This document shows positions 1-64,000 of a stretch of 64,000 nt of DNA, in pieces; within the stretch, counting starts at the first letter, position 1, and each line of letters starts with the position of its first letter. The DNA is from Pseudomonadales bacterium (lineage in GTDB: Bacteria > Pseudomonadota > Gammaproteobacteria > Pseudomonadales > Porticoccaceae). The translations under genes and the position numbers were made by a program. Location of the stretch: positions 61,695-125,694 of the forward strand of contig JACKOF010000002.1 of the NCBI GenBank assembly GCA_024234435.1. The letters are read 5' to 3'. The notes under the pieces were generated by a model. The model had not been told where the DNA came from, did no database searches, and worked only from the letters and a program-made list of their open reading frames with translations.

Positions 1-2550
1 ACCATCATCAGTAACCGTTAGCTCCAGCTGATTATCCACCACCGCCAGCTCCACCAGAATGCGCTTCGCGCGCGCATGACGAACAATGTTGGTAAACGCT
101 TCCTGTGCTATTCGAAAACAGGCTGTTTGGACTTCTTCTGCCAGGAAAGGCAAGGCCGGGGGCAACTTTAAATCCACCTTAAATCCCCTCCCCAGCCGCT
201 CTGCCTGCCGCATGACATACCAGCGCAAAGCGGGGGCCAGACCAAGGTCATCAAGCATTGATGGTCGTAGATTCATCGACAGGTCTCGCACCCTTGCCAC
301 TACCCGATCAATGGACTCCATACCATCTTTCAAGGCCGGCGCCAGTGCTTCGCTGCCGGTCTTGTGCAAAACGGTTTGCAGGTCAAGTTTTACCACTGTG
401 AGCAGCTGGCCAATTTCATCATGCAGTTCCCGAGCGACGTTACGGCGCTCGGCTTCCTGGGCAGACAACATTTTGCGTGAAAGCTTTTCAAGCTGGCGAT
501 TGCTCTCCTGAAGCTCTAGCTCTGCCAGTTTGCGCGCAGTCACTTCCACCACAGCGCCCCGCATTCTTGGAGGTTCGCCCTCGGCGGTGTCTGCCATCTC
601 GCCCCTTGCTGCAATCCAGTGAATGCTTCCATCCGGCCAGATAATGCGAAATTCATGCGAGAACGGAGTTCGATTGGCAATACAGTGCTGCGCCTTGCTG
701 TCAATAGCCTCGATATCATCCGGGTGTATACGTTTGGCAAAAGCCTCATAGGTGCCATCAAATTCGCCATCGAGAAATCCCCACGCCGTTTCATGATAGC
801 GAGACCAAACAATCTGATTACTGGCGATATCCCAGTCAAAAATCCCCAGATGCGCTGCTTCCAGCGCTAAACGAAAACGCTGCTCGCTGGCCCTAAGCTG
901 TTCTTCAGCTTGCTTGCGCCTGGTAATAGTCTCAGAAAAAAGGATAATGCCACCAATCCCTCCGCTCGCCGCCCGCCACGGATGAATCTCCCAGCGTACC
1001 CACTCCTCTTTGCCACTGGCCCGAACGAAGGACTCTTCTTCACATTTTTCTATGCTGCCGGCTAAACAACGCTTGTGCACGTCCTTCCAGTGTGCTGGCA
1101 GGTCGGGAAATACATCATAGTGGCAAAGACCAACAAGATCCCGCTCACCCAGCTCGTAATCAATCAACCAGCGCTGGCTGTAAGCCAGGTAACACATATT
1201 CTGATCAAACATGGCAATTGCCGAAGGTGAATACTGAATGAACAGGCGCAATTTTTCTTCGCTCTCTCGCAACACAAGTTCAGCTGCGTGACGCTCACTG
1301 AGGTCGCGAACAATTGCCATGCAGGAATCTTCATCGATTCGACGCGCGCTGACCTCAGCCAGAAAGGTCGAACCATCCTTGCGGATATGTTCCCACTCCT
1401 CCAGATGTCGCTCACCCGCCATCATTCTCTCAGTGGATGGCCGTAAACGCTTCTTCTCGTCGAATGCCACAATATCGGCAACCCTCATATGCAACAACTC
1501 TTGACGGCTGTAGCCCAGCATTTCTGCACCATGAGGGTTAACATCGAGGTATCGATTGTCGTTAGCAGAGATAATGTAGATGCCGTCATTAGCCTGCTCG
1601 AAGACATTGGCCATCCGGATACGACTCCGCTCCAGAAGCACTTCCGAATGATGCCGACTGATCGCGATAGCAGCAATGCTCGCAGCCGTATCAACCAGTC
1701 TAAACCCTGGCATATCCGGTAGCCCCGGTTCAGAATAATAGACCGCAAAGGTGCCGAGCACTTCACCACCTTTATCAAAAATCGGGGTTGACCAGCACGC
1801 CTTCAAGCCGGACGCCAAAGCAAAAGACCGGTAATCATCCCATAGCGGGTCAAACGTTATATCCTCGACATAAACAGGTTCACGCCGATACATCGCCGTG
1901 CCACAAGAACCTGCTTTTGGTCCGATCGCCTGACCATCAATAGCCGCAATATACTCTGCTGGCAGCCTTGGTGCGGCACCATGGCGGACATGCACACCAT
2001 CTTCTTCCAGCAGTAAAATTGAGCAGATCATTTTTGGATCCTGTTGCTCAATCAGCGTTACCAATGCTGTGAGCGAATCACCAAGCGCTGCACCTCTGGC
2101 AATTTTTTCAAGTATCTGGTTCTGCCCGTAAAGAAACTGTTTGGTTTGCTTCAGTTCCTCAATATCACGCTGTGGCGCCTGACTGTAGAGAATTTCCCTG
2201 CTCGAGAGACGATGTGCAGTGGCACTCAAACTGACATCGCACTTGTCTCCATTCTTTAACAATATCTGAAGCTCTTCACTCTGCGGTTTGCCTGTTTCTG
2301 AGAAATCGCTGAAAACCCTTTCTACCTGCTCACGACAGTCCGGGTGATACAGTTCAAAAATAGGGCGCCCGATAACTTCCGCTTTGGTAAACCCCGTCAC
2401 ATCGCATAAAGTGTTGTTACACTGGGTAATACGCCCGGTATTGGCATCGAGAGAAAAAACCATATCTGGCAAACTACCGGTCACATCTTCTGCTTCCTCT
2501 CCGGTCAAAGCGAGGTTCTTTTTTAAGGTATTGCGCCAGAAAAGCTTCAT
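1..2550 (-). CDS. Sensor histidine kinase, PAS-GAF-PAS-PAS followed by a HisKA_3 (NarX/DegS-type) H-box. The ATPase end runs off the left edge (partial).
   Basis: Absent from the ORF track because it has no stop in the window. Hand translation of the minus strand from ATG (2548-2550) stays open for 850 codons down to base 1. It begins MKLFWRNTLKKNLALTGEEAEDVTGSLPDMVFSLD. It contains a GAF-like block (GSCGTAMYRREPVYVEDITFDPLW), repeated PAS blocks and the H-box ARELHDEIGQLLT near the left edge. Confidence 0.8.
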   Translation of the reverse strand, partial: MKLFWRNTLKKNLALTGEEAEDVTGSLPDMVFSLDANTGRITQCNNTLCDVTGFTKAEVIGRPIFELYHPDCREQVERVFSDFSETGKPQSEELQILLKNGDKCDVSLSATAHRLSSREILYSQAPQRDIEELKQTKQFLYGQNQILEKIARGAALGDSLTALVTLIEQQDPKMICSILLLEEDGVHVRHGAAPRLPAEYIAAIDGQAIGPKAGSCGTAMYRREPVYVEDITFDPLWDDYRSFALASGLKACWSTPIFDKGGEVLGTFAVYYSEPGLPDMPGFRLVDTAASIAAIAISRHHSEVLLERSRIRMANVFEQANDGIYIISANDNRYLDVNPHGAEMLGYSRQELLHMRVADIVAFDEKKRLRPSTERMMAGERHLEEWEHIRKDGSTFLAEVSARRIDEDSCMAIVRDLSERHAAELVLRESEEKLRLFIQYSPSAIAMFDQNMCYLAYSQRWLIDYELGERDLVGLCHYDVFPDLPAHWKDVHKRCLAGSIEKCEEESFVRASGKEEWVRWEIHPWRAASGGIGGIILFSETITRRKQAEEQLRASEQRFRLALEAAHLGIFDWDIASNQIVWSRYHETAWGFLDGEFDGTYEAFAKRIHPDDIEAIDSKAQHCIANRTPFSHEFRIIWPDGSIHWIAARGEMADTAEGEPPRMRGAVVEVTARKLAELELQESNRQLEKLSRKMLSAQEAERRNVARELHDEIGQLLTVVKLDLQTVLHKTGSEALAPALKDGMESIDRVVARVRDLSMNLRPSMLDDLGLAPALRWYVMRQAERLGRGFKVDLKLPPALPFLAEEVQTACFRIAQEAFTNIVRHARAKRILVELAVVDNQLELTVTDDG

Positions 2551-2767
2551 ATTTTTTATTCTATTCCATCAGTGACTCGGCTAACTATAAGCACTTACAA
2601 CCCGTGCCGCTACCTTTCCAAGACCGCAAAAAATAATCCGGTTACAGCCCTTGAGCCGTATACTCACATCCGTATGTACAAACTCGTATGGTAAAGCTAT
2701 GGTATCGCTTTTATCTGGCCACGTCCTTGATCAAAGTACATTAGCGAATTGAATCGAGCCCAACCGC

Positions 2768-3388
2768 ATGAACATACAAAAATTAAAGCGCGCTGAAGCC
2801 CAGTTTTTACAGGTGTATCCACAAGGTTTTTTGCACCCAGACATGCAGGCTATTGCAAAAAAGCACCGGCTTGCGCAGATGTCCTCCTTGACACAGGAGA
2901 GTTTCAGCAAAAAGCAATTCTCCACCCCGCTGACGATCACCGAGAACATGTCAAAAATTATTGGTCGCTCATCCATGGTTTCAATGTTCGAAAAGCCCAA
3001 ATTTCGAGACGCTATCAAAGCAATGGATAGCGATATGAAACACACTCTTGCGAACGGACTGAAAAAACTGTTGCACGGAAACCAGCAACAAGGCTTTGAG
3101 CAGATGGTTCAGGTACTGGCGCATTACAAACTCGCAAAATGGTCGTTGATCACCATTTTGCCAAACTACTTCTCGCCGGACACAGAAGTGTTTGTCAAAC
3201 CCAACACGACAAAGGGGATTATCAGATTTTTCGAACTGGAAGATCTGGTATACAAACCGCAACCAACCTGGAATTTTTATGAACAGTACCGGAGCATCAT
3301 AACCGATATGAAATCACAGGTTGACGCCTCGCTATTCCCCAACAATGCTGCTTTCACCGGATTTCTGATGATGAGCCTGGAAAAATAA
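2768..3388 (+). CDS. Hypothetical protein (206 aa), no recognised domain
   Basis: Clean ORF with an ATG start, divergent from the kinase gene. No motif recognised. Confidence 0.55.
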   Translation: MNIQKLKRAEAQFLQVYPQGFLHPDMQAIAKKHRLAQMSSLTQESFSKKQFSTPLTITENMSKIIGRSSMVSMFEKPKFRDAIKAMDSDMKHTLANGLKKLLHGNQQQGFEQMVQVLAHYKLAKWSLITILPNYFSPDTEVFVKPNTTKGIIRFFELEDLVYKPQPTWNFYEQYRSIITDMKSQVDASLFPNNAAFTGFLMMSLEK

Positions 3389-3411
3389 GCAATCGACACT
3401 GGAAGCCGCTG

Positions 3412-4548
3412 TTATACCTCTTCGTAAATACTGATCTGGTCCGGTGTAAGGCCATTCAGACAATAGTTGATCAGGCGCTCAACCATAGACGACGACATAG
3501 CCTGCCCCTTTTTAACCAGCAACTGTCCATTAGTACTGCGGATATCGTCGGCGATCACCATATTTTCTGACAACTGTGTCACCCGTATGACCTTTACCAC
3601 CCTCTCCGTGCTGGCGCCCATAACAGATTCCAGCGCCTCCAGAACTTTAGGATCATAGAGGTGTTTGTTGGATTTTAATTTTGCCAGCGCTTCACTCTCC
3701 GAAAGCCCTGCACAACCAAAAACCAGATCCAGCACCAGTTTCAGAATGCGGGCACCCTGAGGGATATCATCCCCGGCCACATCGTCGATAGGAATGCCCG
3801 AGCCGTCGTAACATTTATTCTGGTAGCGAACAATTTCCGAAATACCTTCCAACCGGGGAATTTTATCAATTAACTGACCACCAATTTCCGGGTACTTATC
3901 AAAAATAAGCCGTTCGTCTTCCGTCAGCGGATTACCACGGATCACTTTGTCCACCATGCTTTCGGGAAGAGTGACCGCACCAATTTGACCAAGTAATGCG
4001 GCCGCCTCAAGCTCCCACAGGTTGCCAATCCCCATCTGCCCGGCACACTTGACCATGTAATCCTTGATCGTAGGTGCATAGCCAAAAATCCTCGGACTTG
4101 CAATGGAAAGGATCTCAACCATGGCCTGAATACTGCCTTTCACGGTTTCTTCCAGTAGCTCTTTTTCAGCCCTGAGCAAGCGGTGATGGCTGAGTGCAGC
4201 ATTAATGGCTGAGGTCATTTCTTCCGGAGAGCAGGGTTTGTTCAGAAACCGATAAACGTCACCGACATTGACTGCGGATACCACCGTACCCTGATCTGCA
4301 TTGCCCGTTAGCATGATTCGGACCGTGTCCGGGTATTTCTCCTTCATGACGGACAAAAACTGCGCGCCATTCATTTCCGGCATATTCATATCGGAAACAA
4401 CAACCGGAAACGGACCTTCCTTCCCAGCAATCTCCAGAGCCTGTTTGCCACCAGTAGCCGGCACCACATTGAAGCTTTTCCTGAGTGTACGCTGATACGC
4501 CTGCAGGATATTGGGTTCGTCATCAACAAATAGTATTCGTTCAGCCAT
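3412..4548 (-). CDS. Response regulator: REC domain plus a degenerate HD-GYP-like output domain
   Basis: N-terminal REC (FVDDEP, VVVSDMNMP, LNKP). The C-terminal region has HD-GYP architecture, but HD is replaced by GQ (AALLGQIGAV) and HHExxDGxGYP by RYQNKCYDGSGIP. It sits 14 nt downstream of the REC-HDOD gene. Confidence 0.85.
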   Translation of the reverse strand: MAERILFVDDEPNILQAYQRTLRKSFNVVPATGGKQALEIAGKEGPFPVVVSDMNMPEMNGAQFLSVMKEKYPDTVRIMLTGNADQGTVVSAVNVGDVYRFLNKPCSPEEMTSAINAALSHHRLLRAEKELLEETVKGSIQAMVEILSIASPRIFGYAPTIKDYMVKCAGQMGIGNLWELEAAALLGQIGAVTLPESMVDKVIRGNPLTEDERLIFDKYPEIGGQLIDKIPRLEGISEIVRYQNKCYDGSGIPIDDVAGDDIPQGARILKLVLDLVFGCAGLSESEALAKLKSNKHLYDPKVLEALESVMGASTERVVKVIRVTQLSENMVIADDIRSTNGQLLVKKGQAMSSSMVERLINYCLNGLTPDQISIYEEV

Positions 4549-4562
4549 TTTAGGGGTCTACT

Positions 4563-5723
4563 TCATTCATTGTTTGTGTTGAGGAAACTCTCGGTTATTG
4601 CTACCCACTTATTCACAATATCCCGGCCAACGATTCTATCCAGGTAATCAACATCAATAATTTCCGATTCGAGGTCAATCTCCTGATGCTCAGAGAAAAG
4701 TGTATACATGGCCCAGGCAGCATGTGTTACAGCCAGCGGTGACAGGACATCAACACTGCTTAAAGCCGGTTGCTTATGCCACGTCACTGCTTCAACAATA
4801 GGAAAAGGCATGGCCCAGATCCCCATCAGATACCCACCCAGAAGATCGGTATCGAGTGGATCCTCGTTTGCCTGGACCAGCTTATCACCCAGAAAAACGC
4901 CAAGCAAACCACCCAGATTGACCATCATACCCGCTATTTGAATATGGTCTCTGGTGCGTCCGGTCAACTCACAGGCCTTGGCAAACCTGCTTGCCAATAA
5001 CCCGATTTGCTGACCATCATGATTCAGCTTGCGAAGGAAATCATGATCGGCAATAGGCCCCTTGAATGACAGAAAAATGCTGTTGGACAGCGCCAGGTTT
5101 TTGATGGTATCGACCCCCAAAATCGCCGCCGCCTGTCCGGGAGTTTCAATGTGTCTGACCAGAGAAAAGAAAGCCGAGTTCACGAGTTTCAGCAAAGAAG
5201 AGGATAGCGCCATATCTCGCTCAACAATGTTACCCACTTTCTCCAAAGAGGATTTATCGGATGCGATCTCGCGCATTAACTCGTCATATATTTCCGGAAG
5301 CATCGGCAGGGATTCAAGCGAACCCAGCAAAGATTTTAATATTGGGTTAGCTAGCGATTCTTGCAGGCGAAGCCCTCTTTCAATGGTGCTCACCACAATT
5401 TCCTGATCAGCCGGTTTTGAAATAAACTGGTGAGCGGCATGCAGGCTTTCAAGGATCAACTCGTCATTCGCATACCCGGAAAGCACAATCCTCAGGCAAT
5501 CAGGTGAACGCTCTTTCACTTGCATCAACAGCTCGGCGCCGTTCATACCCGGCATCCGCATATCACTGACAACAATATCGAACTTCTTGTCGTCAAACGC
5601 TTTCAACAGCTCATCGCCTGAAGGGAAGAAGCTCAAATCCCACTCTTTTCGGTAATTGCGCAACATTCTGCGCAACCCGTCAAGGACTCTCTGGTCATCA
5701 TCAACAAACGCTATGGTTTTCAT
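4563..5723 (-). CDS. Response regulator: REC plus HDOD domain
   Basis: REC motifs (FVDDDQ, IVVSDMRMPGMNG, ISKP). HDOD-like block follows (LPMLPEIYDELMREIASDKSSLEKVGNIVERDMALSSSLLKLVNSAFF). Confidence 0.85.
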   Translation of the reverse strand: MKTIAFVDDDQRVLDGLRRMLRNYRKEWDLSFFPSGDELLKAFDDKKFDIVVSDMRMPGMNGAELLMQVKERSPDCLRIVLSGYANDELILESLHAAHQFISKPADQEIVVSTIERGLRLQESLANPILKSLLGSLESLPMLPEIYDELMREIASDKSSLEKVGNIVERDMALSSSLLKLVNSAFFSLVRHIETPGQAAAILGVDTIKNLALSNSIFLSFKGPIADHDFLRKLNHDGQQIGLLASRFAKACELTGRTRDHIQIAGMMVNLGGLLGVFLGDKLVQANEDPLDTDLLGGYLMGIWAMPFPIVEAVTWHKQPALSSVDVLSPLAVTHAAWAMYTLFSEHQEIDLESEIIDVDYLDRIVGRDIVNKWVAITESFLNTNNE

Positions 5724-5758
5724 TGGATATTTCCTGTGTACTACTATCCATGTGTCTA

Positions 5759-8002
5759 TTAAAGTTTCTGTTCAGGCTGTTCTTCAGAGTCTGCCCCACT
5801 CTGCTTGACAGGCAGCAGGATTCTGAACGTTGTGCCAACACCGACGGTACTGTCAACCTCGATCTTGCCACCGTGCTTTTCAACAATCATCCGGTAAGCA
5901 AGGCTGAGGCCCTGACCGGTGCCTTTACCAACACCCTTCGTGGTAAAGAAATGGTCGAAAATCTTTGATTTTACCGACTCAGGCATGCCTGCCCCGTTGT
6001 CACTGATTTCAATAGCGATTTTGTCCTCAAGACTTTTAGTCTTGATCCCAATACGTCCCTCGAGGTTGTCAGGGTCATCATATCTTTCAACAATAGCGTG
6101 GGAAGCGTTGACAATCATGTTCAACACCACCTGATTAATATCGCTCACAACGCATTCAACCATCGGCAGACCTTCTTCAAACTCCGTTTCCAGCACCGCA
6201 AAGTACTTCCACTCCGAGCGGGAAATCGTGACGGTGCTGTCGATAGCCTTATTAATATCAGCCAGCTCGATGGATTCGCCAGGGTGGGAGTAGTCCTTCA
6301 TTGCCCGGATGATGCGCGCAATGGATGAAATCCCTTCATAAGACTGAACCAGTGCGGGTGTAATTTCGCCCTCCAGGTATTCAAGATCGACTTCTTCACA
6401 CTTACTTTCCACAGACTCGGCCAGTGCCTGCACACCACTCGCCTTAACTTCCTCACGCAAATCACCAACCAGCTTCAGCACATCAGCCACCGAGTCCTGC
6501 AGGAACACCAGGTTATCGGAAATAAACTGCGCTGGCGTATTGATTTCGTGAGCAATACCCGCAGCCAGTTGCCCCACGGACTCCAGCTTCTGGGCATGCA
6601 GCAACTCCTCTTCTATCCGTTTTTTCTCCTGGCCTGCCTGCTTGAACTCAGTGATGTCCACAACCACACCAACCAGTGACTTAACAACGCCGGACTCCAG
6701 CTTGGCGGAACAAAGCTCTCTCGCCCATATCGTGTTTTCGCCAGACTGGATACGATACTCAACACTGACAACCGACGAATTCGCAGTGATGGCATCAATC
6801 TGCTGTTGCCGCAACTCGATATCTTCCGGGTGTATCTTTTTAGTGAGATCGGCAATATTGCCAACACTGTCTGCCCGCTCTCCCCAGATCCTTGCAATAC
6901 CCTTACTGATGTAGAGGAATTTGCCAGAAGCCGCGTCATACTCATAGACACAGCCATGAATGGTATTAATGATGGCATCCAGCTTGTTTTTCGATTCATC
7001 CAGTTGTACAAGCAGCGTTTCTCTCTCATTTTTTTCCAGCTGCAGGCGGGTCTTGGCGTTCTCGAGGTTAGCTGTGCGCTGGTGAACCAGTTTTTCAAGA
7101 TCACGATTATGAGCGGCCAGCTGATTTCTCAACAGGTAGGCCTTGCGAGAAAAGGTTGCCCCGGAAGCCAGCACCACAAAGGCAACAAACAAAAACAGAT
7201 AGGAATATCGTACTGACCTTTGCAGCTCCGTATCATATTGATCGCGCAATTCCTTCTGAAGCCTGTCTGCCAGTACTGCGAGTCTCTTCTGGAAACTTTC
7301 CCCCTGCTTGAAGGCACCTTCTACAACAGGCGTATTGGCATAAATCACCTCCAGATGCTTTTCAATAAACCCTACAAACTGCTGTACCTCCTGCCACTCA
7401 ACGCCTGTGAACTTTTGCTTGATATCCGCCAGCTCTGCATCCACGTCCTGTCGGTAGACATCGTTTTTGAAATAACTCAATTCAAGCAGACTTTTTTTCA
7501 ATGCCGAAAAGTTTTCCTTCATCGAAGGATGGGCATCAATCATCGGCTGCAGATCATCGATCAACTGAAAAACAATAATTTCAGAATTTCGCAACATCGA
7601 AAAGCTGGTTTTAAAAGTATTGGCAATAGGCGCAGAATCGATACACAGCTTAACCAGTGGCTCGACATCAAGACTTATTTCCTTCTGGTTAACCTTCCAT
7701 GCACTCCAGAGATCAAATGGTTCAGAAGGAGCAGACTTCAAGCTGACAGAGAAGTCTGTCACAACTGCAACCATCTGAAGCTCTTTCTCGGTCAGCTGAT
7801 CAAAGTCGAACCGCCTGCCACTGCGCACTTTATGTGCGGCCACATCCAGCTCACGAACTGTCAGGCGCAACCGTTCAAACCTGTCCTGCCAGGCCACGTA
7901 GCTGGTCTTATAGCGATTGATACTCAGCCAGAAAAAAGTCACCAGAAGAACCGCGACCACCAGAATCACAAGAACCCTGAAAAAAGAAAAATACTTTCTC
8001 AT
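5759..8002 (-). CDS. Membrane sensor histidine kinase (two TM segments, about 240-aa periplasmic region, coiled coil, PAS, HisKA, HATPase_c)
   Basis: N-terminal TM (VLVILVVAVLLVTFFWL) and second TM (YSYLFLFVAFVVLASGATF). H-box AAGIAHEINTP. N/G boxes (VVLNMIVNASHA, DNGAGMP, GKGTGQGLSL). Its ATG overlaps the stop of the upstream peroxidase gene (ATGA, 7999-8002). Confidence 0.9.
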   Translation of the reverse strand: MRKYFSFFRVLVILVVAVLLVTFFWLSINRYKTSYVAWQDRFERLRLTVRELDVAAHKVRSGRRFDFDQLTEKELQMVAVVTDFSVSLKSAPSEPFDLWSAWKVNQKEISLDVEPLVKLCIDSAPIANTFKTSFSMLRNSEIIVFQLIDDLQPMIDAHPSMKENFSALKKSLLELSYFKNDVYRQDVDAELADIKQKFTGVEWQEVQQFVGFIEKHLEVIYANTPVVEGAFKQGESFQKRLAVLADRLQKELRDQYDTELQRSVRYSYLFLFVAFVVLASGATFSRKAYLLRNQLAAHNRDLEKLVHQRTANLENAKTRLQLEKNERETLLVQLDESKNKLDAIINTIHGCVYEYDAASGKFLYISKGIARIWGERADSVGNIADLTKKIHPEDIELRQQQIDAITANSSVVSVEYRIQSGENTIWARELCSAKLESGVVKSLVGVVVDITEFKQAGQEKKRIEEELLHAQKLESVGQLAAGIAHEINTPAQFISDNLVFLQDSVADVLKLVGDLREEVKASGVQALAESVESKCEEVDLEYLEGEITPALVQSYEGISSIARIIRAMKDYSHPGESIELADINKAIDSTVTISRSEWKYFAVLETEFEEGLPMVECVVSDINQVVLNMIVNASHAIVERYDDPDNLEGRIGIKTKSLEDKIAIEISDNGAGMPESVKSKIFDHFFTTKGVGKGTGQGLSLAYRMIVEKHGGKIEVDSTVGVGTTFRILLPVKQSGADSEEQPEQKL

Positions 8003-8970
8003 TTGAGCTCCTCTTCTACTTCACCAGTCAGCGTCAGCAAAAATGCCTCAATTTGATCAACCTGACTCTCAGTGATGGGGCGCCCCAATTGATAGCGAGC
8101 CATAACGCGGATGGCATCACCCAACGTTTCAGCACTGGCATCGTGAAAATACGGCGCGGTGAGAGCGATATTGCGCAAGCTGGGAACCTTGAACTTGAAG
8201 CGATCTTCTTCCTTACCGGTCACATTGTATCTGCCATAATCCGCCTTCTTTATATTCCCTCGATCCTGAAAATAGTTGTCCATAACGCCGAAATACTGAA
8301 ACAGGTTGCCACCCAGATTTTGCCCCTGATGACAGGAAACACAACCCATGTTTTTGAACAACTGGTAACCCGATTTAGCCTTTTCGCTGATAGCATCAGC
8401 TTTGCCATATAAATACCGATCAAAAGGTGAGCTAACCGTGATCAAGCGTCGCTCGAAGGCCGCAATAGCCTTGGCGATATTAACTGCATTGATACCATCG
8501 GAATAAAACTGGTTGAACATCTTCTTGATGCCGGGTTCTTTTTCCAGCTTGCCGATCACTTCCGGCCAGCTGCTGTCCATTTCAAGCGGATGATGCACGG
8601 GATCAGACACCTGCGCTTCAAGACTGGGAGCCCGCCCGTCCCAGAACTGAAAGGGATTCAGCCCACTGTTAAACACAGAAGGTGTATTAATCTCCCCCCT
8701 TTTGCCATCCACACCAACCGCTACCGGCAGACCATCGTCACCGCCTTCCGCGAGATTGTGACAAGAGGCGCAGGAAATACTGTTGTCGCGGGAGAGCAAT
8801 GGACTGTTAAACAGTATCTTGCCCAGCGCCACTTCCTCAGGATAATAGAACTCTCGGTCTTCTATGGGATAAACAGGTTCCGAAAATGCTGCAGAAGGGA
8901 ACACCGAAGCAATCAGCGAGAAACCATGTAAAACGACTGTGATGGAAAATACCAAACCCGATGTTTTCAT
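7999..8970 (-). CDS. Di-haem cytochrome c peroxidase (CCP/MauG family), periplasmic
   Basis: Signal peptide, two CxxCH haem motifs (CASCHN and CVSCHQ) and typical CCP blocks (FWDGRA, PSLRNIALTAPYFHD). Confidence 0.9.
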   Translation of the reverse strand: MKTSGLVFSITVVLHGFSLIASVFPSAAFSEPVYPIEDREFYYPEEVALGKILFNSPLLSRDNSISCASCHNLAEGGDDGLPVAVGVDGKRGEINTPSVFNSGLNPFQFWDGRAPSLEAQVSDPVHHPLEMDSSWPEVIGKLEKEPGIKKMFNQFYSDGINAVNIAKAIAAFERRLITVSSPFDRYLYGKADAISEKAKSGYQLFKNMGCVSCHQGQNLGGNLFQYFGVMDNYFQDRGNIKKADYGRYNVTGKEEDRFKFKVPSLRNIALTAPYFHDASAETLGDAIRVMARYQLGRPITESQVDQIEAFLLTLTGEVEEELK

Positions 8971-9189
8971 GCCGTACTCGTCCTACGTAACAGGTGGGCA
9001 AATTATTATTATGGCCCGAGCATAGCAAAGTAATCAGAACGAAGTCGAACAGGATAACGCTGTTTATTTGACTCACGTCACAAAAAAACAGCAGACGCAG
9101 ACCGGAAACAGGGCCAGGCAAGTTTTATTTTTGCAAAGAAAGAAGCGTGACAATCGAAGACTATAATAGTGGGGAATAAACCCCAAGAA

Positions 9190-9378
9190 CTAACCTGAGG
9201 ATCGCTTGCCCCCGGAAGATTCCTTGTTTTTACCAGCCCGCTCTGCCACTTTAGATCGCTGCTCTTTCCGCTCTTCCAGCACTTCAAGAAACGGAAACAG
9301 ATACTTTTCAGAAAAAAACACGACAGACATAAGCACAACCAGCATTATAAATAACGCTACCGCTAATTCTCCATACAT
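9190..9378 (-). CDS. Possible small membrane protein (62 aa: one N-terminal TM, charged Lys/Glu/Ser tail)
   Basis: ATG preceded by AGGGAT about 7 nt upstream. Hydrophobic N-terminus (LAVALFIMLVVLMSVVFF). No homology recognised and it could be spurious. Confidence 0.3.
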   Translation of the reverse strand: MYGELAVALFIMLVVLMSVVFFSEKYLFPFLEVLEERKEQRSKVAERAGKNKESSGGKRSSG

Positions 9379-9474
9379 AAAAACATCCCTATTTTTAAAC
9401 AGTATTATCGGTTGAGCCTTACGATATCACCTTACGGCAGAATCAGGTGCGAAAGGGCGCGCAATAATACAGTC

Positions 9475-9708
9475 TTAATTGTTAAATTTGTAGTCTCCCG
9501 CTACAAAAGATCGCTTGCCAGCGAGAAGATCCTGTCTCAACTGCTCAATATTCACCATTCTTGACCCTCCAACCTTGACGGTTGGTATCGCCCTGGTTGT
9601 TACCCAGGAACGAATCGTTTTCGTTTCCTTGCCAATCAACTGGGCAAACCGGTCTTGCGATAACAAGGGAGGCATGGATACGAAGTTAATTTTTTCAGCA
9701 AGTTCCAT
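9475..9708 (-). CDS. Small HTH DNA-binding protein resembling phage P2 Cox / excisionase-type regulators
   Basis: 77 aa. The pattern SQDRFAQLIGKETKTIRSWVTTRAIPTVKVGG matches, from memory, the Cox-family pattern (EFAKLIGKS..AVRRMIDKGKLP). Divergent from a C-repressor-like gene. Confidence 0.55.
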   Translation of the reverse strand: MELAEKINFVSMPPLLSQDRFAQLIGKETKTIRSWVTTRAIPTVKVGGSRMVNIEQLRQDLLAGKRSFVAGDYKFNN

Positions 9709-9814
9709 TTGTTAATTACCACTGCGTCAAATAGAATCAAAAACTACACGGCAACATCAGCAAAATTAGAGACTAGCACATTTGTGTTATTAATACACGG
9801 TAATTATTATACCA

Positions 9815-10057
9815 ATGAGCAATATCGGCGACAGAGTACGTAGCCTGCTGGAAATACGCGGCATGCCAAACAAGCTTGAAAGCATGACTGGCATAGACCG
9901 TGACACTTGGCGCAATGTTCGTTATGCCAAACAAAAAGTCAACGAAGACCACATCACCGCCGTTTGTGAAGCCTTTCCGGAGTATCGTTTGTGGGTGGAA
10001 ACAGGTCACACGGCCCCGGATAAAGGCCAAATCTGTCCGGACAATTCGGACAAATAG
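9815..10057 (+). CDS. Small HTH repressor resembling the phage P2 C / Phage_CI_repr-type immunity repressor
   Basis: 80 aa. HTH region (IGDRVRSLLEIRGMPNKLESMTGIDRDTWRNV). The C-terminal YRLWVETGHTAPDKGQICP resembles the P2 C tail (recalled as Y.MWFMTNQIAPESGQIAP). Confidence 0.55.
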   Translation: MSNIGDRVRSLLEIRGMPNKLESMTGIDRDTWRNVRYAKQKVNEDHITAVCEAFPEYRLWVETGHTAPDKGQICPDNSDK

Positions 10058-10338
10058 TATTCACAGCTCATCTATGCCTGCTGCTCACGCCGAAACCTCT
10101 TTCTATCACAGCCTCCCTCATTATGCACTTGAGCGATCACCGCAGGCCATAAATGGCCGGTCAACGTGCTTCATTAACACATAAAAACAAAACACAACCA
10201 ACGGTTGTTGCCGTAACAGCAAACCACTTGGCATAACAACATATTGTGGTTATCATGCCCTGATTAGCACAATATAAGCGTAAGCCTCCGCTCGCAATTG
10301 GGCACGTTAAATAACAACTCTCGGTGAAAAACTAGGAA

Positions 10339-11280
10339 ATGACCCTGTTTAACCGGTTAAATAATAAAAAATCGTCAAAGAAAGGGGTTGTCGGGATAGA
10401 AGTTGGGGATAGAGGTGTTGCATTCGCACATCTGAAGCTTTCCCCCAGCTTGGCTCTGACAAGCTGTAATTACCTGACGGCTGCTGACGAAACATCCATC
10501 ATCTCGACTCTCAGGGAGGATATCTCTTCCCTCCATCTGGAGAACACCCCCTGTAATGTTGCCCTCTCAACAGATGATTACGCTCTTTTGCTGGTCGAAC
10601 CTCCCAAGGTGCCTGAGAATGAACTGAGGGATGCCATTCAGTGGAAGATCAAGGATCTTAGCCCAATTCCTATTGAAAAAGCCGTGATAGACGTCTTTCG
10701 CATGCCAGAAAATGCCGGTTCCGTCGGTAAAGGTATGGTATTTACCGTCGTCGCCAAAAAAGCGGCTGTTGAAAACCTGGTGTCTCTGGTTGAAGGTGCC
10801 GGTCTGAAAATGAACGCCATCGATATACCGGAGCTGTGCCTTCGCAATTTTGCTCTGCTCCAGCACTCGGAGCAAAGCATGCTGATTGCCAGGCTAATGT
10901 CTGACAATTCTCAGGTAACGGCCATATCCCGAGGCGAGTTGTACCTCAGTCGCTTATTTAACTTCCGCTACACGGGTGGTGTCATTTCTGAAGAAAGGGC
11001 CGAGAACCTGACACTGGAACTGCAACGTTCGGCAGACTACCTCCGTCATCAGATGCACCAGCCCACACCCAGCCAGATATTACTGCTGGGCAACGGACTG
11101 CAGGATCGCGACCTGCCTGAATCCATTAATGACAATTTCTCCGGTGAAGTAAAAACACTGGATATAAGCGATGCTCTCCCGATAACAGCAGGTGTTGACA
11201 GGCAAGTACTCAACCGCTGTGCCATTGCCATCGGTGCAGCCCTGCGCGACCATGTGAGCACCCTGGGAGTCAACCGTTAA
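10339..11280 (+). CDS. mshI: MSHA pilus biogenesis protein MshI (PilM-like, actin-fold assembly protein)
   Basis: First gene of a colinear msh operon. PilM-like N-terminus (VVGIEVGDRGVAFAHL). The call rests on position and order. Confidence 0.75.
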   Translation: MTLFNRLNNKKSSKKGVVGIEVGDRGVAFAHLKLSPSLALTSCNYLTAADETSIISTLREDISSLHLENTPCNVALSTDDYALLLVEPPKVPENELRDAIQWKIKDLSPIPIEKAVIDVFRMPENAGSVGKGMVFTVVAKKAAVENLVSLVEGAGLKMNAIDIPELCLRNFALLQHSEQSMLIARLMSDNSQVTAISRGELYLSRLFNFRYTGGVISEERAENLTLELQRSADYLRHQMHQPTPSQILLLGNGLQDRDLPESINDNFSGEVKTLDISDALPITAGVDRQVLNRCAIAIGAALRDHVSTLGVNR

Positions 11281-11882
11281 TGCAACAGGTTAACCTCTAC
11301 CGCCAGGAATTCAGCAGCACTACCGAACTGCCCGGCTTTCAACAGATGCTTCTCGCATGCGCAACAACTGTTATTCTGTTCACGCTTTTTTTCGGTGTGC
11401 AACTATTCCGCATGTACCAGCTCGACTCACAGATCGCAGAGGCCGAAGTCACCGCAGGGGAGCTGGTAAAAACCATCGAGAACATCAGCCTGTCTGCTTC
11501 GACAGCTGACGGCAGTACCAATGAACATAATATTGATCAGCTAAAAACCCGGCTGCTATATCTTCGGGAACTCACTACAGCACTGTTTAATCAGCCTGGC
11601 GACACCAACAGGCAAGGTTTTTCAAATCAGATGGACGGCCTTGTGCGCCAGCATGTAGAAGGCATTTCCTTGTCAAACATGCGGATTTTCAACGGCGGCC
11701 AAAATCTCGCACTACAGGGTACGGCATCCCCTGCAGAGAAGGCACCTCACTATTTAACGGCACTGCAGTCCGATACCGCTTTCAGTGGCGTCGATTTTGG
11801 TCAGTTGCAAATGCGTCGCAATGAACAAAACGGAGAAATAGATTTTTCCCTTCACCATCATGAAGCAGATGTGTCGCAATGA
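11280..11882 (+). CDS. PilN-like MSHA assembly protein (equivalent to the C-terminal half of long MshI proteins)
   Basis: The stop of mshI (TAA, 11278-11280) shares one base with this gene's ATG at 11280 (TAATG). Starts MQQVNLY, with a single TM (MLLACATTVILFTLFFGVQLF), typical of PilN/GspL-C proteins. Confidence 0.7.
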   Translation: MQQVNLYRQEFSSTTELPGFQQMLLACATTVILFTLFFGVQLFRMYQLDSQIAEAEVTAGELVKTIENISLSASTADGSTNEHNIDQLKTRLLYLRELTTALFNQPGDTNRQGFSNQMDGLVRQHVEGISLSNMRIFNGGQNLALQGTASPAEKAPHYLTALQSDTAFSGVDFGQLQMRRNEQNGEIDFSLHHHEADVSQ

Positions 11883-12499
11883 AAACGCAACTGAATAAAG
11901 CCAGAGACTGGTACGAGGGTCTTGTAACCCGTGAACGCTGGCTGGTGCTGGCGATGGCCGTCGTACTTGTCGCCCTGATTATGGACACGGTACTGATTAC
12001 ACCCGCGGGCAAGGCCATCAAACAAAAACAGGCTGCTTTGACCCACGCCGAAGAGTCGCTGAAAACCAGCCAGCTTCAACTCGACACCCTCAACAATGCC
12101 GCCAACAGCAACCCGCTAGCTAGCAAAGAAGCGGAACAAAACGCATTGCAAAAGCAGGTATCTGTACTCGAAAGCCGGTTCAAAGAATTATCGGAAGGGC
12201 TGATCTCGGCCTCTTCACTGCCCAAAATCCTTGAGGAAATGCTGCAGCAGGCTGGCAATCTGAGCTTGCAGGAAATGATCGTAGAACCGCCGGAAGCCAA
12301 AATCAGTGGCCTGTACAAGCACGCCGTTTCAGTGAAACTTTCCGGCGACTTTTTTTCCGTTATCAACTACCTGAAAGCACTGGAGAAACTTAACTGGAAC
12401 TTCTACTGGGAAGAACTGAATTACAGTGTGCACCATTACCCCGACGCTGAAGTTGAACTGAAGGTGTACACCCTCTCATCAAAAGAGGCCGCGATCTGA
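11879..12499 (+). CDS. mshJ: MSHA biogenesis protein MshJ (PilO-like)
   Basis: ATGA overlap with the previous gene. N-terminal TM followed by a coiled coil. Position in the operon. Confidence 0.75.
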   Translation: MKTQLNKARDWYEGLVTRERWLVLAMAVVLVALIMDTVLITPAGKAIKQKQAALTHAEESLKTSQLQLDTLNNAANSNPLASKEAEQNALQKQVSVLESRFKELSEGLISASSLPKILEEMLQQAGNLSLQEMIVEPPEAKISGLYKHAVSVKLSGDFFSVINYLKALEKLNWNFYWEELNYSVHHYPDAEVELKVYTLSSKEAAI

Positions 12500-12831
12500 T
12501 GTTTACCCGAATAACCGCCATAATTTTGCTGTTGTTGGCCAGCGCATTTGCAGAATCCGCTGTAGACCCCACGCGTCCACTCAACTATTCAAGCGGGCCG
12601 CAGACAATATCCAGCAGTCTGAATCTGGAATCCATTTTACATTCCAAGAATCGAAAAATTGCCATTATCAACCAGCAGGTGCTGGGCGAAGGTGACAAAA
12701 TAGGCGATATCAAGGTCACCAGAATCAACCCGCGCAGTGTGCAAATCACCCAGAACGGCGTAGCGCGAACATTGTCACTACCAGCAACTCAGGTAAAAAC
12801 ATCACCTATCGACAGCCAGCAGGATAAGTAA
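12499..12831 (+). CDS. mshK: MSHA biogenesis protein MshK (small periplasmic protein)
   Basis: TGATG overlap. Signal peptide (ILLLLASAFAES). Size and position immediately before the secretin. Confidence 0.7.
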   Translation: MFTRITAIILLLLASAFAESAVDPTRPLNYSSGPQTISSSLNLESILHSKNRKIAIINQQVLGEGDKIGDIKVTRINPRSVQITQNGVARTLSLPATQVKTSPIDSQQDK

Positions 12832-12832
12832 C

Positions 12833-14548
12833 ATGGGAAAAAACCAACCCTCAGCAAACCACAAACTGTTTAGCGCTTTTGTGATTGCAGGCTTTGCCTT
12901 GTTGTTGTCATCCTGCGCAGGCACACCTATTCCTACGCCGTCAGAGCAGGCTGTCGAGATGCTCGACAAGGCAATGGAAGACACCGGAAAACAACCCGAC
13001 ACCCCAGCCTCCGCAGCACTGAACAACGCCCTGCTTGCACCTCCGGCAAGCGAGTCCATGCCGACTACAGAAGCTATTGAGCGCTTTGATATTTCCGTCA
13101 GTCAGGTAAGCGCTCGCGCATTTTTTCTTGGACTGGTAAAGGGTACCAACCGTAACATCGTGGTTCACCCCCAGGTCAGCGGTGACATCACTCTGGAACT
13201 GAGCAATGTTTCCATAGAAGACACACTAAAGGTCTGCCGCGATATCTACGGCTACGAGTACAAGCTTAAAAATGGCATTTACACCATATTCCCGAGCGCC
13301 CTGCGCACCGAGATCTTCCCTATTAACTATCTGGATGTAAAACGTGTCGGCCTGTCAGACACCAGTGTTCTGGTAGGAAAGGTAGAGAGTTCTGACAGCA
13401 ACTCCAACGATAATCGCAACAATAACAATAGCAACAATACGGACAATACCAGCCTGCTGGGTATGCTTGATGATGGCTCCGGCGGTAAAAACCGCCAGTC
13501 TCCCAGCTCAACACCTGGCGCCCGTATCCAGACACTGACCAAAACAGACTTCTGGAGCTCGCTGCAACAGGCGGTTACCGCCTTGATTGGAGGGCTGGAA
13601 AACGGCCGTGATGTCACCGTTACACCACAGGCCGGACTGGTGATTGTGAAAGCGCTCCCCAATGAGCTACAGGTAGTAAAGGACTTTCTCGAACGTTCAT
13701 CACTGAGTGTGAAAAGGCAAGTGCTGCTTGAGGCCAAAGTCGTTGAAGTCCGCCTGAATGATGAGTTCAACGCCGGTATTAACTGGAACGCTATCAGTGG
13801 CGATCTCAATCAGTGGCACAACATCAGTTCCATAGACAGTGACGGCACAAGATTCATTGACGAATCACTGGATGACACCTTTTTCTCCGTACTCAAGGTC
13901 AACGACATTAACGATCTGCTGGATTTGATGTCTACCCAGGGCAGCGTTCAGGTTCTCTCCAGTCCCCGAGTAGCCACCGTGAATAATCAGAAAGCAGTTA
14001 TCCGGGTTGGCACCGACGAATTCTTTGTAACTGGCCTGAGCAGCGACACCACTACCGGTGGTGGCGACACCGTGGTCAACAGCCCGGACATTGAACTGAC
14101 ATCCTTTTTCAGCGGTATCGCTCTGGATGTAACGCCGCAGATTTCCAGCGAGGGCGAAATTATTCTGCATATTCACCCCGTGATCACTACCGTGGAAGAT
14201 CAGGTCAAAGAGTTGCGTATTGGCGATCAGCTGTTCAATTTCCCGCTCGCCCTGAGAGATATCCGTGAATCAGACAGCATCGTAAAAGCCCAAAGCGGTC
14301 AGGTTGTGGTATTGGGCGGCCTGATGCAGGATGTGGAAAACATCACCAAAGGCAAACGCCCCGGGCTCGGTGATGTACCTCTTGTGGGTCATGGCCTGTT
14401 TCGTACCAAGGCCTCAAAAAAGACCAAAACGGAACTGGTGATATTGCTAAAGCCAACCATCATTGACAACCAGTCAACCGCCAGACAGCTTCGCGAGAGC
14501 CGCGAGCGCATTAAAGCCATGGGAGAAATTTACCAGGAGCGTTTTTAG
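12833..14548 (+). CDS. mshL: MSHA secretin MshL (GspD/PilQ superfamily, lipoprotein type)
   Basis: Lipobox (LLLSSCAG). Secretin core (VQVLSSPRVATVNNQKAVIRVGTDEFFV, GGLMQD, GLGDVPLVG, ELVILLKPTII). Confidence 0.9.
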   Translation: MGKNQPSANHKLFSAFVIAGFALLLSSCAGTPIPTPSEQAVEMLDKAMEDTGKQPDTPASAALNNALLAPPASESMPTTEAIERFDISVSQVSARAFFLGLVKGTNRNIVVHPQVSGDITLELSNVSIEDTLKVCRDIYGYEYKLKNGIYTIFPSALRTEIFPINYLDVKRVGLSDTSVLVGKVESSDSNSNDNRNNNNSNNTDNTSLLGMLDDGSGGKNRQSPSSTPGARIQTLTKTDFWSSLQQAVTALIGGLENGRDVTVTPQAGLVIVKALPNELQVVKDFLERSSLSVKRQVLLEAKVVEVRLNDEFNAGINWNAISGDLNQWHNISSIDSDGTRFIDESLDDTFFSVLKVNDINDLLDLMSTQGSVQVLSSPRVATVNNQKAVIRVGTDEFFVTGLSSDTTTGGGDTVVNSPDIELTSFFSGIALDVTPQISSEGEIILHIHPVITTVEDQVKELRIGDQLFNFPLALRDIRESDSIVKAQSGQVVVLGGLMQDVENITKGKRPGLGDVPLVGHGLFRTKASKKTKTELVILLKPTIIDNQSTARQLRESRERIKAMGEIYQERF

Positions 14549-15469
14549 GTGTATGAAACACACTTCAACCTCCGCGAAATGCCTTTTTCGCTAACCCCGG
14601 ACACGCAGTTTTTTTACAACCGCGACACTCACAATCAGGCACTCAATACGCTGGTGTTTGCGCTCGAACAGGGAGAAGGCTTCGTTAAGGTGGTAGGTGA
14701 AGTCGGCACAGGCAAAACCATCCTGTGCCGCAAGCTACTTCGGGTGCTGGGCAAAAAATTTAAAACAGCTTATATACCCAACCCCTACCTGACACCGGAA
14801 GAACTCAAAAACCTCCTGGCCAAAGAGATTGGCGCCAATGTCACTACGCACATGCCCGCACACCGGGTTTTATCCGCCATCAACAACCGTCTGATCAAAC
14901 TGGCGGAGAGTAATCTGCGCGTTGTCATGATCATCGATGAAGCCCAGGCAATGCCGCGTGAAACCCTTGAAGCATTGAGGCTACTGAGCAATCTTGAAAC
15001 GGAAAAGAGAAAACTGCTGCAGGTCGTATTACTGGGCCAACCAGAGCTGGATGAACTGTTAAACAGGGATGACCTGCGCCAACTGCGCCAGAGAATTGTT
15101 TACCAGGAATACCTGCAGCCCTACGACCTGAAAACAGTCCGGCACTACTTGCGTTTCCGGCTGGCAGCCGCAGGCTACAAGCAGGGCACTCTTTTCTCCA
15201 ATGCTGCCGAAAAACTGTTGTATTTTGCCAGCAGGGGTGTTCCCCGATTAATCAACATTCTTGCCCACAAAGCGATGATTTGTGCATGGGGCTGCGGCGA
15301 CAATCGTGTTACCAGCTACCATGTCGCCAAAGCCATTACCGACACTCGGGAGAGCTGCACTCTGGGCAAGTTTTTCTCACTGCGCTGGCACCTGTTATGG
15401 CCTCTGGCCGGTGCTGCATCAGTGGCTATGGTACTGATACGCCCGGTGTGGCTGAGTGGCCTGTTATGA
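14549..15469 (+). CDS. mshM: MSHA biogenesis ATPase-like protein MshM (ExeA-type AAA)
   Basis: GTG start gives MYETHFNLREMPF (ExeA-like N-terminus). Walker A GEVGTGKT. Walker B MIIDEAQ. Confidence 0.85.
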   Translation: MYETHFNLREMPFSLTPDTQFFYNRDTHNQALNTLVFALEQGEGFVKVVGEVGTGKTILCRKLLRVLGKKFKTAYIPNPYLTPEELKNLLAKEIGANVTTHMPAHRVLSAINNRLIKLAESNLRVVMIIDEAQAMPRETLEALRLLSNLETEKRKLLQVVLLGQPELDELLNRDDLRQLRQRIVYQEYLQPYDLKTVRHYLRFRLAAAGYKQGTLFSNAAEKLLYFASRGVPRLINILAHKAMICAWGCGDNRVTSYHVAKAITDTRESCTLGKFFSLRWHLLWPLAGAASVAMVLIRPVWLSGLL

Positions 15470-15479
15470 GCGTGCAGAG

Positions 15480-16811
15480 ATGAGTCTGGTCAACAGCAGC
15501 CTGCAGAATCTGGAAGCTCGCCGCGGCGAGGAAACCCTCTCCAACTACGCAGCAGCCAGCATCAGGCTTGGTCACAAGGAAACCAACAACAGTGCCCGGA
15601 AATCAGTTATTGTCGGATGCCTTCTCGTCGGGCTGGCGATGACTATTTACCTGCTTCAATCCCGTTCGGATCAACCGGAAAAACTTCAGACCAGAGCCAC
15701 CACACAGGAGCTCCCCAACTCTGACCAGCCCGTGATTGTGAAGCTTTCAGCCCTTATTCAAGAGCCTTCCGCTTCTGAAAAGAGCCTCCGAGTTCACCCC
15801 CAAAGTCCTCATGCTATTGCAGAGAAACAACAGGCCGTTACACCAGAGCTGATCGAAAATACCGTCACTCTACTGCTGGCATCCGCCGCCGCTGCTCTCA
15901 AGTCTGACAGACTGATCACCCCGGAAAACACCAGTGCAAAAAACTATTATCAGCAAGCACTGCTGTTGCAACCCGACAACCAGACCGCGCAACAGGGCCT
16001 GAAAAATATCGCCACTCGTTACGCTGAACTGGCCCGCAACCAGTTTCAAAAAGGCCTGATCGAGCCCGCATTAAAGCTGATTGCCCTCGGGTTAACCGTA
16101 GAGCCCAATGACCCGGAGTTGCTGATATTGCGCTCGGAAATAGAAGCCTCACCAGAACCAATAGATATCCAGAATAACCCGCCTGGTAACACCACCATAG
16201 CTCAACAAATACCTGCAGCTTCACTGAGTGTTCAGCCAAGCAATGCGGGATTGGATAACCGACAACTCAAGCTGGCAAAAGATAAAGTTGCCAGCGGTGA
16301 CGTTGATGGCGCCATTAGAGACCTGGAACAACTGGCATCCACAGGCGAGATCGGCAAAAACAGCACTCGCCTACTGGCAAACCTGTACCTGCAACAGCAA
16401 CGACCACTGGATGCAGAAAAGCTGATTCAGCAGCAGACTGCCCTTTCGCAGGCCGAGGCTGCCTACCTTATTGCCCGCGCCCAGGTTCAGGCAGACAACC
16501 TGGCAGGCGCGCTCGCCACGCTGGAATCACAGCCACCCCTGATCCAGGATTACCCTGATTATTACTCCCTGTTGGCCGGCATCTATCAGCAGGGAGGGCA
16601 ATACCGGCAGGCAGTTGCTATCTACAAAAGATTAAGCCAGCTGCAACCGGAAACCTATACACACTGGCTTGGCCTTGCCGCAGGGCTGGATAGCCTCCGG
16701 GAGCCCACCGCACTGGCCGCTTTTCGAAAGGTGTTACCCATGATCCCTGAGCAACAGTCCGAACTGAAACACTACATCCGGCAACGACTCGAACAACTGT
16801 CAATCCAATAG
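15480..16811 (+). CDS. mshN: MSHA biogenesis TPR protein MshN
   Basis: ATG at 15480 (the track start 15456 overlaps mshM). One TM, then TPR-like repeats (NYYQQALLLQPDN, AVAIYKRLSQLQPE). Position. Confidence 0.8.
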   Translation: MSLVNSSLQNLEARRGEETLSNYAAASIRLGHKETNNSARKSVIVGCLLVGLAMTIYLLQSRSDQPEKLQTRATTQELPNSDQPVIVKLSALIQEPSASEKSLRVHPQSPHAIAEKQQAVTPELIENTVTLLLASAAAALKSDRLITPENTSAKNYYQQALLLQPDNQTAQQGLKNIATRYAELARNQFQKGLIEPALKLIALGLTVEPNDPELLILRSEIEASPEPIDIQNNPPGNTTIAQQIPAASLSVQPSNAGLDNRQLKLAKDKVASGDVDGAIRDLEQLASTGEIGKNSTRLLANLYLQQQRPLDAEKLIQQQTALSQAEAAYLIARAQVQADNLAGALATLESQPPLIQDYPDYYSLLAGIYQQGGQYRQAVAIYKRLSQLQPETYTHWLGLAAGLDSLREPTALAAFRKVLPMIPEQQSELKHYIRQRLEQLSIQ

Positions 16812-16823
16812 GTACCGAACAGC

Positions 16824-18560
16824 ATGACAGCCCATTCTCAACCACAACGCATTCGACTCGGTGACCTGCTGATTTCCCAACAGGTCATCACCCCGGAGCA
16901 ATTACAAGAGGCGCTCCAGGCACAAAAAGATTCCGGACAGAAGCTGGGGCAAGCTCTCATTTCACTGGGCTTTGTTGACGAAAGAACCGTTCTGGAAATT
17001 CTTTCACGCCAGCTCAACATTCCCTTCGTTGACCTTCACCATTACAACATTGAACCTGAGCAGGTACGCAGTATTCCCGAAACTGTTGCCCGCCGCTTCA
17101 GGGTCATTGTGCTAGGTGAAGAAAACGGCAAGGTTGTACTCGGCATGTGTGACCCGGCTGATATTTTTGCTATTGACGATGTATCCAGGCGCCTCGGCAA
17201 GGAAATATCACCCGTTGCCGTGGTAGAAGCCGAACTGCTGGACAGTCTTGATATGTCATATGGCCGCTCGGAGCAAATCCAGAGTCTGGCAGCCGAGCTG
17301 GATGAAGTCCTGAGCGAAGCAACCGTCGATATTTCCAACCTGATCAACGACGTCCCTGACAGCGATGCTCCGGTCGCTCGGCTGCTGGAAAGTATTTTCG
17401 AAGAAGCGATCAAGACCAACGCTTCCGACATTCATATCGAACCTGAAGAAAAGATTCTGCGAATCCGGCAACGGATCGACGGAATGCTCAGCGAACGCAT
17501 TATGAATGAACGCCGCATTGCAGGAGCGCTGGTGGTGCGTCTGAAGCTGTTGGCCGGTCTGGATATTTCGGAAAAACGCCTACCTCAGGATGGTCGCTTT
17601 CATATCAAAGTGAAAGGCCGTGATATTGATCTGCGGATGTCCACTATGCCCGTTCAGTACGGTGAATCAGTGGTGTTGCGGATACTCAACCACGCCGATG
17701 CCGTGCTTTCACTGAACAATAGTGGCATGCCAGAGCGGATGGTCGGCCGTTTTCGCGATTTCCTGCACCGCCCCAACGGGCTGGTACTGGTCACCGGTCC
17801 CACTGGCAGCGGTAAAACCACCACGCTTTACAGCGGCCTGACCGAACTCAATACCGCCGACAAAAAAATCATCACCGTAGAAGACCCGGTAGAGTACCGT
17901 CTACCACGTGTCAATCAGGTACAGATTAATGAAAAAATCGGCCTGACCTTTGCCAAGGTGCTGCGCGCCACCTTGCGGCAGGACCCGGACGTACTGCTGG
18001 TGGGTGAAATCCGCGACCGGGAATCGGCAGAAATTGCCATGCGTGCAGCCATGACCGGTCACCTGGTATTATCAACTCTGCACACCAATGACGCCTGCTC
18101 ATCACCGCTCAGGCTGGTAGACATGGGCGTCGATCCCTACCTCGTCGCTTCGTCACTGAAAGCGGTTGTCGCGCAGCGCCTGTTACGCCGACTGTGTGAT
18201 AAATGTGCAAAATCCCATCAGCCGGATGCAGGAGAAAAACAATTAATAGAAATGATTTCAAAACTCCGCGAAATCAAAGCGACCGATTACCGCACGGCCG
18301 TGGGCTGTCCGCACTGTTTTAATACCGGCTACAGGGGACGTGTTGGCGCCTTCGAATGGCTCGAAGTTAACGACGAGATGGCCGATCACTTGCGTGAAAA
18401 CAACAGCCGAGGTTTCCTCAAAGCAGTCCATCAAAGCAGAACTTTCCGCCCGTTGAGTGTTAGCGCCATGGAGTATGCCGAGAAAGGTATTACCAGCCTG
18501 TCCGAGGTGATGCGCGTATCCGCACAGCTGGAAGATGAACAACTGACGGATGTCGACTAA
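16824..18560 (+). CDS. mshE: MSHA extension ATPase MshE (GspE/PilB family) with an N-terminal MshEN c-di-GMP-binding domain
   Basis: Tandem RLGxxLL/KLGxxL motifs at the N-terminus. Walker A GPTGSGKTT. Asp/His boxes. Tetracysteine CDKC...CPHC. Confidence 0.95.
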   Translation: MTAHSQPQRIRLGDLLISQQVITPEQLQEALQAQKDSGQKLGQALISLGFVDERTVLEILSRQLNIPFVDLHHYNIEPEQVRSIPETVARRFRVIVLGEENGKVVLGMCDPADIFAIDDVSRRLGKEISPVAVVEAELLDSLDMSYGRSEQIQSLAAELDEVLSEATVDISNLINDVPDSDAPVARLLESIFEEAIKTNASDIHIEPEEKILRIRQRIDGMLSERIMNERRIAGALVVRLKLLAGLDISEKRLPQDGRFHIKVKGRDIDLRMSTMPVQYGESVVLRILNHADAVLSLNNSGMPERMVGRFRDFLHRPNGLVLVTGPTGSGKTTTLYSGLTELNTADKKIITVEDPVEYRLPRVNQVQINEKIGLTFAKVLRATLRQDPDVLLVGEIRDRESAEIAMRAAMTGHLVLSTLHTNDACSSPLRLVDMGVDPYLVASSLKAVVAQRLLRRLCDKCAKSHQPDAGEKQLIEMISKLREIKATDYRTAVGCPHCFNTGYRGRVGAFEWLEVNDEMADHLRENNSRGFLKAVHQSRTFRPLSVSAMEYAEKGITSLSEVMRVSAQLEDEQLTDVD

Positions 18561-19777
18561 TGCCAACGTTTAAATACAAGGGTCGTAACGTTGAAGGCAT
18601 AGAGCTGAAAGGCGTTATTGAAGGCAGCTCCACAGATCACGTGCTCTCACAACTCGCCAACCGTGGCATCACGCCTATCACGCTCACTGAAGCGCGGAAA
18701 AGCACCGAGCTGGACGTCATGGTCTACCTGCGCAGACGCCAAAAGGTATCAATGGACGAGTTGATCATGTTCGCTCGCCAGATGTACACCATTACCCGCT
18801 CGGGTATTCCTCTTATCCGCAGTGTGCGGGGCATTTCCGGAACCGTTTACAACCCGCGTCTGAAAGATGCACTGGACGATACCGCCGACAGACTCGAAAC
18901 AGGCATGTCACTGTCTGCTGCCATGCAACCGCACATAGACGTTTTTGGCCCCATGTTTATCAGTATTATCCAGGTAGGTGAAGACAGTGGTCGCCTTGAT
19001 GAAGCTTTCAAACAGCTCGCCGAATATCTGGAACGTGATCTGGGCACCACACGCCAGATTAAAACCGCACTTCGCTACCCCAGTTTTGTGTTGATCGCTT
19101 TTATCATTGCCATCACTGTAGTGAATATCTGGGTTATCCCTGCATTTGCAGGCATGTTTGACCGGCTCGGTGCCGAATTGCCACTACCTACCCGGATGCT
19201 GCTGGGGCTGTCTTCATTCTTTGTTAACACCTGGCCCCTTTTGTTGCTGCTGGTGAGCGGCAGTATTTACTGGTTCAAACGCTTTGTCAGAACCGAAGAA
19301 GGGGCAAAAAAATGGGGCAAGCTTAAAGTCACCATGCCTATCATTGGCGACATTATCAATCGCGCCACCCTGTCCCGCTATGCACGTGCCGTTTCATTGA
19401 TGCTGGCGGCAGGCGTGCCGGTGAACCGGGCAATGGAACTCAGCGCCCGGGCGGTCAACAACGACTATATGGCAGAAAAAATCCGCGGCATCCGTCACGG
19501 TATTGAGCGCGGCGAGAATATGCTTGCCACCCATACGGCGACCAATATGTTCACACCACTGGTGCTGCAAATGATCGCAGTGGGCGAAGAAAGCGGCAAG
19601 GTAGACGAACTGTTGAGCGAGGTGGGAGAGTTCTATGAACGCGAAGTGGATTACGACCTCAGTACGCTTACCGCCAAAATTGAACCTATCATGATTGTGA
19701 TGATGGCCGCTTTTGCCCTGATCCTTGCACTGGGCATATTTCTGCCCATGTGGAGCCTGTACAGTGTGCAGGCCTGA
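18560..19777 (+). CDS. mshG: MSHA platform protein MshG (GspF/PilC family)
   Basis: TAATG overlap with mshE. Duplicated GspF-type domains with three TM regions. Confidence 0.9.
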   Translation: MPTFKYKGRNVEGIELKGVIEGSSTDHVLSQLANRGITPITLTEARKSTELDVMVYLRRRQKVSMDELIMFARQMYTITRSGIPLIRSVRGISGTVYNPRLKDALDDTADRLETGMSLSAAMQPHIDVFGPMFISIIQVGEDSGRLDEAFKQLAEYLERDLGTTRQIKTALRYPSFVLIAFIIAITVVNIWVIPAFAGMFDRLGAELPLPTRMLLGLSSFFVNTWPLLLLLVSGSIYWFKRFVRTEEGAKKWGKLKVTMPIIGDIINRATLSRYARAVSLMLAAGVPVNRAMELSARAVNNDYMAEKIRGIRHGIERGENMLATHTATNMFTPLVLQMIAVGEESGKVDELLSEVGEFYEREVDYDLSTLTAKIEPIMIVMMAAFALILALGIFLPMWSLYSVQA

Positions 19778-20318
19778 CACTTTTAATACCACTCGCAAAA
19801 GCCTGCCTCAACGGGGCTTTTCAATACTTGAACTGCTGGTTGTTGTCGTGGTAATCGGCATTCTGATCACCACCGCATACCGCTACCTGCAGGATCATAT
19901 TACCGAAGCTGAAAAAGCGACACTGACGAGCCTGTCGAGAGATTTCGCCGTCAGCATGTCCATGATACGCAACAAATGGATTGTAGAAGGAAAGCGCACA
20001 ACCCCCAAAGGCCAAAGAGTCACCCAACTGGAGGACAGCACTGTCTACCTGAATCAGAGCGGTTGGCCAATTGCAACACGGGCGCTGGACAAAGGTGAAA
20101 TTCCCACCGCCGAAGACTGCGCGCAACTCTGGAATATTATTATGCAGTACAGCGTAGCGACCACTGTTGAAGGGGCCAGTGTACGCGGCGACGCCAGTTA
20201 CCATATCTCGTCGCCAGGCAGAAACCATTGCCGGTACGAACTCGCCTATCTGCCGAAAAACCACTACTACTTTGACTACCTGTCAGAGAAAGGGGAAGTA
20301 AAACTGAACCGGAATTAA
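19764..20318 (+). CDS. mshF: MshF, prepilin-like MSHA protein
   Basis: Prepilin motif QRG/FSILELLVVVVVIGIL. The track start at 19725 is TTG inside mshG; an in-frame GTG at 19764 is the more plausible start. The 5' end is uncertain. Confidence 0.6.
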   Translation: MCRPDTFNTTRKSLPQRGFSILELLVVVVVIGILITTAYRYLQDHITEAEKATLTSLSRDFAVSMSMIRNKWIVEGKRTTPKGQRVTQLEDSTVYLNQSGWPIATRALDKGEIPTAEDCAQLWNIIMQYSVATTVEGASVRGDASYHISSPGRNHCRYELAYLPKNHYYFDYLSEKGEVKLNRN

Positions 20319-20379
20319 CCGGCTATCGACGAAAACGCCCATTTGTCAACAAGTTACAACAGAATACTCATGTAAAGCA

Positions 20380-20408
20380 TTGACTTTTCAGCCAATAGCT
20401 TCAACAAT
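20380..20408 (+). promoter_or_regulatory. Candidate sigma-70 promoter for the pilin gene block
   Basis: TTGACT (20380-20385), 17-nt spacer, AACAAT (20403-20408). It lies in the only sizeable intergenic gap inside the msh locus, about 115 nt upstream of the mshA ATG. Confidence 0.3.
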
Positions 20409-20523
20409 AACGACAATTTCGTCAATTCCACAACGTGTTAGATATTATCGATTTTGTCAGTTACGGGATTATCAGCGAATAAGCGTTAAAACCAACCACA
20501 AAGCAAATAAAGGGAAGAAAAAC

Positions 20524-20922
20524 ATGAAACAACAACGTGGTTTTACTCTGATTGAACTCATCGCCGTTATCGTTATTCTGGGCATCCTGGCCGCCGTTGC
20601 CGTACCCAAATTTGTTGATCTGTCACAAGCAGCAAAAGAAGCAGCCGTGAAAGGTGCTGCTGGTGCGTTATCCAGTGCTTCTGCACTGAACCATGCCAAT
20701 AACATTGCCAATGATGCAGGCCTAACCACCACTACAACTATTGTAGCGGTTGCCAATTGCACGGATGTTGCCAACATACTTGATGGCGGCCTGGACAGCC
20801 AGTTTGAGATTGTTGCCGCTGCCGTCGGCACAAATGAAGGCGATAGCGAAACTTGCGTTGTCCGTGACAGTGTGACGACTTCGATCACTGAAAACTTCAC
20901 AGCTTACCGTGTAGCTCCCTAA
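20524..20922 (+). CDS. mshA: Major MSHA pilin (type IVa prepilin)
   Basis: ATG at 20524 with AAGGGAAG upstream. Leader MKQQRG followed by FTLIELIAVIVILGILAAVAVPKF (Gly-1, Phe+1, Glu+5). The track start 20380 is a spurious extension. Confidence 0.85.
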   Translation: MKQQRGFTLIELIAVIVILGILAAVAVPKFVDLSQAAKEAAVKGAAGALSSASALNHANNIANDAGLTTTTTIVAVANCTDVANILDGGLDSQFEIVAAAVGTNEGDSETCVVRDSVTTSITENFTAYRVAP

Positions 20923-20940
20923 TGTAGCTCCTCTGAAACA

Positions 20941-21366
20941 GTGGTTTTGCTGAAGGTTGCCCGACAATCCGGTTTTACCCTGATTGAACTGATTGCGGTG
21001 ATACTGATTCTCTCAGTACTCACCGCCGGGGTCGCCAGCCAGTTCAGCAACACCTCACAGTTTCAGGCCATGACGACCCGCGACGATATAGTTGCGGGTT
21101 TGTTTTATGCCCAGCAAATAGCCCTGGCCAGAGCAGCAACAGACAACACGGTTGCGTTCGTATCGAGTGGAAACAGTATTGATGTCCTTGAAGACGGCAC
21201 CACAGTTAACGGCATATACCCCCTCACCCTTCCCGGTGGTTTTACCCTGACCAGCGCCACTCTCAACTATGACAAGCTCGGCAGGACAACCGCCACAGCA
21301 CTGACATTGAGCGACGGTTCCAGTAGTGTCGTCATTCAGGTATCGGCCTCCGGCTATGCAAACTGA
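20941..21366 (+). CDS. mshC: Minor MSHA pilin (MshC-position prepilin)
   Basis: GTG start. The QSG/FTLIELIAVILILSVL prepilin motif. Confidence 0.7.
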   Translation: MVLLKVARQSGFTLIELIAVILILSVLTAGVASQFSNTSQFQAMTTRDDIVAGLFYAQQIALARAATDNTVAFVSSGNSIDVLEDGTTVNGIYPLTLPGGFTLTSATLNYDKLGRTTATALTLSDGSSSVVIQVSASGYAN

Positions 21367-22000
21367 AAAACCTTTTTGGATCACTCCAGATCCGTTCGTG
21401 ATGGCAGCCTCGCCAAACCGCCATTGCGAGCCGCAGGTGCGGCAATCCAAAAAAATATTGCTGGATCACCTCACCCGCGTTCGCAATAACAGCGCCACCT
21501 CCCGCTCATTGCGAGCCACAGGTGTAGCAATCCATAGAGCACGTCAACAAGGTTTCTCCCTGATTGAACTGGTGGTCTTTATGGTGGTGGTCGGGCTGGC
21601 TTTAAGCTCCACTATACTGGTTTACAACCAATCGGTGATTAACAGCGTTGACCCCATTATTCGCGTGCAAATGGCCGAACTGGCTCAATCACAACTGGAT
21701 GAAGTTATCGCCAGAAAATATGATGAGAATACTCCCACCGGCGGCATTCCAGCCTGCGGCAGTGCCGAAACCGGCGCACCGGCTTGTGCGGGCATGGGGC
21801 TGGAAGCGGGTGAAGTTCTTAGCGACCAGTCCACTCTGGACGATGTGGACGATTTCGATGGTTACAATGATACACCCTATACTGGCTATACCCGTGATGT
21901 CGCCATTAGCATTGTCGGCAACACCAAACAAATTACCGTAACGGTATCCGGCCCGAACAACCAGCAGCTTATACTCAGTGCTTTCCGAGCCAACTTCTAG
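21356..22000 (+). CDS. mshD: Minor MSHA pilin MshD with an unusually long N-terminal extension encoded by two repeat elements
   Basis: Prepilin motif QQG/FSLIELVVFMVVVGL. The only ATG is at 21356 and overlaps the upstream stop (ATGCAAACTGA). An alternative internal TTG lies at 21509. Confidence 0.65.
   Translation: MQTEKPFWITPDPFVMAASPNRHCEPQVRQSKKILLDHLTRVRNNSATSRSLRATGVAIHRARQQGFSLIELVVFMVVVGLALSSTILVYNQSVINSVDPIIRVQMAELAQSQLDEVIARKYDENTPTGGIPACGSAETGAPACAGMGLEAGEVLSDQSTLDDVDDFDGYNDTPYTGYTRDVAISIVGNTKQITVTVSGPNNQQLILSAFRANF
21378..21448. repeat. 71-bp imperfect-palindromic repeat element, copy A
   Basis: Sequence runs GGATCAC...CATTGCGAGCCGCAGGTGCGGCAATCC. It aligns without gaps to copies B and C. 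Confidence 0.8.
21463..21533. repeat. 71-bp imperfect-palindromic repeat element, copy B
   Basis: Sequence runs GGATCAC...TCATTGCGAGCCACAGGTGTAGCAATCC. It lies 14 nt after copy A. Confidence 0.8.
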
Positions 22001-22010
22001 GCTAATCACT

Positions 22011-22793
22011 GTGATATCAACCACCCGAAAGTCATTTTCAGCTCGCAGTCAGTCCGGTTTTACACTGATTGAATTGATTACAGTGATCGTGATTCTCTCG
22101 ATCATCGCCACTTTCGGCAGCGGTTTCGTGGTATCGACTCTGGATGCCTATAGCCAGACCCAGGACCGCAGCAAACTGATTAACCGGGGACGTCAGGCAA
22201 TAGAGCAGATCACCCGCCGAATCCGGGGCGCTACCCCTAACAGTATCCGTATTACCGGCAACTGCCTGGAGTTTCTGCCGCTGGCCAGTGGCGGCAATTA
22301 TTTAAATGCCGTGCCCGATCTGAATAACGGCGCCCCCGCCTCCAACACGATAAGCATCACACCCTATAGCGTCGATTTTGGTACTGCACGGCATGTCACT
22401 ATCGGCGCAGACAGCGCTGGTGACATTTACAGTGGCGGGTCGCTGGCAACACTGGATTCATTCACGGCCACCACACTGACGCTCACGGGCAACAAGGTCT
22501 GGCAAAGAAATTCACCCACACGGCGTTTCTACCTGACCGATAACCCGGAATCGTTCTGCATGACAGGAGCAAACCTGCTGCACCACAGTGGTTACGCCAC
22601 CCCCCTGACCAGCACCGGAACACCCGGCGGGGCAGGCACACTGATGGCTGAAAATGTATCCTCCGGCACCCCTTTTGCGATAGAGGCAGGCACTGAAACC
22701 CGCGGTGCAGTGGTGATGATTGATTTGGTATTTGCCGAGAAAGACCAGCAGGTACCTATTCGTCAGGAGGTATTTGTTCGCAATGTTCCCTGA
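22011..22793 (+). CDS. mshO: MshO, prepilin-like minor pilin
   Basis: Prepilin motif QSG/FTLIELITVIVILSIIATFG. Start is either GTG 21978 (track) or GTG 22011; the 5' end is uncertain. Confidence 0.7.
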   Translation: MISTTRKSFSARSQSGFTLIELITVIVILSIIATFGSGFVVSTLDAYSQTQDRSKLINRGRQAIEQITRRIRGATPNSIRITGNCLEFLPLASGGNYLNAVPDLNNGAPASNTISITPYSVDFGTARHVTIGADSAGDIYSGGSLATLDSFTATTLTLTGNKVWQRNSPTRRFYLTDNPESFCMTGANLLHHSGYATPLTSTGTPGGAGTLMAENVSSGTPFAIEAGTETRGAVVMIDLVFAEKDQQVPIRQEVFVRNVP

Positions 22794-23349
22794 CACGTTC
22801 TGTAATAGCTTAAACCGCCTTCTGGATCGCTTCACCGCTGTTCGCGATGACAACCTGCCCTCACTGTCATTGCGAGCCGAAGGCGTGGCAATCCAAAACC
22901 ACTCAAGCCAAAGGCGCTCTCTGCATCTACCCCAAAAGCAACAAGGCTTTCTGATGCCGCTGGCCATTTTTATTGTCGTGATCATGGGCTTCTTTATTAC
23001 CACTCTCTCCCGCACCACCAGCCAGACGGCAACCTCCACCACGCAGGAGGCGATTTCACTGCAGGCTTTTTACGCAGCAGAAAGTGGTGCGCAACTGGGC
23101 ATGGCCAACCTGTTTTACGACACACTGAATCCATTAACGGCTTCAGCGGTTACAGGCCGTTGCGATGCGATGGCATTAACACCCAGCTTTAGCATCACAG
23201 GGCTGCGAAACTGTTCAGCCAGCGTCAGCTGTGCAACCGACAGTTCCGTTCCCGGTAAAAGCTTCTATACCATTACCAGCGTTGGCCGGTGTGGAGGCAC
23301 TGACATTGGTTCAAACCGAACTGTTCAGGTTTCGGCAAAAATGGAATAA
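22783..23349 (+). CDS. mshP: MshP (PilX-like minor pilin-associated protein), N-terminal region encoded by a repeat element
   Basis: ATG at 22783 overlaps the mshO stop by 11 nt. Hydrophobic segment QQGFLMPLAIFIVVIMGFFITT. Position in the operon. Confidence 0.6.
   Translation: MFPDTFCNSLNRLLDRFTAVRDDNLPSLSLRAEGVAIQNHSSQRRSLHLPQKQQGFLMPLAIFIVVIMGFFITTLSRTTSQTATSTTQEAISLQAFYAAESGAQLGMANLFYDTLNPLTASAVTGRCDAMALTPSFSITGLRNCSASVSCATDSSVPGKSFYTITSVGRCGGTDIGSNRTVQVSAKME
22824..22894. repeat. 71-bp imperfect-palindromic repeat element, copy C
   Basis: Sequence runs GGATCGCTTCACCGCTGTTCGCGATGAC...GTCATTGCGAGCCGAAGGCGTGGCAATCC. Confidence 0.8.
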
Positions 23350-23355
23350 CAGCGA

Positions 23356-26300
23356 ATGTGTTTACGGCGTTATATCACTGCTCTGCTTCTGCTGGCTGCC
23401 ACCGGGCTGCAAGCGGCACCTGGTGATATTCTGTTTCAGGAACAATTTAACAACACCGCTGACCTGACGGCTGACTGGACCACTGACAGTGAAGCCCGCG
23501 TCAACGCAGTGACCGGCAACCCAACACCTTCGCTTTCCATAGAGGCTGGCAATGGGGCTCGTTCTGCAACGTCCCGGCCAATTGATACGCAGGTTCCCAG
23601 TGCTTCACTGAGCTTCTGGGTAAGGCGTGGTTTCGACACTCAGGGGGGCAACTGTCCATCCAATCAGACATGTTCTGAATACCCGGAAGGTGGTGAGAAT
23701 TTCCAGGTCCAATACCTCAACAGCAGTAACAACTGGATCACCCTGATCACCTATACCGGTGGCGGCACCTCTGGAGAAATATTCACCTATGATGAACCTC
23801 TGCCCGCGGATGGCTTGCACGCAGCCTTCCGCCTGCGTTTTACTCATGTGGGTGGAAACCAGGGCGGCTGGGATTTATGGCATGCCGACGATGTGCTGAT
23901 CACGGAAACCATTGATATCGCCGCCACCTGTTCTACCACCAGTACGATTTTCTACGAGGCGTTTAACAACAATGGCGACCTCAATAGTGACTGGAACACC
24001 GATAACGGTGTTCGTATTAACAGCATCACGTTCGGCGCAGCGTCACCCTCTGTCTCTATTGATGGTCGCTCCGGACTGCATGGCATTACCAGCAAATCAA
24101 ATCGCATCGATGCCAACGTCGCAGCCGCCCGCCTGGGGTTCTGGGTCCGCCGCGGCTTTGATACCCAGAACAATGGCTGCCCAACCAACCAGAATTGCTC
24201 TGAGGATACCGACGACAACGAAAATCTGGTGGTGGAATATCTCAACAATGCCAACAGCTGGCAACCGATCATTACCTACGAAGGCGGCGGAACAAAGGGT
24301 GAGATTCTGAATTACAGTGCTCTGCTACCCGGCGATGCACTGTACAGCGGCCTCCGGCTTCGTTTTTTGCATACCGGTGGCAGTGGTTCAACCTGGGATC
24401 TCTGGCATATTGACGATGTCTTGGTAGAGCAGTGTACGGGCTCCGCAGGGCCGGACCACTACAGCATTAATAACCTTGCCACTACTGCTGTCAGCTGCGA
24501 AGCCATAAACCTGACCATCGAAGCCCATGATGCCAGCCACAACCTGACCGATGCCCTTTCAGCCACGGTTACACTCACCACATCCACTGGTCGCGGCACA
24601 TGGTCCGGCACAGGCATCAGCGATGCCACACCCAATGACGGAACGGCTACGCTCACCTTCTCCAGCGGTGCTGACTCAATGAACGTACAATTGAGCCACC
24701 CGGATCTGGGCGGCAACACCAGCGAGACAATCAATATCAATGTCAGCGACGGCTCTATCACTGAAATCAGCGGCAATGCCATCGCCCTGGATGACCCCAG
24801 CACGGTAATTTCAGACTCCGGCTTCCGTTTTATTGAAGTCGCAGGAGCCACGACCACTGCAACCATCCCCAGCCAGGTAGCCGGTGTACTGTCTTCCCAG
24901 AATCTGTTTATCGAAGCCATACGTACTGACTTGGACACGGGCTCCTGCACTGGCGTGTACCCGGCTGGCACGACAGTGAATGTGGATCTGGCCGCCGAGT
25001 GCAAAAACCCACAAAACTGCGCAGGTCTGCAAGTCGCGATCACCAACAATGGCAATACCACCAGCATTGCCACCAGCAACGACAACAGCGGTACAGGGGC
25101 CGCCGCCTACACCGGCGTTAATCTGCTGTTTGCCAGTGATTCCCGCGCGGCCTTCAGCCTGCGCTACCGTGATGTCGGCAATATCAGTCTGCACGCCCGG
25201 GATACCGTCAACCTGCCCGGTAACGTATCGGACACACTGACAGGCGAAAGCAACGGTTTTGTCGTCAAACCCTATACGCTGATGATGATTCTGGCCGAAA
25301 GTAACGACGCCACGCCGATTAACAACCCGGGGACAACCACTGCATTACCGGGATTTCTGCCCGCCGCCGCATCATTTCGAGTGGTAGTCGAATCTCAGGA
25401 TGCTGATGGCAACCGAACACCTAACTACGGCAACGAAACCATACCGGAAACCGTTAGTGCATCATTCGGTTCGCTGATTTTTCCAGTGGGCCCAGGAGCG
25501 GCAAACGGTACTTTTTCATCCGGCACGTTCACGGCCACTGCCACCCCAGGTCAGTTTGAATCAACAACCGCAAGCTGGACAGAAGCGGGCACCTTTACGC
25601 TGATAGCCGATATCGGCGACAGTAATTACCTGGGCGCTGGCGGCGTGGCATCACCCGCAGAATCCGGTAATATTGGCCGTTTTTACCCGGCGGACTTTGC
25701 CCTCAGTGGAGAAGCGCTTGATCAATGGTGTGAGGCATCGGGCACGAAAACCGGCTCGTTCTCTTATCTCTCCCAGCCGAATCTGCGACTCACCTATACG
25801 CTTACCGCCCGCAACCGCTCGGGCAATCCCGTGCTCAACTATGACAATACTGACTTAAACTACCTGATCACCAGCCCTGACGTACCTATTGGTGCCATCA
25901 ACTATCATGCCGAAAATGCCGATAACGGTATTAACCTGAATGCACGCGTAACGGTTTCACCCTCGGCACCCATTGCATGGGATAACGGCGTTTACCGGTT
26001 GACCGATGTTCCCGGTCAGCTTAACCGTATCGCTGCACCTGATGGCCCGTTCACCGAAACGCAATTTAGTCTGGATGTGACAGACCCCGACGGGGCTGTA
26101 CTGGATATCGCCAACCGCAACCAAAATCCTGACACTTCGGGGGACTGTTTGACACCCGCCAATTGCACCAGTGCTGCACTGGGCAACCCTCAGGTTTTCC
26201 GGTTTGGTCGCACCGTTATTGAAGACGCCAGTGGTCCTGAGTCCGCTCCCCTGCCCGTGATTTTTGGCACCGAATACTGGGATGGCACCAACTTCATCAC

Positions 26301-26655
26301 GACCACCAACGACTCCTGCAGTACACTGGCGTTTAGCGAAATTACCTATGCTACGAATAACCCGATTGCCAACCCACAGCCTGTAGCGGTGGGCAGCGGC
26401 ACCAGTAATGGCTCACTGAACGCAGCTGGTTCAGCTGCGGCAGTCACCTCCGGCACCTTCGGGCTGATTTTTTCTGCTCCCAATGACACAGGTCAATTCC
26501 CTGTTTCGGTCAACCTCACCAATTACCCCTGGCTGCGCTTTGACTGGAACCAGGACGGCGATTACAACAATGATACTGCCCTGCCTGACGCCACCATCAA
26601 CTTTGGTGCCTACCGTGGTCACGACCGGGTAATCTACTGGCGTGAGCGATTCTGA
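23356..26655 (+). CDS. mshQ: MshQ, large secreted MSHA-associated protein with duplicated N-terminal lectin-like domains
   Basis: Signal peptide (LLLLAATGLQAAPG). 1099 aa, last gene of the msh order. Two roughly 160-aa internal repeats. Confidence 0.8.
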   Translation: MCLRRYITALLLLAATGLQAAPGDILFQEQFNNTADLTADWTTDSEARVNAVTGNPTPSLSIEAGNGARSATSRPIDTQVPSASLSFWVRRGFDTQGGNCPSNQTCSEYPEGGENFQVQYLNSSNNWITLITYTGGGTSGEIFTYDEPLPADGLHAAFRLRFTHVGGNQGGWDLWHADDVLITETIDIAATCSTTSTIFYEAFNNNGDLNSDWNTDNGVRINSITFGAASPSVSIDGRSGLHGITSKSNRIDANVAAARLGFWVRRGFDTQNNGCPTNQNCSEDTDDNENLVVEYLNNANSWQPIITYEGGGTKGEILNYSALLPGDALYSGLRLRFLHTGGSGSTWDLWHIDDVLVEQCTGSAGPDHYSINNLATTAVSCEAINLTIEAHDASHNLTDALSATVTLTTSTGRGTWSGTGISDATPNDGTATLTFSSGADSMNVQLSHPDLGGNTSETININVSDGSITEISGNAIALDDPSTVISDSGFRFIEVAGATTTATIPSQVAGVLSSQNLFIEAIRTDLDTGSCTGVYPAGTTVNVDLAAECKNPQNCAGLQVAITNNGNTTSIATSNDNSGTGAAAYTGVNLLFASDSRAAFSLRYRDVGNISLHARDTVNLPGNVSDTLTGESNGFVVKPYTLMMILAESNDATPINNPGTTTALPGFLPAAASFRVVVESQDADGNRTPNYGNETIPETVSASFGSLIFPVGPGAANGTFSSGTFTATATPGQFESTTASWTEAGTFTLIADIGDSNYLGAGGVASPAESGNIGRFYPADFALSGEALDQWCEASGTKTGSFSYLSQPNLRLTYTLTARNRSGNPVLNYDNTDLNYLITSPDVPIGAINYHAENADNGINLNARVTVSPSAPIAWDNGVYRLTDVPGQLNRIAAPDGPFTETQFSLDVTDPDGAVLDIANRNQNPDTSGDCLTPANCTSAALGNPQVFRFGRTVIEDASGPESAPLPVIFGTEYWDGTNFITTTNDSCSTLAFSEITYATNNPIANPQPVAVGSGTSNGSLNAAGSAAAVTSGTFGLIFSAPNDTGQFPVSVNLTNYPWLRFDWNQDGDYNNDTALPDATINFGAYRGHDRVIYWRERF

Positions 26656-26671
26656 TCGTGAGTTTTGAAAC

Positions 26672-27046
26672 ATGAGCCTTCGCCTGTTGTTACCCCTGAT
26701 GTATATGGCAATACTGTTTGCACTGTCATCCATTCACGGTGGCGCAAGCGCCACCCCGGCAGAGGAATTGCTGGCCTGGTTGCCTCCGGGAATACAGAAC
26801 CTGCTGCACATCCCGGTTTGGGCGGGGCTGACAGGCTGCTGGGTATGGGCGCTCCAAAGGAATCATTATCCGCTTTTGCTGGCAGCAACGTTCTCGGTTA
26901 GCTATGGCATAGTTGACGAGTTATACCAGCGCACAGTTCCCGGCCGCTACGGCTCTCTGACTGACCTGTTATTTGATACTATTGGCGTTATTGCCACCTT
27001 ATTGCTGGTCGCCTGTTTCAAAAAATCATCGTCGGCAATAACATGA
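26672..27046 (+). CDS. VanZ-like family membrane protein
   Basis: 124 aa with four hydrophobic segments and a VanZ-like block (GIVDELYQRTVPGRYGSLTDLLFDTIGV). Starts 17 nt after mshQ. Confidence 0.7.
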   Translation: MSLRLLLPLMYMAILFALSSIHGGASATPAEELLAWLPPGIQNLLHIPVWAGLTGCWVWALQRNHYPLLLAATFSVSYGIVDELYQRTVPGRYGSLTDLLFDTIGVIATLLLVACFKKSSSAIT

Positions 27047-27104
27047 AAACAGCGGACATAGGCTTTTCAGCCTGGCATTTGCGGCCCATAATCAGACACA
27101 GACA

Positions 27105-27977
27105 ATGAACAGACTTTCTCTCTCGGGCACTTTCATGAACAAAACCCTTGGTTTTATGATCGCAGGGCTGCTAATCGTCGGCCTGGAGGCTCATGGTAAA
27201 TCAGCCAGCAGCTCCCCTGAAGGGCTGGCCCTTGCCAAAGCGGTGTACGACAGACCAACGGGCGAGGATGCCAGCTCAAGAGTGCTGATGATATTAACCC
27301 GTCAGGGAGGCGAACCCAGACAGCGCCTTCTCTACAGCTACGCCAAGGATAAAGGTGATGCAGAGCGCTGGACACTGATGCGATTTATCCAGCCGGAAGA
27401 CGTCGACAAAACCGGCCTGTTAACCAAGGATTATGAAGGCGATGACAGCGACCAGTGGTTGTACCTACCGGCCCTTGACCGGGTGCGGCGCATTTCATCT
27501 TCTCGCAAAGGCGGTCGCTTTGTTGGATCGGATTTTTATTATGAGGACCTGAAAGATCGCGAAGTGAATATGGACCACCACCGCATTATCGGCAAGGACA
27601 AGGTGGGTGGTGTGACCTGCGTTTTGCTGGAAAGTATCCCGGTAGAAAAATCGAACTCCGTTTATTCAAAACGCGAGAGCTGTATTTACAAAAAATTGAT
27701 GATTCCACTGCGAATAGACTACTACAGCAGAAAGTCAGAGCAGCCCGTGAAACGCCTGCAAGCCAGAAAAATCAAGAAAATACAGGGTTACTGGACCATC
27801 TTTGACAGCACCATGGTCAACCTGAAAACGGGACACAGTACCAAGCTGATCACAACCGATATCCGTTATGATCAGGATATCCCTGACGCTCTGTTCAGTC
27901 AGCGAGGATTATCGGATGACAGTCGGGAAAAACCGTTCAGACCGCAGAGTGACAGCGCAAGAACCGATCAGGAATGA
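27105..27977 (+). CDS. LolA-like outer-membrane lipoprotein-sorting family protein
   Basis: Signal peptide, then the characteristic block DQWLYLPALDRVRRISSSRKGGRFVGSDFYYEDL. The start may be the second Met at 27135. Confidence 0.7.
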   Translation: MNRLSLSGTFMNKTLGFMIAGLLIVGLEAHGKSASSSPEGLALAKAVYDRPTGEDASSRVLMILTRQGGEPRQRLLYSYAKDKGDAERWTLMRFIQPEDVDKTGLLTKDYEGDDSDQWLYLPALDRVRRISSSRKGGRFVGSDFYYEDLKDREVNMDHHRIIGKDKVGGVTCVLLESIPVEKSNSVYSKRESCIYKKLMIPLRIDYYSRKSEQPVKRLQARKIKKIQGYWTIFDSTMVNLKTGHSTKLITTDIRYDQDIPDALFSQRGLSDDSREKPFRPQSDSARTDQE

Positions 27978-27999
27978 ACAAAATACAAGGAACACACCC

Positions 28000-29496
28000 A
28001 TGAATATCAAAACCATCGCGCCCCTGTTACTCACCACACTGGTTCTGAATACCTATGCGGAAGACAGTGAAGAGTTGCTGATTATTGAAGATGAAGAAAC
28101 ACTGATCATGGAAACAGATCACCATGATTCAGAAACCATCGTACTGGAAGAATCAGGCGAAGTTGGCTCTGAAGACGATATACTCTTGATAGATGACGGC
28201 GCTGATGAACGCGAGATTGTGGAAACGGCACAGGATGTCGACCTACCCCCTTCCACTATTGCACAACACACAGAAGACCGTGCCGAAAAGCCTGACGGGG
28301 AGCTGGTTTTTAAGGCTGACAACCTATGGGCAGAGTACGGTGCTTTCAGCAACAGCAACTCGGCAGCCGATCACCAGGGGTACGCACACGGTCAGGCAAC
28401 CCTGTCGTGGACCGATGGCTCTCAGTGGGAGGTACAGGCCTCGGCCAGAGTGGATGGTTACACCGAGTCCGGCAAGGAAGACTGGCATGATGTCACCATC
28501 GATTACGACGAAACCTTCATTCGCTACAAATCCGAAAGCTCGATTTTAACGGTAGGCGCACAGAAAATCCTCTGGGGACGGATTGATGAGTTCCCACCCA
28601 CCGACCGCCTCAGCACACAGGATTTACGCCGTTTTGTGATTGATGACCTGAAAGACCGCCGTCTTGCCTCAGCTGCCATTCGCTACGAACATTTCTTCGG
28701 CAATAACAAGATTGATCTGATGATTTTGCCCGCTTTCCGTGAAGCGGAATTGCCGGATAAAGACAGCATCTGGTACCCGGTCAATCAACACACCGGTGAG
28801 ATACTGGGGCTAGAAACGACACCTGCTCTTGAAACCCTTATCAAAAGCACCCCGATCAAAAATGATGAGCCCAGTTCGGAAGGCGGCGCTGGCCTTCGTT
28901 TCAGCAGTATCGGCTCCGGTCTGGACTATGGCCTCAGCGTTCAATATGGTCGTCAGACACTACCCTACTTCAGCTATAACGCAACGGACGGTTTAATCGA
29001 AGCACGCTACCCCAGAAGCTGGATTGTTGGCGGCGATATCGGTGTCGAGGCTTTTGGTGGCACCTTGAAATTCGAAGCGGCCTGGCTTGGTGACACACCC
29101 GTCACCAGAATCAACGGAACATTTGACACCGTTGAAAGTGTCAACTGGGGAGCGGCATGGGAAATTTTCCCAGGTGATGGCGACGGCCGCATCAATCTGC
29201 AAATTACCGGCATAAAATTGCTCAACGCTTCTTCTGTGCTGGATAGAACCGAGATTTACGCGTTTAATGGCTCTTATGAAATACCGTTTGCCGACAACCA
29301 GTGGCGCTTTAAAACACGCTTTTTCGCGGGCCTCGACGACAAGGACTTCTACCTCAATCCGGAGCTGGCCTATACCGGCTGGGACGCTCAGGAAATCTAC
29401 TTGGAAGCACACTGGTTTGACGGCGACAATGGCACAGTCGGTGGATTCCATGAAGACAACACATTGCTGACACTGGGCTGGCGAGCGGACTTTTAA
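28000..29496 (+). CDS. Putative outer-membrane beta-barrel protein with an acidic N-terminal region
   Basis: ATG at 28000 with AAGGA upstream. Signal peptide MNIKTIAPLLLTTLVLNTYA. Alternating beta-strand-like sequence. C-terminal beta-signal ending ...LTLGWRADF. Confidence 0.6.
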   Translation: MNIKTIAPLLLTTLVLNTYAEDSEELLIIEDEETLIMETDHHDSETIVLEESGEVGSEDDILLIDDGADEREIVETAQDVDLPPSTIAQHTEDRAEKPDGELVFKADNLWAEYGAFSNSNSAADHQGYAHGQATLSWTDGSQWEVQASARVDGYTESGKEDWHDVTIDYDETFIRYKSESSILTVGAQKILWGRIDEFPPTDRLSTQDLRRFVIDDLKDRRLASAAIRYEHFFGNNKIDLMILPAFREAELPDKDSIWYPVNQHTGEILGLETTPALETLIKSTPIKNDEPSSEGGAGLRFSSIGSGLDYGLSVQYGRQTLPYFSYNATDGLIEARYPRSWIVGGDIGVEAFGGTLKFEAAWLGDTPVTRINGTFDTVESVNWGAAWEIFPGDGDGRINLQITGIKLLNASSVLDRTEIYAFNGSYEIPFADNQWRFKTRFFAGLDDKDFYLNPELAYTGWDAQEIYLEAHWFDGDNGTVGGFHEDNTLLTLGWRADF

Positions 29497-29673
29497 CAGG
29501 AATTAACCATTAACAACGAGAGTAACAACCCAGCTCACACCGAAAAGCTTTATCGCAGCCGACTGGCAGATGAAAGCCAGCCTTATGCTGTTCTGCACTA
29601 CGGCATTGTCGTTTTTGCCAATGACGCATTTGCAAGGCGTCTGGGGCTTGCCAGTGGTCCAGACCTTGAGTCG

Positions 29674-32187
29674 ATGCTGATTCTGGATTTTGTGCCAGAA
29701 CCGGAGCAGAGTCAGGTTCGCAGCTATCTGGATCAGGCAGTACAGACGACTAAAAATGACACGCCTCACGAACAGACCTGCACGTTCAGAGGTGTTGACG
29801 GCCAATCAATACCCGTGCAGCTGCAGGCCTGTAAAACACTTTTCGATGGCGAAGTGGCTGTTGAGCTTCAACTGCAGACGGCAGAAGATCTTACCCTCGC
29901 CAAACGGGTTCGACGTTTGCCCTGGCACCTGTATTTCAGCTTTGTCTGTCTGGCTCTGATTATCACCATACCCAACCTGTTGTTACCAAACCTGAACATC
30001 AACAACACACCATCAACATTTCTTCCTCCAGATGCGCCGTCTATTGTCGCCGACAAAAAGGTCAGGGAAACTTTCCCTGACGATGAAGTGATCGTATTGC
30101 TCTTTGAGGGCGTTGCACTTTTCTCAGACGGCTTCCTCCGCGCCTACCATGCCCTGACAGAATCACTGGAGGAACACCCGTTAATCGATGATGTGGTCAG
30201 CATCAGTCGACAGGATCATATCAGCGCCTCTGAAAACGGATTCCTCGTTGCACCATTGATCAACATTGAAGAACTCGCTGAAACCAGCCCAAAGGAACGC
30301 CTTGCCAAAGCGGTGGGCGACCGGTTTGCCAAAAATTCGCTGGTCGCATCTGACGGATCGGCAATTGCCATGGTGGTCATTCCCCAGGCGCTGAACAACA
30401 GCATCAAACACCTGGCTCTGGAAGAAGATGTACTGGCACTTGTCAGGCAGCATCGCATAAACGGTTACCTTACTGCCATGGCCGGAGAGATCAGTACCGA
30501 TGTGGCCCAAATGCGAATTATTCAGCGGGATAATATGATTTTTATACCCGCCACCGTCATTGCCGGACTGCTACTGATATGGCTATTGTTTCGCCGCGTT
30601 ATTGCTGTGGTAACAACAGGAGTAGCAACCAGTGCCGTTGTTGGTTCGACCCTTGCTTTCTATGTGGTATTCGAGCAACCCTTTAACTCCATTTCCGGGA
30701 TTATTCCACCACTCCTGTCAGCATTGACGATCGCCACCCTGATCCACTTTTACAACGCCCTGCACTACGCTTCCATGCGCGGTCTGTCAGGCAAGCGGCG
30801 CGTTGATTCCGCCCTGCGCGAGGTCAAACGGCCTGCGCTGTTCAGTGCATTGACCACATCAGCAGGTCTGGCTTCACTTGGGCTAAGCCCAATACCGCCG
30901 ATCAAGGTATTTGGTCTGACAGCAGCAGCGGGTGTATTTGTCATTTATTTCATCGTGATTCACTTGCTGCCGCCGATCTTCGCCCGCTTTGACCGGCAGG
31001 AGTGGCCAAACCGGAAATCGGGCCTGCTACTGATCGACAAGCTGGTGCGTGGACTTTTTCACATTGGTATCCGGCAGCCCGTGGTAGTGCTGGTCATGTT
31101 TGTTCTGCTTCTGGGGGCCGGTGTTCCCTATATACTGAAAGTTGACGTCGAAACAGACGTACAGGCATTTTTCCACCCCGGTCACAAGTTGCGCAAGGCA
31201 ACCGAACACATCCAGCAAAAACTGGTTGGCACCATGCCGTTGGAAATCATATTAACCTCGGCAGAACCAGAAGAGCTGATCCAGCCGGAAGTACTGATCT
31301 ACATACGGGAACTCCAGACATGGCTTGAGCAACAACCGGAAGTCGACAAAACAGTGTCCATTGCAGATTTTGTAGAAGAAATGCATTGGGGCTTCAATGC
31401 AGAAAATCCCACCTTCCGAGCAATACCCGACAACCCTGAACTGATCAGTCAGTACCTGTTTGTTTACGATGGTGAAGATCTGTATGACTTTATTGACGAG
31501 GAATACAGCATCGCCCGAATTCCACTGAATCTCAATGTTCATGGCGCTAACGAGATAGGGGAGGTGATGCTTCGCATCAGGCAGCAACTGCAGGAAACCC
31601 TGCCAGCCAATATCAGCTGGGACACTGCCGGGGCCGCGCGCATGTTTTCAGACCAGGAAGACCTTCTCATCAAGGGACAGGTTTACAGCCTGGGCGGCGC
31701 ACTGCTACTGATTTTTGTATTGATGCTGGCCCTGTGGCGATCCCTGAAGGATGCACTGATCTGCATGATTCCCAACCTGTCACCTGTCTTGCTGATTTTC
31801 ATTTTGATGGGGATCATGAGCATCTGGCTGGATATGGCAACGGCCATGATCGCCAGTGTTGCTGTTGGCATTGCCATTGATGACACCATCCACATATATC
31901 ACGGTTTTATCCACCGGGTGCGACGGGGCACCAATCCTGTTATGGCAATGGCCAGAACCTACCGGCAGGCAGGCAGAGCGGTTATGACAACCACTATTAT
32001 CCTCTGCTCACAATTTGTATTGATGCTGGCAAGCGCCTTTGTGCCCATGAACAGTTTCGGACTGCTCACCAGCACAGGTCTGCTGGCGGCGCTGGTATTC
32101 GACTTGCTGCTGTTACCGGCTCTGTTGATTCTGGTTTTTAGAGCAAAATCCTCTAACACACCTGCCCACAGCCAAGCGGCTGCATAA
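29674..32187 (+). CDS. RND-superfamily exporter (MMPL/COG1033-like, 12 TM in two bundles) with an N-terminal PAS domain. The true start may lie upstream (frame open from 29497).
   Basis: Two 6-TM bundles each preceded by a large loop (GEISTDVAQMRIIQRDN; MFSDQEDLLIKGQ; AIDDTIH). A PAS-like sequence precedes the first TM and continues upstream of the first ATG. Confidence 0.85.
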   Translation: MLILDFVPEPEQSQVRSYLDQAVQTTKNDTPHEQTCTFRGVDGQSIPVQLQACKTLFDGEVAVELQLQTAEDLTLAKRVRRLPWHLYFSFVCLALIITIPNLLLPNLNINNTPSTFLPPDAPSIVADKKVRETFPDDEVIVLLFEGVALFSDGFLRAYHALTESLEEHPLIDDVVSISRQDHISASENGFLVAPLINIEELAETSPKERLAKAVGDRFAKNSLVASDGSAIAMVVIPQALNNSIKHLALEEDVLALVRQHRINGYLTAMAGEISTDVAQMRIIQRDNMIFIPATVIAGLLLIWLLFRRVIAVVTTGVATSAVVGSTLAFYVVFEQPFNSISGIIPPLLSALTIATLIHFYNALHYASMRGLSGKRRVDSALREVKRPALFSALTTSAGLASLGLSPIPPIKVFGLTAAAGVFVIYFIVIHLLPPIFARFDRQEWPNRKSGLLLIDKLVRGLFHIGIRQPVVVLVMFVLLLGAGVPYILKVDVETDVQAFFHPGHKLRKATEHIQQKLVGTMPLEIILTSAEPEELIQPEVLIYIRELQTWLEQQPEVDKTVSIADFVEEMHWGFNAENPTFRAIPDNPELISQYLFVYDGEDLYDFIDEEYSIARIPLNLNVHGANEIGEVMLRIRQQLQETLPANISWDTAGAARMFSDQEDLLIKGQVYSLGGALLLIFVLMLALWRSLKDALICMIPNLSPVLLIFILMGIMSIWLDMATAMIASVAVGIAIDDTIHIYHGFIHRVRRGTNPVMAMARTYRQAGRAVMTTTIILCSQFVLMLASAFVPMNSFGLLTSTGLLAALVFDLLLLPALLILVFRAKSSNTPAHSQAAA

Positions 32188-32190
32188 AAA

Positions 32191-32210
32191 AGCCCGCCAT
32201 TCGGCGGGCT
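32191..32210 (-). terminator. Rho-independent terminator between convergent genes
   Basis: AGCCCGCC-ATTC-GGCGGGCT hairpin. The A-run at 32186-32190 gives a U-tract for the minus-strand prsT-like transcript. Confidence 0.7.
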
Positions 32211-32231
32211 TCACAGTACACTTGTTATACC

Positions 32232-35003
32232 CTATTTAAGTGTTTTCAAAAGAGCTGCTGCCTCCTCTTTCTCCGGGAATTCAGCCTTTTCAGCCAGCAA
32301 TGCTTGCAATTGCTGTTTTGCTTTTGCCTCGTTACCCGCCTCTGCCGTAATCATAGCACTGTGATAAAGAAGGGAAGGGTCCCGGGGGAAAATTTCCAGC
32401 GCCCGCTCGATCGAGCGTTGAGCCTTGAGATGGTTGCCGGTTTTCGATTGCACCACTGCCAGCGTATCCAGAGCTGCTGCTGATTTCGGCTCAAGGCGCA
32501 CAGCCTCTTCGGCATACTCAAGAGCACGTTTTGTGTCTGTTTCGCGCAACAGCCAGGCCAGATTATTGAGCGCCAGTAAATTCTGCTTATCTATCGCTAA
32601 CACAGCAGAATATTGTTCCTGAGCGAGTTTTTCTTCATTATCAGTAATGTACAGACGCGCCAGCTCAAGGCGAGCTAACGAATCCTGAGGGTGCTCCTCA
32701 ACCCAGGACTCCTGCAACTGACGGCTCGCCTGGCGATCACCCATACTGAGCATTTGCCTCGCCAGAATCAGCATATTCCTGGTTGAAGGCATCTTCTCGT
32801 GAGCCAGCGCAAAAAGTTCCAATGCTTTTTCCTGTTTCCCATCGAGGCGGTATTTCTCCCCCTCCAGTTGCAGGACTTCGTAATAATCCGGAGCAATCTC
32901 TTTCAATAAAGACAGTTGGTCTTGCACCTCTTTTTTATTTTTCTGCTCGAATAAAAGCTTCGTCAACTCAATGCGCGGTGCCAGATACCCCGGCGATATC
33001 TCAAATGCGGCCCTGAATTCCTTCATCGCCTTGGCTTTATCATTCAGCCCCAAATAAGCTTTTCCCAGATGGAATCTGGCCTGAGGCGCATCAGGACGTG
33101 ATTTGGAAAGCTTTTCAAACGAATTCTTCGCTTCGAAAAACTGACCGCGTTCAAGCTGCGAAAGACCCAGCACATTGATCACATCAGGAAGGTTTCTCTG
33201 GTTTACATCCATATCCCCAAGCGCCACAGGCACCTGTTCTGGCTTGCCCTGAAGAATATGGTAGCGCGCCATTAAGACTTTCAGGTAAGCAGAGCCCGGA
33301 TGTGCCTTCAGCCCTCTCTCCATATAAGCAACCATGGCATCATAGTTTTTATTGATTTCTTCAAGCGCAATCAGTTTTAGCAAAATACCCAGATCATTAT
33401 CGTGATATTTCAGTGCTTCCAGATAATAATTCTTCGCTTGATCCTTCTGATTATCCTTGACTGCCAGAAATGCCAGATTGTGAATGGCTGTCAGGTTTCC
33501 TGGATCAAGATCCAGAGCCTTACCGAACGATACTCGAGCTTCCTGCTCTTTTTGAGAGGCCAGATAAATTCTGCCTCTCAAATTATGGGTAACCTCACTA
33601 TTGGGGTTCTTTTCAGCAAACTTGTCTACAGCCTTCATGGCACCATCGTAATCACCATCACGCAGATGCGCAGCCACAATCAAAATATCGGCCTGTTGCA
33701 GTTCAGGGTTAAGATCCCGCGCGGATTGAATCTGCTGCAGCCCCATTTCCTCCTGCCCGGAAGAGAGCAAACTGGCTCCAAGCCTTAATCTCGCCTCAGC
33801 AGAATCAGGCTGCAGTTTGGCTATCCTGGCGAGAAGATCTATCGATTCCTGCTTTTTGCCCTGCATCATTAAGGCCTTGGCCAGAATGTTCAAGGCGTTG
33901 GCATCGTCTGGAGATTGCTCCAGCAATGGAGTCAATAACTCTTGCGCTTCTTCTGCTTCACCAGACTTCACTTTAAGTCCGGCCAGCAATCGCCGACCGG
34001 CAGCATTGTCGGGCACTATTGATAAAAAGCGGTAGGCAAAATCCTCAGCCTGGCGGAAGTTACCTTCGATATTATGAGCCAGCCCAAGATACAGGAGAGA
34101 CATGGGATACCGGGTTTCAAACTTGCTGCTCACCTCAAAAGAAGAAATGGCATCCTTAAAATTTTGCTCCTGAAAAAAGATTAAACCTTTCAGGTAATAC
34201 ACCCCAGGGTGGTTGGGAACACGTTGTGCAAGCGCCTTAATATCTTTTTCAGCGCCCTCAACATCTCCCAGCTGTAAACGAACCAGAGCCCTTTTGTAAT
34301 AGTCTTCCAGGTTCTTGGAGCCAGCATCTATCGCTTTGCTATAGGATTGTTCAGCCAAGTTCAGTCGGGCTGTCTGGAATTCAATATCCGCCAGCAAGCT
34401 CAAGGCTGGTGCATAACCCGGGTCAATTTCCAGCACATGATTAAGTTTCCGTAACACCTCGTCAAACTGACCATTTGATTGAAGAGCCGTGATTCGTGTA
34501 TCGGCAACAAGTGCAAATGCAGATTGAGGATCTTCCTCAATGGCACGACTCACCAGAGACGCTGCTTCTTCAATCCGTTCCCTGCTCAAAATCCCCAGGC
34601 CCTGCGCCGCGAGCACGAAAGCACGGGAACTGGCAGAAGTGAGATTAGCTACCGGAAGCCCTGCAAGCTTTTCTTTATCTCCCACGGCAAGGTACGCCTC
34701 TGCCAGTAACGGCAAAACATCGTCATGCGACTGCCCGAGCTCCAGAGCCCTATCAAGCTCTTTAATCGCATTTGCATAATCACCTGACTCAAGATAGAGC
34801 TTGCCCAGCAACCAACGGGCTTCTTGATTACCTTCGTCTTTCTGAAGCGTATTCTTAAGCTCGATAGTTGCCGCCTTGCTTTTACCTTCCGAGATAAATT
34901 GCTTGGCATCTTCAAGGTTTTTGGCACCCGTCGGATCACCACTGCAGGCAAACAGCCCAAGGGTGACACAGATTAAAAGAATTTTGTGGAAATATTTGTT
35001 CAT
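32232..35003 (-). CDS. prsT: PEP-CTERM system TPR-repeat lipoprotein (PrsT-like)
   Basis: 923 aa. Lipobox LGLFAC. TPR repeats along the whole length. Adjacent to a PEP-CTERM protein gene and exosortase-associated genes. Confidence 0.8.
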   Translation of the reverse strand: MNKYFHKILLICVTLGLFACSGDPTGAKNLEDAKQFISEGKSKAATIELKNTLQKDEGNQEARWLLGKLYLESGDYANAIKELDRALELGQSHDDVLPLLAEAYLAVGDKEKLAGLPVANLTSASSRAFVLAAQGLGILSRERIEEAASLVSRAIEEDPQSAFALVADTRITALQSNGQFDEVLRKLNHVLEIDPGYAPALSLLADIEFQTARLNLAEQSYSKAIDAGSKNLEDYYKRALVRLQLGDVEGAEKDIKALAQRVPNHPGVYYLKGLIFFQEQNFKDAISSFEVSSKFETRYPMSLLYLGLAHNIEGNFRQAEDFAYRFLSIVPDNAAGRRLLAGLKVKSGEAEEAQELLTPLLEQSPDDANALNILAKALMMQGKKQESIDLLARIAKLQPDSAEARLRLGASLLSSGQEEMGLQQIQSARDLNPELQQADILIVAAHLRDGDYDGAMKAVDKFAEKNPNSEVTHNLRGRIYLASQKEQEARVSFGKALDLDPGNLTAIHNLAFLAVKDNQKDQAKNYYLEALKYHDNDLGILLKLIALEEINKNYDAMVAYMERGLKAHPGSAYLKVLMARYHILQGKPEQVPVALGDMDVNQRNLPDVINVLGLSQLERGQFFEAKNSFEKLSKSRPDAPQARFHLGKAYLGLNDKAKAMKEFRAAFEISPGYLAPRIELTKLLFEQKNKKEVQDQLSLLKEIAPDYYEVLQLEGEKYRLDGKQEKALELFALAHEKMPSTRNMLILARQMLSMGDRQASRQLQESWVEEHPQDSLARLELARLYITDNEEKLAQEQYSAVLAIDKQNLLALNNLAWLLRETDTKRALEYAEEAVRLEPKSAAALDTLAVVQSKTGNHLKAQRSIERALEIFPRDPSLLYHSAMITAEAGNEAKAKQQLQALLAEKAEFPEKEEAAALLKTLK

Positions 35004-35248
35004 ATCAACAATCCATTTGACTTGTTTTTAATACGTTATTCAGGTGCGCACGCTGTGTTATCCAGCGTACGACATAGCTATCTTACATCCAGCAGCAGAA
35101 AACTGTTGCATATAAGCAGCGTTGTGCCTTTTAGCACAACATTCCCGACTGAAATTACCAGATAGAAGTTACCACGAAACAGGGAATTTTTCATAGAGGC
35201 TTTTGCAACACATAAAGCTTGTATCCATAAAATCGACGCATAAAAAAA

Positions 35249-35270
35249 GCGGCCCTGTAAACAGGGCCGC
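35249..35270 (-). terminator. Rho-independent terminator of the PEP-CTERM protein gene
   Basis: GCGGCCCTG-TAAA-CAGGGCCGC hairpin. A7 on the plus strand (35242-35248) gives a U-tract on the minus strand. Confidence 0.8.
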
Positions 35271-35292
35271 CTTCTAATGCCTGACAAATCTA

Positions 35293-36234
35293 TCAGCTTT
35301 GGTGCTTTCTGCGACGCAGACCCAACATCAGCAGCAGGCTACCAGCAAACAGAGCAAGTGTAGCTGGCTCTGGAATCTCTTCAGCCGTAATGGCGAATCT
35401 CAGCTGGAACGCGTTAGTTTGTCCTTCCAGTGTGATCAGACCAATACAGCCATCTTCCGCACCAGCGACCGAACAAACTGCATTATCCAGGAAGCCCAAT
35501 CCTTCTGCCAGCAGATAAACAGTGTACTTAATGAAACCACCACCATCAGCAGGGATCAGGAACTGATCAATCTGGAAGGCGTCGTCATCGGAATCGATCA
35601 CATCAACTTCTGGACCAAGATCCAAACCGCTCAGCGTGAAAATGTCACTACAACCTGTTCCTGGGTTACCTGAAGGGCAGGCATCGCCAGTCAGGGCGTT
35701 ATTGGTTTCCGCAAAATTAATACCAAAGGTAAGCACGCGTGGAGCCAGTGCACCCAGTGGCGGAGCCAGCGCTTCCAGTACCACGTAATCCGTACCAGTG
35801 GCCGTATCCAGTGTCTGGAAAGCATTGCTGATCGCAAAGTTGTTGTGAGCCAGAACCGGGCCAAGTCCAAAATCGGCCAGTTGCAAAACACCATCAGTAC
35901 TGGTTGTTACATTTGAATTAACCAGAGCGTTGGTTGGCTGGGTCGGATCAACACCAGGATTAATAACGATGCTGCTGCGAGGGCTACCGGTAGGGCTACC
36001 CCATGCCAGCTTGGTCACACCAGCGACATTGCTGCCACTTGCACCGCTGGCAAAAATATCATCACCGCCACCACCATTGGTGTCTTCCCAGGCAGTAAAT
36101 TCAAATTCCTGTTCCGAACCCCACTGGGTAATCAGGGGCACGGCGTTTGCGGCAGATACGCCGAAAACAGAGAGTACTGATACCAGAGCTACTTGCTTCA
36201 ATTGTGTTGCTAATTTCATTTTTTCCATCTCCAT
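35293..36234 (-). CDS. PEP-CTERM sorting-domain protein (secreted exosortase substrate)
   Basis: Signal peptide (VALVSVLSVFGVSAANA). The C-terminus IPEPATLALFAGSLLLMLGLRRRKHQS shows PEP motif, TM and Arg cluster. GGAG precedes the third Met, so the start is probably 36219. Confidence 0.9.
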   Translation of the reverse strand: MEMEKMKLATQLKQVALVSVLSVFGVSAANAVPLITQWGSEQEFEFTAWEDTNGGGGDDIFASGASGSNVAGVTKLAWGSPTGSPRSSIVINPGVDPTQPTNALVNSNVTTSTDGVLQLADFGLGPVLAHNNFAISNAFQTLDTATGTDYVVLEALAPPLGALAPRVLTFGINFAETNNALTGDACPSGNPGTGCSDIFTLSGLDLGPEVDVIDSDDDAFQIDQFLIPADGGGFIKYTVYLLAEGLGFLDNAVCSVAGAEDGCIGLITLEGQTNAFQLRFAITAEEIPEPATLALFAGSLLLMLGLRRRKHQS

Positions 36235-36328
36235 TTTAATTTTTCCTGCCCTGTTGCTTCAGCTTAAAAAACAAAATCGCGATCCTTACGTTTACAACAG
36301 AACAGACAAAACACTCAGCTACGAATAA

Positions 36329-36344
36329 TGCACTTTGCATGCCA
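36329..36344 (-). promoter_or_regulatory. Candidate sigma-54 (-24/-12) promoter for the PEP-CTERM protein gene
   Basis: The minus strand reads TGGCAT-GCAAA-GTGCA, with the GG and GC dinucleotides at the canonical spacing. It lies about 95 nt upstream of the ORF start. Confidence 0.55.
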
Positions 36345-36574
36345 AAAAAATAAACCGACAAAAAAAAACACCTAAGATACTGATTTAAAATAGTTTTTTT
36401 AGAATTCGGCCTATCTGAAAAAGCGACATCAACGCCACCCAAACATCAATTGTAAATAATGCTGACAGTCACTTGATAACAAACCCCACCTCATCTCTCA
36501 CCCACCCACAACGGGTATGTTTTTGTCCAGACACGGGCTTTGACGCATTGCCGTATTCTCTCCATAATCCGGCA

Positions 36575-37645
36575 ATGAATATTATCCAACAACTCATTAC
36601 TGCGGCGCACAGTGCCCCCTCTGCCGACAACAGCCAGCCCTGGCACTTTGATTGGGATGGCACCCGGCTGACGGTGAAATATGATTCAGAAAGAGTCGCA
36701 GGAAAAACCTTTCCTCCCGAGAGCCAGGCTACCTTGCTATCCATAGGGGGAAGCATAGAAAACATTTGCACGTTGCTGCACAGCTACGGCCTTGAACCCT
36801 CTGTGCACTGGCCTCCAGCCAGCGGAGATACCTGCCCGTATTATGCACAAATCAGCTTTACGCAGACCAGCGCAAAAGCCTCTGCTCTGGATTCTGACAC
36901 TCTGAAAACTATCCTGAACCGCCACACCAACCGTTTCCCCTACCAAAAAGAACCGCTGAAACATTCGGCTCAACAAAGCATCGAAACGCTTTCCTGTGGA
37001 AACGCAAGGCTGTTATTTATTGAAGAACGGGATCAAAGGAACGGGCTCTGGGAACTGGTGAAATCTGCCACAGAAATACGTTTCCAGACAAAGGAGGTTC
37101 ATGAGTGGCTGGGAGCCAGCCTTCGATTCAAAAAGGACTCTGTAAAAAATTCTGACGGCCTCGACATTGATACACTGGGGCTGCCGCCCGGAGGCAGCCT
37201 GATGCTGCGTGGAATAAGCAACTGGAACCGAATGAAGTGGTTAAACAAACTGGGTATTTACAAGTTGCTGGCAAAAATAGACTCTGCCCCGGTCAGGCAG
37301 GCCCCGGCAATCATTGCCATTGTTGGCCAGAACAATCGCCAGGGCGCTATTGAGGCGGGCCGTCTTCTGGTCCGTTGCTGGAATGCATTGAACGCTCAGG
37401 GTCTCGCGGTACACCCCTATTATGTGGTGTCGGATCAGATCAACAGGCTACAGGAAGGAACGGTTCCCAAAGAGCTAACTGACCAGGCACAGCAAATACA
37501 GCAAAAGTGCAATGGAATTTTCCAGTTAGCAGACTCTGAAACTTTATACATGCTACTTCGAACAGGTTACCCGAAAAAGGAGAAACCGCCTCGCTCCGCA
37601 CGCCTGCCTCTTGAGCAGGTATTTAGCGACCATTCCAAAGCCTGA
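36575..37645 (+). CDS. Nitroreductase-superfamily protein (two-lobed, Acg/Rv1355c-C-terminal-like)
   Basis: Starts MNIIQQLITAAHSAPSADNSQPWHF (nitroreductase N-terminal signature). ATG at 36575; the track start 36473 is an extension. Confidence 0.7.
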   Translation: MNIIQQLITAAHSAPSADNSQPWHFDWDGTRLTVKYDSERVAGKTFPPESQATLLSIGGSIENICTLLHSYGLEPSVHWPPASGDTCPYYAQISFTQTSAKASALDSDTLKTILNRHTNRFPYQKEPLKHSAQQSIETLSCGNARLLFIEERDQRNGLWELVKSATEIRFQTKEVHEWLGASLRFKKDSVKNSDGLDIDTLGLPPGGSLMLRGISNWNRMKWLNKLGIYKLLAKIDSAPVRQAPAIIAIVGQNNRQGAIEAGRLLVRCWNALNAQGLAVHPYYVVSDQINRLQEGTVPKELTDQAQQIQQKCNGIFQLADSETLYMLLRTGYPKKEKPPRSARLPLEQVFSDHSKA

Positions 37646-37675
37646 TAACGTCCAACTCCGTCATGGGAAATGCGG

Positions 37676-38554
37676 CTATTTTTTAAACACCCTTTTTCTG
37701 GCAATTCTTATACCCAACCGCTGGAGCGGGTTATTATTTCCCCAGGGCCGCCAAGTGGTTTTCAGCTTATTGCGATATGCATCAAAATGGATTCCCCTGG
37801 GAGCACAATCCACTTCACCCCGTTCAAGCAAAATTTTCAGCGCCTGTGTTGCGGCCATACCCGCGCACAACTCGCAGGCCATTATCGTCGACGGCCCTTT
37901 TTGTCTGGCGAAATCCACCCTGCTAGTGTCAACCAGATAAGGGATCTGTAGCATTGCCGGAGACAATCCCATTAAAAATCGCACCAGTTGCTCCTGCTCG
38001 GGTTGCCCTTCCAACCGAAAATATTGCTCAAAGGTCATCCGGCCTGGCATGAAATACAAAAATGCCACCCCCATGCCCAGCGGCGCAGCAGTAATCGCAG
38101 GAATGCCCTTACGCGCACAGGCAGCAAAAATCGCCTTGCGCGCATCAAGGGCAAAGAAGTCCAGAGAATCCACATAAAGATCAACCCCTTCCAGAAAACG
38201 GTCAAGATTGCTTTCGTTCACGCCTTCAGGGTATTTTTCCAGGTCAAGCGACGGATTAATATCCAGCACCATTTCAGCCAGCACATCAACCTTGTCTCTA
38301 TTCAAATGGCTGACTGAAGCACCTGCCTGACGATTAAAATTGGCCAGCTCGAACTGATCAAAATCAGAAATTCGGAATCGCCCGACACCCAGCCGGGCAA
38401 GCGTTAACAGATGCCCGCCACCAACCCCTCCCATTCCGGCAATGGCCACACACTTTTGAGAGAGCAACGCCTGTTCCGCCTCGGTTACCCAGCCAAGGTT
38501 GCGGGAAAAGGCTTCCTGATAATTAAAACCGCTTGCCATCAGAGCCTTCTCCAA
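37676..38554 (-). CDS. ThiF/MoeB/HesA-family E1-like adenylyltransferase
   Basis: Rossmann nucleotide loop VAIAGMGGVGG, followed by DFDQFELANFNRQ. Confidence 0.85.
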   Translation of the reverse strand: MEKALMASGFNYQEAFSRNLGWVTEAEQALLSQKCVAIAGMGGVGGGHLLTLARLGVGRFRISDFDQFELANFNRQAGASVSHLNRDKVDVLAEMVLDINPSLDLEKYPEGVNESNLDRFLEGVDLYVDSLDFFALDARKAIFAACARKGIPAITAAPLGMGVAFLYFMPGRMTFEQYFRLEGQPEQEQLVRFLMGLSPAMLQIPYLVDTSRVDFARQKGPSTIMACELCAGMAATQALKILLERGEVDCAPRGIHFDAYRNKLKTTWRPWGNNNPLQRLGIRIARKRVFKK

Positions 38555-38589
38555 AAGAATTATCGCGCGGTTGCATCAGACGCACACCA

Positions 38590-39354
38590 TCATTCTGAAC
38601 CGGAAGTGATAAGCTGATACTCTGCTTCCATATCGTCATATATCGGTTCATAAAGCTCTCTCATCCCCGGCTCCATGCTCCTCAGCGCCGACTCCAGTGT
38701 GGAAAAATAGGGTGCCCTGATACCGTGATAGTCAATATCACAGCCCACCTTGAGAAAATCAATGCCAGAGCGTTTCAGCAATCGCGGCAGGAAAGGTTCC
38801 ATCATGGCGAACACATTCGTGCAGCCAGACAATTCACTCATGGCAGTTGCGGCCAGAAATGCCGCTACAGAAATAAAGGAAAATGTACGCCGTTCATGCA
38901 GCGAGCAGTCAATGGCGTCCACCTCACCAAACCGGGTAATCGCCTCCCCCGCACGCCGACGGAATGCGCCATCAACAGCCAGTCGTGAAATTTCACACAT
39001 ACTGGATCGTTCAGCTTTCAGCCCCTCAATAAACCCTTTATTCAGGCTGTCTGCACAGTAGGTTTCCAGCGGCAAATTGCTCACCCCCACACCTTTTGTG
39101 CCGGGTACCAGACGCACACACCCGGCAGGTCGCCCTGTACCGATATGGGTAATCAGCCCGTGCAGCGCATGTTCATCAAAAACGTCATATTCCATGTTGT
39201 CTGGAAACTGATCAGCATCTTCATACTGAAACTCCTCGCAGTAAACCCGGTAACGAATACCATACACGTCCTGCTTCTGCTCGGGGCTTATCGCTAACCC
39301 AACCTTGAAATAACGTCGGAAGCTTTCTATTAATGAGTCCGCCTCTTCCCTCAT
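38590..39354 (-). CDS. PEP-CTERM/exosortase-associated acyltransferase (N-acyl amino acid synthase / LuxI-distant GNAT-like family)
   Basis: ATG at 39354 with AGGA upstream. N-terminus FRRYFKVGLAISPEQKQDVYGIRYRVYCEEFQYE and CEISRLAV block, as I recall for this family. Context. Confidence 0.6.
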   Translation of the reverse strand: MREEADSLIESFRRYFKVGLAISPEQKQDVYGIRYRVYCEEFQYEDADQFPDNMEYDVFDEHALHGLITHIGTGRPAGCVRLVPGTKGVGVSNLPLETYCADSLNKGFIEGLKAERSSMCEISRLAVDGAFRRRAGEAITRFGEVDAIDCSLHERRTFSFISVAAFLAATAMSELSGCTNVFAMMEPFLPRLLKRSGIDFLKVGCDIDYHGIRAPYFSTLESALRSMEPGMRELYEPIYDDMEAEYQLITSGSE

Positions 39355-39477
39355 AGTCTTTCCTACCGTCTGCCTGCCCTTTATATTTTTAAAGCTACCT
39401 GAAACCATCAATAATAATGAACCATCGACGGACTATAGCCTGTCATTCCGTTTCTTACGCTTTTCAAAACTCCCGCT

Positions 39478-39960
39478 TCAACTGTCCAAATCATACAGCA
39501 GCTGATTTATCAATCCTGACATCGCGTTGTCCAGTAAAACAAAAACCTCCTGAAACCCGCCAAGGCCACCATAATAAGGGTCCGGCACCTCCGGATACAT
39601 AGCATTATCAGCACAGCTCATAACCAGTTTCAGTTTATGACAGAACTCCGGTGGGCACATCCCCTGCAAGTCAACATAATTTGCCTGATCCATGGCATAA
39701 ATGCGATCAAACTTCTCGAAATCCTTGAGGTTGATTCTCCGGGAGCGGTGCTTTTTTAAATCTACGCCCTGTGATATCGCCACTTTCCTGGCTCGCTCGT
39801 CAACACGATGCCCCTCACCGTCACCGTGTGTTCCCGCTGAATTAACTTTTACCTTCTTGTGTAACCCCGCCTGTTTCAAGTGATTCCGCAGAATACCTTC
39901 AGCCATAGGCGAACGACAGATATTGTGGCGGCAAACCATCAGCACCAATACTTTCTTCAC
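39478..39960 (-). CDS. Low-molecular-weight protein-tyrosine phosphatase (Wzb-like)
   Basis: P-loop VCRHNICRSP (CX5R-S) and DP loop VPDPYYGG. The GTG start overlaps the upstream stop (GTGA). Confidence 0.9.
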   Translation of the reverse strand: MKKVLVLMVCRHNICRSPMAEGILRNHLKQAGLHKKVKVNSAGTHGDGEGHRVDERARKVAISQGVDLKKHRSRRINLKDFEKFDRIYAMDQANYVDLQGMCPPEFCHKLKLVMSCADNAMYPEVPDPYYGGLGGFQEVFVLLDNAMSGLINQLLYDLDS

Positions 39961-42263
39961 CCGTTGATGACCTCATTATTAATAGCAGCGTTTCGATTCA
40001 CAGAGACGGGGTCCCTAGGCAACAGAATTGCCGAAAACAAAAACAAATAAAACATCCAGCTGACTCGCGCCGAGTCGAGGGGCGAACCAAACAGACCAAA
40101 CACTCCGATACCTGATACCCCCACACAGCACAACGCGAGATAAGCAGCATGATCACTTGAGGAAACAGCACGCTTTGCCAACAGCGCAACCAGCGCCAGC
40201 AGTAACAGCAACCCAAGCCAGCCAGTGTCATACCATGCCTGCAGAAAGGTGTTTTTTATATGCCAGGGAAGGTGGGCGTAGTCGTTAAAGAAAAACCAGC
40301 TATCCGCCCCCTGCTCAAAAGAAGCGTTTTTCAACACATTCTCACCACCTGCGGAAAAGACTATTTCATCAATATTCACCCGCTGTTTGGTGAAATTTTT
40401 CAGATATAACGTTGTTGGCCACCGCTGCAGGGAGGGCTTCAAACCCACTTTTCCAGAGTTCACAGTGGCCGAAAATTGCCTGAACTGGCCAGCTGTATCT
40501 GTGAAGCGAATCAGGGTCGTCTTGCAATTCGGGTGAAAATTATTGGCAAAAATCAGATTGCGCTCACAAACAAAGACCGCAATTTTTCCTTTTCCGGCTG
40601 CTTTCACCTGCATGGAAACTTTGTATTCAGTTCCGGGTACCAACGGAATTCTCTGGCCAAACGCAAGATCTTCTCCCGGCCCAATCGCGATATACCGCCT
40701 ACCGTCAGCACCTTCAACAGCAAAACTGCCCACATCGGCTAAGGCTTCCGGGTATTGATACAAATAGTTCGCCGGAAAAGAGCCGACACCATTCCCCAGC
40801 AATCCGACAAACACACCCGAACCGGAGCTTTCAACCACCTTCTCCCAATGCACAAGGCGCTTGTCGAAATCTCTACCTACCTCTCCCATCCGCTCATTAA
40901 ACTTATAACCGCCCAGCGCAATGGCAAAAACAGCAGGAAACAAGGCCAGAAACACGATTAGAATCACACCGTTAAAACGACTCTGATTGACCATACGAGA
41001 AGACAACAGCAGCAGCATTCCGTAGGCAACGGCGAAGACAAGGACAATCACAACTGCCTTGAACACAGAAGAGCTAACCCAGCTGCTTTGCAAATGCGCT
41101 TTCACCGCCAATGCCATAAAAATAACACCCACGAACAGGGTAAGCCTTGCAACCAGAAGCTGCTTCGATAATAACCAGTAATATGGAATGCCCGACAGAA
41201 TCAACCCGACAAAACAGACCAACCCCAGGCTGCCGGCAAATTTAAAAGCGACAAATGCTGCCACCATTGCCAATGCAAGCACAACACCCAGCAATCCTGA
41301 CGGAAACCTCTCACCATGGGAAGTCGTCCGCTTGTGGTGAAGCCAAAAAAGGCCGAAAAACAACACCGATGAAAAGAAAAAAGCGGCATAGGTCGCCCGT
41401 GTAAAGCCCACAACAGTACAGTAAGCAAGCGCGCCGAATGCAACAACTGCAATAACTCTTAACCAGACCTTTCCCTGATAAAAACCCCCGCAAAGGGTAG
41501 CAGGCAGAAGCAGTAAAATAACACCGTCTATCACCTCCCCTCCCGTATGCATATCAGAAAAAATACCGGTTGTCCGATACGAGGAAGCAAGATCAAACAC
41601 AGCCCCGGCCAACTGATACCAGTGGCTGCCTGAAAACAGCACACTAAAAATGCCTCTTTCCCAGAAGATTACACCGCCAAGCACGATGGCTGCACTACAA
41701 AAACCGGCCAGCATCCACTGTAGCGTTTTCTCCCTGTCACTGGAAAAGTTGTTCAGCAACAGCGGTGTCAGGAAAAGCCCCCAGAGCAGGCCTTTAACCA
41801 CTTTGTAACCATACTCCGGCAAATAATAAGGGTTGCCGGATACAGCTTCCGGCGGAAACAGAAATGACGGCCAGGCAGAAAACCCGGATAACACAACAAA
41901 CAGATAACTGACTGTTAACAGCAAAGGCAACTTTCTGGAAGCACGGAAAAAAGAAAAACAACCTGAACACCAGGCAAAGGCAATGGTGGCCAGAAAAACC
42001 AGATCCAGCTCGTTAAAAAGAAACCTGCCCGTGTAGGTCGTCAGATCAAAACAGACCGTCACCAGAGGCAAAACCACCAACCAAAGGCGAGGCAAATAAA
42101 ACAGCAACAAAAAATAACTTAAACCGGAGGCAATGATCCAGCCGCCAAAATCAGGGAAAGAAAAAAACGGCTTCAGAGAAATGGACAGCAGAATTAACCC
42201 TGCGATCATTCCGAAAAGTCTGGTAGATTTAAAATTACCAGTCGCAGAAAAACTATCCAGCAT
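39957..42263 (-). CDS. O-antigen ligase/polymerase-like (Wzy_C-type) polytopic membrane protein with an inserted periplasmic beta-rich domain
   Basis: At least 12 hydrophobic segments. GLLGNGVGSFP and HLPWHIKNTFLQAWYDTGWLG resemble O-antigen-ligase family blocks. Start chosen at ATG 42263 to avoid overlap with the protease gene; it is uncertain. Confidence 0.6.
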   Translation of the reverse strand: MLDSFSATGNFKSTRLFGMIAGLILLSISLKPFFSFPDFGGWIIASGLSYFLLLFYLPRLWLVVLPLVTVCFDLTTYTGRFLFNELDLVFLATIAFAWCSGCFSFFRASRKLPLLLTVSYLFVVLSGFSAWPSFLFPPEAVSGNPYYLPEYGYKVVKGLLWGLFLTPLLLNNFSSDREKTLQWMLAGFCSAAIVLGGVIFWERGIFSVLFSGSHWYQLAGAVFDLASSYRTTGIFSDMHTGGEVIDGVILLLLPATLCGGFYQGKVWLRVIAVVAFGALAYCTVVGFTRATYAAFFFSSVLFFGLFWLHHKRTTSHGERFPSGLLGVVLALAMVAAFVAFKFAGSLGLVCFVGLILSGIPYYWLLSKQLLVARLTLFVGVIFMALAVKAHLQSSWVSSSVFKAVVIVLVFAVAYGMLLLLSSRMVNQSRFNGVILIVFLALFPAVFAIALGGYKFNERMGEVGRDFDKRLVHWEKVVESSGSGVFVGLLGNGVGSFPANYLYQYPEALADVGSFAVEGADGRRYIAIGPGEDLAFGQRIPLVPGTEYKVSMQVKAAGKGKIAVFVCERNLIFANNFHPNCKTTLIRFTDTAGQFRQFSATVNSGKVGLKPSLQRWPTTLYLKNFTKQRVNIDEIVFSAGGENVLKNASFEQGADSWFFFNDYAHLPWHIKNTFLQAWYDTGWLGLLLLLALVALLAKRAVSSSDHAAYLALCCVGVSGIGVFGLFGSPLDSARVSWMFYLFLFSAILLPRDPVSVNRNAAINNEVING

Positions 42264-42294
42264 TATGCGGCTACCTGCCTTTAATCCAGGCCTG

Positions 42295-43092
42295 TTAATT
42301 CGGACTTTCGGTTGCAGAAGAGCCCAGCAGTTCCCGGACATACTTTACCGGAATGGCATAGCTGATATCGGAAGGGTTACTCAACATGGCCTCTTTTGAC
42401 TCTTTCACAAATACGCTATTAATCACCGCAACCACTTCACCGGTTTCCACATCGTAAACCGGACTGCCACTATTGCCCGGATAACCGGTAGCATCCAGCT
42501 GGTAGACATTAAACCGCTCTCTTGCACGCTTAATCTGCGCAGCGGTCAGATGTTTTGAAGACAGCGCAGGCATCACTATCGGCGTCACCACCGACACAAT
42601 GCCCTTATGGGTAACCGGATACAAGCCCAGTACCAGCCCGATTGGAAAGCCGGTAAAGGCTATTTCTTCGCCCTCTCGCAAAAACCGCGATTCCGCCAGC
42701 TTGAAAACCGGTAACGCAGGGCCGACAAATTGCAGTAACGCCAAGTCGTGCGCTTCATCCACTTTCACAATTTTTGCGGTGTGCACTTTTGCGTTACTGC
42801 CACGGCCACTGAAAATCGACAGTAACTCCCCTTTCTCAACATCAACCACTTTTTCAATAACATGGTAATTGGTGACCACCTGACGGCCATTGCCCACCGC
42901 AAAACCTGTGCCCCGGAATGTCATGGGGGGCGAAGCGGCATCCCGATGCTTGGCCGAAGGAAACACCGTGCCAATACCCACAACACTGCCTCTGATTTTG
43001 TCAATAGTGTCTGGCAACTCTGCCACCGCTTCCACGGCAATCAAAAGAGCCACGAGCAACAGGGAAACAATCGTTTTTCGATTCATTTTCAA
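42295..43092 (-). CDS. Secreted trypsin-like serine protease (S1C-like, no PDZ domain)
   Basis: Signal peptide. Catalytic triad contexts TNYHV, HDLALL, GNSGSPV. Confidence 0.85.
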   Translation of the reverse strand: MKMNRKTIVSLLLVALLIAVEAVAELPDTIDKIRGSVVGIGTVFPSAKHRDAASPPMTFRGTGFAVGNGRQVVTNYHVIEKVVDVEKGELLSIFSGRGSNAKVHTAKIVKVDEAHDLALLQFVGPALPVFKLAESRFLREGEEIAFTGFPIGLVLGLYPVTHKGIVSVVTPIVMPALSSKHLTAAQIKRARERFNVYQLDATGYPGNSGSPVYDVETGEVVAVINSVFVKESKEAMLSNPSDISYAIPVKYVRELLGSSATESPN

Positions 43093-43163
43093 TCAACACA
43101 CCCAAATCTGATCAACGGTAAAAGCCTACAGCCGACAGGTTACGCGGTATTGACAAAAATCGC

Positions 43164-43169
43164 TATAAT
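43164..43169 (+). promoter_or_regulatory. Candidate -10 box (perfect TATAAT) for the ligase operon
   Basis: TATAAT lies 45-55 nt upstream of the ligase start, in the 121-bp divergent intergenic region. No good -35 at correct spacing. Confidence 0.3.
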
Positions 43170-43213
43170 CCCGCCACTCAAGAGCTATTCCCGGCGAAGC
43201 TAACATTGGAACA

Positions 43214-44821
43214 GTGGCAATCATGACAGAACTTCTCCACCAGCTTATCAGCAAACAGGCAAAAAAATCGCCTGAAGCCCGAGCCATGTTTTTTAAAGAC
43301 CAGCAATTCAATTATGCAGAGCTGGATCGTCAAATAACCCATGCCGCCGCAGGGTTGCGGTCACTGGGTATTTGCCCCAATGACCGGGTCGCCACTTATC
43401 TGCCCAAACTGCCTGAAAATGTTTTCAGTCTGTTTGGTGCTGCCGCCGCAGGCGGTGTTTTTGTGCCCGTAAATCCATTGCTCAAACCTGCTCAGGTTGC
43501 CTATATTCTTCAGGACTGCAACGTTAAAGTACTGATTACCTCGGCCCAGCGACTCGGCATTTTAGGCGACGTGCTGGACAGCTGCCCGGATCTGACAACC
43601 GTTATTGTTGTGGAAGACGAACGGCCTGCTACAGGGCAACAATCACACTATGAAACGCTTAACTGGACGTCTTTCACAACGACCGGCAGCGAACAGAACC
43701 ATCACACCCGCATCGATGCGGATATGGCTGCCATTCTTTATACCTCTGGCAGTACCGGCAACCCCAAAGGCGTTGTGCTCTCACACAAGAACATGGTCAC
43801 CGGCGCGCACAGCGTCGCCTCCTACCTGAACAACACTGCCGAAGACCGCTTGCTGGCCGCACTGCCCTTCAGCTTTGATTACGGCTTCAGTCAGATGACA
43901 ACGGCTTTTTCGGTAGGCGCTTCAGTCACGCTAATGGATTATCTGTTGCCAAGGGATGTGGTCAGGGCAATCGAAAAATACCAGATCACCGGCCTGGCTG
44001 CCGTACCACCACTCTGGAACCAGCTGGCGCAACTGGAATGGCCCCAAGCTGCTGCTGAAACTTTGCGTTACATCACCAATAGTGGCGGAGCCATGCCACA
44101 AGCAACGACCGCCAGATTGCGGAAAGCGCTACCAAAAACAAACGTGTTCCTGATGTACGGACTGACCGAGGCTTTTCGCTCCACGTTTCTGCCACCGGAA
44201 CAGATCGACATCCGCCCCGACTCCATGGGCAAGGCAATTCCCAATGCCGAAGTCATGGTGGTGCGCCCCGATGGCACGGAGTGTGACCCTCACGAACCAG
44301 GAGAACTGGTACACCGTGGCTCATTGGTAGCAATGGGTTACTGGGGCGACCAGGCGAAAACTGCCGAACGATTTAAGCCTTCCCCTGGCAGGCCAACAGA
44401 TATTCCCATTACTGAAATTGCCGTATGGTCCGGCGATCAGGTAAAGAAAGACGAGGAAGGCTTCCTCTACTTTATCAGTCGCATGGACGAAATGATCAAA
44501 ACCTCCGGCTACAGGGTCAGCCCGTCTGAAGTGGAAGAGGTTATTTATAACCTGAAAGCAATAAAAGAGGTGGCTGCGCTGGGTTTACCCCACCCCACTC
44601 TCGGGCAGGCTATTCTGATCGTTGCCAGCCCAACAGACAGTAACGTTGAGAGTTTGGAAAAAACTATTCTTACACACTGTAAAAAAGAACTACCCGGCTT
44701 TATGGTGCCTCAGGCCGTTATTGTTGAAAGCGAATTACCCCATAATCAAAATGGCAAAATAGACCGAAAAATGCTTTCCATTCAACACCAAAACATTTTT
44801 CAGGATAACGGACAGGAGTAA
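43214..44821 (+). CDS. Acyl-CoA/acyl-carrier ligase (AMP-forming), exosortase-A-associated type
   Basis: AMP-binding motifs ILYTSGSTGNPKGV, YGLTE and SGDQVKKDEEGFLYFISRMDEMIKTSGYRV. The start is GTG 43214 or ATG 43223. Confidence 0.9.
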   Translation: MAIMTELLHQLISKQAKKSPEARAMFFKDQQFNYAELDRQITHAAAGLRSLGICPNDRVATYLPKLPENVFSLFGAAAAGGVFVPVNPLLKPAQVAYILQDCNVKVLITSAQRLGILGDVLDSCPDLTTVIVVEDERPATGQQSHYETLNWTSFTTTGSEQNHHTRIDADMAAILYTSGSTGNPKGVVLSHKNMVTGAHSVASYLNNTAEDRLLAALPFSFDYGFSQMTTAFSVGASVTLMDYLLPRDVVRAIEKYQITGLAAVPPLWNQLAQLEWPQAAAETLRYITNSGGAMPQATTARLRKALPKTNVFLMYGLTEAFRSTFLPPEQIDIRPDSMGKAIPNAEVMVVRPDGTECDPHEPGELVHRGSLVAMGYWGDQAKTAERFKPSPGRPTDIPITEIAVWSGDQVKKDEEGFLYFISRMDEMIKTSGYRVSPSEVEEVIYNLKAIKEVAALGLPHPTLGQAILIVASPTDSNVESLEKTILTHCKKELPGFMVPQAVIVESELPHNQNGKIDRKMLSIQHQNIFQDNGQE

Positions 44822-44825
44822 ACCG

Positions 44826-46061
44826 GTGAGCAAACCTCAACCCCAGCATACGGATATGGCGCAATTTCCCGTCGTCAACAACTGTCTTCAAATAGGCGGC
44901 ATGCCGGTCACGGACCTGGCTGCGAAAGTAGGCCAGACACCCTTCTATGCTTACGACCGTCAATTGATGACAGACCGTGTTGCCGAACTTCGACGCATTT
45001 TGCCCTCAGGAATCAGCCTTCACTACGCCATGAAAGCCAACCCCATGCCCGATGTGGTTAACCATTTTTCAACGATTACAGATGGGCTGGATGTCGCTTC
45101 GGGGGGCGAACTAAAAGTCGCGTTAGCCACAGGCATCAACCCCAAAGAGATCAGCTTCGCCGGCCCGGGAAAATCAAATGAAGAGCTCGAAGCCGCTGCC
45201 AGAGCGGGCATTATCATCAACCTCGAATCGGAAGGTGAAATGGAGCGGCTGTCCATAATTGCCAGCACCCACGACCTCAACCCTGTCGTATCTGTGCGTG
45301 TAAACCCGGACTTTGAGCTCAAAACCTCCGGCATGAAAATGGCGGGCGGCCCGAAACCATTTGGTGTTGATGCCGAGCGCGTACCCGAAATGCTCAAACG
45401 CATCGGTGAACTACCATTTGAGTTTGTCGGTTTTCATATTTTTAGTGGTTCTCAGAACCTCAAACCCGACGCCATTATCGAAGCGCAAACAAAAACGTTT
45501 CAACTGGCAATACAGCTCGCAGAACATGCGCCTTCACCCGTTAGATGGCTAAATATCGGCGGAGGTTTCGGCATCCCTTACTTCCCCGGCGAACAGCGTC
45601 TGGACTTGCAACCCATCGCCGACAACCTTGAAATACTGCTGAAAGAATACCAACCGAAACTGCCCGAAGCAGAAATAGTGATTGAACTGGGCCGTTACCT
45701 CATTGGCGAGGCAGGTGTGTACGTGTGCGAAATTATCGATGTTAAGGAATCCCGTGGAGAAACCTTCGCCATTGCCAATGGTGGCTTACACCACCACCTG
45801 TCACTATCCGGCAATTTTGGCCAAGTCATTCGCAAAAACTACCCGGTCTGCATTGGCAATAATGTGGTCAGCGAAGACACAGCGGCAGTCAATATTGTCG
45901 GGCCACTGTGTACACCACTGGATATTCTGGCCAACAAATATGAACTGCCACTTTTGAAAACCGGAGACCTGGTGGTGGTGTTTCAATCCGGCGCCTATGG
46001 CTTCACCGCCAGCCCCAGAGATTTTCTGAGCCACCCGGAAGCCCGGCAAATACTGGTTTAA
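44826..46061 (+). CDS. PLP-dependent decarboxylase (Orn/DAP/Arg decarboxylase fold type III), exosortase-A-associated type
   Basis: PLP-Lys context HYAMKANP. GGGFGIPY. GPLCTPLD. Begins 4 nt after the ligase stop. Confidence 0.9.
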   Translation: MSKPQPQHTDMAQFPVVNNCLQIGGMPVTDLAAKVGQTPFYAYDRQLMTDRVAELRRILPSGISLHYAMKANPMPDVVNHFSTITDGLDVASGGELKVALATGINPKEISFAGPGKSNEELEAAARAGIIINLESEGEMERLSIIASTHDLNPVVSVRVNPDFELKTSGMKMAGGPKPFGVDAERVPEMLKRIGELPFEFVGFHIFSGSQNLKPDAIIEAQTKTFQLAIQLAEHAPSPVRWLNIGGGFGIPYFPGEQRLDLQPIADNLEILLKEYQPKLPEAEIVIELGRYLIGEAGVYVCEIIDVKESRGETFAIANGGLHHHLSLSGNFGQVIRKNYPVCIGNNVVSEDTAAVNIVGPLCTPLDILANKYELPLLKTGDLVVVFQSGAYGFTASPRDFLSHPEARQILV

Positions 46062-46173
46062 GGGTCATTTTTTGCGACCGACCGGCAGATGATTTTCACC
46101 CTGAAATGTATATACTGGCCTCTGCATAAATAACCCCTGAAAACATTTACTGAATTTTAAATTGGCAAACAGC

Positions 46174-46407
46174 ATGGATACACTGGAGCGCCTCGCGCTT
46201 GTTTTTGAAGACACCTTTACCGACGATTCCTACCAGTTTTCTGAAGAGACCACTCAGGAGGATATTGAGGAGTGGGACAGCCTCAATCAGGTTCGACTAC
46301 TGATGGCTATCGAGCAGGAGTTCGGCATCAAGTTTGCTCTTGATGAGATGGAAAAGCTCACAGGTGTTGCCGCTATTTCCGCTGTCATTTCAGAAAAACT
46401 GAATTGA
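46174..46407 (+). CDS. Acyl carrier protein 1
   Basis: 78 aa, acidic, with phosphopantetheine-site context EEWDSLNQVRLL. ATG at 46174 (the track TTG is at 46162). Confidence 0.8.
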   Translation: MDTLERLALVFEDTFTDDSYQFSEETTQEDIEEWDSLNQVRLLMAIEQEFGIKFALDEMEKLTGVAAISAVISEKLN

Positions 46408-46454
46408 CCGCTCCTCTTGTGATTATTCGCCTCGATAGTTGCTGAGAATCCCGC

Positions 46455-48356
46455 ATGAATGACCTGCCCTGGCTACTGCCTGCTCCTGAAAATTTTAACG
46501 AGCAATGCGCGCAAATGCTCTCTGCTGATAACAGCCTGGACCGGGCCTGCCAACTGGCAGCCACATCGCTTTCATTGAACCAGTGCAACCGACTGATCAA
46601 AGCTCTGGACAAAAGCCATGATCAACAACAGGCCACCAAATCGCCACTGACACACTTCAAGCTCGGTATCGTCAGCAATGCCACGTTTAACCTGTTTGTA
46701 CCGGCGCTACGAGCCTCAGCGCTTCGCCACGGTATTTTACTTGATGTTGTGTTAGCCGATTTTGACCAGATTATGCAAGAAGCATTAAACCCTGAATCCT
46801 TGATCAATAGTGCCGATGTCGATGCCATATTGATCGCACTGGACCATCGGGGCTACCCTTTCGCTACTGACACCCTTGCCAGCACTACACCCGATACCAC
46901 CGCAGCAGATGCCGTCGAACACCTGAACCAACTGCGTTCGGGGTTTGCACGGCACAGTGGTGCTCCCTGCATAGTGCAAACGCTGGCATGCCCACCCTTT
47001 CCGTTACTGGGAGGGCTTGATACGCAACTGGCAGGGCTGTTGCAAAAAGAAATCCGGGATTTCAACAGCCAACTTTGCGATATTGTCGCCGACAGCACGG
47101 ACATCATGCTCGATATAGCTTCACTTGCCAGCCGCGTCGGAACCGGTCAATGGTTTGATGAGCGGCAATGGTTAATGTCTCGCATTGCCATGGCTAACGA
47201 ATTCATCCCCCTATACTGTGATCATGTTGCCCGCACCCTGGCTGCCATGCGCGGCAAAAGCAAAAAATGCCTTATTCTCGATCTGGATAACACACTTTGG
47301 GGTGGCGTGATTGGTGACGATGGCATGGATGGCATACATATCGGCCAGGGTCATCCTGTGGGAGAAGCTCATCAGGCCATACAGCGGTATGCAAAAGAGC
47401 TGAAAAATCACGGCATTATTCTTGCGATTTGCTCAAAAAATGAAGAAGCCATCGCCCTGCAACCATTCCGGGAACATCCCGATATGGTGTTGCAAGAAGA
47501 GGACATCGCTGTATTCGTTGCCAACTGGAATGACAAAGCCAGCAATATTCAGCATATTGCCCGTACACTCAATATTGGCACCGATGCACTGGTGTTTCTG
47601 GATGATAACCCAATGGAACGCGATATTGTCCGGACGGTATTACCCGAAGTTTCAGTTCCCGAATTACCCGATGATGCAGCGTTGATTCCACGCACACTGG
47701 CTGCGGCAGGCTACTTTGATTTAATCAGCTTTACCACTGACGATGCCCAGCGAAGCGAGCAGTACCGCGCCAATGCTATACGTCAGAAGGCTATGGAGTC
47801 TTCCGGGAATATCGACGACTACCTGGCCAGCCTGGATATGGCCATTGAGTTCAAAGCCTTTGATGCCAGCGGACGCAAACGCATCACACAGCTGATCAAC
47901 AAAACCAATCAGTTTAACCTGACAACCCGACGCTATACCGAAGCAGAAGTGGAACAGTTTGAAGTAAACCCGCAATACATCACCCGGCAGGTTCGACTTT
48001 CCGACAAATTTGGTGACAACGGCATGATCAGTGTGCTGATCGCCAAGAAAGAGCAGGACTGTCTGATTGTTGACACTTGGCTCATGAGTTGCCGGGTAAT
48101 TAAACGCCGCGTTGAAGATGCACTTTGTGACGAACTGGTCGCCGCAGCAAAAGCTGAGGGCATCACAACCATCCGTGGTGTCTACCTTCCTACGTCCAAA
48201 AACCCCCTGGTAAAAGAACACTACCAAAATCTGGGTTTTTCTCTCATTGACAGCACTGATGGCACCGACACATGGGAACTGAACATCAACGATTATCAAG
48301 CCAAAACACCCCCCATGTCCGTCACAAGACAATCACCTGAAATGGTCGGGGCCTGA
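46455..48356 (+). CDS. FkbH-like protein (HAD-IIIC phosphatase domain plus FkbH/GNAT-like C-terminal domain)
   Basis: HAD motif I LILDLDNTLWGG, motif II ICSKN, motif IV FLDDNP. Also INKTNQFNLTTRRY and WLMSCRVIKRRVE blocks. Confidence 0.85.
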   Translation: MNDLPWLLPAPENFNEQCAQMLSADNSLDRACQLAATSLSLNQCNRLIKALDKSHDQQQATKSPLTHFKLGIVSNATFNLFVPALRASALRHGILLDVVLADFDQIMQEALNPESLINSADVDAILIALDHRGYPFATDTLASTTPDTTAADAVEHLNQLRSGFARHSGAPCIVQTLACPPFPLLGGLDTQLAGLLQKEIRDFNSQLCDIVADSTDIMLDIASLASRVGTGQWFDERQWLMSRIAMANEFIPLYCDHVARTLAAMRGKSKKCLILDLDNTLWGGVIGDDGMDGIHIGQGHPVGEAHQAIQRYAKELKNHGIILAICSKNEEAIALQPFREHPDMVLQEEDIAVFVANWNDKASNIQHIARTLNIGTDALVFLDDNPMERDIVRTVLPEVSVPELPDDAALIPRTLAAAGYFDLISFTTDDAQRSEQYRANAIRQKAMESSGNIDDYLASLDMAIEFKAFDASGRKRITQLINKTNQFNLTTRRYTEAEVEQFEVNPQYITRQVRLSDKFGDNGMISVLIAKKEQDCLIVDTWLMSCRVIKRRVEDALCDELVAAAKAEGITTIRGVYLPTSKNPLVKEHYQNLGFSLIDSTDGTDTWELNINDYQAKTPPMSVTRQSPEMVGA

Positions 48357-48357
48357 C

Positions 48358-49812
48358 GTGCCAGAAAAAAAGCGGATTGGTGCGTTCTCGATATCACAGG
48401 CGTTTACCCATGCATTTGCAGAACTGTCTGGCGACAGTAACCCTCTGCATGTGGACCCAATTGCCGCCCGTCGTTATCAATTTGGCACCACCGTTGTGCA
48501 TGGTATCTGTGCTGCATTAAAAGCGCTGGATGTTTTTTTCGGTGCCCAGCCTGCCAGTGGCAACACCCTAGCACTGGCATCGATCAAAATTCAGTTCAAC
48601 AAGCCGCTGCATCACGATGATGATGTGGAAGTGTTTCACAGCATCAATGAAAAATCGCATCGGCTGGAACTGAGCAAAAACGGCAAACGCGCGCAGATCA
48701 TCAGCTTTGAACTGCAATCCATCCATGACAGCGGCAAAGCGACGGTCAAAAGCCTTTCGGAAAACAGCTCTCCGATTTCAATCAACAACTACACTTTTGT
48801 GGAGGCCGCCACTGCCGAAGGCAAGATTCCCTTTAACTGGAATCAACGCCTCGCCGAAGAGCTGTTTCCCAATGCAACAAATGTTTTGCCTGCAAGCCAG
48901 ATCGCTACGCTGCTGGCAACCACCGTTATTGTGGGTATGAAGTGTCCGGGGCTGAACTCTGTTTACGGCGGCTTGAATCTATCATTCAATGCAACGTTAA
49001 TTGCCCAGCCCGGCCCACTGAGCTACCGGGTCAGCGACAGCGACGAGCGTTTTAACCGATTGTTGATTGATACCGAAAACGACATAGCCTCCGGTCAGAT
49101 TGAAACCTTCTACCGCGCACCACCGGTCGTTCAACCTTCTTTCAAGCAAATAAAACCCTTGCTGACCGGCAACGAATTTGCTGCCCAACGTGCACTGATT
49201 ATTGGCGGCTCTCGGGGCCTGGGAGAGATCACTGCAAAAATACTGGCGGCAGGCGGCGCTAAAACTATTATCACCTACGCCAGCGGCCAACAGGATGCCG
49301 AACGTGTCGCCAATGATATTAACGCAGGCAGCGGCTACTGTCAGACCGCCCAATACAATATTTTGAAGCCTGACGTCCACATCGCCCACAGCTTCACCGA
49401 AGAGCCCATCAGCCACATCTATTACCTGGCATCACCGGTTATCAGCAAAAGCGATCACCTGCTGTGGGACGACAGCCTGTTTAACCACTATTACCGCTAT
49501 TACGTTACTGGTCTCAAAGATCTGTTATCCCCTTTTGTAGAAAGTGCCGACTACAAAAAATCGGCGCTGAATATTTTTATCCCTTCCACCGTTTTTCTCT
49601 CGGAACCCATTAAGGGGTTTGGAGAGTATTGTGCTGCTAAAGCCGCCGCCGAAACTTTTGCACAACAGATTCCGCTTGCTGCTCCCAGGTGGTCCGCGTT
49701 CAGACCAAGATTGCCGAGGCTACAAACGGATCAGACCAGTGGCGCCATGTCTGCGGACCCGATGGAAGCCACCACCGTATTACTCAACACTTTATTGTCG
49801 TTGTCATTATGA
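48358..49812 (+). CDS. Bifunctional MaoC-like (hotdog) dehydratase / short-chain dehydrogenase-reductase
   Basis: N-terminus FAELSGDSNPLHVDP...TVVHG (MaoC). C-terminus ALIIGGSRGLGEITA Rossmann loop (SDR). GTG start 1 nt after the FkbH stop. Confidence 0.8.
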   Translation: MPEKKRIGAFSISQAFTHAFAELSGDSNPLHVDPIAARRYQFGTTVVHGICAALKALDVFFGAQPASGNTLALASIKIQFNKPLHHDDDVEVFHSINEKSHRLELSKNGKRAQIISFELQSIHDSGKATVKSLSENSSPISINNYTFVEAATAEGKIPFNWNQRLAEELFPNATNVLPASQIATLLATTVIVGMKCPGLNSVYGGLNLSFNATLIAQPGPLSYRVSDSDERFNRLLIDTENDIASGQIETFYRAPPVVQPSFKQIKPLLTGNEFAAQRALIIGGSRGLGEITAKILAAGGAKTIITYASGQQDAERVANDINAGSGYCQTAQYNILKPDVHIAHSFTEEPISHIYYLASPVISKSDHLLWDDSLFNHYYRYYVTGLKDLLSPFVESADYKKSALNIFIPSTVFLSEPIKGFGEYCAAKAAAETFAQQIPLAAPRWSAFRPRLPRLQTDQTSGAMSADPMEATTVLLNTLLSLSL

Positions 49813-50681
49813 ATCAGCCTGCAGAAAAAACTGTCAGCCCGAACCTTCTTCCCATTGGCGAAGAAAATATCCCCGATGTCGCAGTTTTTTTAAACAGACA
49901 TATGAACAGCACATTCTCTGTCGAAGCGTGGGCGAACGGATTGCGCGCCTGCTGGCTGGAAGACGCACCCAATCATGGCTTTATGCTGCAAGCAGAAGGT
50001 CAGATTGTCGGCGTACTGTGCGCCATCTATTCCCTGCAAAATATTGAAGGCCGCACAGAAAAATTTTGCAATCCGCACACTTGGTGTGTGCTGGAACCGT
50101 ATCGCAGTAAAAGCGTACCCCTGGTGCTCTCGGTTATCCGGCAGGAGGGCTACCACTTCACCATGTTCTCACCCAACAAGGAAGGCGAGCAGATATTCAG
50201 CTACCTGGGGTTCAAACCCCTCGATCGCTCGAAGCTGGTATTGCCACACACCCCCAGCCCAAAGCGTTTCAAAAAAGATGAAATTTTCACCCACGACCTG
50301 ACTCAGTATCTGCCACCAACACTCGCCAAATGCGCCGAAGATCACCAGCCTTATCCCTGGGTGCACAGTTTTGCGTTCCGCTCGGGTGACGAATATTGCC
50401 TGGTTTTTTACAAACCGGGCAAATACAAAAAAATGCCCTGCGCCAACATCACTTACATCAGCAATAAATCTCTGTTCAGCCGTTGCTGGGGCGCTGTAAA
50501 AAATCACCTGTTGTTCAAGAAAGGGCTTTTGGTTACCCGTATTGACGCGCGGTTTCTTGAAAACCCACCCAGGCTATCGTTTAAAACACTTGATGGGCCA
50601 GCCCGTTTTTACCTTAGCAACACCGCCGGGCCTGCAGACATTGAATACATTTATAGTGAACTTACGGTAATGAATCTTTAA
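49809..50681 (+). CDS. Putative acyltransferase-like protein (possibly GNAT fold), function unknown
   Basis: ATGA overlap with the upstream gene. Weak GNAT-like region (GFMLQAEGQIVGVLCAIYS). The call is low-confidence. Confidence 0.4.
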   Translation: MNQPAEKTVSPNLLPIGEENIPDVAVFLNRHMNSTFSVEAWANGLRACWLEDAPNHGFMLQAEGQIVGVLCAIYSLQNIEGRTEKFCNPHTWCVLEPYRSKSVPLVLSVIRQEGYHFTMFSPNKEGEQIFSYLGFKPLDRSKLVLPHTPSPKRFKKDEIFTHDLTQYLPPTLAKCAEDHQPYPWVHSFAFRSGDEYCLVFYKPGKYKKMPCANITYISNKSLFSRCWGAVKNHLLFKKGLLVTRIDARFLENPPRLSFKTLDGPARFYLSNTAGPADIEYIYSELTVMNL

Positions 50682-50722
50682 AATGCACGGCAAACAAGTC
50701 GTACCTATAACGGAATCAAACT

Positions 50723-50971
50723 ATGAACTTGCTGGAAGATATAACTCAGATTGTTGCTGAAGTTTTAATGCTTGACGACCAGGCAGACGGTTTTGATGAA
50801 AACACCGCATTGCTCGGCGCAATCCCCGAATTCGACTCCGTGGCTGTTGTCTCACTGGTCACCGCACTGGAAGACGAGTTTGGCTGCACGTTTGACGACG
50901 ACGAACTCAATGCCGACGTGTTCGCCACTATCGGTAGCCTAACCAAAACTGTCGAACAAAAACTCGCCTGA
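50723..50971 (+). CDS. Acyl carrier protein 2
   Basis: 82 aa, acidic, with Ser-site context IPEFDSVAVVSLV. Confidence 0.8.
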   Translation: MNLLEDITQIVAEVLMLDDQADGFDENTALLGAIPEFDSVAVVSLVTALEDEFGCTFDDDELNADVFATIGSLTKTVEQKLA

Positions 50972-51810
50972 TGAACCAACCGTTCTTCCTCAAACCCGGC
51001 TTTATTGAAGGTGAAAAGGGCCCTCTCTTTGCCATACACCATGAACCGGTTATAAAGGCAGACCGCAATGAGTGCGTGGTCGTTCTTTCCGCATTTGCCG
51101 AAGAAATGAACCGTTGCCGCTATATGCAAAACATGCTTGCACAGGCTCTTAACAAACAAGGTTATGGCCTGATTTGCGTAGACCCCTATGGCACCGGCGA
51201 CAGCGCTGGTGAATTTGCCGACGCTGACTGGAACGGCTGGGTCTCTGACAGTATCACCGCAATCCACTATGCCGCAGAACTGGGCTACAACAAAATTTCG
51301 CTACTCGGCATCCGCCTGGGCGCGTTACTGGCGCTGGCGGCAATGCCTTCGGTAAATAATGTCTCCCACCTGCTTCTGTGGCAGCCGGTATACAACGGCA
51401 AGGCGACTCTGACCCAGTTTCTGCGGCTCAAAATTGCCGCAGCCATGGCACGAGGTGAAGACGGCATTACTACCGCTCAACTGGAAGACGAAATCAATCA
51501 GGGTAGCAGCATTCAGATTGCCGGCTATGATGTCTCCCCGGGCCTTTTCAAGGGTATTCAGCAAGCACATATCAACCACCATTTCGATGCAATTCCAGCG
51601 TCTGTCTCTTGGTTTACCGTATTGCCCAGTGCTGACAAAAAAGCGCCACGAGCAGACCTGCAGACCATAGAAAAATGGCGCAGCAAAGGTGTCCAGATCA
51701 ACCACCAGAATATTGTTGGCCCCGCTTTTTGGCAGGCACATGAACGCACCCTGGCGCCCGATCTTGTTCCTGCTACACTCGCCGCAGTAATCGGAGGTGA
51801 AGCGCCATGA
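50971..51810 (+). CDS. Alpha/beta-hydrolase-fold protein, exosortase-A-associated hydrolase type, with Arg at the nucleophile position
   Basis: TGATG overlap with ACP2. DPYGTGDSAG block. The nucleophile elbow reads LLGIRLGALL instead of GxSxG. Confidence 0.7.
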   Translation: MNQPFFLKPGFIEGEKGPLFAIHHEPVIKADRNECVVVLSAFAEEMNRCRYMQNMLAQALNKQGYGLICVDPYGTGDSAGEFADADWNGWVSDSITAIHYAAELGYNKISLLGIRLGALLALAAMPSVNNVSHLLLWQPVYNGKATLTQFLRLKIAAAMARGEDGITTAQLEDEINQGSSIQIAGYDVSPGLFKGIQQAHINHHFDAIPASVSWFTVLPSADKKAPRADLQTIEKWRSKGVQINHQNIVGPAFWQAHERTLAPDLVPATLAAVIGGEAP

Positions 51811-52664
51811 ACGAAAAGGCGGTTGTCTTCAGCTGCGGTAACGACCCGCTGATAGGCATCATTCACCAACCGGATGAACCCGTAAACACAGGGGTTATTA
51901 TTATCGTTGCCGGTGGTCCGCAATACCGGGTTGGTGCCCACCGGCAATTCGTCACCCTTGGCCGCCAGCTGGCCAGCAAGGGGATTCCCACCCTTCGGTT
52001 TGACCATCGCGGAACCGGCGACAGCAGCGGCGATTACCGCGGCTTTGTCGACATGGACAAGGATATTCAGGCCGCCATTGACACACTATTAAAAGAATAT
52101 CCGCATCTGGAAAAAATTGCCTTATGGGGCGAGTGTGAATCCGCTTCTGCCGCCGCTTTCTATGCCTATAATGACGACAGGGTCAGCGGCCTTTTTCTGG
52201 TCAACCCCTGGATACGAACCGAAGCAGGTCAGGCGAAGACCTACCTCAAACACTACTACCGCAAGCGCTTGCGGGATCCAAAATTCTGGAAAAAATTACG
52301 CTCCGGTGAGTTCTCGTTTTTGAAATCTGCAGAAGCTTATTTGAAGCTGCACTCTGAAGCCAGAAAACAAAAACAGTCCGCGGAAAAACCACAGGAAAAC
52401 CTGAAAGAGTTACCTCTTCCCGAGCGCCTGACCAAAAGCCTGCACCTTTTTGCAGGCAACACCTATATTCTCACCAGCGGCAACGACTATATTGCCCAGG
52501 AATTCAAAGACTTTATGGCCACCTCTGATTTATGGAAAAAATCAGGCATCAATGAAAAATCCACCTTTCACGATATGGCCGATGCTGACCACACCTTCTC
52601 GCGCACAGAGTGGCGGGTAGAGCTCTTTCAGCACACAGAAACCTGGCTATTGGCTAGCCAATAA
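51807..52664 (+). CDS. Alpha/beta-hydrolase-fold protein, exosortase-A-associated hydrolase type, with Cys at the nucleophile position
   Basis: ATGA overlap. DHRGTGDSSG block. Nucleophile elbow LWGECESASAA. His context DADHTF. Confidence 0.7.
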   Translation: MNEKAVVFSCGNDPLIGIIHQPDEPVNTGVIIIVAGGPQYRVGAHRQFVTLGRQLASKGIPTLRFDHRGTGDSSGDYRGFVDMDKDIQAAIDTLLKEYPHLEKIALWGECESASAAAFYAYNDDRVSGLFLVNPWIRTEAGQAKTYLKHYYRKRLRDPKFWKKLRSGEFSFLKSAEAYLKLHSEARKQKQSAEKPQENLKELPLPERLTKSLHLFAGNTYILTSGNDYIAQEFKDFMATSDLWKKSGINEKSTFHDMADADHTFSRTEWRVELFQHTETWLLASQ

Positions 52665-52688
52665 GAACGCACCCACGGAACTGCGACT

Positions 52689-53411
52689 ATGAAAAAAAAC
52701 GTCATCATCCTCACCCACGGCTGGACCGGCAGCTCCGTTTTTTCTGCACTGATTGGCAAAGCCGGATACTGGAAAGGTGACAACACCCACAAGAAACCTG
52801 ACTACGACACACATGAAAATAAAGAGCTTATTCAGCTGAATGAACGGCTGATGTCTGAGTTAGGCTTCACGGGTGACCACGAGCACGAATTCGATCTGGC
52901 AACCATTCAAAACCTGGCCAAACGCGCCGAAAATATCGACCTGTCTCCCTATCAGGAGTTTGTCGACAAGTGCGAGCAAAACAAACCCTGGATCTGGAAA
53001 GACCCGCGCCTGACATGGACTATTCGCGTATGGGCCAAACTTTTGGATTTAAAAAATATTGCTTTCGTGATTCTCACCAGAGATGATGAACAGGCTTGGA
53101 TATCCTGCAACCTGAGACGGCATATTCAAAGCAAACGTTTTACCAAAGCCTACAATCACGGCATCACCTCTTCACTTCAGAAATTTCTCGATGAAAACCA
53201 GTGTGGTTTCGTGAAATACGAGTTTGAAGATTTGTTGCTCACGCCAGATAAGACCATCGAAGAGCTAAACGGTTTTCTTGATATTAACCTGACTATGGAA
53301 GACCTGACATCTGTCTATCGATATCCTCTTTACAAAAAGTCTCGGAATTGGAAAGACAAGCTGGAGGCAACAGCTATTTATCTGAAAAACTATAAAGAGC
53401 GCTATCGATAA
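52689..53411 (+). CDS. Sulfotransferase-like protein
   Basis: N-terminal PAPS 5'-phosphate-binding-like loop ILTHGWTGSS and 3'-phosphate-binding-like block VILTRDDEQAWIS. Confidence 0.5.
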   Translation: MKKNVIILTHGWTGSSVFSALIGKAGYWKGDNTHKKPDYDTHENKELIQLNERLMSELGFTGDHEHEFDLATIQNLAKRAENIDLSPYQEFVDKCEQNKPWIWKDPRLTWTIRVWAKLLDLKNIAFVILTRDDEQAWISCNLRRHIQSKRFTKAYNHGITSSLQKFLDENQCGFVKYEFEDLLLTPDKTIEELNGFLDINLTMEDLTSVYRYPLYKKSRNWKDKLEATAIYLKNYKERYR

Positions 53412-53507
53412 CGAAAAGGTCACGCAACAGAATAAGCCGACTTCCTATCCACAAATTTACGTATTATTTCAATCAATAGTTGCGGGCTTCACCCAAACTT
53501 TAAAGTC

Positions 53508-53564
53508 GTACCTGACCCTACTTACTCTTACTGTACCTGACCCTACTTACTCCCCTACTTACTC
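53508..53564. repeat. Pyrimidine-rich tandem direct repeat (25-nt period)
   Basis: GTACCTGACCCTACTTACTC occurs at 53508-53527 and 53533-53552, followed by the partial unit CCCTACTTACTC at 53553-53564. Located in a convergent intergenic region. Confidence 0.9.
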
Positions 53565-53587
53565 ACTACTACTTTCTTTGGCACGTT

Positions 53588-54286
53588 TCACATGCTATCC
53601 CTTACCGTAATAACAACTTCTGTTGTACGAATATGATCCAACAACTTTTCAGTCACATCTACAATCTGTTGAGATCGGTTGTAAAGCACGGTACTGCTCC
53701 GTTTTGAAAGCACCAAAGCGTACTCGTTTTCAAAACGTTGTTTGATTAACTGATGAAGTAAAGCTTTAACAGCTTTTTTGATTTTTTGCTCATGAGATGA
53801 TCTTTCCTTGAATAATTTATTAATGGCGACCTGTTTTTCTGTCAGGTCATGAATAAGCGGGTCATCCTCCAACTGCTTTTGGCAAACGCGATCAGTAGAG
53901 AAGGCAAGTTTCGTGGGAGATGGGGGTACAGTCAGGTCAGAACCACCAACAGATTTGGAATTAGATATTTTTCTCGACTCGCTCTTTTTTTCTGTACAAC
54001 GAGCTCTGATTTGCCGTTTCAAGTTATTGATCTGTTTACTCAGATCACGTCTTTCTTGGTTCAGCCCTTCGTCATCCTTAAGCCCCTCTGGATAAGGGTT
54101 CTGGGACTTAGCAATATCGGTAAGCATTTTAGTTGCCTGATATTCGTCGACCACAGCCCATTGAGCAGGTTCGGATGCTGGTGTTTTGAAGTCGCAACCC
54201 GACAAGATTATTAAAACCAGGACAGCAGTTATGGCATATGCTATATGTTTAAACCTTGAATTTTTATCCAAAGTAGATTGAGCCAT
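53588..54286 (-). CDS. Hypothetical lipoprotein with a coiled-coil region
   Basis: Lipobox LIILSGC. Charged, helical remainder. No homology recognised. Confidence 0.5.
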   Translation of the reverse strand: MAQSTLDKNSRFKHIAYAITAVLVLIILSGCDFKTPASEPAQWAVVDEYQATKMLTDIAKSQNPYPEGLKDDEGLNQERRDLSKQINNLKRQIRARCTEKKSESRKISNSKSVGGSDLTVPPSPTKLAFSTDRVCQKQLEDDPLIHDLTEKQVAINKLFKERSSHEQKIKKAVKALLHQLIKQRFENEYALVLSKRSSTVLYNRSQQIVDVTEKLLDHIRTTEVVITVRDSM

Positions 54287-54382
54287 AGCAAATCCTTTGC
54301 TTCTGTTAAGTTAGCGAGAAGACTAAGCGGCGCCATAAAATCTGTCAATCCGGAAAACGCGGCAAGTCTGATGCTGATAATG

Positions 54383-57154
54383 CTAATTAAGCGTCCACCT
54401 CTCCCAAAGTGGCTGGGGCAACGAATCAATATAATCATTCATTTTTTCTACAACGCTCGCATCAGGATTCTCTTTTTTATCGCAGGAATTCGAACCCAAA
54501 GGCACAAACCTGTTGGTGTTGTCGTAACGATGCTTGCCGTTTGTCGACATTCCACGAGGAGAGTGATTGCGAAACATGAAAGGTTTGCTAACACCGTTAT
54601 CCAGGCAATTTCCGCTGACATAAATACGTTGCCGCTCTTGCCACCCTTCTGGAATTTCAGGTGCCTGTCGTCTGAAACCAAAACTGGAGTCTCTAACCGA
54701 GGGGTAGGTGCCATCCGACATTAAGGCAAATAATTTACCCGCCTTGGAACGCTCATCAGAAGTTTGAATAATCTGGCTATTGACGACATAAGAATTCAAA
54801 GGTTTGGGGTTTTCCCAAAAGCTCGCATTCCAGCCCGGCGACTCCTGATAGAACTTGCCTTCAAACCACTGCGGGCCATGATAAGGTTGTTGCGGACTGG
54901 GACCAGAGTACATTCTCGGCATGTCACAGCCCGCGCCCAACGCATCCCTGAACTGCCATTGAATCGACTGGGGGTTGCTGTTGCCCCACGCCACATGATT
55001 GACAACCGTAACGCCATCCACCACTGCACGGTTACAGGACGCCATGGAAATGGGCGCTAACCCGCCTTTACCAAAATGCTTTTTATCTGGATCAAAATAT
55101 TCCGGATCGTCTATTACTTCGCCGTGAACACCCTGATTACTGTGTATGCTGTTGCGCACAACCACATTCTGGCCGGTATATTTCGCCGCATGTTTGCCCG
55201 GCAACCACGGCCCCATGATGATGCTGTCTTCTACCCAGTTAAGATAGGTGCGATCCATATACACTGTGTGGCTGTTGCGAGCCCGGGCCATCACACCTTT
55301 CATATAGATTCGATTATCCGCTTTGTGGGTGGCATCCTGCTTTTCCACTCCAGCCATTAACAGGCGCCCCCGACATTTGGCGGTAATTCCCATCATTGTC
55401 AGGGTAGTAGACTCTGCATAAGCAGGCAGTTGCACACACAATCCGGAGCTGTGAAAGCGCAGATTCAATAGCGTTAATGTTGCATCATCTGCTTTCGTGC
55501 CCCAGTTAAAGTAGGTTGCGGGACCCGGCTTGCCATCCTTAATCAGAACCGGGCGACGCGTTGTGGAATCGTAAGCGCCGATCACCACGAGGCTTTCCTG
55601 ATGTCCACCCACATAAGGCTGAAAGGTATTGGGCACAACCAAATCCTCAGCAATCACACCAACAACTTTTTTATAGACGGCAAGCTTTTTAAAGTCCTGT
55701 GCCGTCACTACGTCACGACAACTATGCCCTGGAAATTGCTGAAGATTGAGATTGCTACAATTTTTGACTGGCTGATTATTTGTTGAGAAGTTAGAGGTAT
55801 CAACCGCCTCCATATAACAGTTGTTTTCACCATCGCCAATCGGGTCGTTGGGTAAGGCAGCATAGCCTGTCACCCTTTTAAACCCTGCCCCACCATTCCG
55901 TTCTTTAGGACACCATACATGCCCAAAACGAATCGGCCAATCAGGATGGTGGGTTACTCCTGAAGCAGTATCCTGCTTTTTCACTGAAGTTATTTGTGGA
56001 GTCGGTGTCACAAGAGACGTGTTTTTTTCAGGCAAAACTATTGCTGTTTCAGGTTTTGCTGCCGCAATATTACCGGGCATTTTCAAAAAATGGACATTGT
56101 TTTTAATATCATTAACAAAAACAAACCCATTGTATTTTTCGCTATACCGAAACCGGCCATATATGCCATGTTTATTAGCTGCTGGTGCCAGGCCTTTGGT
56201 TTCAATGACGCTTACTTGCCAGGTTTCCGGATGGATAAAATACAGCAGGTTGCCGCCTGACCAGGCAACATACCGATCAATGGCTTTGACAAAGGCAAGG
56301 CCCGGCGAGTTTGCTGCCGCAATTTTGCTGTCAGCGAGAGACGAAATGACGGTTCTTTCATAATTTTCCAGACTGTAAACCAACGCTCTTTTCTGCCCCA
56401 GTAACAGAAAATTACGTCGCCCGGCATCAATAGCGGCTGTCAGGTTTGATCGGCCCAGATCACCAAACCGGGTATTGAGGGCAGCCCAGCGATCTGTATC
56501 GGGGTTATAGGTGTAAAACGGTCCCCTGCGCGACTCGAAAACATTGCCTGTTTTTTCATCGTAGGCCATGGAATAGCCCAGCTTCCAGGTTCCCTTGCCA
56601 CCTTGAAATTCCCAGCTGCCGTCTTCCGGATTGCCCACCCACCAGCGGTTGTCTGCGGAACCTGCCCCGTTACAGAGCGAACCGCCATGCACCAGAAATT
56701 CATCACTTGACGCAATATAAGCAAGCCCATTGTAGGTATGTCGAGAGGCGGGATTGCCATCTGGCGTTTTACCGGACTGGTCATCGTAACCGACAAGATC
56801 CGAAGGCCCACTCAACAGATGCCAGCCGAGCTCATCCAGGTCAAACGCCAGCCACTCATTGCCGCAATAATCGGCATGCCCACCGCCAAAAATCATCAAC
56901 CGGTTACGCTTGCTGTCAAAATCACCACCACTCCAGGCACCAACAATAGCTCCGGGACCCACAATGCCATGTACCGGTTGCTTAAACGATTCCTCTGGCA
57001 ACACCTCCACCAGGCGGCTGTTGGGAATTTGTAACCATTGGCCGGGCGTTGCATCGACAAGGAGATGACCGGCATTAGCATTGAACGAAGGTAAAACTGC
57101 CACGCATGCAGCAATAAAATACAAACTTAACTGTGACGAAATTCTACCCAGCAT
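54383..57154 (-). CDS. Large secreted protein: N-terminal Kelch-type beta-propeller-like domain plus C-terminal parallel beta-helix-like domain (probable polysaccharide-active enzyme)
   Basis: ATG at 57154 with GAGGGAG upstream gives signal peptide MLGRISSQLSLYFIAACVAVLPSFNANA. Repeated Kelch-like strands (RHTYNGLAYIASSDEFLVHGG and others). The track start 57301 overlaps wzx. Confidence 0.55.
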   Translation of the reverse strand: MLGRISSQLSLYFIAACVAVLPSFNANAGHLLVDATPGQWLQIPNSRLVEVLPEESFKQPVHGIVGPGAIVGAWSGGDFDSKRNRLMIFGGGHADYCGNEWLAFDLDELGWHLLSGPSDLVGYDDQSGKTPDGNPASRHTYNGLAYIASSDEFLVHGGSLCNGAGSADNRWWVGNPEDGSWEFQGGKGTWKLGYSMAYDEKTGNVFESRRGPFYTYNPDTDRWAALNTRFGDLGRSNLTAAIDAGRRNFLLLGQKRALVYSLENYERTVISSLADSKIAAANSPGLAFVKAIDRYVAWSGGNLLYFIHPETWQVSVIETKGLAPAANKHGIYGRFRYSEKYNGFVFVNDIKNNVHFLKMPGNIAAAKPETAIVLPEKNTSLVTPTPQITSVKKQDTASGVTHHPDWPIRFGHVWCPKERNGGAGFKRVTGYAALPNDPIGDGENNCYMEAVDTSNFSTNNQPVKNCSNLNLQQFPGHSCRDVVTAQDFKKLAVYKKVVGVIAEDLVVPNTFQPYVGGHQESLVVIGAYDSTTRRPVLIKDGKPGPATYFNWGTKADDATLTLLNLRFHSSGLCVQLPAYAESTTLTMMGITAKCRGRLLMAGVEKQDATHKADNRIYMKGVMARARNSHTVYMDRTYLNWVEDSIIMGPWLPGKHAAKYTGQNVVVRNSIHSNQGVHGEVIDDPEYFDPDKKHFGKGGLAPISMASCNRAVVDGVTVVNHVAWGNSNPQSIQWQFRDALGAGCDMPRMYSGPSPQQPYHGPQWFEGKFYQESPGWNASFWENPKPLNSYVVNSQIIQTSDERSKAGKLFALMSDGTYPSVRDSSFGFRRQAPEIPEGWQERQRIYVSGNCLDNGVSKPFMFRNHSPRGMSTNGKHRYDNTNRFVPLGSNSCDKKENPDASVVEKMNDYIDSLPQPLWERWTLN

Positions 57155-57179
57155 TACAACTCCCTCTGAGAATAGACCA

Positions 57180-58658
57180 TTACCCTTTGACGAGTTTAGC
57201 TGCAATACTGAAAATGATCTGTTCGGATGAATCGGGTCGACCACTGAACAGCCATAACAGATAGAGGCTGGCCACATAACTGAACACCCCTGCTGCTGCA
57301 TGAAGAAACAGACTCAGAAAAACATTTATCTGCAAATCAGTTAGCAGCAACATATCCAGATAATACATACCAGCCGCTGCCAACAACGGTCGCCATAGGG
57401 TGGAAAACAACCTGGCTGTACTACACTCAAGCGTATAGGCCACCAACCAGTACATCACTGGCAGAAAAGCGACAGAAACCAGCAGTTTGGCCCGCGCAAC
57501 ATCAACCGGGTCCATACTCTTACCGACCCAAACCAGAACCGGAATCAGGACGGCAGTTTCTGCCAGTATTTTGATTGCCGTCAGGTTCACCCGATTTCTG
57601 ACCATCAGAACCAGGCTCAAGCTCATGGAAATCCCCGCAACGGCACCAATAAGCGCAGTCCACTGCAGTATCGGCACAGTGTTCAGCCAGTTTTGGCCAA
57701 ACAGGACTCGTACAATATCGCCTGCAACAATGCTCAACCCAACGCCTACAGGCAAACAAAGTAAAGTCACTACTCCCAGTATTTTTATGCCGCTTTCAGC
57801 GAACCGTTGACTGTCATCCTGCAACAGGGAAAGGTTCGGAAACAGTGCCCGACGAATAGGCATGACTATTTCCTGTACAAACATGGTTCCCACTTCAGCA
57901 GCAAGGTAATAATAACCCAGTGACGTCGTCCCCAGGCTGCCACCAACGATAAACTGACTTGCTTTACCATTAATCACTCCACCAACACTGGAAACCAGCA
58001 ACCATTGAGAAAACCCCCAGATTTGCTTCATCCCGTCAGTTGAAAATTTTGGCCTGAAGGGGTGCATGGTATAACTCAATATAAGCTCAAATATGCTTTT
58101 AAATACCATACCCAAAACAATGGCACGGTAATCTCTCAATAGCAGCGCACCGGCAACTGTAACCACAAAACTCAGCAGTTTGACGTAGAGTGAAAAGCGA
58201 AATTCTCTAGCAAAATCAAGCTCTTTGCGAAAGGCAACGATACCAATATTTTTAAACCCCTGAAAGAAGTAGGCACCAGCGAGAATCGTCAAGATGGTGT
58301 ACAGCTTCGACTCACCAAAATAATCGGCAATAAATGGCATCGCGCAGAGCATGACCACAGCAACAATAGCACCCTGGATAACCTGAATGGTCCAGGCCGC
58401 GTTATAGAGTTTTCTCTCGGTATCCCGCTCCCGAATGAGTGCCAGATCAACGCCGGTTGACGACAGGGTATCAATAAGTGCCACCACCATCATCGCCATC
58501 GCCACCAGCCCGAAATCTTCCGGCGCCAATAATCGGGCAAGAATAATACTGCTGAAAAATCCGACAAAGCGCATTGCCCAGCGCATGGCAACCATCCAGA
58601 TGGTTCCGGCTACAAAACGCGTGTTTGGTGCAGTTGTGTCGCTTTGTGGTGATGTCAC
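57180..58658 (-). CDS. wzx: Wzx-type oligosaccharide/polysaccharide flippase (MOP superfamily)
   Basis: About 12-14 TM segments. N-terminal block FFSSIILARLLAPEDFGLVAMAMMVVALIDTLSSTGVDLALIR is typical of the Polysacc_synt family. Confidence 0.8.
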   Translation of the reverse strand: MTSPQSDTTAPNTRFVAGTIWMVAMRWAMRFVGFFSSIILARLLAPEDFGLVAMAMMVVALIDTLSSTGVDLALIRERDTERKLYNAAWTIQVIQGAIVAVVMLCAMPFIADYFGESKLYTILTILAGAYFFQGFKNIGIVAFRKELDFAREFRFSLYVKLLSFVVTVAGALLLRDYRAIVLGMVFKSIFELILSYTMHPFRPKFSTDGMKQIWGFSQWLLVSSVGGVINGKASQFIVGGSLGTTSLGYYYLAAEVGTMFVQEIVMPIRRALFPNLSLLQDDSQRFAESGIKILGVVTLLCLPVGVGLSIVAGDIVRVLFGQNWLNTVPILQWTALIGAVAGISMSLSLVLMVRNRVNLTAIKILAETAVLIPVLVWVGKSMDPVDVARAKLLVSVAFLPVMYWLVAYTLECSTARLFSTLWRPLLAAAGMYYLDMLLLTDLQINVFLSLFLHAAAGVFSYVASLYLLWLFSGRPDSSEQIIFSIAAKLVKG

Positions 58659-58778
58659 TGGAAAGTTGTCCTTATCGCTTTATTTTGCCTTGCAAATTCT
58701 GTCTTATACCATATTCTATGCGCTGCCGCCCCGATAACGGGAAAATTTGCCAGAGGGTGATGTTGCACATCGAGAATC

Positions 58779-60632
58779 ATGACAAATCTGACTAACACCA
58801 GACTATTAAAGTCGCACTACTTTGCGGGCTGGTCCGCTAGCGACCCTATCAGACACACGCCTGAAAACGTTATTCTGGCAATGCAGAACACTGAAAACAG
58901 CTCACTGCCAACAGAAACTATCGCCGCCAACACTTACGGGTGTATCACTACCGGGCATTTATTCAGCCCGGACAACACCGTGACTGCGGCGATTACCGGT
59001 AATCCTCGCTGGCCATCGCATTCACTGCAACAGTTAGCGTCGGATAAAAATAACGCTCACGCACTTGCTGCCGCTTACCGGCAGCATGGTCCTGAATTGT
59101 TCGAGCAACTGCAAGGTGATTTTTCATTAATTATTATTGATAGCAGTAATGATTTGTTTCTATCGGCAACGGACCGTATGGGGCAACACCCCGTTTATTA
59201 CGCCACTCTCAATAACGGTGTGGTGTTCGGCTCATCAGTGTCTGCCGTTCTGGCTCATCCGGATGTCAAACGGGAAATCCAGCCCCAAGGTATCTACGAT
59301 TACGTTTACTTTCATATGGTACCCAGCCCCCACTCCATTTTTGCGGGCGTAAACAAACTCCCCGCTGGCCATTTGCTCCAGTATCAAAATGGGCGGGCGG
59401 AAGTTAAAAACTATTGGCAACCCGATTTTAAAGAGAGCTGCTCTACCAGCTTCCCGGATATGGCTAAACAGCTAAAGACCGAGTTAAAAAATGCCGTCGC
59501 CCGCAATATAAGAAGCGGCGCATCTGTTGGCGCGTTTCTCAGCGGAGGACTCGACAGTTCAAGCGTCACGGGCATGCTTGCTGAAGCCTGCGAGCGAGAA
59601 GCACACGCCTATTCCATTGGTTTTTCAGCCAAGGGCTATGACGAAATGGAATACGCGCGCATTACAGCCAAACATTTTGGCGTAAAACTTCACGAATATT
59701 ATGTGACACCGAAGGATGTAGTAGATGCACTACCGCTGGTCGCATCCAGTTACGACGAACCCTTTGGCAACTCATCTGCCCTGCCCGCTTATTTCTGTGC
59801 CAAAGTCGCTGCCGAAAACGGTGTACAACAATTGCTGGCAGGTGATGGTGGTGACGAAATTTTTGCAGGTAACGAGCGTTACATTAAACAGGGCATTTTC
59901 GAAAATTATGGGAAAATCCCTCTTGCTTTGAGGCGTGGGCTTATAGAGCCTGTCACCCGAAAACTGCCACAGGGGTTCCCGCTGGCCAGCAAAGCCAACA
60001 GTTATCTTGACCAGGCAAACACGCCCCTGCCCGACCGCTTGCAAAGCTACAATTTTTTGCACCGGCATCAACCGAATGAAATATTTACTGACGACTTCCT
60101 GAGACAGGTAGATGTGTCGGCTCCGATAGCCCTGCAAAGGCATACTTACCAGCTGCCGGAAAAAGCCGAAACTCTTAACCGGATGCTCTACCTGGACTGG
60201 CAATACACCCTGGCCGACAACGACCTGCGCAAAGTCAGCCATATGTGTGCCCTGGCCGGTATCGATGTCAGTTACCCCATGCTTGATGACAATCTGATCG
60301 CTTTTTCCTGCTCAATTCCCAGCGCCTGGAAAATCAAGGGTAAGGACTTGCGCCATTTCTACAAACAGGCGCTAACCGGCTGGCTACCCAACGAAACCAT
60401 TCACAAGAAGAAGCAGGGTTTCGGGCTGCCTTTCGGAGTCTGGATGGAAACACATAAACCGCTGCAGGAAATGGCTTACGACAGCCTGTTGCGACTAAAA
60501 CGCAGGGGTTATTTGAGGCCGGAGTTCATTGACCACGCCATTGAGCTGCACCGCAATCATCACGCAGCATACTACGGCGAGTTAGTCTGGATTTTGACCG
60601 TGCTGGAACTCTGGATGGACAAACATGTTTAA
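58779..60632 (+). CDS. Asparagine synthetase B-family amidotransferase lacking the canonical N-terminal Met-Cys
   Basis: PP-loop AFLSGGLDSS. AsnB C-terminal blocks (LAGDGGDEIFAGNERY, KKKQGFGLPF). The glutaminase-domain region is present, but the N-terminus is MTNLTNTR... Confidence 0.85.
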   Translation: MTNLTNTRLLKSHYFAGWSASDPIRHTPENVILAMQNTENSSLPTETIAANTYGCITTGHLFSPDNTVTAAITGNPRWPSHSLQQLASDKNNAHALAAAYRQHGPELFEQLQGDFSLIIIDSSNDLFLSATDRMGQHPVYYATLNNGVVFGSSVSAVLAHPDVKREIQPQGIYDYVYFHMVPSPHSIFAGVNKLPAGHLLQYQNGRAEVKNYWQPDFKESCSTSFPDMAKQLKTELKNAVARNIRSGASVGAFLSGGLDSSSVTGMLAEACEREAHAYSIGFSAKGYDEMEYARITAKHFGVKLHEYYVTPKDVVDALPLVASSYDEPFGNSSALPAYFCAKVAAENGVQQLLAGDGGDEIFAGNERYIKQGIFENYGKIPLALRRGLIEPVTRKLPQGFPLASKANSYLDQANTPLPDRLQSYNFLHRHQPNEIFTDDFLRQVDVSAPIALQRHTYQLPEKAETLNRMLYLDWQYTLADNDLRKVSHMCALAGIDVSYPMLDDNLIAFSCSIPSAWKIKGKDLRHFYKQALTGWLPNETIHKKKQGFGLPFGVWMETHKPLQEMAYDSLLRLKRRGYLRPEFIDHAIELHRNHHAAYYGELVWILTVLELWMDKHV

Positions 60633-60699
60633 GGGTCACTAACGTTTTATTACACGGAGAAAACAGCACTGGCGTACACGGTATCGTTCGCAACATATT

Positions 60700-60770
60700 G
60701 GATTACTTCCTCGCTTCTTCTCACAATGCCGGAACGCTGGCTGTCATTGCGCGCAGTAGCACAGCAATCC
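60700..60770. repeat. 71-bp imperfect-palindromic repeat element, diverged copy D
   Basis: Sequence runs GGATTACTTC...GTCATTGCGCGCAGTAGCACAGCAATCC. Same length and termini as copies A-C. Located in a convergent intergenic region. Confidence 0.65.
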
Positions 60771-60825
60771 AATAAAATTGAATCCTGCTTAAACCAGCCC
60801 TTATGCAGCCATAATACCTTTACCC

Positions 60826-61950
60826 TCATAAAACTTTTTCACCAAATACCATATCTGTTCCACAATTTTCTGAAAAAATGGAATCCAGCATCAAATCACC
60901 GAGCTCTTTTCTGTAGTGCGCAGGCTCCCAGAACCACTTTAATGCAACGCCTTTCTCGCCCTGCGCTGGTAGAGGTTCATGAATATAAGGCGAATCAGCA
61001 GAAAAATTCCACAGCGTAACCCGGCTGCTTTGTATACCCTCAACAATGCCAGTGATTTCCCCCAACCAGTCGGGGTAGAGATCCAACAACCTGTTTTTCT
61101 CAAGAAGATTCCAGAACCTTTCGTGCAGCGGATTAATAAAAAGTACAACTTCGATATCCCGACTGCTCAAAACGGATAAGAATGCCTTCAAGTGCTCAAA
61201 ATCCTCTGACCTCTGGCCATTTTCATAATAAAGGCTCCAGCGCCTTTGATATTTCTCCTGCAACAACTGCTCTTTCTGAAGAAACAGTGCTCGCACACCT
61301 TCAATTCTGGTGCTGCTGGCAAAGTCGTAAGCCGGGTTAAAACCGGCTTCGGTTCTGTCCGTTGCCGGACTTCCCTGCGCGACCACCGTTTTTATTGAAC
61401 TGACCAGAGCGTTCAAGGAAAAGAAGGCGGAATAATAGTCTTTCAGCTGACTCAGACGATACGCACTGTTGATATCGCCGTTAGCCTGATACTGGAGGTT
61501 TGCCACTGGCGATATCCCGCTATTCAACGGAGCGCTGGAACCTTCGGCAACCAGAAAATCCGGAAAGTCCAGACTCATTAAGACCCTGTTAACCGGCTTT
61601 TGATACACCAGATTCAGTGCCGCTGCGGACTGGTACCCAATGCTCGCGCCCGGTATTCCGAGATTATAGGCTTTCCGCCCCCCCGCAGAGAGACAGGCAT
61701 GGTGGGGGTCAACTCCCATCTCGACACGTGAATTGCCAACAATCAGTGTCTGAAAGTCAGCCCTTAACGGCTGATAGGCTTTTGCCAATCTGACCCGGCT
61801 ATTGATGTGAACTTTATAATGATTAAACCCCTCGATGCGTTTTGCACCGGAAACAGCATAAGGGTCAACAAAATAATTGAACACAAAAACCAGACAGCTC
61901 GCAAAAACCAGTGTGAGCAGAAAAGTAACTGTGTATTTTTTTGTTGTCAT
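60826..61950 (-). CDS. Membrane-anchored accessory protein of the MBOAT acyltransferase (DltD/AlgJ-like role inferred)
   Basis: N-terminal TM anchor. IVGNSRVEMG block resembles the SGNH/DltD block I. Lies 9 nt downstream of the MBOAT gene on the same strand. Confidence 0.45.
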   Translation of the reverse strand: MTTKKYTVTFLLTLVFASCLVFVFNYFVDPYAVSGAKRIEGFNHYKVHINSRVRLAKAYQPLRADFQTLIVGNSRVEMGVDPHHACLSAGGRKAYNLGIPGASIGYQSAAALNLVYQKPVNRVLMSLDFPDFLVAEGSSAPLNSGISPVANLQYQANGDINSAYRLSQLKDYYSAFFSLNALVSSIKTVVAQGSPATDRTEAGFNPAYDFASSTRIEGVRALFLQKEQLLQEKYQRRWSLYYENGQRSEDFEHLKAFLSVLSSRDIEVVLFINPLHERFWNLLEKNRLLDLYPDWLGEITGIVEGIQSSRVTLWNFSADSPYIHEPLPAQGEKGVALKWFWEPAHYRKELGDLMLDSIFSENCGTDMVFGEKVL

Positions 61951-61959
61951 CGGCCTGCA

Positions 61960-63519
61960 TCAAAATTGGAAGTAAAGAAACTCGGAAACCTGGCTAAGTG
62001 TTAACACACCAAACAGAAACATCAGCGCAGTCACGACAGCCCACTTGCCCGAAAGGGTCCACTCACAGACACCTTTGGATTTTCTGAAGCCTTTAAAAGC
62101 CGCATCGTTTTCATATAAAACAGGTTCCGCTCTGTGAAAAATCTGTGCCAGATTAGGGGCAAAAAAGGCCAACAGCGCCGCCGGAACAATCCACGCAAAA
62201 TTCTCAACAAACCGTGAACCGCTGGTATAACTGACCCCTACGCCCGCCTGTTGCAACAGCTCGCCAACGTCGCCGAGCCTGGCAACGATCCCGGCCGGAA
62301 TTTGCACACCATTGGCACCGGACATTGCCAGCAAAATCGAATTGGCCTGCTCCAGCGTTGGAGCGCGAAAGAATACCCACGACACAACTACTGCCAGAAA
62401 AGTCAGCAGCCAGCAACTGGCGTTATAGACAGACGACTCACGCCAGTCGAGCCGCGCTACTGTCAGCAACTTGCTCCAGGCATGGTTAATCATCAGGTAC
62501 GTGCCATGCAGACAACCCCAGACAACAAAGGTCCAACCAGCACCGTGCCACAACCCGCCAAGCAGCATAGTCAAAAACAGATTGATATAGCGGCGTGATT
62601 TGCCTCGTCTATTGCCACCCAGGGAGATATAGAGATAATCACGCAAAAACCGCGACAGGGTAATATGCCAGCGCCGCCAAAAATCGACAATGCTGTTGGC
62701 TTTGTAGGGTGAGAAAAAATTAAGCGGCAGGGTTATGCCAAACATTCGCGCGCAACCAATAGCCATATCCGAATAGCCGGAGAAGTCAAAATAGAGCTGA
62801 AAGGTATACGCCAGTGTGCTGCCCCAGGCAGTAAAAAAATCCAGTTGCCCTGCTGCCGGACTGTCATATACCGGCCCCACATAAGCCGATAGACTGTCAG
62901 CCAGAACCGTTTTTTTGAACAGGCCAATACTGAAAATACTGATCCCTACGGCAATATTTTTTGTCCACGACGGCAACGCATCCCGACGCATGAACTGTGG
63001 CAGCATTTCGCTGTGATGAACAATTGGCCCGGCAATCAACTGGGGGAAAAAACAGACAAACAAAGAGTAGTGCAACAAATTATACTCTCGCGCCTTACCC
63101 TCCCATACATCCACCAGATATGAAATCTGTTGAAAGGTAAAAAATGAAATTGCCAGCGGCAAAAATATTTTTTCCAGTTGCAGACTGGTACTGAATACAG
63201 CGTTGATATTATCTACAAAAAAATTGGCATATTTGAAATAACCCAGCAATGCCAGATTAATCCCAACACCGCAAATCATTACCAGCTTTGAAGGCTGCCC
63301 CGAAAAACGCGAGATCAGTTTGCCAACGTAATAATTGAAAAAAATGGAAAAAAGAATAAGAAATAAATAGGCCGGATTCCAGTAACCATAGAAAAACAGA
63401 GAGGCCGACACCAGCACGGCAAAGCCGATCTCTGTTTTCCGCCTGCGCAGGCATAACACGTACAGCAGCAACGTGCAGGGAAGAAAAGCAAAAATAAACT
63501 CGAAAGAGTTAAAGAGCAT
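61960..63519 (-). CDS. MBOAT-family membrane O-acyltransferase (AlgI/DltB-like)
   Basis: Starts MLFNSFEFIFAFLP. Conserved blocks FWRRWHITLSRFLRDYLYISLGGNRRG and GGLWHGAGWTFVVWGCLHG. Confidence 0.9.
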   Translation of the reverse strand: MLFNSFEFIFAFLPCTLLLYVLCLRRRKTEIGFAVLVSASLFFYGYWNPAYLFLILFSIFFNYYVGKLISRFSGQPSKLVMICGVGINLALLGYFKYANFFVDNINAVFSTSLQLEKIFLPLAISFFTFQQISYLVDVWEGKAREYNLLHYSLFVCFFPQLIAGPIVHHSEMLPQFMRRDALPSWTKNIAVGISIFSIGLFKKTVLADSLSAYVGPVYDSPAAGQLDFFTAWGSTLAYTFQLYFDFSGYSDMAIGCARMFGITLPLNFFSPYKANSIVDFWRRWHITLSRFLRDYLYISLGGNRRGKSRRYINLFLTMLLGGLWHGAGWTFVVWGCLHGTYLMINHAWSKLLTVARLDWRESSVYNASCWLLTFLAVVVSWVFFRAPTLEQANSILLAMSGANGVQIPAGIVARLGDVGELLQQAGVGVSYTSGSRFVENFAWIVPAALLAFFAPNLAQIFHRAEPVLYENDAAFKGFRKSKGVCEWTLSGKWAVVTALMFLFGVLTLSQVSEFLYFQF

Positions 63520-63573
63520 CCATTACCTCTGGCCCAGATATTATCGCAAAGAATATTTTTTCAATAACATCAG

Positions 63574-64000
63574 TTATACATCCCGACGATTGTGGCCCTC
63601 GACCGTTACACGCCATTGCAAGTGATCCGGGCGCTTAAATTTTCGATAGGTTTTCCGCACCAGGCCTCCCAGAAATAATCGATCCACAGACATCAGAAAT
63701 TGTTTTAACTGGTAACGCTTGTAATACTTTTTCAGGCGCCCATAGACATCATCATGATGCGTTTCTTTTGCCACAGCCATCAGATCTTCCACGGTGCTTG
63801 CCAAACCTTCATCATAAGGTTTCAGCACTTCCAGCCCCCGCAACCCCTTTATTCTGGGCAGTGAAGCAGAATGGCCGCCAAGCATCTGAATGGCAAGCGC
63901 AGTCCTGACACATTTTGGGCAGGTTCCGCAGTTTTCGTGAATGCTGCGCCAGCAAACCTGCAGGTTATCGGCAACCTGTTGATTGCGAAGTATCTCCCTC
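63574..64000 (-). CDS. Hypothetical protein, N-terminus outside the window (partial). Contains a CGTCPKC cysteine motif.
   Basis: The minus-strand frame stays open upstream of the track Met (63885) to the window edge. Hand translation gives REILRNQQVADNLQVCWRSIHENCGTCPKCVRTALAIQM... Confidence 0.5.
   Translation of the reverse strand, partial: REILRNQQVADNLQVCWRSIHENCGTCPKCVRTALAIQMLGGHSASLPRIKGLRGLEVLKPYDEGLASTVEDLMAVAKETHHDDVYGRLKKYYKRYQLKQFLMSVDRLFLGGLVRKTYRKFKRPDHLQWRVTVEGHNRRDV

Follow-up and report, generated by a model that had tools for sequence, protein, structure and literature searches.

The gene group closest to the locus described here is the exosortase A-associated set of families TIGR03098, TIGR03099, TIGR03100 and TIGR03101, which are curated as "hypothetical equivalogs" without an assigned reaction; literature searches on the exosortase/PEP-CTERM set found no relevant work and no biochemistry for these families. 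The window, i.e., the whole stretch of 64,000 nucleotides from a Pseudomonadales bacterium that was analysed, encodes four proteins above the cut-offs of these families together with the XrtA-system markers PrsT, a PEP-CTERM protein and TIGR03694. The set and an ACP make up one operon in the nearest genera, whereas in the window the set is split by a four-gene cassette between the decarboxylase and the ACP, an arrangement seen within 10 kb in 0 of 80 surveyed decarboxylase loci.

One part of the locus resembles the vicenistatin system VinN/VinL/VinO, in which an ANL enzyme, an ACP and a PLP decarboxylase act in turn (PMC11284099), and the butirosin system, where BtrK decarboxylates Glu-S-BtrI (PMC7857480). 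What the window shares with them, by prediction, is an adenylating enzyme that charges a free-standing ACP with an acidic amino acid, followed by a fold-III PLP decarboxylase working on the thioester. The decarboxylase of the window is 37.6% identical to BtrK over nearly its full length, and the ligase belongs, as VinN does, to the ANL/A-domain enzymes, unlike BtrJ, which is an ATP-grasp enzyme. The Vin and Btr genes belong to PKS or aminoglycoside clusters, whereas the setting here is an EPS locus without PKS, BtrH/BtrG or VinK/VinM homologues, and offloading would use a Cys alpha/beta-hydrolase pair.

The other part resembles FkbH/OzmB-type formation of glyceryl-ACP and the DH-KR-FkbH-ACP loading modules that yield a lactate starter, as in BryA of bryostatin. 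An FkbH loading module is entered in the BiGMeC table as giving D-lactate-ACP (PMC7901079). As in these systems, the window has an FkbH protein above cut-off with intact HAD and Cys motifs, its own adjacent ACP, a dehydratase and a ketoreductase-type reductase. It differs in that the proteins are stand-alone and not PKS domains, the dehydratase is of MaoC type and not a PKS DH, the context is a polysaccharide locus, and the window is without a ketosynthase and without the methoxymalonyl-ACP enzymes FkbG, FkbI and FkbK.

Teichoic acid D-alanylation by DltABCD shares with the window an adenylating ligase, a small carrier, an MBOAT nearest to DltB, a membrane-anchored partner and an envelope polymer as target. 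Here, however, the MBOAT scores 179 bits against a DltB cut-off of 375, the partner cannot be shown to be DltD, the ligase is distinct from DltA, the host is Gram-negative, and a decarboxylase, an FkbH arm, a GNAT protein and a hydrolase pair are extra. The Campylobacter jejuni gene cj1302, which we take to be linked to glyceroyl-modified flagellar sugars, is alike by context, being an FkbH-domain gene in a glycan-modification locus and not in a polyketide cluster. It is part of the flagellar glycosylation locus (PMC7099621). Two Nitrosomonas-type cassettes from our survey also abut flagellar, not EPS, genes.

Layout and setting of the operon

We tentatively favour the reading that the ten genes listed below are a predicted operon for a composite, carrier-protein-dependent pathway with two arms that makes a small acyl decoration; this is a real possibility still short of being probable.

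43164 to 43169, plus strand: candidate -10 element, perfect TATAAT read from the sequence, about 45 nt 5' of the first gene
43214 to 44821, plus strand: ligase, AMP-forming adenylating enzyme (TIGR03098, 795 bits, cut-off 592)
44826 to 46061, plus strand: decarboxylase, fold-III PLP enzyme (TIGR03099, 601 bits, cut-off 478)
46174 to 46407, plus strand: ACP1, PP-binding carrier with the phosphopantetheine Ser in WDSL (motif DS[LV]); the ORF opens at TTG 46162
46455 to 48356, plus strand: FkbH-like protein with an N-terminal domain (FkbH_N), a HAD-IIIC phosphatase and a C-terminal Cys domain (TIGR01686, 305 bits, cut-off 147)
48358 to 49812, plus strand: fusion of a MaoC dehydratase (Pfam MaoC_dehydratas, residues 12-100) and an SDR reductase (adh_short, residues 278-438)
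49809 to 50681, plus strand: P6, protein with a tandem GNAT fold, its family without a name (AF2 model, pLDDT 92.5)
50723 to 50971, plus strand: ACP2, PP-binding carrier with the phosphopantetheine Ser in FDSV (motif DS[LV])
50971 to 51810, plus strand: hydrolase 2, alpha/beta-hydrolase fold (TIGR03101, 252 bits, cut-off 203)
51807 to 52664, plus strand: hydrolase 1, alpha/beta-hydrolase fold (TIGR03100, 312 bits, cut-off 168)
52689 to 53411, plus strand: P10, sulfotransferase-like (Sulfotransfer_3, E 6.6e-4, below threshold)

An ORF check of the window verified the ten genes on the plus strand, 43214 to 53411, with the order and overlaps given in the preliminary description. Successive intergenic gaps are 4, 100, 47, 1, -4, 41, -1, -4 and 24 nt, with ATGA overlaps at 49809 and 51807, TGATG at 50971 and a GTG one base past the stop at 48358. 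Gene callers start the ligase at ATG 43223 and ACP1 at ATG 46174, the latter widening the gap between decarboxylase and ACP1 from 100 to 112 nt. Inside the operon the site scan gave no terminator-like sites between genes, and no Rfam elements were present. Between the first gene and the divergent protease gene lie 121 nt, in which the TATAAT is the sole evident promoter-like element; it has no -35 element 16-18 nt upstream, and the promoter scan made no call. The ten-gene set occurs at 100% identity on independent public assemblies as well and is therefore no assembly artefact.

HMM searches placed the ligase, the decarboxylase and both hydrolases above the curated cut-offs of the four exosortase-A-associated families to which they had been assigned earlier, with hydrolase 2 standing first and hydrolase 1 second in the window. 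The proposed PEP-CTERM/EPS setting was likewise borne out by PrsT (TIGR02917, 659 bits, cut-off 312), a THxN PEP-CTERM protein, TIGR03694, which is homologous to FeeM-type N-acyl amino acid synthases and lies near the operon, and a Wzx-type flippase, all in the window; XrtA is absent from it. The host locus is a marine Porticoccaceae polysaccharide (PEP-CTERM/EPS) locus, and the operon genes and their relatives are consistently found amid flippase, glycosyltransferase, Wzy and Asn-synthase genes.

The conserved set and the accessory cassette

Among solved structures the ligase is closest to NRPS adenylation domains, with LgrA at 268 bits; other good relatives are the stand-alone A enzyme 3wvn, at 198 bits, and the beta-aminoacyl-ACP synthetase 7dq5. 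The ligase retains the amino-group-binding Asp of A4 "FSFD" and the Lys of A10 "GKxDR", and its predicted role is to charge ACP2 with an amino acid. The top PDB match of the decarboxylase is BtrK, the L-glutamyl-[BtrI ACP] decarboxylase (251 bits, aligned over 380 residues), against 179 bits for the highest-scoring DAP decarboxylase structure, and the enzyme is predicted to remove the carboxylate from the amino acid tethered to ACP2. The preliminary description had passed over BtrK and the NRPS A domains, the characterised relatives that predict on-carrier decarboxylation. Ligase and decarboxylase are retained together in 72 of the 80 surveyed loci, and in nine Porticoccus/Porticoccaceae loci the order ligase-decarboxylase-ACP-hydrolase 2-hydrolase 1 forms a contiguous unit. 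ACP2 is 73-77% identical to the ACP directly 3' of the decarboxylase in the Porticoccus loci, and carriers of its type lie invariably immediately 5' of hydrolase 2. Judged by these relatives, the exosortase-A-associated set has ACP2 as its canonical carrier.

The two hydrolases differ at the nucleophile position, a point that had also gone unremarked. In 34 homologues, hydrolase 1 keeps WG[EL]C[ED]xA, and its Cys takes the place that the nucleophile Ser (GLSMGG) has in aligned esterase structures; C110, D227 and H262 are invariant, as a putative Cys110-Asp227-His262 triad. Hydrolase 2 keeps G[IL]R[LA]G in 34 homologues, with Arg115 aligned where solved S33 esterases have their nucleophile Ser, and with no invariant His in its alignment. 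Both are fused into one protein in L172, L173 and L174. From these residues hydrolase 1 is predicted to be a thioester-accepting acyltransferase or a thioesterase for ACP2, and hydrolase 2 is probably its non-catalytic partner.

An ACP1-like gene directly adjoins FkbH in 25 of 33 well-flanked FkbH loci, and no ACP1 match was found in the nine Porticoccus/Porticoccaceae ligase-decarboxylase loci without FkbH. Since ACP2 is the ACP of the Porticoccus set and ACP1-like carriers always stand beside FkbH, the accessory cassette is, on sequence comparison, ACP1-FkbH-MaoC/SDR-P6 (46174-50681), placed between the decarboxylase and the canonical ACP. The preliminary description had FkbH to ACP2 inserted between ACP1 and the hydrolases, and so had the carriers swapped; its general idea of two carriers for an amino-acid-derived and a glycerate-derived unit is supported. 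The catalytic residues of the FkbH-like protein are intact: D276, D278, T280, S327, K328, D383, D384 and C546, which stand for the motifs DxDxT, S/K and DD and the LMSCRV Cys, do not vary across 14 homologues (49-73% identity), and PDB 3slr aligns with residues 65-427. The name "acyltransferase-like" for P6 holds at fold level, as a tandem GNAT, without a Pfam or NCBIfam match to place it in a family; "sulfotransferase-like" for P10 holds for its family, all three members of which match Sulfotransfer_3 (best E 1.8e-7), with the copy in the window below threshold. A survey of how often the cassette accompanies the pair, also suggested earlier, found it within 10 kb of the decarboxylase in none of the 80 decarboxylase loci.

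From its motifs, the FkbH-like protein is predicted to charge ACP1 with a glyceryl unit taken from 1,3-bisphosphoglycerate. Fifteen homologues of the MaoC/SDR fusion keep SGDxNPxHxD, the Rossmann GGSRGxG, the catalytic Ser (PS[ST]) and YxxxK, and in Rhodoferax MaoC and SDR are two separate genes beside FkbH. The occurrence of MaoC and SDR by FkbH, not remarked on before, matches by analogy the dehydratase/ketoreductase logic from glyceryl-ACP to lactyl-ACP, and the fusion is predicted to turn glyceryl-ACP1 to pyruvoyl-ACP1 and then to lactyl-ACP1.

Linkage of the two modules and the MBOAT pair

The P6 family comprises 2036 representative clusters at E <= 1e-3. In Foldseek the P6 model resembled the double-GNAT enzymes 2ozg, 3n7z and Eis as well as N-myristoyltransferases (E about 1e-8 to 1e-9, TM <= 0.60). 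Hydrolase 1 accompanies P6-type cassettes in 7 of 8 loci but occurs at none of the 32 FkbH loci without P6 (Fisher p = 4e-7 on samples that are not independent), and P6 occurs with ACP2-hydrolase genes in several gene orders. Cassette and conserved set stand together in at least four gene orders (window/L090; L087/L088/L171; L103; L172/L173), which argues that the linkage is functional and not accidental. P10 accompanies the cassette in Halioglobus and Bowmanella, and its homologues lie immediately 3' of hydrolase 1 in L087 and L171. On the modelled fold, P6 is a predicted acyltransferase that would join the two carrier arms. The modules are also found apart: the nine Porticoccus loci and the nearest relative, L174 (85% decarboxylase identity), are without the FkbH cassette, and L170 has ACP-FkbH-MaoC/SDR-P6 without hydrolase or ligase-decarboxylase genes within 10 kb. 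Coupling by P6 is therefore not obligatory.

A gene pair 7.4 kb downstream of the operon, unnoticed in the preliminary description, may bear on the fate of the acyl unit.

60826 to 61950, minus strand: MBOAT partner adjoining the MBOAT; membrane anchor at the N-terminus, possible SGNH/DltD-like domain
61960 to 63519, minus strand: DltB/AlgI-type MBOAT (Pfam MBOAT, 128 bits)

The top NCBIfam match of the MBOAT is DltB (TIGR04091), at the score below cut-off given above. The partner stands beside the MBOAT in all four of the window, L087, L012 and L030, with G72-x-S74-R75, D128 and H345 invariant; its match to DUF1574 is weak (E 6e-5) and that to DltD faint (E 0.19). This FkbH subfamily occurs predominantly as FkbH-ACP-MBOAT, the MBOAT being at most 6 kb from FkbH in 21 of 33 loci, and an orthologue (63% identity) in Halioglobus adjoins ACP1-FkbH divergently. 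Within 10 kb of ligase-decarboxylase an MBOAT was seen in only 6 of 51 loci; L175 also has one near that pair. MBOAT and partner recur near both modules, and the pair is a likely partner of the operon. The MBOAT is a candidate for carrying the carrier-bound unit to a periplasmic polymer, a link to the operon that we infer from context, and could simply be an EPS O-acetylase.

These neighbourhoods also suit two independent decoration pathways lying side by side, in which the ligase-decarboxylase-ACP2-hydrolase 2-hydrolase 1 set has its own product, ACP1-FkbH-MaoC/SDR feeds glyceryl- or lactyl-ACP1 directly to the MBOAT pair, which then O-acylates the EPS, and P6 is an unrelated acyltransferase. 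The occurrence of each module alone (Porticoccus and L174 without the cassette, L170 without the set), the widespread and self-sufficient triad FkbH-ACP-MBOAT, with or without MaoC/SDR, and the Halioglobus arrangement speak for such a division. It is nevertheless unlikely, if worth serious attention: P6-type cassettes occur with ACP2-hydrolase genes in 7 of 8 loci, hydrolase 1 is never without P6 at FkbH loci, and an MBOAT lies within 10 kb of 2 of 8 P6-type cassettes against 21 of 32 without P6 (p = 0.047). The rarity of an MBOAT near P6-type cassettes fits P6, and not the MBOAT, as consumer of acyl-ACP1.

Proposed chemistry

In the composite two-arm pathway, the ligase would adenylate an amino acid, by homology probably an acidic or dicarboxylic one, and form a thioester on ACP2, and the BtrK-like decarboxylase would strip the alpha-carboxylate on the carrier to give an omega-aminoacyl-S-ACP2 of beta-alanyl or GABA type; by homology this arm would follow the logic of VinN/VinL/VinO and BtrJ/BtrI/BtrK. 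In the second arm, FkbH would use 1,3-bisphosphoglycerate to form glyceryl-S-ACP1, as its family function and intact motifs suggest. By analogy with the DH-KR-FkbH-ACP loading modules, the MaoC domain may dehydrate this to the enol of pyruvoyl-S-ACP1, which the SDR domain may reduce to lactyl-S-ACP1. P6, going by fold and co-occurrence, might move the C3 acyl group from ACP1 onto the free amine on ACP2. Hydrolase 1, with its Cys nucleophile, and the degenerate hydrolase 2 would unload ACP2 via a thioester intermediate and hand the product on, with the EPS or its lipid-linked repeat unit as the most likely acceptor, possibly via the DltB-like MBOAT and its partner as in Dlt D-alanylation. P10 may, more speculatively, further modify the unit or the sugar. 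Both parts of the operon now have testable chemistry from comparison of sequences; if the model is true, amino-acid-derived and three-carbon hydroxy-acid units are made on two carriers and probably decorate a secreted sugar polymer.

The same enzymes might instead make a diffusible N-acyl amino compound, a signal or surfactant unattached to EPS or PEP-CTERM proteins, with hydrolase 1 as thioesterase. The closest characterised relatives are indeed natural-product enzymes (BtrK, macrolactam adenylation enzymes, FkbH), the hydrolase pair could act as a thioesterase, the cassettes of L088 and L170 lie outside EPS loci, and the FeeM-type homologue is close by. We nevertheless consider such a product improbable, as KS, condensation and other chain-building domains are absent, the genes stand consistently among those for flippase, glycosyltransferase, Wzy and Asn-synthase, co-occurrence with XrtA is what defines the curated families, and the MBOAT neighbours point to an extracytoplasmic acceptor. 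A chance clustering of a fatty-acid CoA ligase and a lysine-pathway DAP decarboxylase with hydrolases, to which the weaker model matches (335 bits for long-chain-fatty-acid CoA ligase, 242 bits for LysA) and the JGI label "diaminopimelate decarboxylase" on decarboxylase homologues would point, is effectively refuted, in line with the first assignment, since these scores are far under the cut-offs of 476 and 298, the exosortase-A cut-offs are far exceeded, BtrK outscores every DAP decarboxylase, and the ligase-decarboxylase pair is conserved as a unit.

Layout and setting of the operon

Ten plus-strand ORFs were found at 43214-53411 by an ORF scan of the window, and were assigned to families by NCBIfam and Pfam scans in which the curated NCBIfam cut-offs were applied.

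Genes of the operon (43214-53411, plus strand) in order, with family matches
Gene 1, lig: exosortase-A-associated ligase, TIGR03098, 795 bits against a cut-off of 592
Gene 2, dec: exosortase-A-associated decarboxylase, TIGR03099, 601 bits against 478
Gene 3, ACP1: PP-binding carrier protein
Gene 4, FkbH: TIGR01686, 305 bits against 147; TIGR01681, 63 against 36; FkbH_N, 36 against 27
Gene 5, MaoC/SDR: MaoC-dehydratase/SDR fusion
Gene 6, P6: no family match in the NCBIfam and Pfam scans
Gene 7, ACP2: PP-binding carrier protein
Gene 8, hyd2: exosortase-A-associated hydrolase 2, TIGR03101, 252 bits against 203
Gene 9, hyd1: exosortase-A-associated hydrolase 1, TIGR03100, 312 bits against 168
Gene 10, P10: sulfotransferase-like, Sulfotransfer_3 below threshold; its two homologues match better (best E 1.8e-7)

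The intergenic gaps are, in order, 4, 100, 47, 1, -4, 41, -1, -4 and 24 nt, and the recomputed values agree exactly with the gene overlaps cited in the preliminary description. The ligase, the decarboxylase and the two hydrolases had there been placed in the exosortase-A-associated families; all four score above the curated cut-offs, and these conserved genes are members of the families. Lig adjoins dec, at a spacing of 4 nt in the window, and hyd1 adjoins hyd2, the genes being adjacent or overlapping in the window and in most of 80 comparison loci.

No intergenic terminator-like site, promoter or Rfam element was found within the operon gaps. A hairpin at 46186-46200 was not accepted as a terminator, as it lies inside the ACP1 coding sequence. 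In the gap between lig and a divergent protease gene, perfect TTGACA and TATAAT hexamers stand 8 nt apart (ttgacaaaaatcgctataat, 43150-43169), with TATAAT about 45 nt upstream of lig. This spacing is unsuited to a sigma-70 promoter, so only TATAAT is plausible as a candidate -10 element.

Markers of an XrtA-type (exosortase A) EPS locus in the window are PrsT (659 bits against 312), a THxN PEP-CTERM protein and the exosortase-associated acyltransferase (TIGR03694); an Asn-synthase-like gene and a Wzx-type flippase are further parts of the locus. Family scans of the ORFs in the 64-kb window did not recover XrtA itself. Positions 36455-58356 match a Logan contig from run SRR12358676 at 100% identity and the NCBI MAG GCA_041395805.1 at 99.76% identity, the latter with 31 gap openings.

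Conserved set and accessory cassette

The neighbourhood survey suggested in the preliminary description was run on relatives of dec. The GTDB species set gave 296 of them, and 80 genome loci (61-76% identity in dec) were fetched and searched with all ten window proteins, 10-kb flanks included. Neither FkbH, MaoC/SDR, P6, ACP1 nor P10 occurred within 10 kb in any of the 80 loci, and the FkbH cassette was accordingly found in none. Nine loci of Porticoccus and other Porticoccaceae share the order lig-dec-ACP-hyd2-hyd1, and their ACP is 73-77% identical to ACP2 of the window, not to ACP1. From this pattern of ACP identity we conclude that the accessory cassette is ACP1-FkbH-MaoC/SDR-P6 (46174-50681), placed between dec and the canonical ACP. 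The preliminary description, in which ACP1 was canonical and ACP2 belonged to the cassette, had the two carriers reversed. In the nearest relative found (L174, dec 85% identical), lig-dec is accompanied by an ACP and a hyd2-hyd1 fusion in convergent orientation, and the cassette is absent. The ten-gene arrangement is a rare, lineage-specific variant, absent from all 80 dec loci and otherwise seen only in locus L090, which has the same gene order, and in the window's own lineage. No composition break that would mark a recent horizontal insertion was seen around the cassette, GC being 0.50-0.51 over 44-52 kb.

Full-length FkbH homologues of at least 50% identity occur commonly across the Proteobacteria, the Myxococcota and the Acidobacteriota. 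The order ACP-FkbH-MaoC/SDR-P6-ACP-hyd2-hyd1-P10 is found in Halioglobus (L087) and Bowmanella (L171), where lig-dec is absent from the vicinity; a Nitrosomonas locus (L088) has the first seven genes of this order, and L170 has ACP-FkbH-MaoC/SDR-P6 only. Lig and dec adjoin the cassette in three further loci (L103, L172, L173), where ACP2-hyd is convergent, and hyd2 and hyd1 form a single fused protein in the last two. An EPS locus of Rhodoferax (L089) combines an MBOAT gene, a partner gene, ACP, MaoC, SDR and FkbH, and is without P6 or hydrolases. In 33 metagenome loci where FkbH is flanked by 3 kb or more on each side, a carrier protein stood within 1.5 kb in 25, and a DltB-like MBOAT within 6 kb in 21 (20 of these on the same strand), while MaoC occurred in five and P6 together with hyd1 in only one. 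Hyd1 was present in 7/8 loci with P6 and in 0/32 without it (Fisher p = 4e-7, the loci not being phylogenetically independent).

In the two Nitrosomonas-type genomes (L088 1-9436, L170 1-6211) the cassette starts directly after flgA, a setting at the edge of a flagellar rod/hook gene cluster and not in an EPS locus. An FkbH-domain gene is also found in the flagellar glycosylation locus of Campylobacter jejuni (PMC7099621).

Candidate enzymes and a proposed pathway

In comparison with the PDB, dec, a fold-III enzyme, was nearer to BtrK than to the decarboxylases of DAP, ornithine or arginine. BtrK was the best solved relative (251 bits, 37.6% identity over 380 residues), against at most 179 bits for DAP decarboxylases and at most 62 bits for ornithine decarboxylases, and the NCBIfam match to LysA fell below LysA's own cut-off. 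The best solved relatives of lig were NRPS adenylation domains (LgrA, 268 bits), followed by the stand-alone adenylation enzyme 3wvn/3wv4 (198 bits), which we take to be VinN, and the beta-aminoacyl-ACP synthetase 7dq5. Lig retains the A4 'FSFD' Asp and the A10 Lys, and lig, dec and ACP are contiguous in the Porticoccus loci. BtrK, named 'L-glutamyl-[BtrI acyl-carrier protein] decarboxylase', turns Glu-S-BtrI into GABA-S-BtrI and falls in the DAPDC-related clade of the fold (PMC7857480). In the vicenistatin pathway VinN attaches 3-methylaspartate to the ACP VinL, and the resulting thioester is decarboxylated by VinO, a PLP enzyme (PMC11284099). The likeness of dec and lig to these enzymes suggests that lig, ACP2 and dec follow the same established three-enzyme logic.

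Hyd1 has the nucleophile elbow WG[EL]C[ED]xA in 34/34 homologues, its Cys is aligned with the Ser that solved S33 esterases have in GLSMGG, and C110, D227 and H262 are invariant. In hyd2 the nucleophile position is Arg (G[IL]R[LA]G, 34/34 homologues), and no invariant His was found among the homologues. Unlike serine alpha/beta hydrolases (S33/Hydrolase_4), neither protein has a Ser-Asp-His triad with Ser in G-x-S-x-G. Natural hyd2-hyd1 fusions (536-587 aa), each containing two Hydrolase_4 regions and encoded beside an ACP, occur at L172 10878-12641, L173 10895-12505 and L174 11249-12991, and lend Rosetta-stone-type support to a putative hyd2-hyd1 complex. Together with the Cys/Arg pattern and the lack of an invariant His in hyd2, the fusions suggest that a catalytic hyd1 is paired with a pseudo-enzyme, hyd2.

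The sequence of P6 gave no match in Pfam, NCBIfam or PDB, including a sequence-profile search of PDB. Its AlphaFold model, built with 43 homologues (pLDDT 92.5), matched double-GNAT proteins in Foldseek with probability 1.0 and TM up to 0.60, among them 2ozg, 3n7z, Eis and N-myristoyltransferases; at fold level, this bears out the preliminary label of an acyltransferase-like protein. The P6 family is real but unnamed and counts 2036 representative clusters at E <= 1e-3, a number that drops to 564 at E <= 1e-30. Four longer homologues were searched for a fused partner, and no Pfam domain was found in the extra region.

The catalytic HAD/Cys residues expected of FkbH are in place, D276, D278 and T280 (DxDxT), S327, K328, D383, D384 and C546 being invariant in 14 homologues. 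C546 is presumably the acyl-accepting Cys, and PDB entry 3slr aligns to residues 65-427. The MaoC/SDR protein and its 15 fusion homologues keep SGDxNPxHxD of the hydratase as well as GGSRGxG, the catalytic Ser and YxxxK. Bryostatin is reportedly a precedent for DH-KR-FkbH-ACP loading modules giving lactate. FkbH loading is entered in one table as giving D-lactate-ACP (PMC7901079).

Two further genes of the window may belong to the pathway:
61960-63519, minus strand, MBOAT protein (Pfam MBOAT, 128 bits; only NCBIfam match DltB TIGR04091, 179 bits against a cut-off of 375)
60826-61950, minus strand, MBOAT partner, 374 aa, membrane-anchored, adjoining the MBOAT gene

Orthologues of both adjoin the cassette in Halioglobus and are found close to lig-dec or ACP-hyd in L012, L030, L016, L075 and L175, and an MBOAT gene was present in only 6/51 full-length dec loci. 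For the partner, Pfam gave DltD at E 0.19 and DUF1574 at E 6e-5, below threshold; a profile search of PDB returned a chance-level match only, a Pfam scan of six homologues one sub-threshold DUF1574 match only, and the single-sequence AlphaFold model (pLDDT 33) was unusable. What speaks for a DltD/SGNH nature of the partner is therefore its GNSR motif, together with an invariant His and the location next to the MBOAT gene. ACP2 matches DltC weakly (E 3e-4), and there was no DltA model among the best 25 of 107 families matched by lig. The operon with the MBOAT pair is thus similar to the Dlt system (DltABCD) in its parts list but fails the membership tests for DltB, DltD and DltA; it is not a Dlt system, though it may work like one. 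In a relative from Porticoccaceae (L175 15321-17830) an MBOAT gene converges on a lig-dec-ACP-hyd2-hyd1 operon and is followed by a NonGDSL (PF25182) protein. The window partner gave no match to NonGDSL (PF25182) at E <= 1, hence there are at least two types of MBOAT partner.

We propose that lig adenylates an amino acid and loads it on ACP2, as homology and the Porticoccus gene order suggest, and that dec would then strip the alpha-carboxylate on the carrier to give omega-aminoacyl-S-ACP2, on the strength of its BtrK homology and of the VinO reaction logic. This arm (lig-dec-ACP2) would work like the carrier-tethered decarboxylations of the Vin and Btr pathways. In the arm encoded by the cassette, which would resemble FkbH loading modules, FkbH is predicted to make glyceryl-S-ACP1 from 1,3-bisphosphoglycerate, in view of its family function, intact motifs and dedicated adjacent ACP1. 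Each of these three steps, taken singly, is rather probable. MaoC would dehydrate the glyceryl unit and SDR reduce the resulting pyruvoyl to lactyl-S-ACP1, by analogy with DH-KR-FkbH-ACP loading modules. The C3 acyl group might then be shifted by P6 to the amine of the ACP2-bound unit, as the fold and the co-occurrence with the ACP2-hyd module hint; the amines of such ACP-bound units are N-capped in the Vin and Btr pathways, a chemical parallel for this step. Hyd1, through its Cys, would offload the product together with hyd2, and the likely acceptor would be the EPS, with transfer perhaps by the MBOAT pair as in Dlt. Coupling by P6, offloading and EPS transfer are each doubtful when taken singly, and the whole two-arm chain as one explanation is offered tentatively, as a reading about which we stay slightly on the sceptical side.

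That the two arms serve independent decorations, each with its own carrier, is unlikely, and a soluble metabolite as the product of the genes still more so. Primary metabolism, with lig and dec as a FadD and a LysA, is effectively excluded by the scores of both against the family cut-offs and by BtrK outscoring all DAP decarboxylases.

If the two-arm pathway is right, it bears on the floc and biofilm matrix chemistry of environmental Proteobacteria and could bear on the attachment of PEP-CTERM proteins. To our knowledge, the four exosortase-A-associated families are known only by co-occurrence, without an assigned reaction, and the nucleophile that resolves the exosortase A acyl-enzyme has long been sought. 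It is a speculation with a very small chance of being correct that the lig/dec/ACP/hyd set puts free-amine omega-aminoacyl groups on XrtA-dependent exopolysaccharide or another envelope acceptor, that these amines resolve the acyl-enzyme and so anchor PEP-CTERM proteins covalently, that in this lineage FkbH, MaoC/SDR and P6 cap or diversify the handle with lactyl or glyceryl, and that the heterodimer of Cys-hydrolase and pseudo-hydrolase is a new kind of ACP-to-glycan transferase. The amine of the lipid II pentaglycine used by sortase A is a parallel for the proposed omega-aminoacyl acceptor.

Our literature search found nothing on the function of the exosortase-associated families, and nothing on FkbH in polysaccharide loci beyond tangential papers. 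The corrected module structure, the probable tie of dec and lig to BtrK and NRPS A domains, the putative Cys/Arg active-site pattern of the hydrolase pair with the hyd2-hyd1 fusions, and the predicted tandem-GNAT P6 along with the widespread FkbH-ACP-MBOAT association all appear to be new. The exosortase-A-associated families gain a testable chemistry, in which BtrK/VinO-like decarboxylation on the carrier would be followed by offloading by a Cys enzyme and a pseudo-enzyme. A large FkbH subfamily seems to act outside polyketide synthesis, mostly in company with a DltB-like MBOAT and a carrier protein, a context that points to a widespread undescribed route by which bacterial surface polymers receive ester-linked glyceryl or lactyl groups. 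With all parts fused in one operon, the ten genes are handy for reconstitution.

Other features of the window

Around the operon lie several further genes and clusters:
36473-37645, plus strand, Acg-family FMN oxidoreductase-like, within a three-gene group (36473-39411)
37676-38554, minus strand, ThiF-like adenylyltransferase (PRK08223, 439 bits)
38590-39411, minus strand, PEP-CTERM/exosortase-associated acyltransferase, FeeM/autoinducer-synthase-like (TIGR03694)
54383-57301, minus strand, 972-aa ORF, weak Kelch-repeat matches only
57180-58658, minus strand, Wzx-type flippase ORF
58779-60632, plus strand, Asn-synthase-like amidotransferase (TIGR03108, 319 bits against a cut-off of 817)
10339-20000, MSHA-type pilus cluster, upstream of the EPS genes
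3412-8970, minus strand, regulatory cluster with two response regulators resembling the NosR-family c-di-GMP phosphodiesterase regulator, below cut-off

In L175 a ThiF and FeeM-like pair, then LMWPc and a trypsin-like protease, precede lig-dec, and the same is partly seen in L174; the ThiF/FeeM-like group could form a further module of the locus that is conserved but uncharacterised. Because the 972-aa ORF shares about 120 nt with the 3' end of the flippase ORF, it probably begins at a more internal start. It is broken into many small gene calls in the NCBI MAG copy (L001), whose 31 indels over 21.9 kb relative to the window look like long-read assembly error. The amidotransferase, judged by its score, is a paralogue and not a canonical TIGR03108 member, and similar Asn-synthase-like genes follow hyd1 in L175 and L087. 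The MSHA-type cluster contains a PilM-like protein, an MshL secretin (TIGR02519, 257 bits against 250), a GspF/PilC-like protein and a PilB/GspE-type ATPase whose N-terminal part has a c-di-GMP-binding motif of the MshE type (71 bits against 38). The regulatory cluster also holds a sensor histidine kinase and a MauG/MbnH-like di-haem enzyme.

Follow-up and report, generated by a model that had tools for sequence, protein, structure and literature searches.

A hydrolase 2/hydrolase 1 pair from an exosortase A locus with arginine and cysteine at the nucleophile elbows: a putative two-part enzyme acting on a carrier protein

The hydrolase gene pair and its neighborhood

The window analyzed here is a stretch of 64,000 nucleotides from the genome of a Pseudomonadales bacterium (Porticoccaceae; assembly GCA_024234435.1, contig JACKOF010000002.1, positions 61,695 to 125,694 of the forward strand). 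It encodes two adjacent alpha/beta-hydrolase-fold proteins, hydrolase 2 and hydrolase 1, downstream of a small, stand-alone acyl carrier protein, ACP2 (Table 1). In a profile search, hydrolase 2 matched TIGR03101 with 252.2 bits (E 5.9e-75; profile positions 3-262 of 266) and hydrolase 1 matched TIGR03100 with 311.9 bits (E 3.4e-93; profile positions 2-272 of 274). Since these scores exceed the curated NCBIfam cut-offs of 202.75 and 168.45 bits, respectively, each protein is an ordinary member of a named but uncharacterized family. The window genes are a typical copy of the XrtA/PEP-CTERM 'hydrolase 2 / hydrolase 1' pair and differ in nothing from the two families, which are defined as hypothetical equivalogs ('hydrolase 2 / hydrolase 1, exosortase A system-associated') and carry a name without an assigned chemistry. 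A full-text search of the literature for TIGR03100/TIGR03101 or 'exosortase A-associated hydrolase' returned no experimental characterization, biochemical or genetic, and no paper on the features described below (elbows with Arg or Cys, hydrolase fusions, and a connection to a BtrK-like decarboxylase); the sole trace found was an annotation table that lists Burkholderia Bcam1334 (PMC3584217).

At E <= 0.001, the only Pfam families matched by the pair were PF12146 (Hydrolase_4) and PF00561 and PF12697 (Abhydrolase_1/6). Membership among PhaC-like proteins, DLH-like proteins, or PF00975 thioesterases was considered and discarded because no model matched: neither hydrolase matched PF00975 (type I/II TE) in Pfam at E <= 0.001, any PhaC family in NCBIfam or Pfam, or PF01738 (DLH, Cys-His-Asp) in Pfam. 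Weak DLH matches were confined to two distant fused paralogs. The pair is not a member of PF00975, yet may function like a thioesterase or transacylase. Both sequences lack a signal-peptide-like N-terminus, which fits cytoplasmic action on an ACP.

Table 1. Features of the hydrolase locus; positions are counted from the first nucleotide of the window.
Feature	Position	Strand	Assignment or basis
AMP-forming ligase, presumed ACP loader	43214..44821	+	TIGR03098, 795 bits (cut-off 592)
PLP-dependent decarboxylase, BtrK-like	44826..46061	+	TIGR03099, 601 bits (cut-off 478)
ACP2, 82 aa, presumed substrate carrier	50723..50971	+	PF00550 PP-binding, 35 bits
Hydrolase 2, 279 aa, nucleophile-less alpha/beta-hydrolase fold	50971..51810	+	TIGR03101 hydr2_PEP
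Arg115 codon CGC, elbow position of hydrolase 2 (GIRLG)	51313..51315	+	sequence context ISLLGIRLGALLA
ATGA stop/start overlap, translational coupling of the two hydrolase genes	51807..51810	+	sequence read
Hydrolase 1, 285 aa, alpha/beta-hydrolase fold, predicted Cys-Asp-His triad	51807..52664	+	TIGR03100 hydr1_PEP
Cys110 codon TGT, predicted nucleophile of hydrolase 1 (GECES)	52134..52136	+	sequence context IALWGECESASAA
Asp227 codon GAC, predicted triad acid of hydrolase 1, in SGNDY	52485..52487	+	D in 120/121, one gap
His262 codon CAC, predicted triad base of hydrolase 1, in DADHTF	52590..52592	+	H in 119/121, two gaps

The TIGR03098 ligase and the TIGR03099 decarboxylase lie in one operon with the hydrolase pair, and the two are co-located in most related loci (n = 11). 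The best solved relatives of the ligase are the NRPS adenylation domains of LgrA (268 bits), while the best solved relative of the decarboxylase is BtrK, an L-glutamyl-[BtrI ACP] decarboxylase (7ru7, 2j66; 252 bits vs 179 bits for the best DAP decarboxylase). The same operon includes a MaoC-dehydratase/SDR fusion and FkbH. These two genes and a further carrier protein gene, ACP1, are missing in all 11 related loci and thus represent an insertion specific to this genome, outside the conserved cassette. Elsewhere, the window encodes PrsT, a PEP-CTERM protein, and a TIGR03694 family member. XrtA (TIGR03109; 339 bits) is encoded on the same contig, approximately 16 kb past the window (G000:C2:141983-142756), and all eight other genomes with a hydrolase 2 homolog above the cut-off encode XrtA and have hydrolase 1 adjacent to hydrolase 2.

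Residues at the nucleophile elbows

When the proteins were aligned to PDB chains with phmmer, Arg115 of hydrolase 2 fell on the Ser of the GxSxG motif in 9w30 and 9h0z, and Cys110 of hydrolase 1 fell on the corresponding Ser in 9pjb and 8b4u. Comparison of the two family alignments with each other (hhalign) placed C110 opposite R115. Single-chain AlphaFold2 models were obtained with pLDDT values of 91.4 for hydrolase 2, which adopts an alpha/beta-hydrolase fold, and 92.0 for hydrolase 1. The best Foldseek matches were PET46 (8b4u) and TTL lipase (7q4h) for the former and feruloyl esterases, TTL lipase, and PET46 for the latter. Arg115 is modeled between strand 108-114 and helix 117-127, and Cys110 between strand 103-109 and helix 111-120. 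As judged from these models and from the alignments to solved GxSxG esterases, both residues occupy the strand-turn-helix nucleophile elbow.

The substitutions are a property of the families. Arg115 is conserved in 121/121 close homologs of hydrolase 2 and in 151/151 representatives of 50%-identity clusters, which are 28-46% identical to hydrolase 2, and Cys110 is conserved in 121/121 homologs of hydrolase 1; across these alignments, conservation of Arg and Cys at the elbow is far beyond chance. A BLAST comparison had yielded 5 of 150 representatives without Arg, and a Ser displaced elsewhere at the elbow of hydrolase 2 was considered. Profile alignment resolved these five as alignment shifts, with Arg present in 151/151. 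Neither protein has a GxSxG elbow with a Ser-acid-His triad, and Ser is absent at the elbow column in 121/121 and 151/151 relatives. Some distant hydrolase 2-like partners have Gly or Ile at the elbow instead of Arg.

The remainder of the active site differs between the two proteins. In the model of hydrolase 1, Asp227 follows strand 218-224 and His262 follows strand 252-257, and the latter residue aligns with the motifs gdHtFs in 9pjb and gdHvFt in 8b4u. Conservation at these positions (Table 1) indicates that hydrolase 1 retains a complete predicted Cys110-Asp227-His262 triad, in which Cys replaces Ser. In hydrolase 2, neither an acid nor a His is conserved, with variable residues at the candidate acid positions among the 121 homologs and 151 representatives, and the protein is therefore a pseudo-enzyme by the canonical mechanism. 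His257 of hydrolase 2 (in AHERT) was examined as a surviving catalytic His and rejected, as it is His in only 89/121 close relatives and in 17 of the 151 representatives, among which Gln (59) and Pro (26) dominate. The canonical active-site loops of hydrolase 2 are highly conserved despite the missing nucleophile, and N47, R50, D71, S78, W137, R152, and Y186 are invariant.

The original prediction, made from the sequence of the window, had read GIRLG with Arg115 and GECES with Cys110 at codons whose coordinates proved exact when the sequence was re-read, and the ATGA overlap that it had noted between the genes is present. The Arg and Cys at the elbow are invariant in the family alignments, the models and the alignments to solved structures disclosed no other Ser at either elbow, and the Asp and His partners that it had named for Cys110 are conserved in all but the gapped sequences. 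Its view of the pair as a pseudo-enzyme beside a Cys-type partner, and not two ordinary serine esterases, agrees with the lack of a conserved acid or His in hydrolase 2, the retention of the triad residues in hydrolase 1, and the family-wide replacement of Ser at the elbow column.

Coupling of the hydrolases to each other and to a carrier protein

The 4-nt ATGA overlap between the genes of hydrolase 2 and hydrolase 1 recurs in 8/11 unfused related loci. Moreover, 21-23 of the best 150 hydrolase 2 representatives (~15%) are single-chain fusions of hydrolase 2 to hydrolase 1, always in this order; the fusion proteins are 567-670 aa in length and all retain the R, C, D, and H residues. At least seven changes between fused and split states were counted on a FastTree tree, and the single-chain form occurs in many lineages. 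Frameshift artifacts at the ATGA junction were considered as a source of the fusions and are unlikely, because approximately 20-70 residues separate the domains, vs approximately 10-15 expected from a simple frameshift, and because one species-representative genome (G219) carries an intact fused open reading frame of 620 aa. The recurrent fusions, with their constant domain order, and the conserved ATGA coupling point to a physical unit of fixed stoichiometry and lend indirect but strong support to the idea of a heterodimer. Triple fusions of a Wzx flippase, hydrolase 2, and hydrolase 1 also exist in other genomes.

A comparable arrangement extends to the carrier protein. The stop codon of ACP2 overlaps the start codon of hydrolase 2 by 1 nt, and an ACP2 ortholog lies directly upstream of hydrolase 2 in 10/11 related XrtA-type loci, so that ACP2, hydrolase 2, and hydrolase 1 are contiguous. 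In 7 of 10 loci with an upstream ACP, the junction with hydrolase 2 is an overlap of 1 or 4 nt. The ACP is not directly upstream of hydrolase 2 in genome G159, and it is 4.5 kb away in G219, where the hydrolases are fused. The TIGR03098 ligase adjoins the ACP-hydrolase 2-hydrolase 1 unit in 7/11 related loci. Action on the neighboring ACPs, as originally predicted, is thus supported by synteny for ACP2 (50723-50971) and not for ACP1, which is absent from the 11 related loci.

A carrier gene is not always found upstream in the wider superfamily. Among 10 distant paralog loci, an NRPS C-A-T module immediately precedes the paralog in a single case, and others have Wzc or GH2-like neighbors or none that are recognizable. 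There are distant fused paralogs that have no adjacent carrier gene and lie beside Wzc, GH2-like, or Wzx modules, indicating that the link to a carrier is not universal at this distance.

Possible functions and comparison with known systems

The comparative sequence evidence suggests that hydrolase 2 and hydrolase 1 are ancient paralogs that probably act as one module, a two-part Cys-dependent off-loader or transacylase for (amino)acyl-ACP. The TIGR03098 ligase, which resembles NRPS A domains, would load an amino acid onto ACP2, and the BtrK-like TIGR03099 decarboxylase would strip the free carboxyl group from the tethered substrate, as in butirosin, closthioamide, and fluvirucin biosynthesis. 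Cys110 of hydrolase 1 would then relieve the phosphopantetheine thioester of its (amino)acyl group, generating an acyl-thioester intermediate, and the enzyme would hand this group to water or to an acceptor, the latter being transacylation of a polysaccharide or other component of the exosortase pathway. Hydrolase 2 would be the non-catalytic partner, with an Arg-containing pocket that may bind the carrier arm, the substrate, or the acceptor.

A narrower version of this model can be offered only tentatively and is rather doubtful. Here, the pair might be a transacylase dedicated to conjugation, a cytoplasmic equivalent, in Gram-negative slime, of D-alanylation. It would move a decarboxylated aminoacyl group (beta-alanyl or GABA type) from ACP2 via Cys110 to an acceptor bound in the Arg115/Glu44/Glu45 pocket of hydrolase 2; candidates for this acceptor are a lipid-linked EPS repeat unit and other intermediates of the exosortase pathway. 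The triple fusions with a Wzx flippase would fit action on a lipid-linked repeat unit just before flipping. If this version were true, the polysaccharide that anchors PEP-CTERM proteins would carry an amino-acyl decoration.

Alternatively, the pair might only hydrolyze mis-primed or stalled acyl-ACP2 and so free the carrier for reuse, as a type II thioesterase does in editing, with the productive transfer catalyzed by another enzyme such as a DltB-like MBOAT or the TIGR03694 acyltransferase. Stand-alone alpha/beta-hydrolase thioesterases beside carrier proteins commonly have an editing role, and the window encodes both TIGR03694 and a DltB-like MBOAT (61960-63519; 178.7 bits to TIGR04091, below cut-off). 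However, such thioesterases are monomeric Ser enzymes of PF00975, which neither hydrolase matches, and the MBOAT lies outside the conserved cassette of other loci. The strictly coupled ACP-hydrolase 2-hydrolase 1 unit, with its invariant Cys and conserved second subunit, points to a dedicated main-line step, and an editing role is considered unlikely. It is similarly improbable that hydrolase 2 serves independently as an enzyme or receptor, with Arg115, Glu44, Glu45, Arg50, Arg152, and Tyr186 engaged in catalysis or ligand binding of no relation to hydrolase 1, and that the two proteins act in successive steps and form no complex. Its invariant residues are located in the lid and in the loops after strands 3, 5, 6, and 8, the usual active-site region, and thus its pocket appears to be under selection and not decaying. 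Yet the repeated fixed-order fusion and ATGA coupling favor a stoichiometric unit, and some distant partners have Gly or Ile for Arg while the Cys partner is kept.

Two further readings carry very little weight. PHA synthases have an alpha/beta-hydrolase fold, a GxCxG box, and a Cys-Asp-His triad, and hydrolase 1 could in principle be a polymerase of this type that links hydroxyacyl thioester monomers, provided by the MaoC-dehydratase/SDR fusion and FkbH of the same operon, into oligomers. This is barely credible, given that no PhaC family is matched in NCBIfam or Pfam, that these two genes and ACP1 are missing from 11/11 related loci, and that the conserved partners are instead an amino-acid-type adenylating ligase and a BtrK-like decarboxylase. 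It is also very unlikely that the proteins are ordinary, ACP-unrelated esterases, such as deacylases or enzymes of the dienelactone hydrolase type, acting on small esters or polysaccharide. Structurally, they come closest to feruloyl esterases, lipases, and a PETase, and a role in polysaccharide processing has been guessed for the hydrolase encoded by a TIGR03100-like gene within an EPS cluster of Burkholderia (PMC3584217). This reading is at odds with the family-wide replacement of Ser in both proteins, with the tight synteny with an ACP, ligase, and decarboxylase, and with the failure of the window proteins to match PF01738; hydrolases without a signal peptide would, moreover, have no access to exported polysaccharide.

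TIGR03100 and TIGR03101 have long been annotated in exosortase A loci under a name that is silent on chemistry. The comparative evidence presented here leads to a testable model in which a Cys-type catalytic subunit and a paralogous, Arg-bearing, non-catalytic subunit act on a carrier protein. If true, the pair would represent a new type of carrier-protein off-loading enzyme and would hint at an unrecognized amino-acyl modification in floc- or biofilm-forming bacteria with PEP-CTERM/exosortase systems.

Among known proteins, Hydrolase_4-type esterases and lipases (PET46, 8b4u; TTL lipase, 7q4h/9h0z; feruloyl esterases, 3pf8/7xrh) are the best sequence and fold matches of both hydrolases, with which they share an N-terminal hairpin, the geometry of the elbow, and, following strand 4, a GTGDS motif. 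In contrast to the window pair, these enzymes function singly on free esters by means of a Ser-Asp-His triad, and identity is only 13-21%. Precedents for a second hydrolase-fold protein or subunit are ABHD5/CGI-58, which has no nucleophile and serves as a partner or activator, and class III PhaC/PhaE, a Cys-Asp-His hydrolase-fold enzyme that requires a second subunit. No sequence relationship of either to the window pair was detected, and neither is known to feature an invariant Arg at the nucleophile position of a partner that is paralogous to the catalytic subunit. Cys-nucleophile thioesterase domains that act on carrier-bound substrates are established in ObiF1 (obafluorin) and SulM (sulfazecin) (PMC6668435; PMC11298585). 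These resemble the proposed enzyme in their alpha/beta-hydrolase fold, catalytic Cys in place of Ser, and small carrier-bound aminoacyl or peptidyl thioester substrates. They are, however, single PF00975 domains fused to a synthetase with no nucleophile-less partner, whereas the window proteins are free-standing, paired, and match only Hydrolase_4 and Abhydrolase_1/6.

The closest parallel for the upstream steps is with antibiotic pathways. In that of butirosin, BtrJ is an ATP-grasp enzyme, and BtrH, which performs the hand-over, is not known to be an alpha/beta-hydrolase pair. A scheme of adenylation, ACP loading, and PLP-dependent decarboxylation on the ACP has been described, in which BtrJ activates by adenylation (PMC11350588). 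As in the window, the pathways of butirosin (BtrJ/BtrI/BtrK), closthioamide (CtaD/E/F), and fluvirucin (FlvN/L/O) combine an adenylating enzyme, a small ACP, and a fold-III PLP decarboxylase that acts on the ACP-tethered amino acid (PMC11350588). The window differs from butirosin in that its loader is an ANL/A-domain-type ligase, unlike BtrJ, and from all three in that its product context is set by an exosortase/EPS locus instead of an antibiotic cluster.

Gene Layout and Identity of the Hydrolase Pair

Three closely spaced plus-strand genes in positions 50723-52664 of the window encode a small carrier protein (ACP2) and two alpha/beta-hydrolase-fold proteins, hydrolase 2 and hydrolase 1. The ACP2 stop and hydrolase 2 start codons overlap by 1 base, and the two hydrolase genes share an ATGA overlap. 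Hydrolase 2 scored 252 bits (cut-off 203) against NCBIfam TIGR03101 (hydr2_PEP) and hydrolase 1 scored 312 bits (cut-off 168) against TIGR03100 (hydr1_PEP), families named "hydrolase 2" and "hydrolase 1, exosortase A system-associated," respectively, each a hypothetical equivalog. Pfam returned generic hydrolase models only (Hydrolase_4 for both proteins, plus Abhydrolase_1/6 for hydrolase 1). Upstream of the pair are PrsT, a THxN PEP-CTERM protein, and a TIGR03694 acyltransferase, while a Wzx flippase, an AsnB-type amidotransferase, and a DltB-like MBOAT are encoded downstream. These neighbors, the TIGR03098 ligase, and the TIGR03099 decarboxylase, together with XrtA itself on the same contig (~16 kb outside the window), agree with the TIGR03101/TIGR03100 identity. 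The MBOAT and its 374-aa neighbor lie ~9 kb from the ACP cassette and outside the cassette conserved in other genomes. Both hydrolases lack a signal peptide, as would fit a role on ACP in the cytoplasm. Both window genes are typical of their families, which are named but biochemically uncharacterized, so the window contributes another member and no new kind; in the literature searched, no paper characterizes either family, the sole mention being an annotation table entry for Burkholderia Bcam1334 (PMC3584217).

Table. Features of the hydrolase operon and its surroundings (window coordinates).
Feature	Position	Strand	Length	Remark
TIGR03098 ligase	43214-44821			same operon as hydrolase pair
TIGR03099 PLP decarboxylase	44826-46061			same operon as hydrolase pair
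ACP1, FkbH-domain protein, MaoC-dehydratase+SDR fusion, 289-aa protein	46162-50681			between decarboxylase and ACP2
ACP2	50723-50971	+	82 aa	small carrier protein
Hydrolase 2	50971-51810	+	279 aa	first hydrolase-fold protein
Hydrolase 1	51807-52664	+	285 aa	second hydrolase-fold protein
Weak sulfotransferase-like gene	52689-53411			after hydrolase 1
Unassigned neighbor of MBOAT	60826-61950	-	374 aa	
DltB-like MBOAT	61960-63519	-		178.7 bits to TIGR04091, below cut-off

Arginine and Cysteine at the Nucleophile Elbow

The original prediction placed Arg and Cys where alpha/beta hydrolases carry the Ser of GxSxG. Both codons were located exactly, Arg115 (CGC, 51313-51315) within LLGIRLGA of hydrolase 2 and Cys110 (TGT, 52134-52136) within LWGECESA of hydrolase 1. 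In phmmer comparisons with PDB sequences, LLGIRLG of hydrolase 2 fell opposite ILGFSMG (9w30) and LLGLSLG (9h0z), LWGECES of hydrolase 1 opposite VIGLSMG (9pjb) and VLGLSMG (8b4u), and the C-terminal adHTFs of hydrolase 1 opposite gdHtFs (9pjb) and gdHvFt (8b4u). Profile-profile alignment of the two families paired Cys110 with the Arg115 column. Moreover, AlphaFold2 models (pLDDT 91.4 for hydrolase 2 and 92.0 for hydrolase 1) positioned Arg115 between strand 108-114 and helix 117-127, and Cys110 between strand 103-109 and helix 111-120, with Asp227 following strand 218-224 and His262 following strand 252-257 of hydrolase 1. Foldseek bore out the alpha/beta-hydrolase fold; its top matches were PET46, TTL lipase, and feruloyl esterases. 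These three independent lines, drawn from sequence and predicted structure, agree in putting Arg115 and Cys110 at the elbow, with no alternative Ser indicated there.

Among the 120 best homologs of each protein (identity down to 35-45%), Arg115 and Cys110 were each kept in 121 of 121 sequences. The proposed partners of Cys110, Asp227 (in SGNDY) and His262 (in DADHTF), were near-invariant (120/121 and 119/121, the exceptions being gaps). A wider hydrolase 2 set, the best 150 members that a profile search recovered from 1.8 billion cluster representatives, shared 28-46% identity with the query and, under profile alignment, retained the elbow Arg in 151 of 151 sequences. Hydrolase 2 family alignments contain no conserved acid after strand 7, and position 257, considered as a possible His, is predominantly Gln or Pro. 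Loops that usually form the active site nevertheless carry invariant residues in this family: E44/E45/N47/R50 follow strand 3, W137-Q-P follows strand 6, W254/E258 follow strand 8, and the lid contains R152 and G185-Y186. Together, the missing acid and His and these invariant residues indicate that hydrolase 2 has lost the canonical catalytic machinery while its pocket is under strong selection. In hydrolase 1, the residue following Cys110 is acidic (E or D) in 119 of 121 close family members, which, speculatively, might help to accommodate a free amino group on the substrate. A second Cys of hydrolase 1, Cys10 (codon 51834-51836, in FSCGN of strand 1), occurs in every one of the 120 closest homologs and is His, Val, or Gly in some remoter true family members.

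Fusion and Coupling of the Two Proteins

Fusions of 567-670 aa made up 21-23 of the 150 hydrolase 2 representatives, in the order hydrolase 2 domain with Arg elbow, then hydrolase 1 domain with Cys, Asp, and His; a fused 620-aa ORF also occurs in a species-representative genome (G219). The fused state requires at least seven changes on a quick tree of hydrolase 2 domains, indicating repeated fusion or fission. The ATGA overlap is present in 8 of 11 unfused loci, the others being spaced by -8 to +1 nt. The order of Arg-type then Cys-type domain recurs in sub-threshold relatives from other genomes, as gene pairs or fusions, one of which takes in a Wzx-type flippase. These sequence patterns provide strong, if indirect, evidence that the two proteins would form a stoichiometric two-part unit. 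A further representative, P0343 (708 aa), carries its hydrolase 2 domain C-terminally (430-697) behind a region with a weak ATP-grasp match and may be a loader-hydrolase 2 fusion.

The Carrier Protein Cassette and Its Likely Substrate

Window proteins were compared with 11 related loci: 3 intermediates and 8 hydr2_PEP loci scoring above the cut-off, the latter drawn from 401 sampled genomes of the phylum. An ACP2 orthologue lies directly upstream of hydrolase 2 in 10 of these, and the TIGR03098 ligase and TIGR03099 decarboxylase usually adjoin, often in divergent orientation. None of the 11 contains ACP1, FkbH, MaoC-SDR, the unassigned 289-aa protein (no match in Pfam or NCBIfam), or the sulfotransferase-like gene. 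These genes are a lineage-specific insertion and look like a second carrier-protein branch, possibly glycerate-derived.

The carrier link is not universal in the wider superfamily. At 10 distant paralogue loci, an NRPS C-A-T module stands directly upstream in one case, and some other loci have Wzc or GH2-like genes as neighbors. Genomes lacking XrtA can also contain distant paralogues, and Gly or Ile replaces the elbow Arg in a few distant hydrolase 2-like partners. In locus L045 (genome G233, 6792-11845), an NRPS C-A-T module lacking a thioesterase domain ends right before a hydrolase 2-like gene (elbow GLGLG) and its hydrolase 1-like partner (GICSG), a layout indicating that distant relatives of the pair can occupy the place expected for an assembly-line release enzyme. 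Three ORFs of ~1100 aa (L020, L021, and L022; genomes G251, G068, and G365) join a Wzx/MOP-type flippase to hydrolase 2-like (GQGLG, no Arg) and hydrolase 1-like (GRCSG) domains; no XrtA was found in G251, the one of these genomes tested.

The best solved relatives of the TIGR03098 ligase are NRPS adenylation domains. For the TIGR03099 decarboxylase the best is BtrK (252 bits; the top-scoring solved diaminopimelate decarboxylase reached 179 bits), annotated as "L-glutamyl-[BtrI acyl-carrier protein] decarboxylase"; this closer relationship suggests an ACP-bound amino acid substrate. We infer that the conserved cassette would make a small aminoacyl-S-ACP, from which the hydrolase pair would remove the aminoacyl group. 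The comparative evidence supports the original reading of a pseudo-enzyme paired with a Cys enzyme that possibly acts on neighboring ACPs. It suggests a clear, testable, family-wide hypothesis in which a catalytic Cys subunit is paired, and often fused, with a paralogous pseudo-subunit bearing Arg, alongside an aminoacyl-ACP cassette whose decarboxylase resembles BtrK. A review describes the same logic for the butirosin, closthioamide, and fluvirucin pathways, in which adenylation of an acidic amino acid is followed by side-chain tethering to ACP and decarboxylation on ACP (PMC11350588). The hydrolase-fold off-loading domains of ObiF1 and SulM use a Cys nucleophile (PMC6668435, PMC11298585), providing precedent for such a role of Cys110 in hydrolase 1.

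Follow-up and report, generated by a model that had tools for sequence, protein, structure and literature searches.

A fused-shuttle MBOAT and its DltD-like SGNH-fold partner, a pair in an exosortase A exopolysaccharide island that probably acts apart from the neighbouring ligase and carrier-protein genes

The window analysed here, a stretch of 64,000 nucleotides from a Pseudomonadales bacterium of the Porticoccaceae, falls in an exosortase A (XrtA/PEP-CTERM) exopolysaccharide island. XrtA-EpsI is located at 79542–81128 in window numbering (337 bits), and the island also holds PrsT, a THxN PEP-CTERM protein, FemAB, stp1–3, an amidotransferase and PEP_O_lig_1. An adenylating ligase, small carrier proteins, an MBOAT-family acyltransferase and a membrane-anchored partner protein are encoded in the window, and genes of all four classes are present where the initial annotation had put them. 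The question is whether they form one system comparable to the Dlt machinery, as was proposed there, or whether the MBOAT and its partner act without the ligase and the carriers. The features of the pair and of the adjacent amidotransferase-like gene are the following:

61960..63519, minus strand: MBOAT-family acyltransferase, 519 aa, PatA/AlgI-type architecture (PF03062 at 8e-37)
62545..62547, minus strand: codon of the MBOAT catalytic His325, in GGLWHGAGW (alignment to the DltB WHG histidine; codon checked)
61984..62199, minus strand: two extra C-terminal hydrophobic helices of the MBOAT, residues ~441–461 and ~492–512 (hydropathy scan)
61963..61980, minus strand: FLYFQF-COOH hexapeptide, an FXYXXF acyl-shuttle motif with Tyr516 (translation and codons)
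60826..61950, minus strand: membrane-anchored SGNH-fold partner, 374 aa, DltD/DUF1574-like, a predicted periplasmic acyltransferase (AF2, Foldseek)
61867..61923, minus strand: N-terminal transmembrane anchor of the partner, residues ~10–28, preceded by KK (hydropathy scan; AF2 helix 3–28)
61729..61731, minus strand: codon of partner Ser74, the predicted nucleophile, in the VGNSR block at residues 71–75 (alignment; codon checked)
60916..60927, minus strand: partner E342-P-A-H345 in the invariant WFWEPAHY, predicted acid and His of the triad, SGNH block V, DxxH-like (alignment; codons checked)
58779..60632, plus strand: AsnB-family amidotransferase paralogue, 617 aa, without the N-terminal Cys (PF00733 at 1e-79)

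The 519-residue protein is the sole MBOAT of the genome and, at ~520 residues, is similar in length to AlgI. Its best relative in the PDB is DltB (8jem/6bug, 3e-32), aligned over residues 121–359, while the DltB equivalog model TIGR04091 yields 178.7 bits, below its cut-off of 375, and aligns only to residues 3–384. The two extra helices fall beyond this DltB-aligned part, as the HMM and PDB alignments end at or before residue 384; they belong to a C-terminal extension of ~135 residues ending in FLYFQF-COOH, which is unchanged in 81 of 82 orthologous MBOATs. The catalytic role assigned to His325 comes from its counterpart in PatA, His315, this histidine being universal in MBOATs (PMC12148441). 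The FXYXXF motif on two extra helices is found in PatA, AlgI, WssH and PatA1, and the shuttle tyrosine of PatA is auto-acetylated from acetyl-CoA, whereas DltB has no such helices and relies on DltX, a microprotein, together with its carrier DltC (PMC12148441). DltB identity is ruled out for the 519-residue protein by the TIGR04091 cut-off together with the fused shuttle. Judged by its sequence, it is of the fused-shuttle PatA/AlgI/WssH type, a class that uses acyl-CoA, and not of the DltB type. The fused shuttle alone leaves room for a carrier-protein donor.

A sequence search of the PDB with the partner returned nothing, even at E = 10, and its structure was therefore predicted. The AF2 model (pLDDT 93.7) finds DltD first in Foldseek (7dxm, 3bma and 6pfx; probability 0.97–0.99, TM 0.36–0.40, E ~3e-3) and then PatB, in agreement with the resemblance to DltD that had been suggested from the GNS block. 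The single N-terminal hydrophobic helix likewise bears out the description of the partner as a protein with one transmembrane anchor. By the positive-inside rule the protein would be oriented N-in/C-out, with its body in the periplasm.

At the level of profiles, the families considered for the partner fare differently. The only Pfam family it matches is DUF1574 (PF07611; 23 bits, E = 6e-5, residues 69–322), below the 29.1-bit gathering threshold; 16 of 29 homologues match the same family at E ≤ 0.1, the best at 9e-6 and all of them under that threshold. The DltD profile (PF04914) does not match the 374-residue protein, and two of the 29 homologues match it at 0.007. The AlgX-family profile (PF16822) has no match at E ≤ 0.1 in any of the 29 family members, and no AlgX or AlgJ structure is among the top 50 Foldseek matches of the model; an AlgX/AlgJ identity is ruled out, as neither profile nor fold matches. 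DUF1574 is an SGNH-clan family of no known function or structure (PMC9487903). The sequence comparison indicates for the partner a family that is related to DUF1574 yet distinct from it.

The family is large, with 2,799 clusters at 50% identity (E ≤ 1e-3), and its members are called hypothetical proteins wherever a source gives names. In the alignment of 29 sequences, G72, R75, E77, E342 and H345 are invariant and Ser74 is nearly so; the conserved positions S74, G101, N205, E342 and H345 are SGNH-like. That the partner is an esterase trimming acyl groups or an inactive protein, its adjacency to the MBOAT then reflecting regulation of the acylation level, is very improbable: most SGNH folds are esterases and in one homologue (P0065) Ser74 is replaced by Ala, but the SGNH-type residues are otherwise conserved and the near-universal pairing with a shuttle MBOAT fits all characterised MBOAT–SGNH transferase pairs (PMC12148441, PMC9487903).

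Only 9 nt separate the MBOAT stop from the partner start, and in ~79 of 84 related loci of other genomes the MBOAT sits 1.6 kb upstream of the partner. This adjacency is far beyond chance, and the two genes are a conserved module. In the window they are the final two genes of a minus-strand XrtA/PEP-CTERM exopolysaccharide gene run. A promoter and terminator scan of 60400–64000 gave nothing over shuffled expectation, so that a common transcription unit is suggested only by gaps of 9 nt and 54 nt. Here and in many relatives the neighbours of the pair are genes of the XrtA island, encoding PEP_O_lig_1, a PaaK-like ligase, glycosyltransferases and flippases. The AsnB paralogue, which gives 319 bits on TIGR03108 against a cut-off of 817, is the commonest neighbour elsewhere: an orthologue occurs within 10 kb of the pair in 35 loci, of which 15 come from genomes other than Halieaceae.

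The 392-residue protein encoded upstream (63574–64752) was considered as a third component and rejected, since no orthologue adjoins the pair in 84 public loci. In a relative of the same family, G432, its orthologue is encoded on the opposite strand, ~1.3 kb past the partner gene.

The ligase and the carrier proteins belong to a plus-strand run with the following genes:

43214–44821, plus strand: Ligase_PEP_1 (TIGR03098, 795 bits, over cut-off)
44826–46061, plus strand: PLP decarboxylase dCO2ase_PEP1 (TIGR03099, 601 bits, over cut-off)
46162–46407, plus strand: ACP1 (PF00550; DS(L/V) serine kept)
46455–48356, plus strand: FkbH-domain protein (TIGR01686, 305 bits)
48358–49812, plus strand: MaoC dehydratase and SDR (PF01575, PF00106)
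49689–50681, plus strand: 330-aa protein of the inserted block
50723–50971, plus strand: ACP2 (PF00550 at 1.7e-8; DS(L/V) serine kept)
50971–51810, plus strand: hydrolase 2 (TIGR03101, 252 bits, over cut-off)
51807–52664, plus strand: hydrolase 1 (TIGR03100, 312 bits, over cut-off)

All four cassette models (TIGR03098, TIGR03099, TIGR03101 and TIGR03100) are matched over their curated cut-offs in a genome with XrtA, and the genes at 43214–46061 and 50723–52664 are the already known XrtA-associated cassette of NCBIfam/TIGRFAMs, separate from the pair. The PLP decarboxylase noted at the outset is one of its members. In the window the cassette is interrupted by the block of ACP1, FkbH, MaoC–SDR and the 330-residue protein (46162..50681); in the G432 cassette, which is without this block, the ACP2 orthologue comes right after the decarboxylase. 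On the DltC model NF003464, with a cut-off of 68, ACP2 scores 20.6 bits and ACP1 17.4, and generic ACP models score higher. The XrtA cassette is separately conserved and has its own candidate transferases.

The pair can be compared with two groups of characterised systems. MBOAT–SGNH pairs for O-acetylation are PatA/PatB of Gram-negative peptidoglycan, AlgI/AlgJ–AlgX of alginate, WssH/WssI of cellulose, and PatA1/PatB1 of the secondary cell wall polysaccharide in Bacillus. With the PatAB/AlgIJX/WssHI type the present pair shares the MBOAT catalytic histidine and two C-terminal helices ending in FXYXXF, an adjoining gene for a separate extracytoplasmic SGNH-fold protein with Ser and His, the lack of a DltX microprotein and a location in a polysaccharide locus. 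It differs in that the partner is outside the AlgX, PatB (DUF459) and DHHW families, being nearest DltD by fold and DUF1574 by sequence, and in that its acceptor would be XrtA/PEP-CTERM exopolysaccharide. In common with the D-alanylation of teichoic acids by DltA/C/B/X/D are an MBOAT with an N-terminally anchored SGNH partner, the expected tyrosine-shuttle chemistry and, in this island, an adenylating ligase with carrier proteins. The differences are that the MBOAT is below the cut-off of the DltB equivalog model and, with its shuttle fused, has no DltX, that the ligase is TIGR03098, acyl-CoA-ligase-like, with an ACP2 that fails the DltC model, and that ligase and ACPs are in a separate operon on the other strand and occur independently of the pair across genomes.

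This independence is seen in both directions. The cassette was tested in 48 of the ~82 pair-bearing genomes by means of three markers, the ligase, the decarboxylase and hydrolase 1. All three are missing from 19 of the 48, many of which are MAGs of unknown completeness; the cassette-less genomes include a Thiobacillus-like clade (6/6) and one Alteromonas isolate. Conversely, of the 38 genomes in the host's order that carry the ligase, 32 have no pair, and in one genus (g3) the cassette is in all three genomes and the pair in one only. On the tree of MBOATs, genomes with a linked cassette are scattered among cassette-free ones, which forces a minimum of 8 and of 11 changes; MBOATs across the tree remain 51–67% identical and those linked to the cassette form no clade of their own. 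The expectation that the MBOAT would co-occur with the ligase and ACP genes is not borne out by these counts, and the idea of a four-part Dlt-like system made complete by the pair also conflicts with the fused shuttle, which belongs to the acyl-CoA class, where DltB uses DltX and DltC. What stands of the earlier proposal is the MBOAT–SGNH pair itself, with the relay of an acyl group across the membrane onto an extracytoplasmic polymer that is the expected function of such a pair; its unity with the ligase and ACPs is not supported, although the two modules are recurrent neighbours, which speaks in its favour.

The explanation that we consider probable is that the pair is a self-contained, carrier-independent MBOAT–SGNH polymer O-acyltransferase of the XrtA exopolysaccharide, apart from the ligase and ACP genes. 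An acyl-CoA donor is suggested by the architecture of the MBOAT and by the occurrence of the pair without a dedicated carrier system. By analogy with PatA/PatB, the MBOAT would take an acyl group, most likely acetyl, from cytoplasmic acyl-CoA, and His325 would catalyse its transfer through a membrane tunnel to Tyr516 of the protein's own FLYFQF shuttle at the periplasmic face. From the shuttle the acyl group would pass to the partner, the DltD-like SGNH protein anchored in the membrane, at its Ser74, and the partner would then esterify hydroxyls of the XrtA-associated exopolysaccharide. The ligase/decarboxylase/ACP/hydrolase operon, ~8–17 kb off on the opposite strand, would serve the same island as a second, distinct tailoring module.

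The alternative nearest to the original proposal is a Dlt-like coupling, in which an acyl group derived from an amino acid or from FkbH would be built by the cassette on ACP2 or ACP1, taken over by the MBOAT in the way that DltB receives D-Ala from DltC, and transferred by the partner to the exopolysaccharide. Pair and cassette genes are within 10 kb of each other in ~31 of 84 loci, spread over several lineages and gene orders, with cassette parts near the pair in Halieaceae, Sedimenticola, Azoarcus, Thauera and Colwellia. In G432 the genes run on one strand in the order ligase–decarboxylase–ACP–hydrolase 2–hydrolase 1–AsnB–MBOAT–partner, the ACP1 orthologue directly adjoins the MBOAT in one locus (L020), and in another (L058) an ACP is found 1.5 kb past the partner. 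All six pair genomes of the host's order carry the cassette, and among the XrtA-positive genomes of that order the pair is present in 6 of 22 with the ligase and in 0 of 35 without it (p = 0.002, kinship ignored). The nearest solved relatives of the partner, moreover, are DltD, the sole SGNH partner known in a carrier-protein pathway, and a change of donor would be chemically small, because the acyl group is borne by a phosphopantetheine arm in CoA and carrier proteins alike.

Against such coupling, besides the shuttle architecture (PMC12148441), the distribution counts, the tree and the low score of ACP2 on the DltC model, 55 of the 84 loci have no ACP within 10 kb (29 have one), and none has an ACP between MBOAT and partner, where dltC would be. 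Even the co-directional run of G432 leaves 254 nt open ahead of the MBOAT, while its cassette genes adjoin or overlap one another, and in the window the pair and the cassette are encoded on opposite strands. On balance we regard the coupling as unlikely. A narrower form of it, in which a fused-shuttle PatA/AlgI-type MBOAT has been recruited to a carrier-bound acyl unit of the cassette in Porticoccaceae- and Halieaceae-type XrtA islands, appears similarly unlikely; the unit may then be a decarboxylated amino-acyl or an FkbH-derived hydroxy-acyl group, which the pair would esterify onto the exopolysaccharide.

The pair could also be carrier-independent and act on another envelope molecule, such as PEP-CTERM glycans, LPS or capsule sugars, or peptidoglycan. 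In Magnetospira it sits among housekeeping genes, in one genus (g52) it is ~2 Mb from the XrtA/ligase locus, and 9 of the 48 pair genomes have no XrtA over cut-off; neither do near-complete genomes that carry related pairs (MBOAT 49–51% and partner 24–30% identical). XrtA is nevertheless present in 39 of the 48 pair genomes, as opposed to 57 of 401 (14%) in the sample of the order (Fisher p = 2e-21), in the window, as in many relatives, it is the XrtA island that contains the pair, and its surroundings showed neither an Ape-type esterase nor any further marker for O-acetylation of peptidoglycan. These observations make a target other than the exopolysaccharide quite improbable.

A literature search found no paper that joins an exosortase with an MBOAT. 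XrtA/PEP-CTERM islands drive environmental bacteria to form flocs and biofilms. Under the favoured explanation, of a carrier-independent pair, the apparent four-part system splits into two independent tailoring modules of these islands. Were the carrier-coupled reading true instead, the pair would include the first MBOAT outside the DltB type to depend on a carrier protein, and the XrtA cassette would gain an output route. As a PatA-type MBOAT is paired here with a DltD-like partner, the fold of the partner alone is unfit for inferring a carrier-protein donor. The DUF1574/DltD-like family of ~2,800 clusters, so far "hypothetical", gains a proposed role as the periplasmic member of an MBOAT pair, accepting the acyl group and transferring it, and the tyrosine-shuttle mechanism of PatA/PatB and Dlt would extend to another family of SGNH partners and to XrtA-linked polymers.

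The window is part of an exosortase A (XrtA/PEP-CTERM) exopolysaccharide island and contains PrsT, a THxN PEP-CTERM protein and the exosortase-associated acyltransferase TIGR03694. A long minus-strand run, which extends past the window end, includes the XrtA chain-length determinant, a tyrosine kinase, an outer-membrane protein, WecB, FemAB, stp1, XrtA-EpsI and stp2, together with the TIGR03108 amidotransferase, stp3, a PaaK-like ligase, PEP_O_lig_1, deacetylases and ATP-grasp proteins; its last two genes encode the MBOAT and its membrane-anchored partner. The elements from which the initial annotation assembled a four-part Dlt-like system are all present as open reading frames, listed here together with two hydrolase genes:

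61960–63519, minus strand: MBOAT, 519 residues, matching PF03062 at 8e-37
60826–61950, minus strand: partner, 374 residues, starting 9 nt past the MBOAT stop and containing a VGNSR block and, at the N-terminus, a single hydrophobic helix
43214–44821, plus strand: ligase, TIGR03098 over the curated cut-off
44826–46061, plus strand: PLP decarboxylase, TIGR03099 over the curated cut-off
46162–46407 (ACP1) and 50723–50971 (ACP2), plus strand: carrier proteins, the phosphopantetheine serine kept in both
50971–51810 (hydrolase 2) and 51807–52664 (hydrolase 1), plus strand: TIGR03101 and TIGR03100, respectively, over the curated cut-offs

Elsewhere in the window, an MSHA-type pilus or type II secretion-like cluster (10339–26655, plus strand) encodes a PilM-like protein, the MshL secretin, PilB/GspE with an MshE-type c-di-GMP-binding N-terminus, GspF, several prepilins, a protein resembling the XrtA/PEP-CTERM-associated ATPase TIGR03015 (226 bits, below the cut-off of 324) and a large 1099-residue protein with no family match.

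The MBOAT is the single one encoded in the host genome, and its predicted catalytic histidine is His325. Its best solved relative in a PDB sequence search is DltB (8jem/6bug, 3e-32); the DltB equivalog model aligns only with residues 3–384 and scores 178.7 bits, below its cut-off of 375. The last ~135 residues contain two hydrophobic helices according to a hydropathy scan (about 441–461 and 492–512), and the translated protein ends in FLYFQF-COOH, a motif that 81 of 82 MBOAT orthologues in other genomes share unchanged. In PatA, AlgI, WssH and PatA1, two additional transmembrane helices bear an FXYXXF “acyl shuttle”; DltB lacks these helices, its shuttle being supplied by the microprotein DltX and its donor being the carrier DltC (PMC12148441, Anderson et al., J Biol Chem 2025). 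For PatA, self-acetylation of the motif tyrosine with acetyl-CoA as donor is reported, and the same authors argue that fused-motif systems have no carrier protein because acyl-CoA is used (PMC12148441). The C-terminal arrangement of the MBOAT is exactly that of these four proteins and unlike that of DltB.

The partner has no match in a PDB sequence search, and its sole Pfam match is a sub-threshold one to DUF1574, for which no function is known (PMC9487903). Homologues are numerous (a 50%-identity library yields 2,799 clusters with E ≤ 1e-3) and, where the sources give names, are called hypothetical proteins. In an alignment of 29 family members, S74 (GNSR), G101, N205 (GFNP) and E342-x-x-H345 (WFWEPAHY) are invariant or nearly so and constitute an SGNH-like set; 16 of the 29 match DUF1574, two match DltD and none matches AlgX. 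The AlphaFold2 model is confident (pLDDT 93.7), and the top three Foldseek matches in the PDB are DltD structures (probability 0.97–0.99, TM 0.36–0.40), followed by PatB, PAF acetylhydrolase and GDSL esterases, with no AlgX or AlgJ structure among the top 50. The conserved residues, the model, the Foldseek matches and the family profiles together identify a DltD/DUF1574-like SGNH protein, and the resemblance to SGNH/DltD proposed initially is thereby borne out. In one homologue cluster (P0065), which comprises 10 sequences from 6 contigs, the block is VGNARSE: the predicted nucleophile Ser74 is replaced by Ala, and the other conserved residues are all retained.

The ligase, decarboxylase and hydrolases, by virtue of their TIGR scores, represent a known, functionally uncharacterised XrtA-associated cassette, the operon being characterised here by domain assignment alone. 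In G432, a relative from the same family as the host, its order is ligase-decarboxylase-ACP-hydrolase 2-hydrolase 1 and the ACP is the ACP2 orthologue, while in the host ACP1, FkbH, MaoC/SDR and an unknown 330-residue protein are inserted between the decarboxylase and ACP2 (46162–50681, plus strand). The canonical order is also found at locus L089. At L020 the extended set, from ACP1 to a sulfotransferase-like gene, lies directly beside the MBOAT, and the ligase of that genome is ~66 kb off. Whatever the cassette builds on its ACP more probably passes to the two alpha/beta-hydrolase-fold proteins of the same operon.

The gene neighbourhood was sampled at 84 loci, 80 from other species and 4 from exact look-ups. 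About 79 of these have the MBOAT 1.6 kb upstream of the partner, and the second commonest neighbour is an AsnB-like amidotransferase (35 loci), orthologous to 58779–60632. ACP and hydrolase genes come next (about 26–31 of the 84 loci, mostly from one Halieaceae clade). Profile searches place a carrier protein within 10 kb of the pair in 29 loci and between MBOAT and partner in none of the 84. In Magnetospira the pair sits among housekeeping genes, and in genus g52 it is ~2 Mb away from the XrtA/ligase locus.

The AsnB-family protein (58779–60632, plus strand) begins MTNLTNTRLL with no Cys after the initiator Met, so it probably lacks glutaminase activity. It adjoins the pair in cassette-free Thiobacillus-like loci too and may be an amide-forming tailoring enzyme travelling with the pair. 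Directly upstream of the MBOAT, a 392-residue protein (63574–64752, minus strand) gives weak Pfam hints alone (DUF6395, MC6); its G432 orthologue (46% identity) is encoded on the opposite strand, about 1.3 kb past the partner, and none is found beside the pair at the 84 loci from public collections. On a single contig, Halioglobus japonicus (G041, locus L004) encodes two ligase_PEP_1 paralogues (C51:66870-68408 and C51:144574-146133), each scoring above the cut-off; its MBOAT pair is surrounded by two hydrolase gene pairs.

Co-occurrence was examined in 48 pair-bearing genomes, 40 of them chosen for the absence of a nearby cassette gene. XrtA is present in 39 and the ligase or decarboxylase in 28, while ligase, decarboxylase and hydrolase 1 are all missing in 19, among them the Thiobacillus-like clade (6/6) and an Alteromonas isolate; some of these absences may be spurious, since many of the genomes compared are MAGs whose completeness is not known. 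Near-complete genomes with no match for ligase or hydrolase 1 also harbour more distant pairs, in which the MBOATs carry FLYF(Q/R)F; the one of them checked for XrtA (G070) gave no match. Genomes with and without a linked cassette are intermixed on the MBOAT tree, where at least 8 and at least 11 changes are forced; the proteins are 51–67% identical, a range that speaks for a single donor common to all. At L092 (C13:36001-51526) a 2.3-Mb genome from the order of the host (G082) has two MBOATs in divergent orientation, each with FLYFQF at its end, flanked by three partner paralogues; it gave no match for ligase or hydrolase 1.

Among 401 genomes sampled from the host's order, 57 have XrtA, 38 the ligase and 22 both. 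The six genomes with a partner orthologue all have XrtA and ligase, and among XrtA-positive genomes the pair occurs in 6/22 with the ligase versus 0/35 lacking it (p = 0.002, uncorrected for phylogeny). The pair is missing in 32 of the 38 ligase genomes; in genus g3 the cassette is present in 3/3 genomes and the pair in 1/3. The pair-bearing genomes that lack the cassette, the ligase genomes that lack the pair and the fused shuttle speak against the pair and the ligase/ACP genes forming one Dlt-like system. That coupling is favoured by the two modules adjoining in several unrelated lineages with differing gene orders, and by the single co-directional run from ligase to partner in G432. However, a 254-nt gap precedes the MBOAT there, whereas the cassette genes overlap or abut, and the position of both modules at the variable edge of XrtA islands partly explains their proximity. 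The neighbourhood evidence therefore keeps the Dlt-like reading as a rival, albeit an unlikely one.

Most likely, the cassette is a further tailoring module that works independently of the pair. The pair falls outside the Dlt pathway: neither the DltB nor the DltC equivalog score is reached, the shuttle is fused instead of being supplied by a separate DltX, and carrier and ligase are not co-inherited with the MBOAT genes. While the partner fold is nearest to DltD, the MBOAT architecture and predicted mechanism are those of the PatAB/AlgIJX/WssHI-type MBOAT-SGNH systems. By homology with PatA/PatB and Dlt, a cytoplasmic acyl-CoA, most simply acetyl-CoA, would most likely enter the MBOAT tunnel, where His325 would catalyse acyl transfer onto the shuttle tyrosine, Tyr516, on the periplasmic side; from there the acyl group would move to Ser74 in the membrane-anchored SGNH partner, which would esterify the XrtA-associated polysaccharide. 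The novelty is modest and lies in an uncharacterised XrtA-linked SGNH partner family alongside a fused-shuttle MBOAT.
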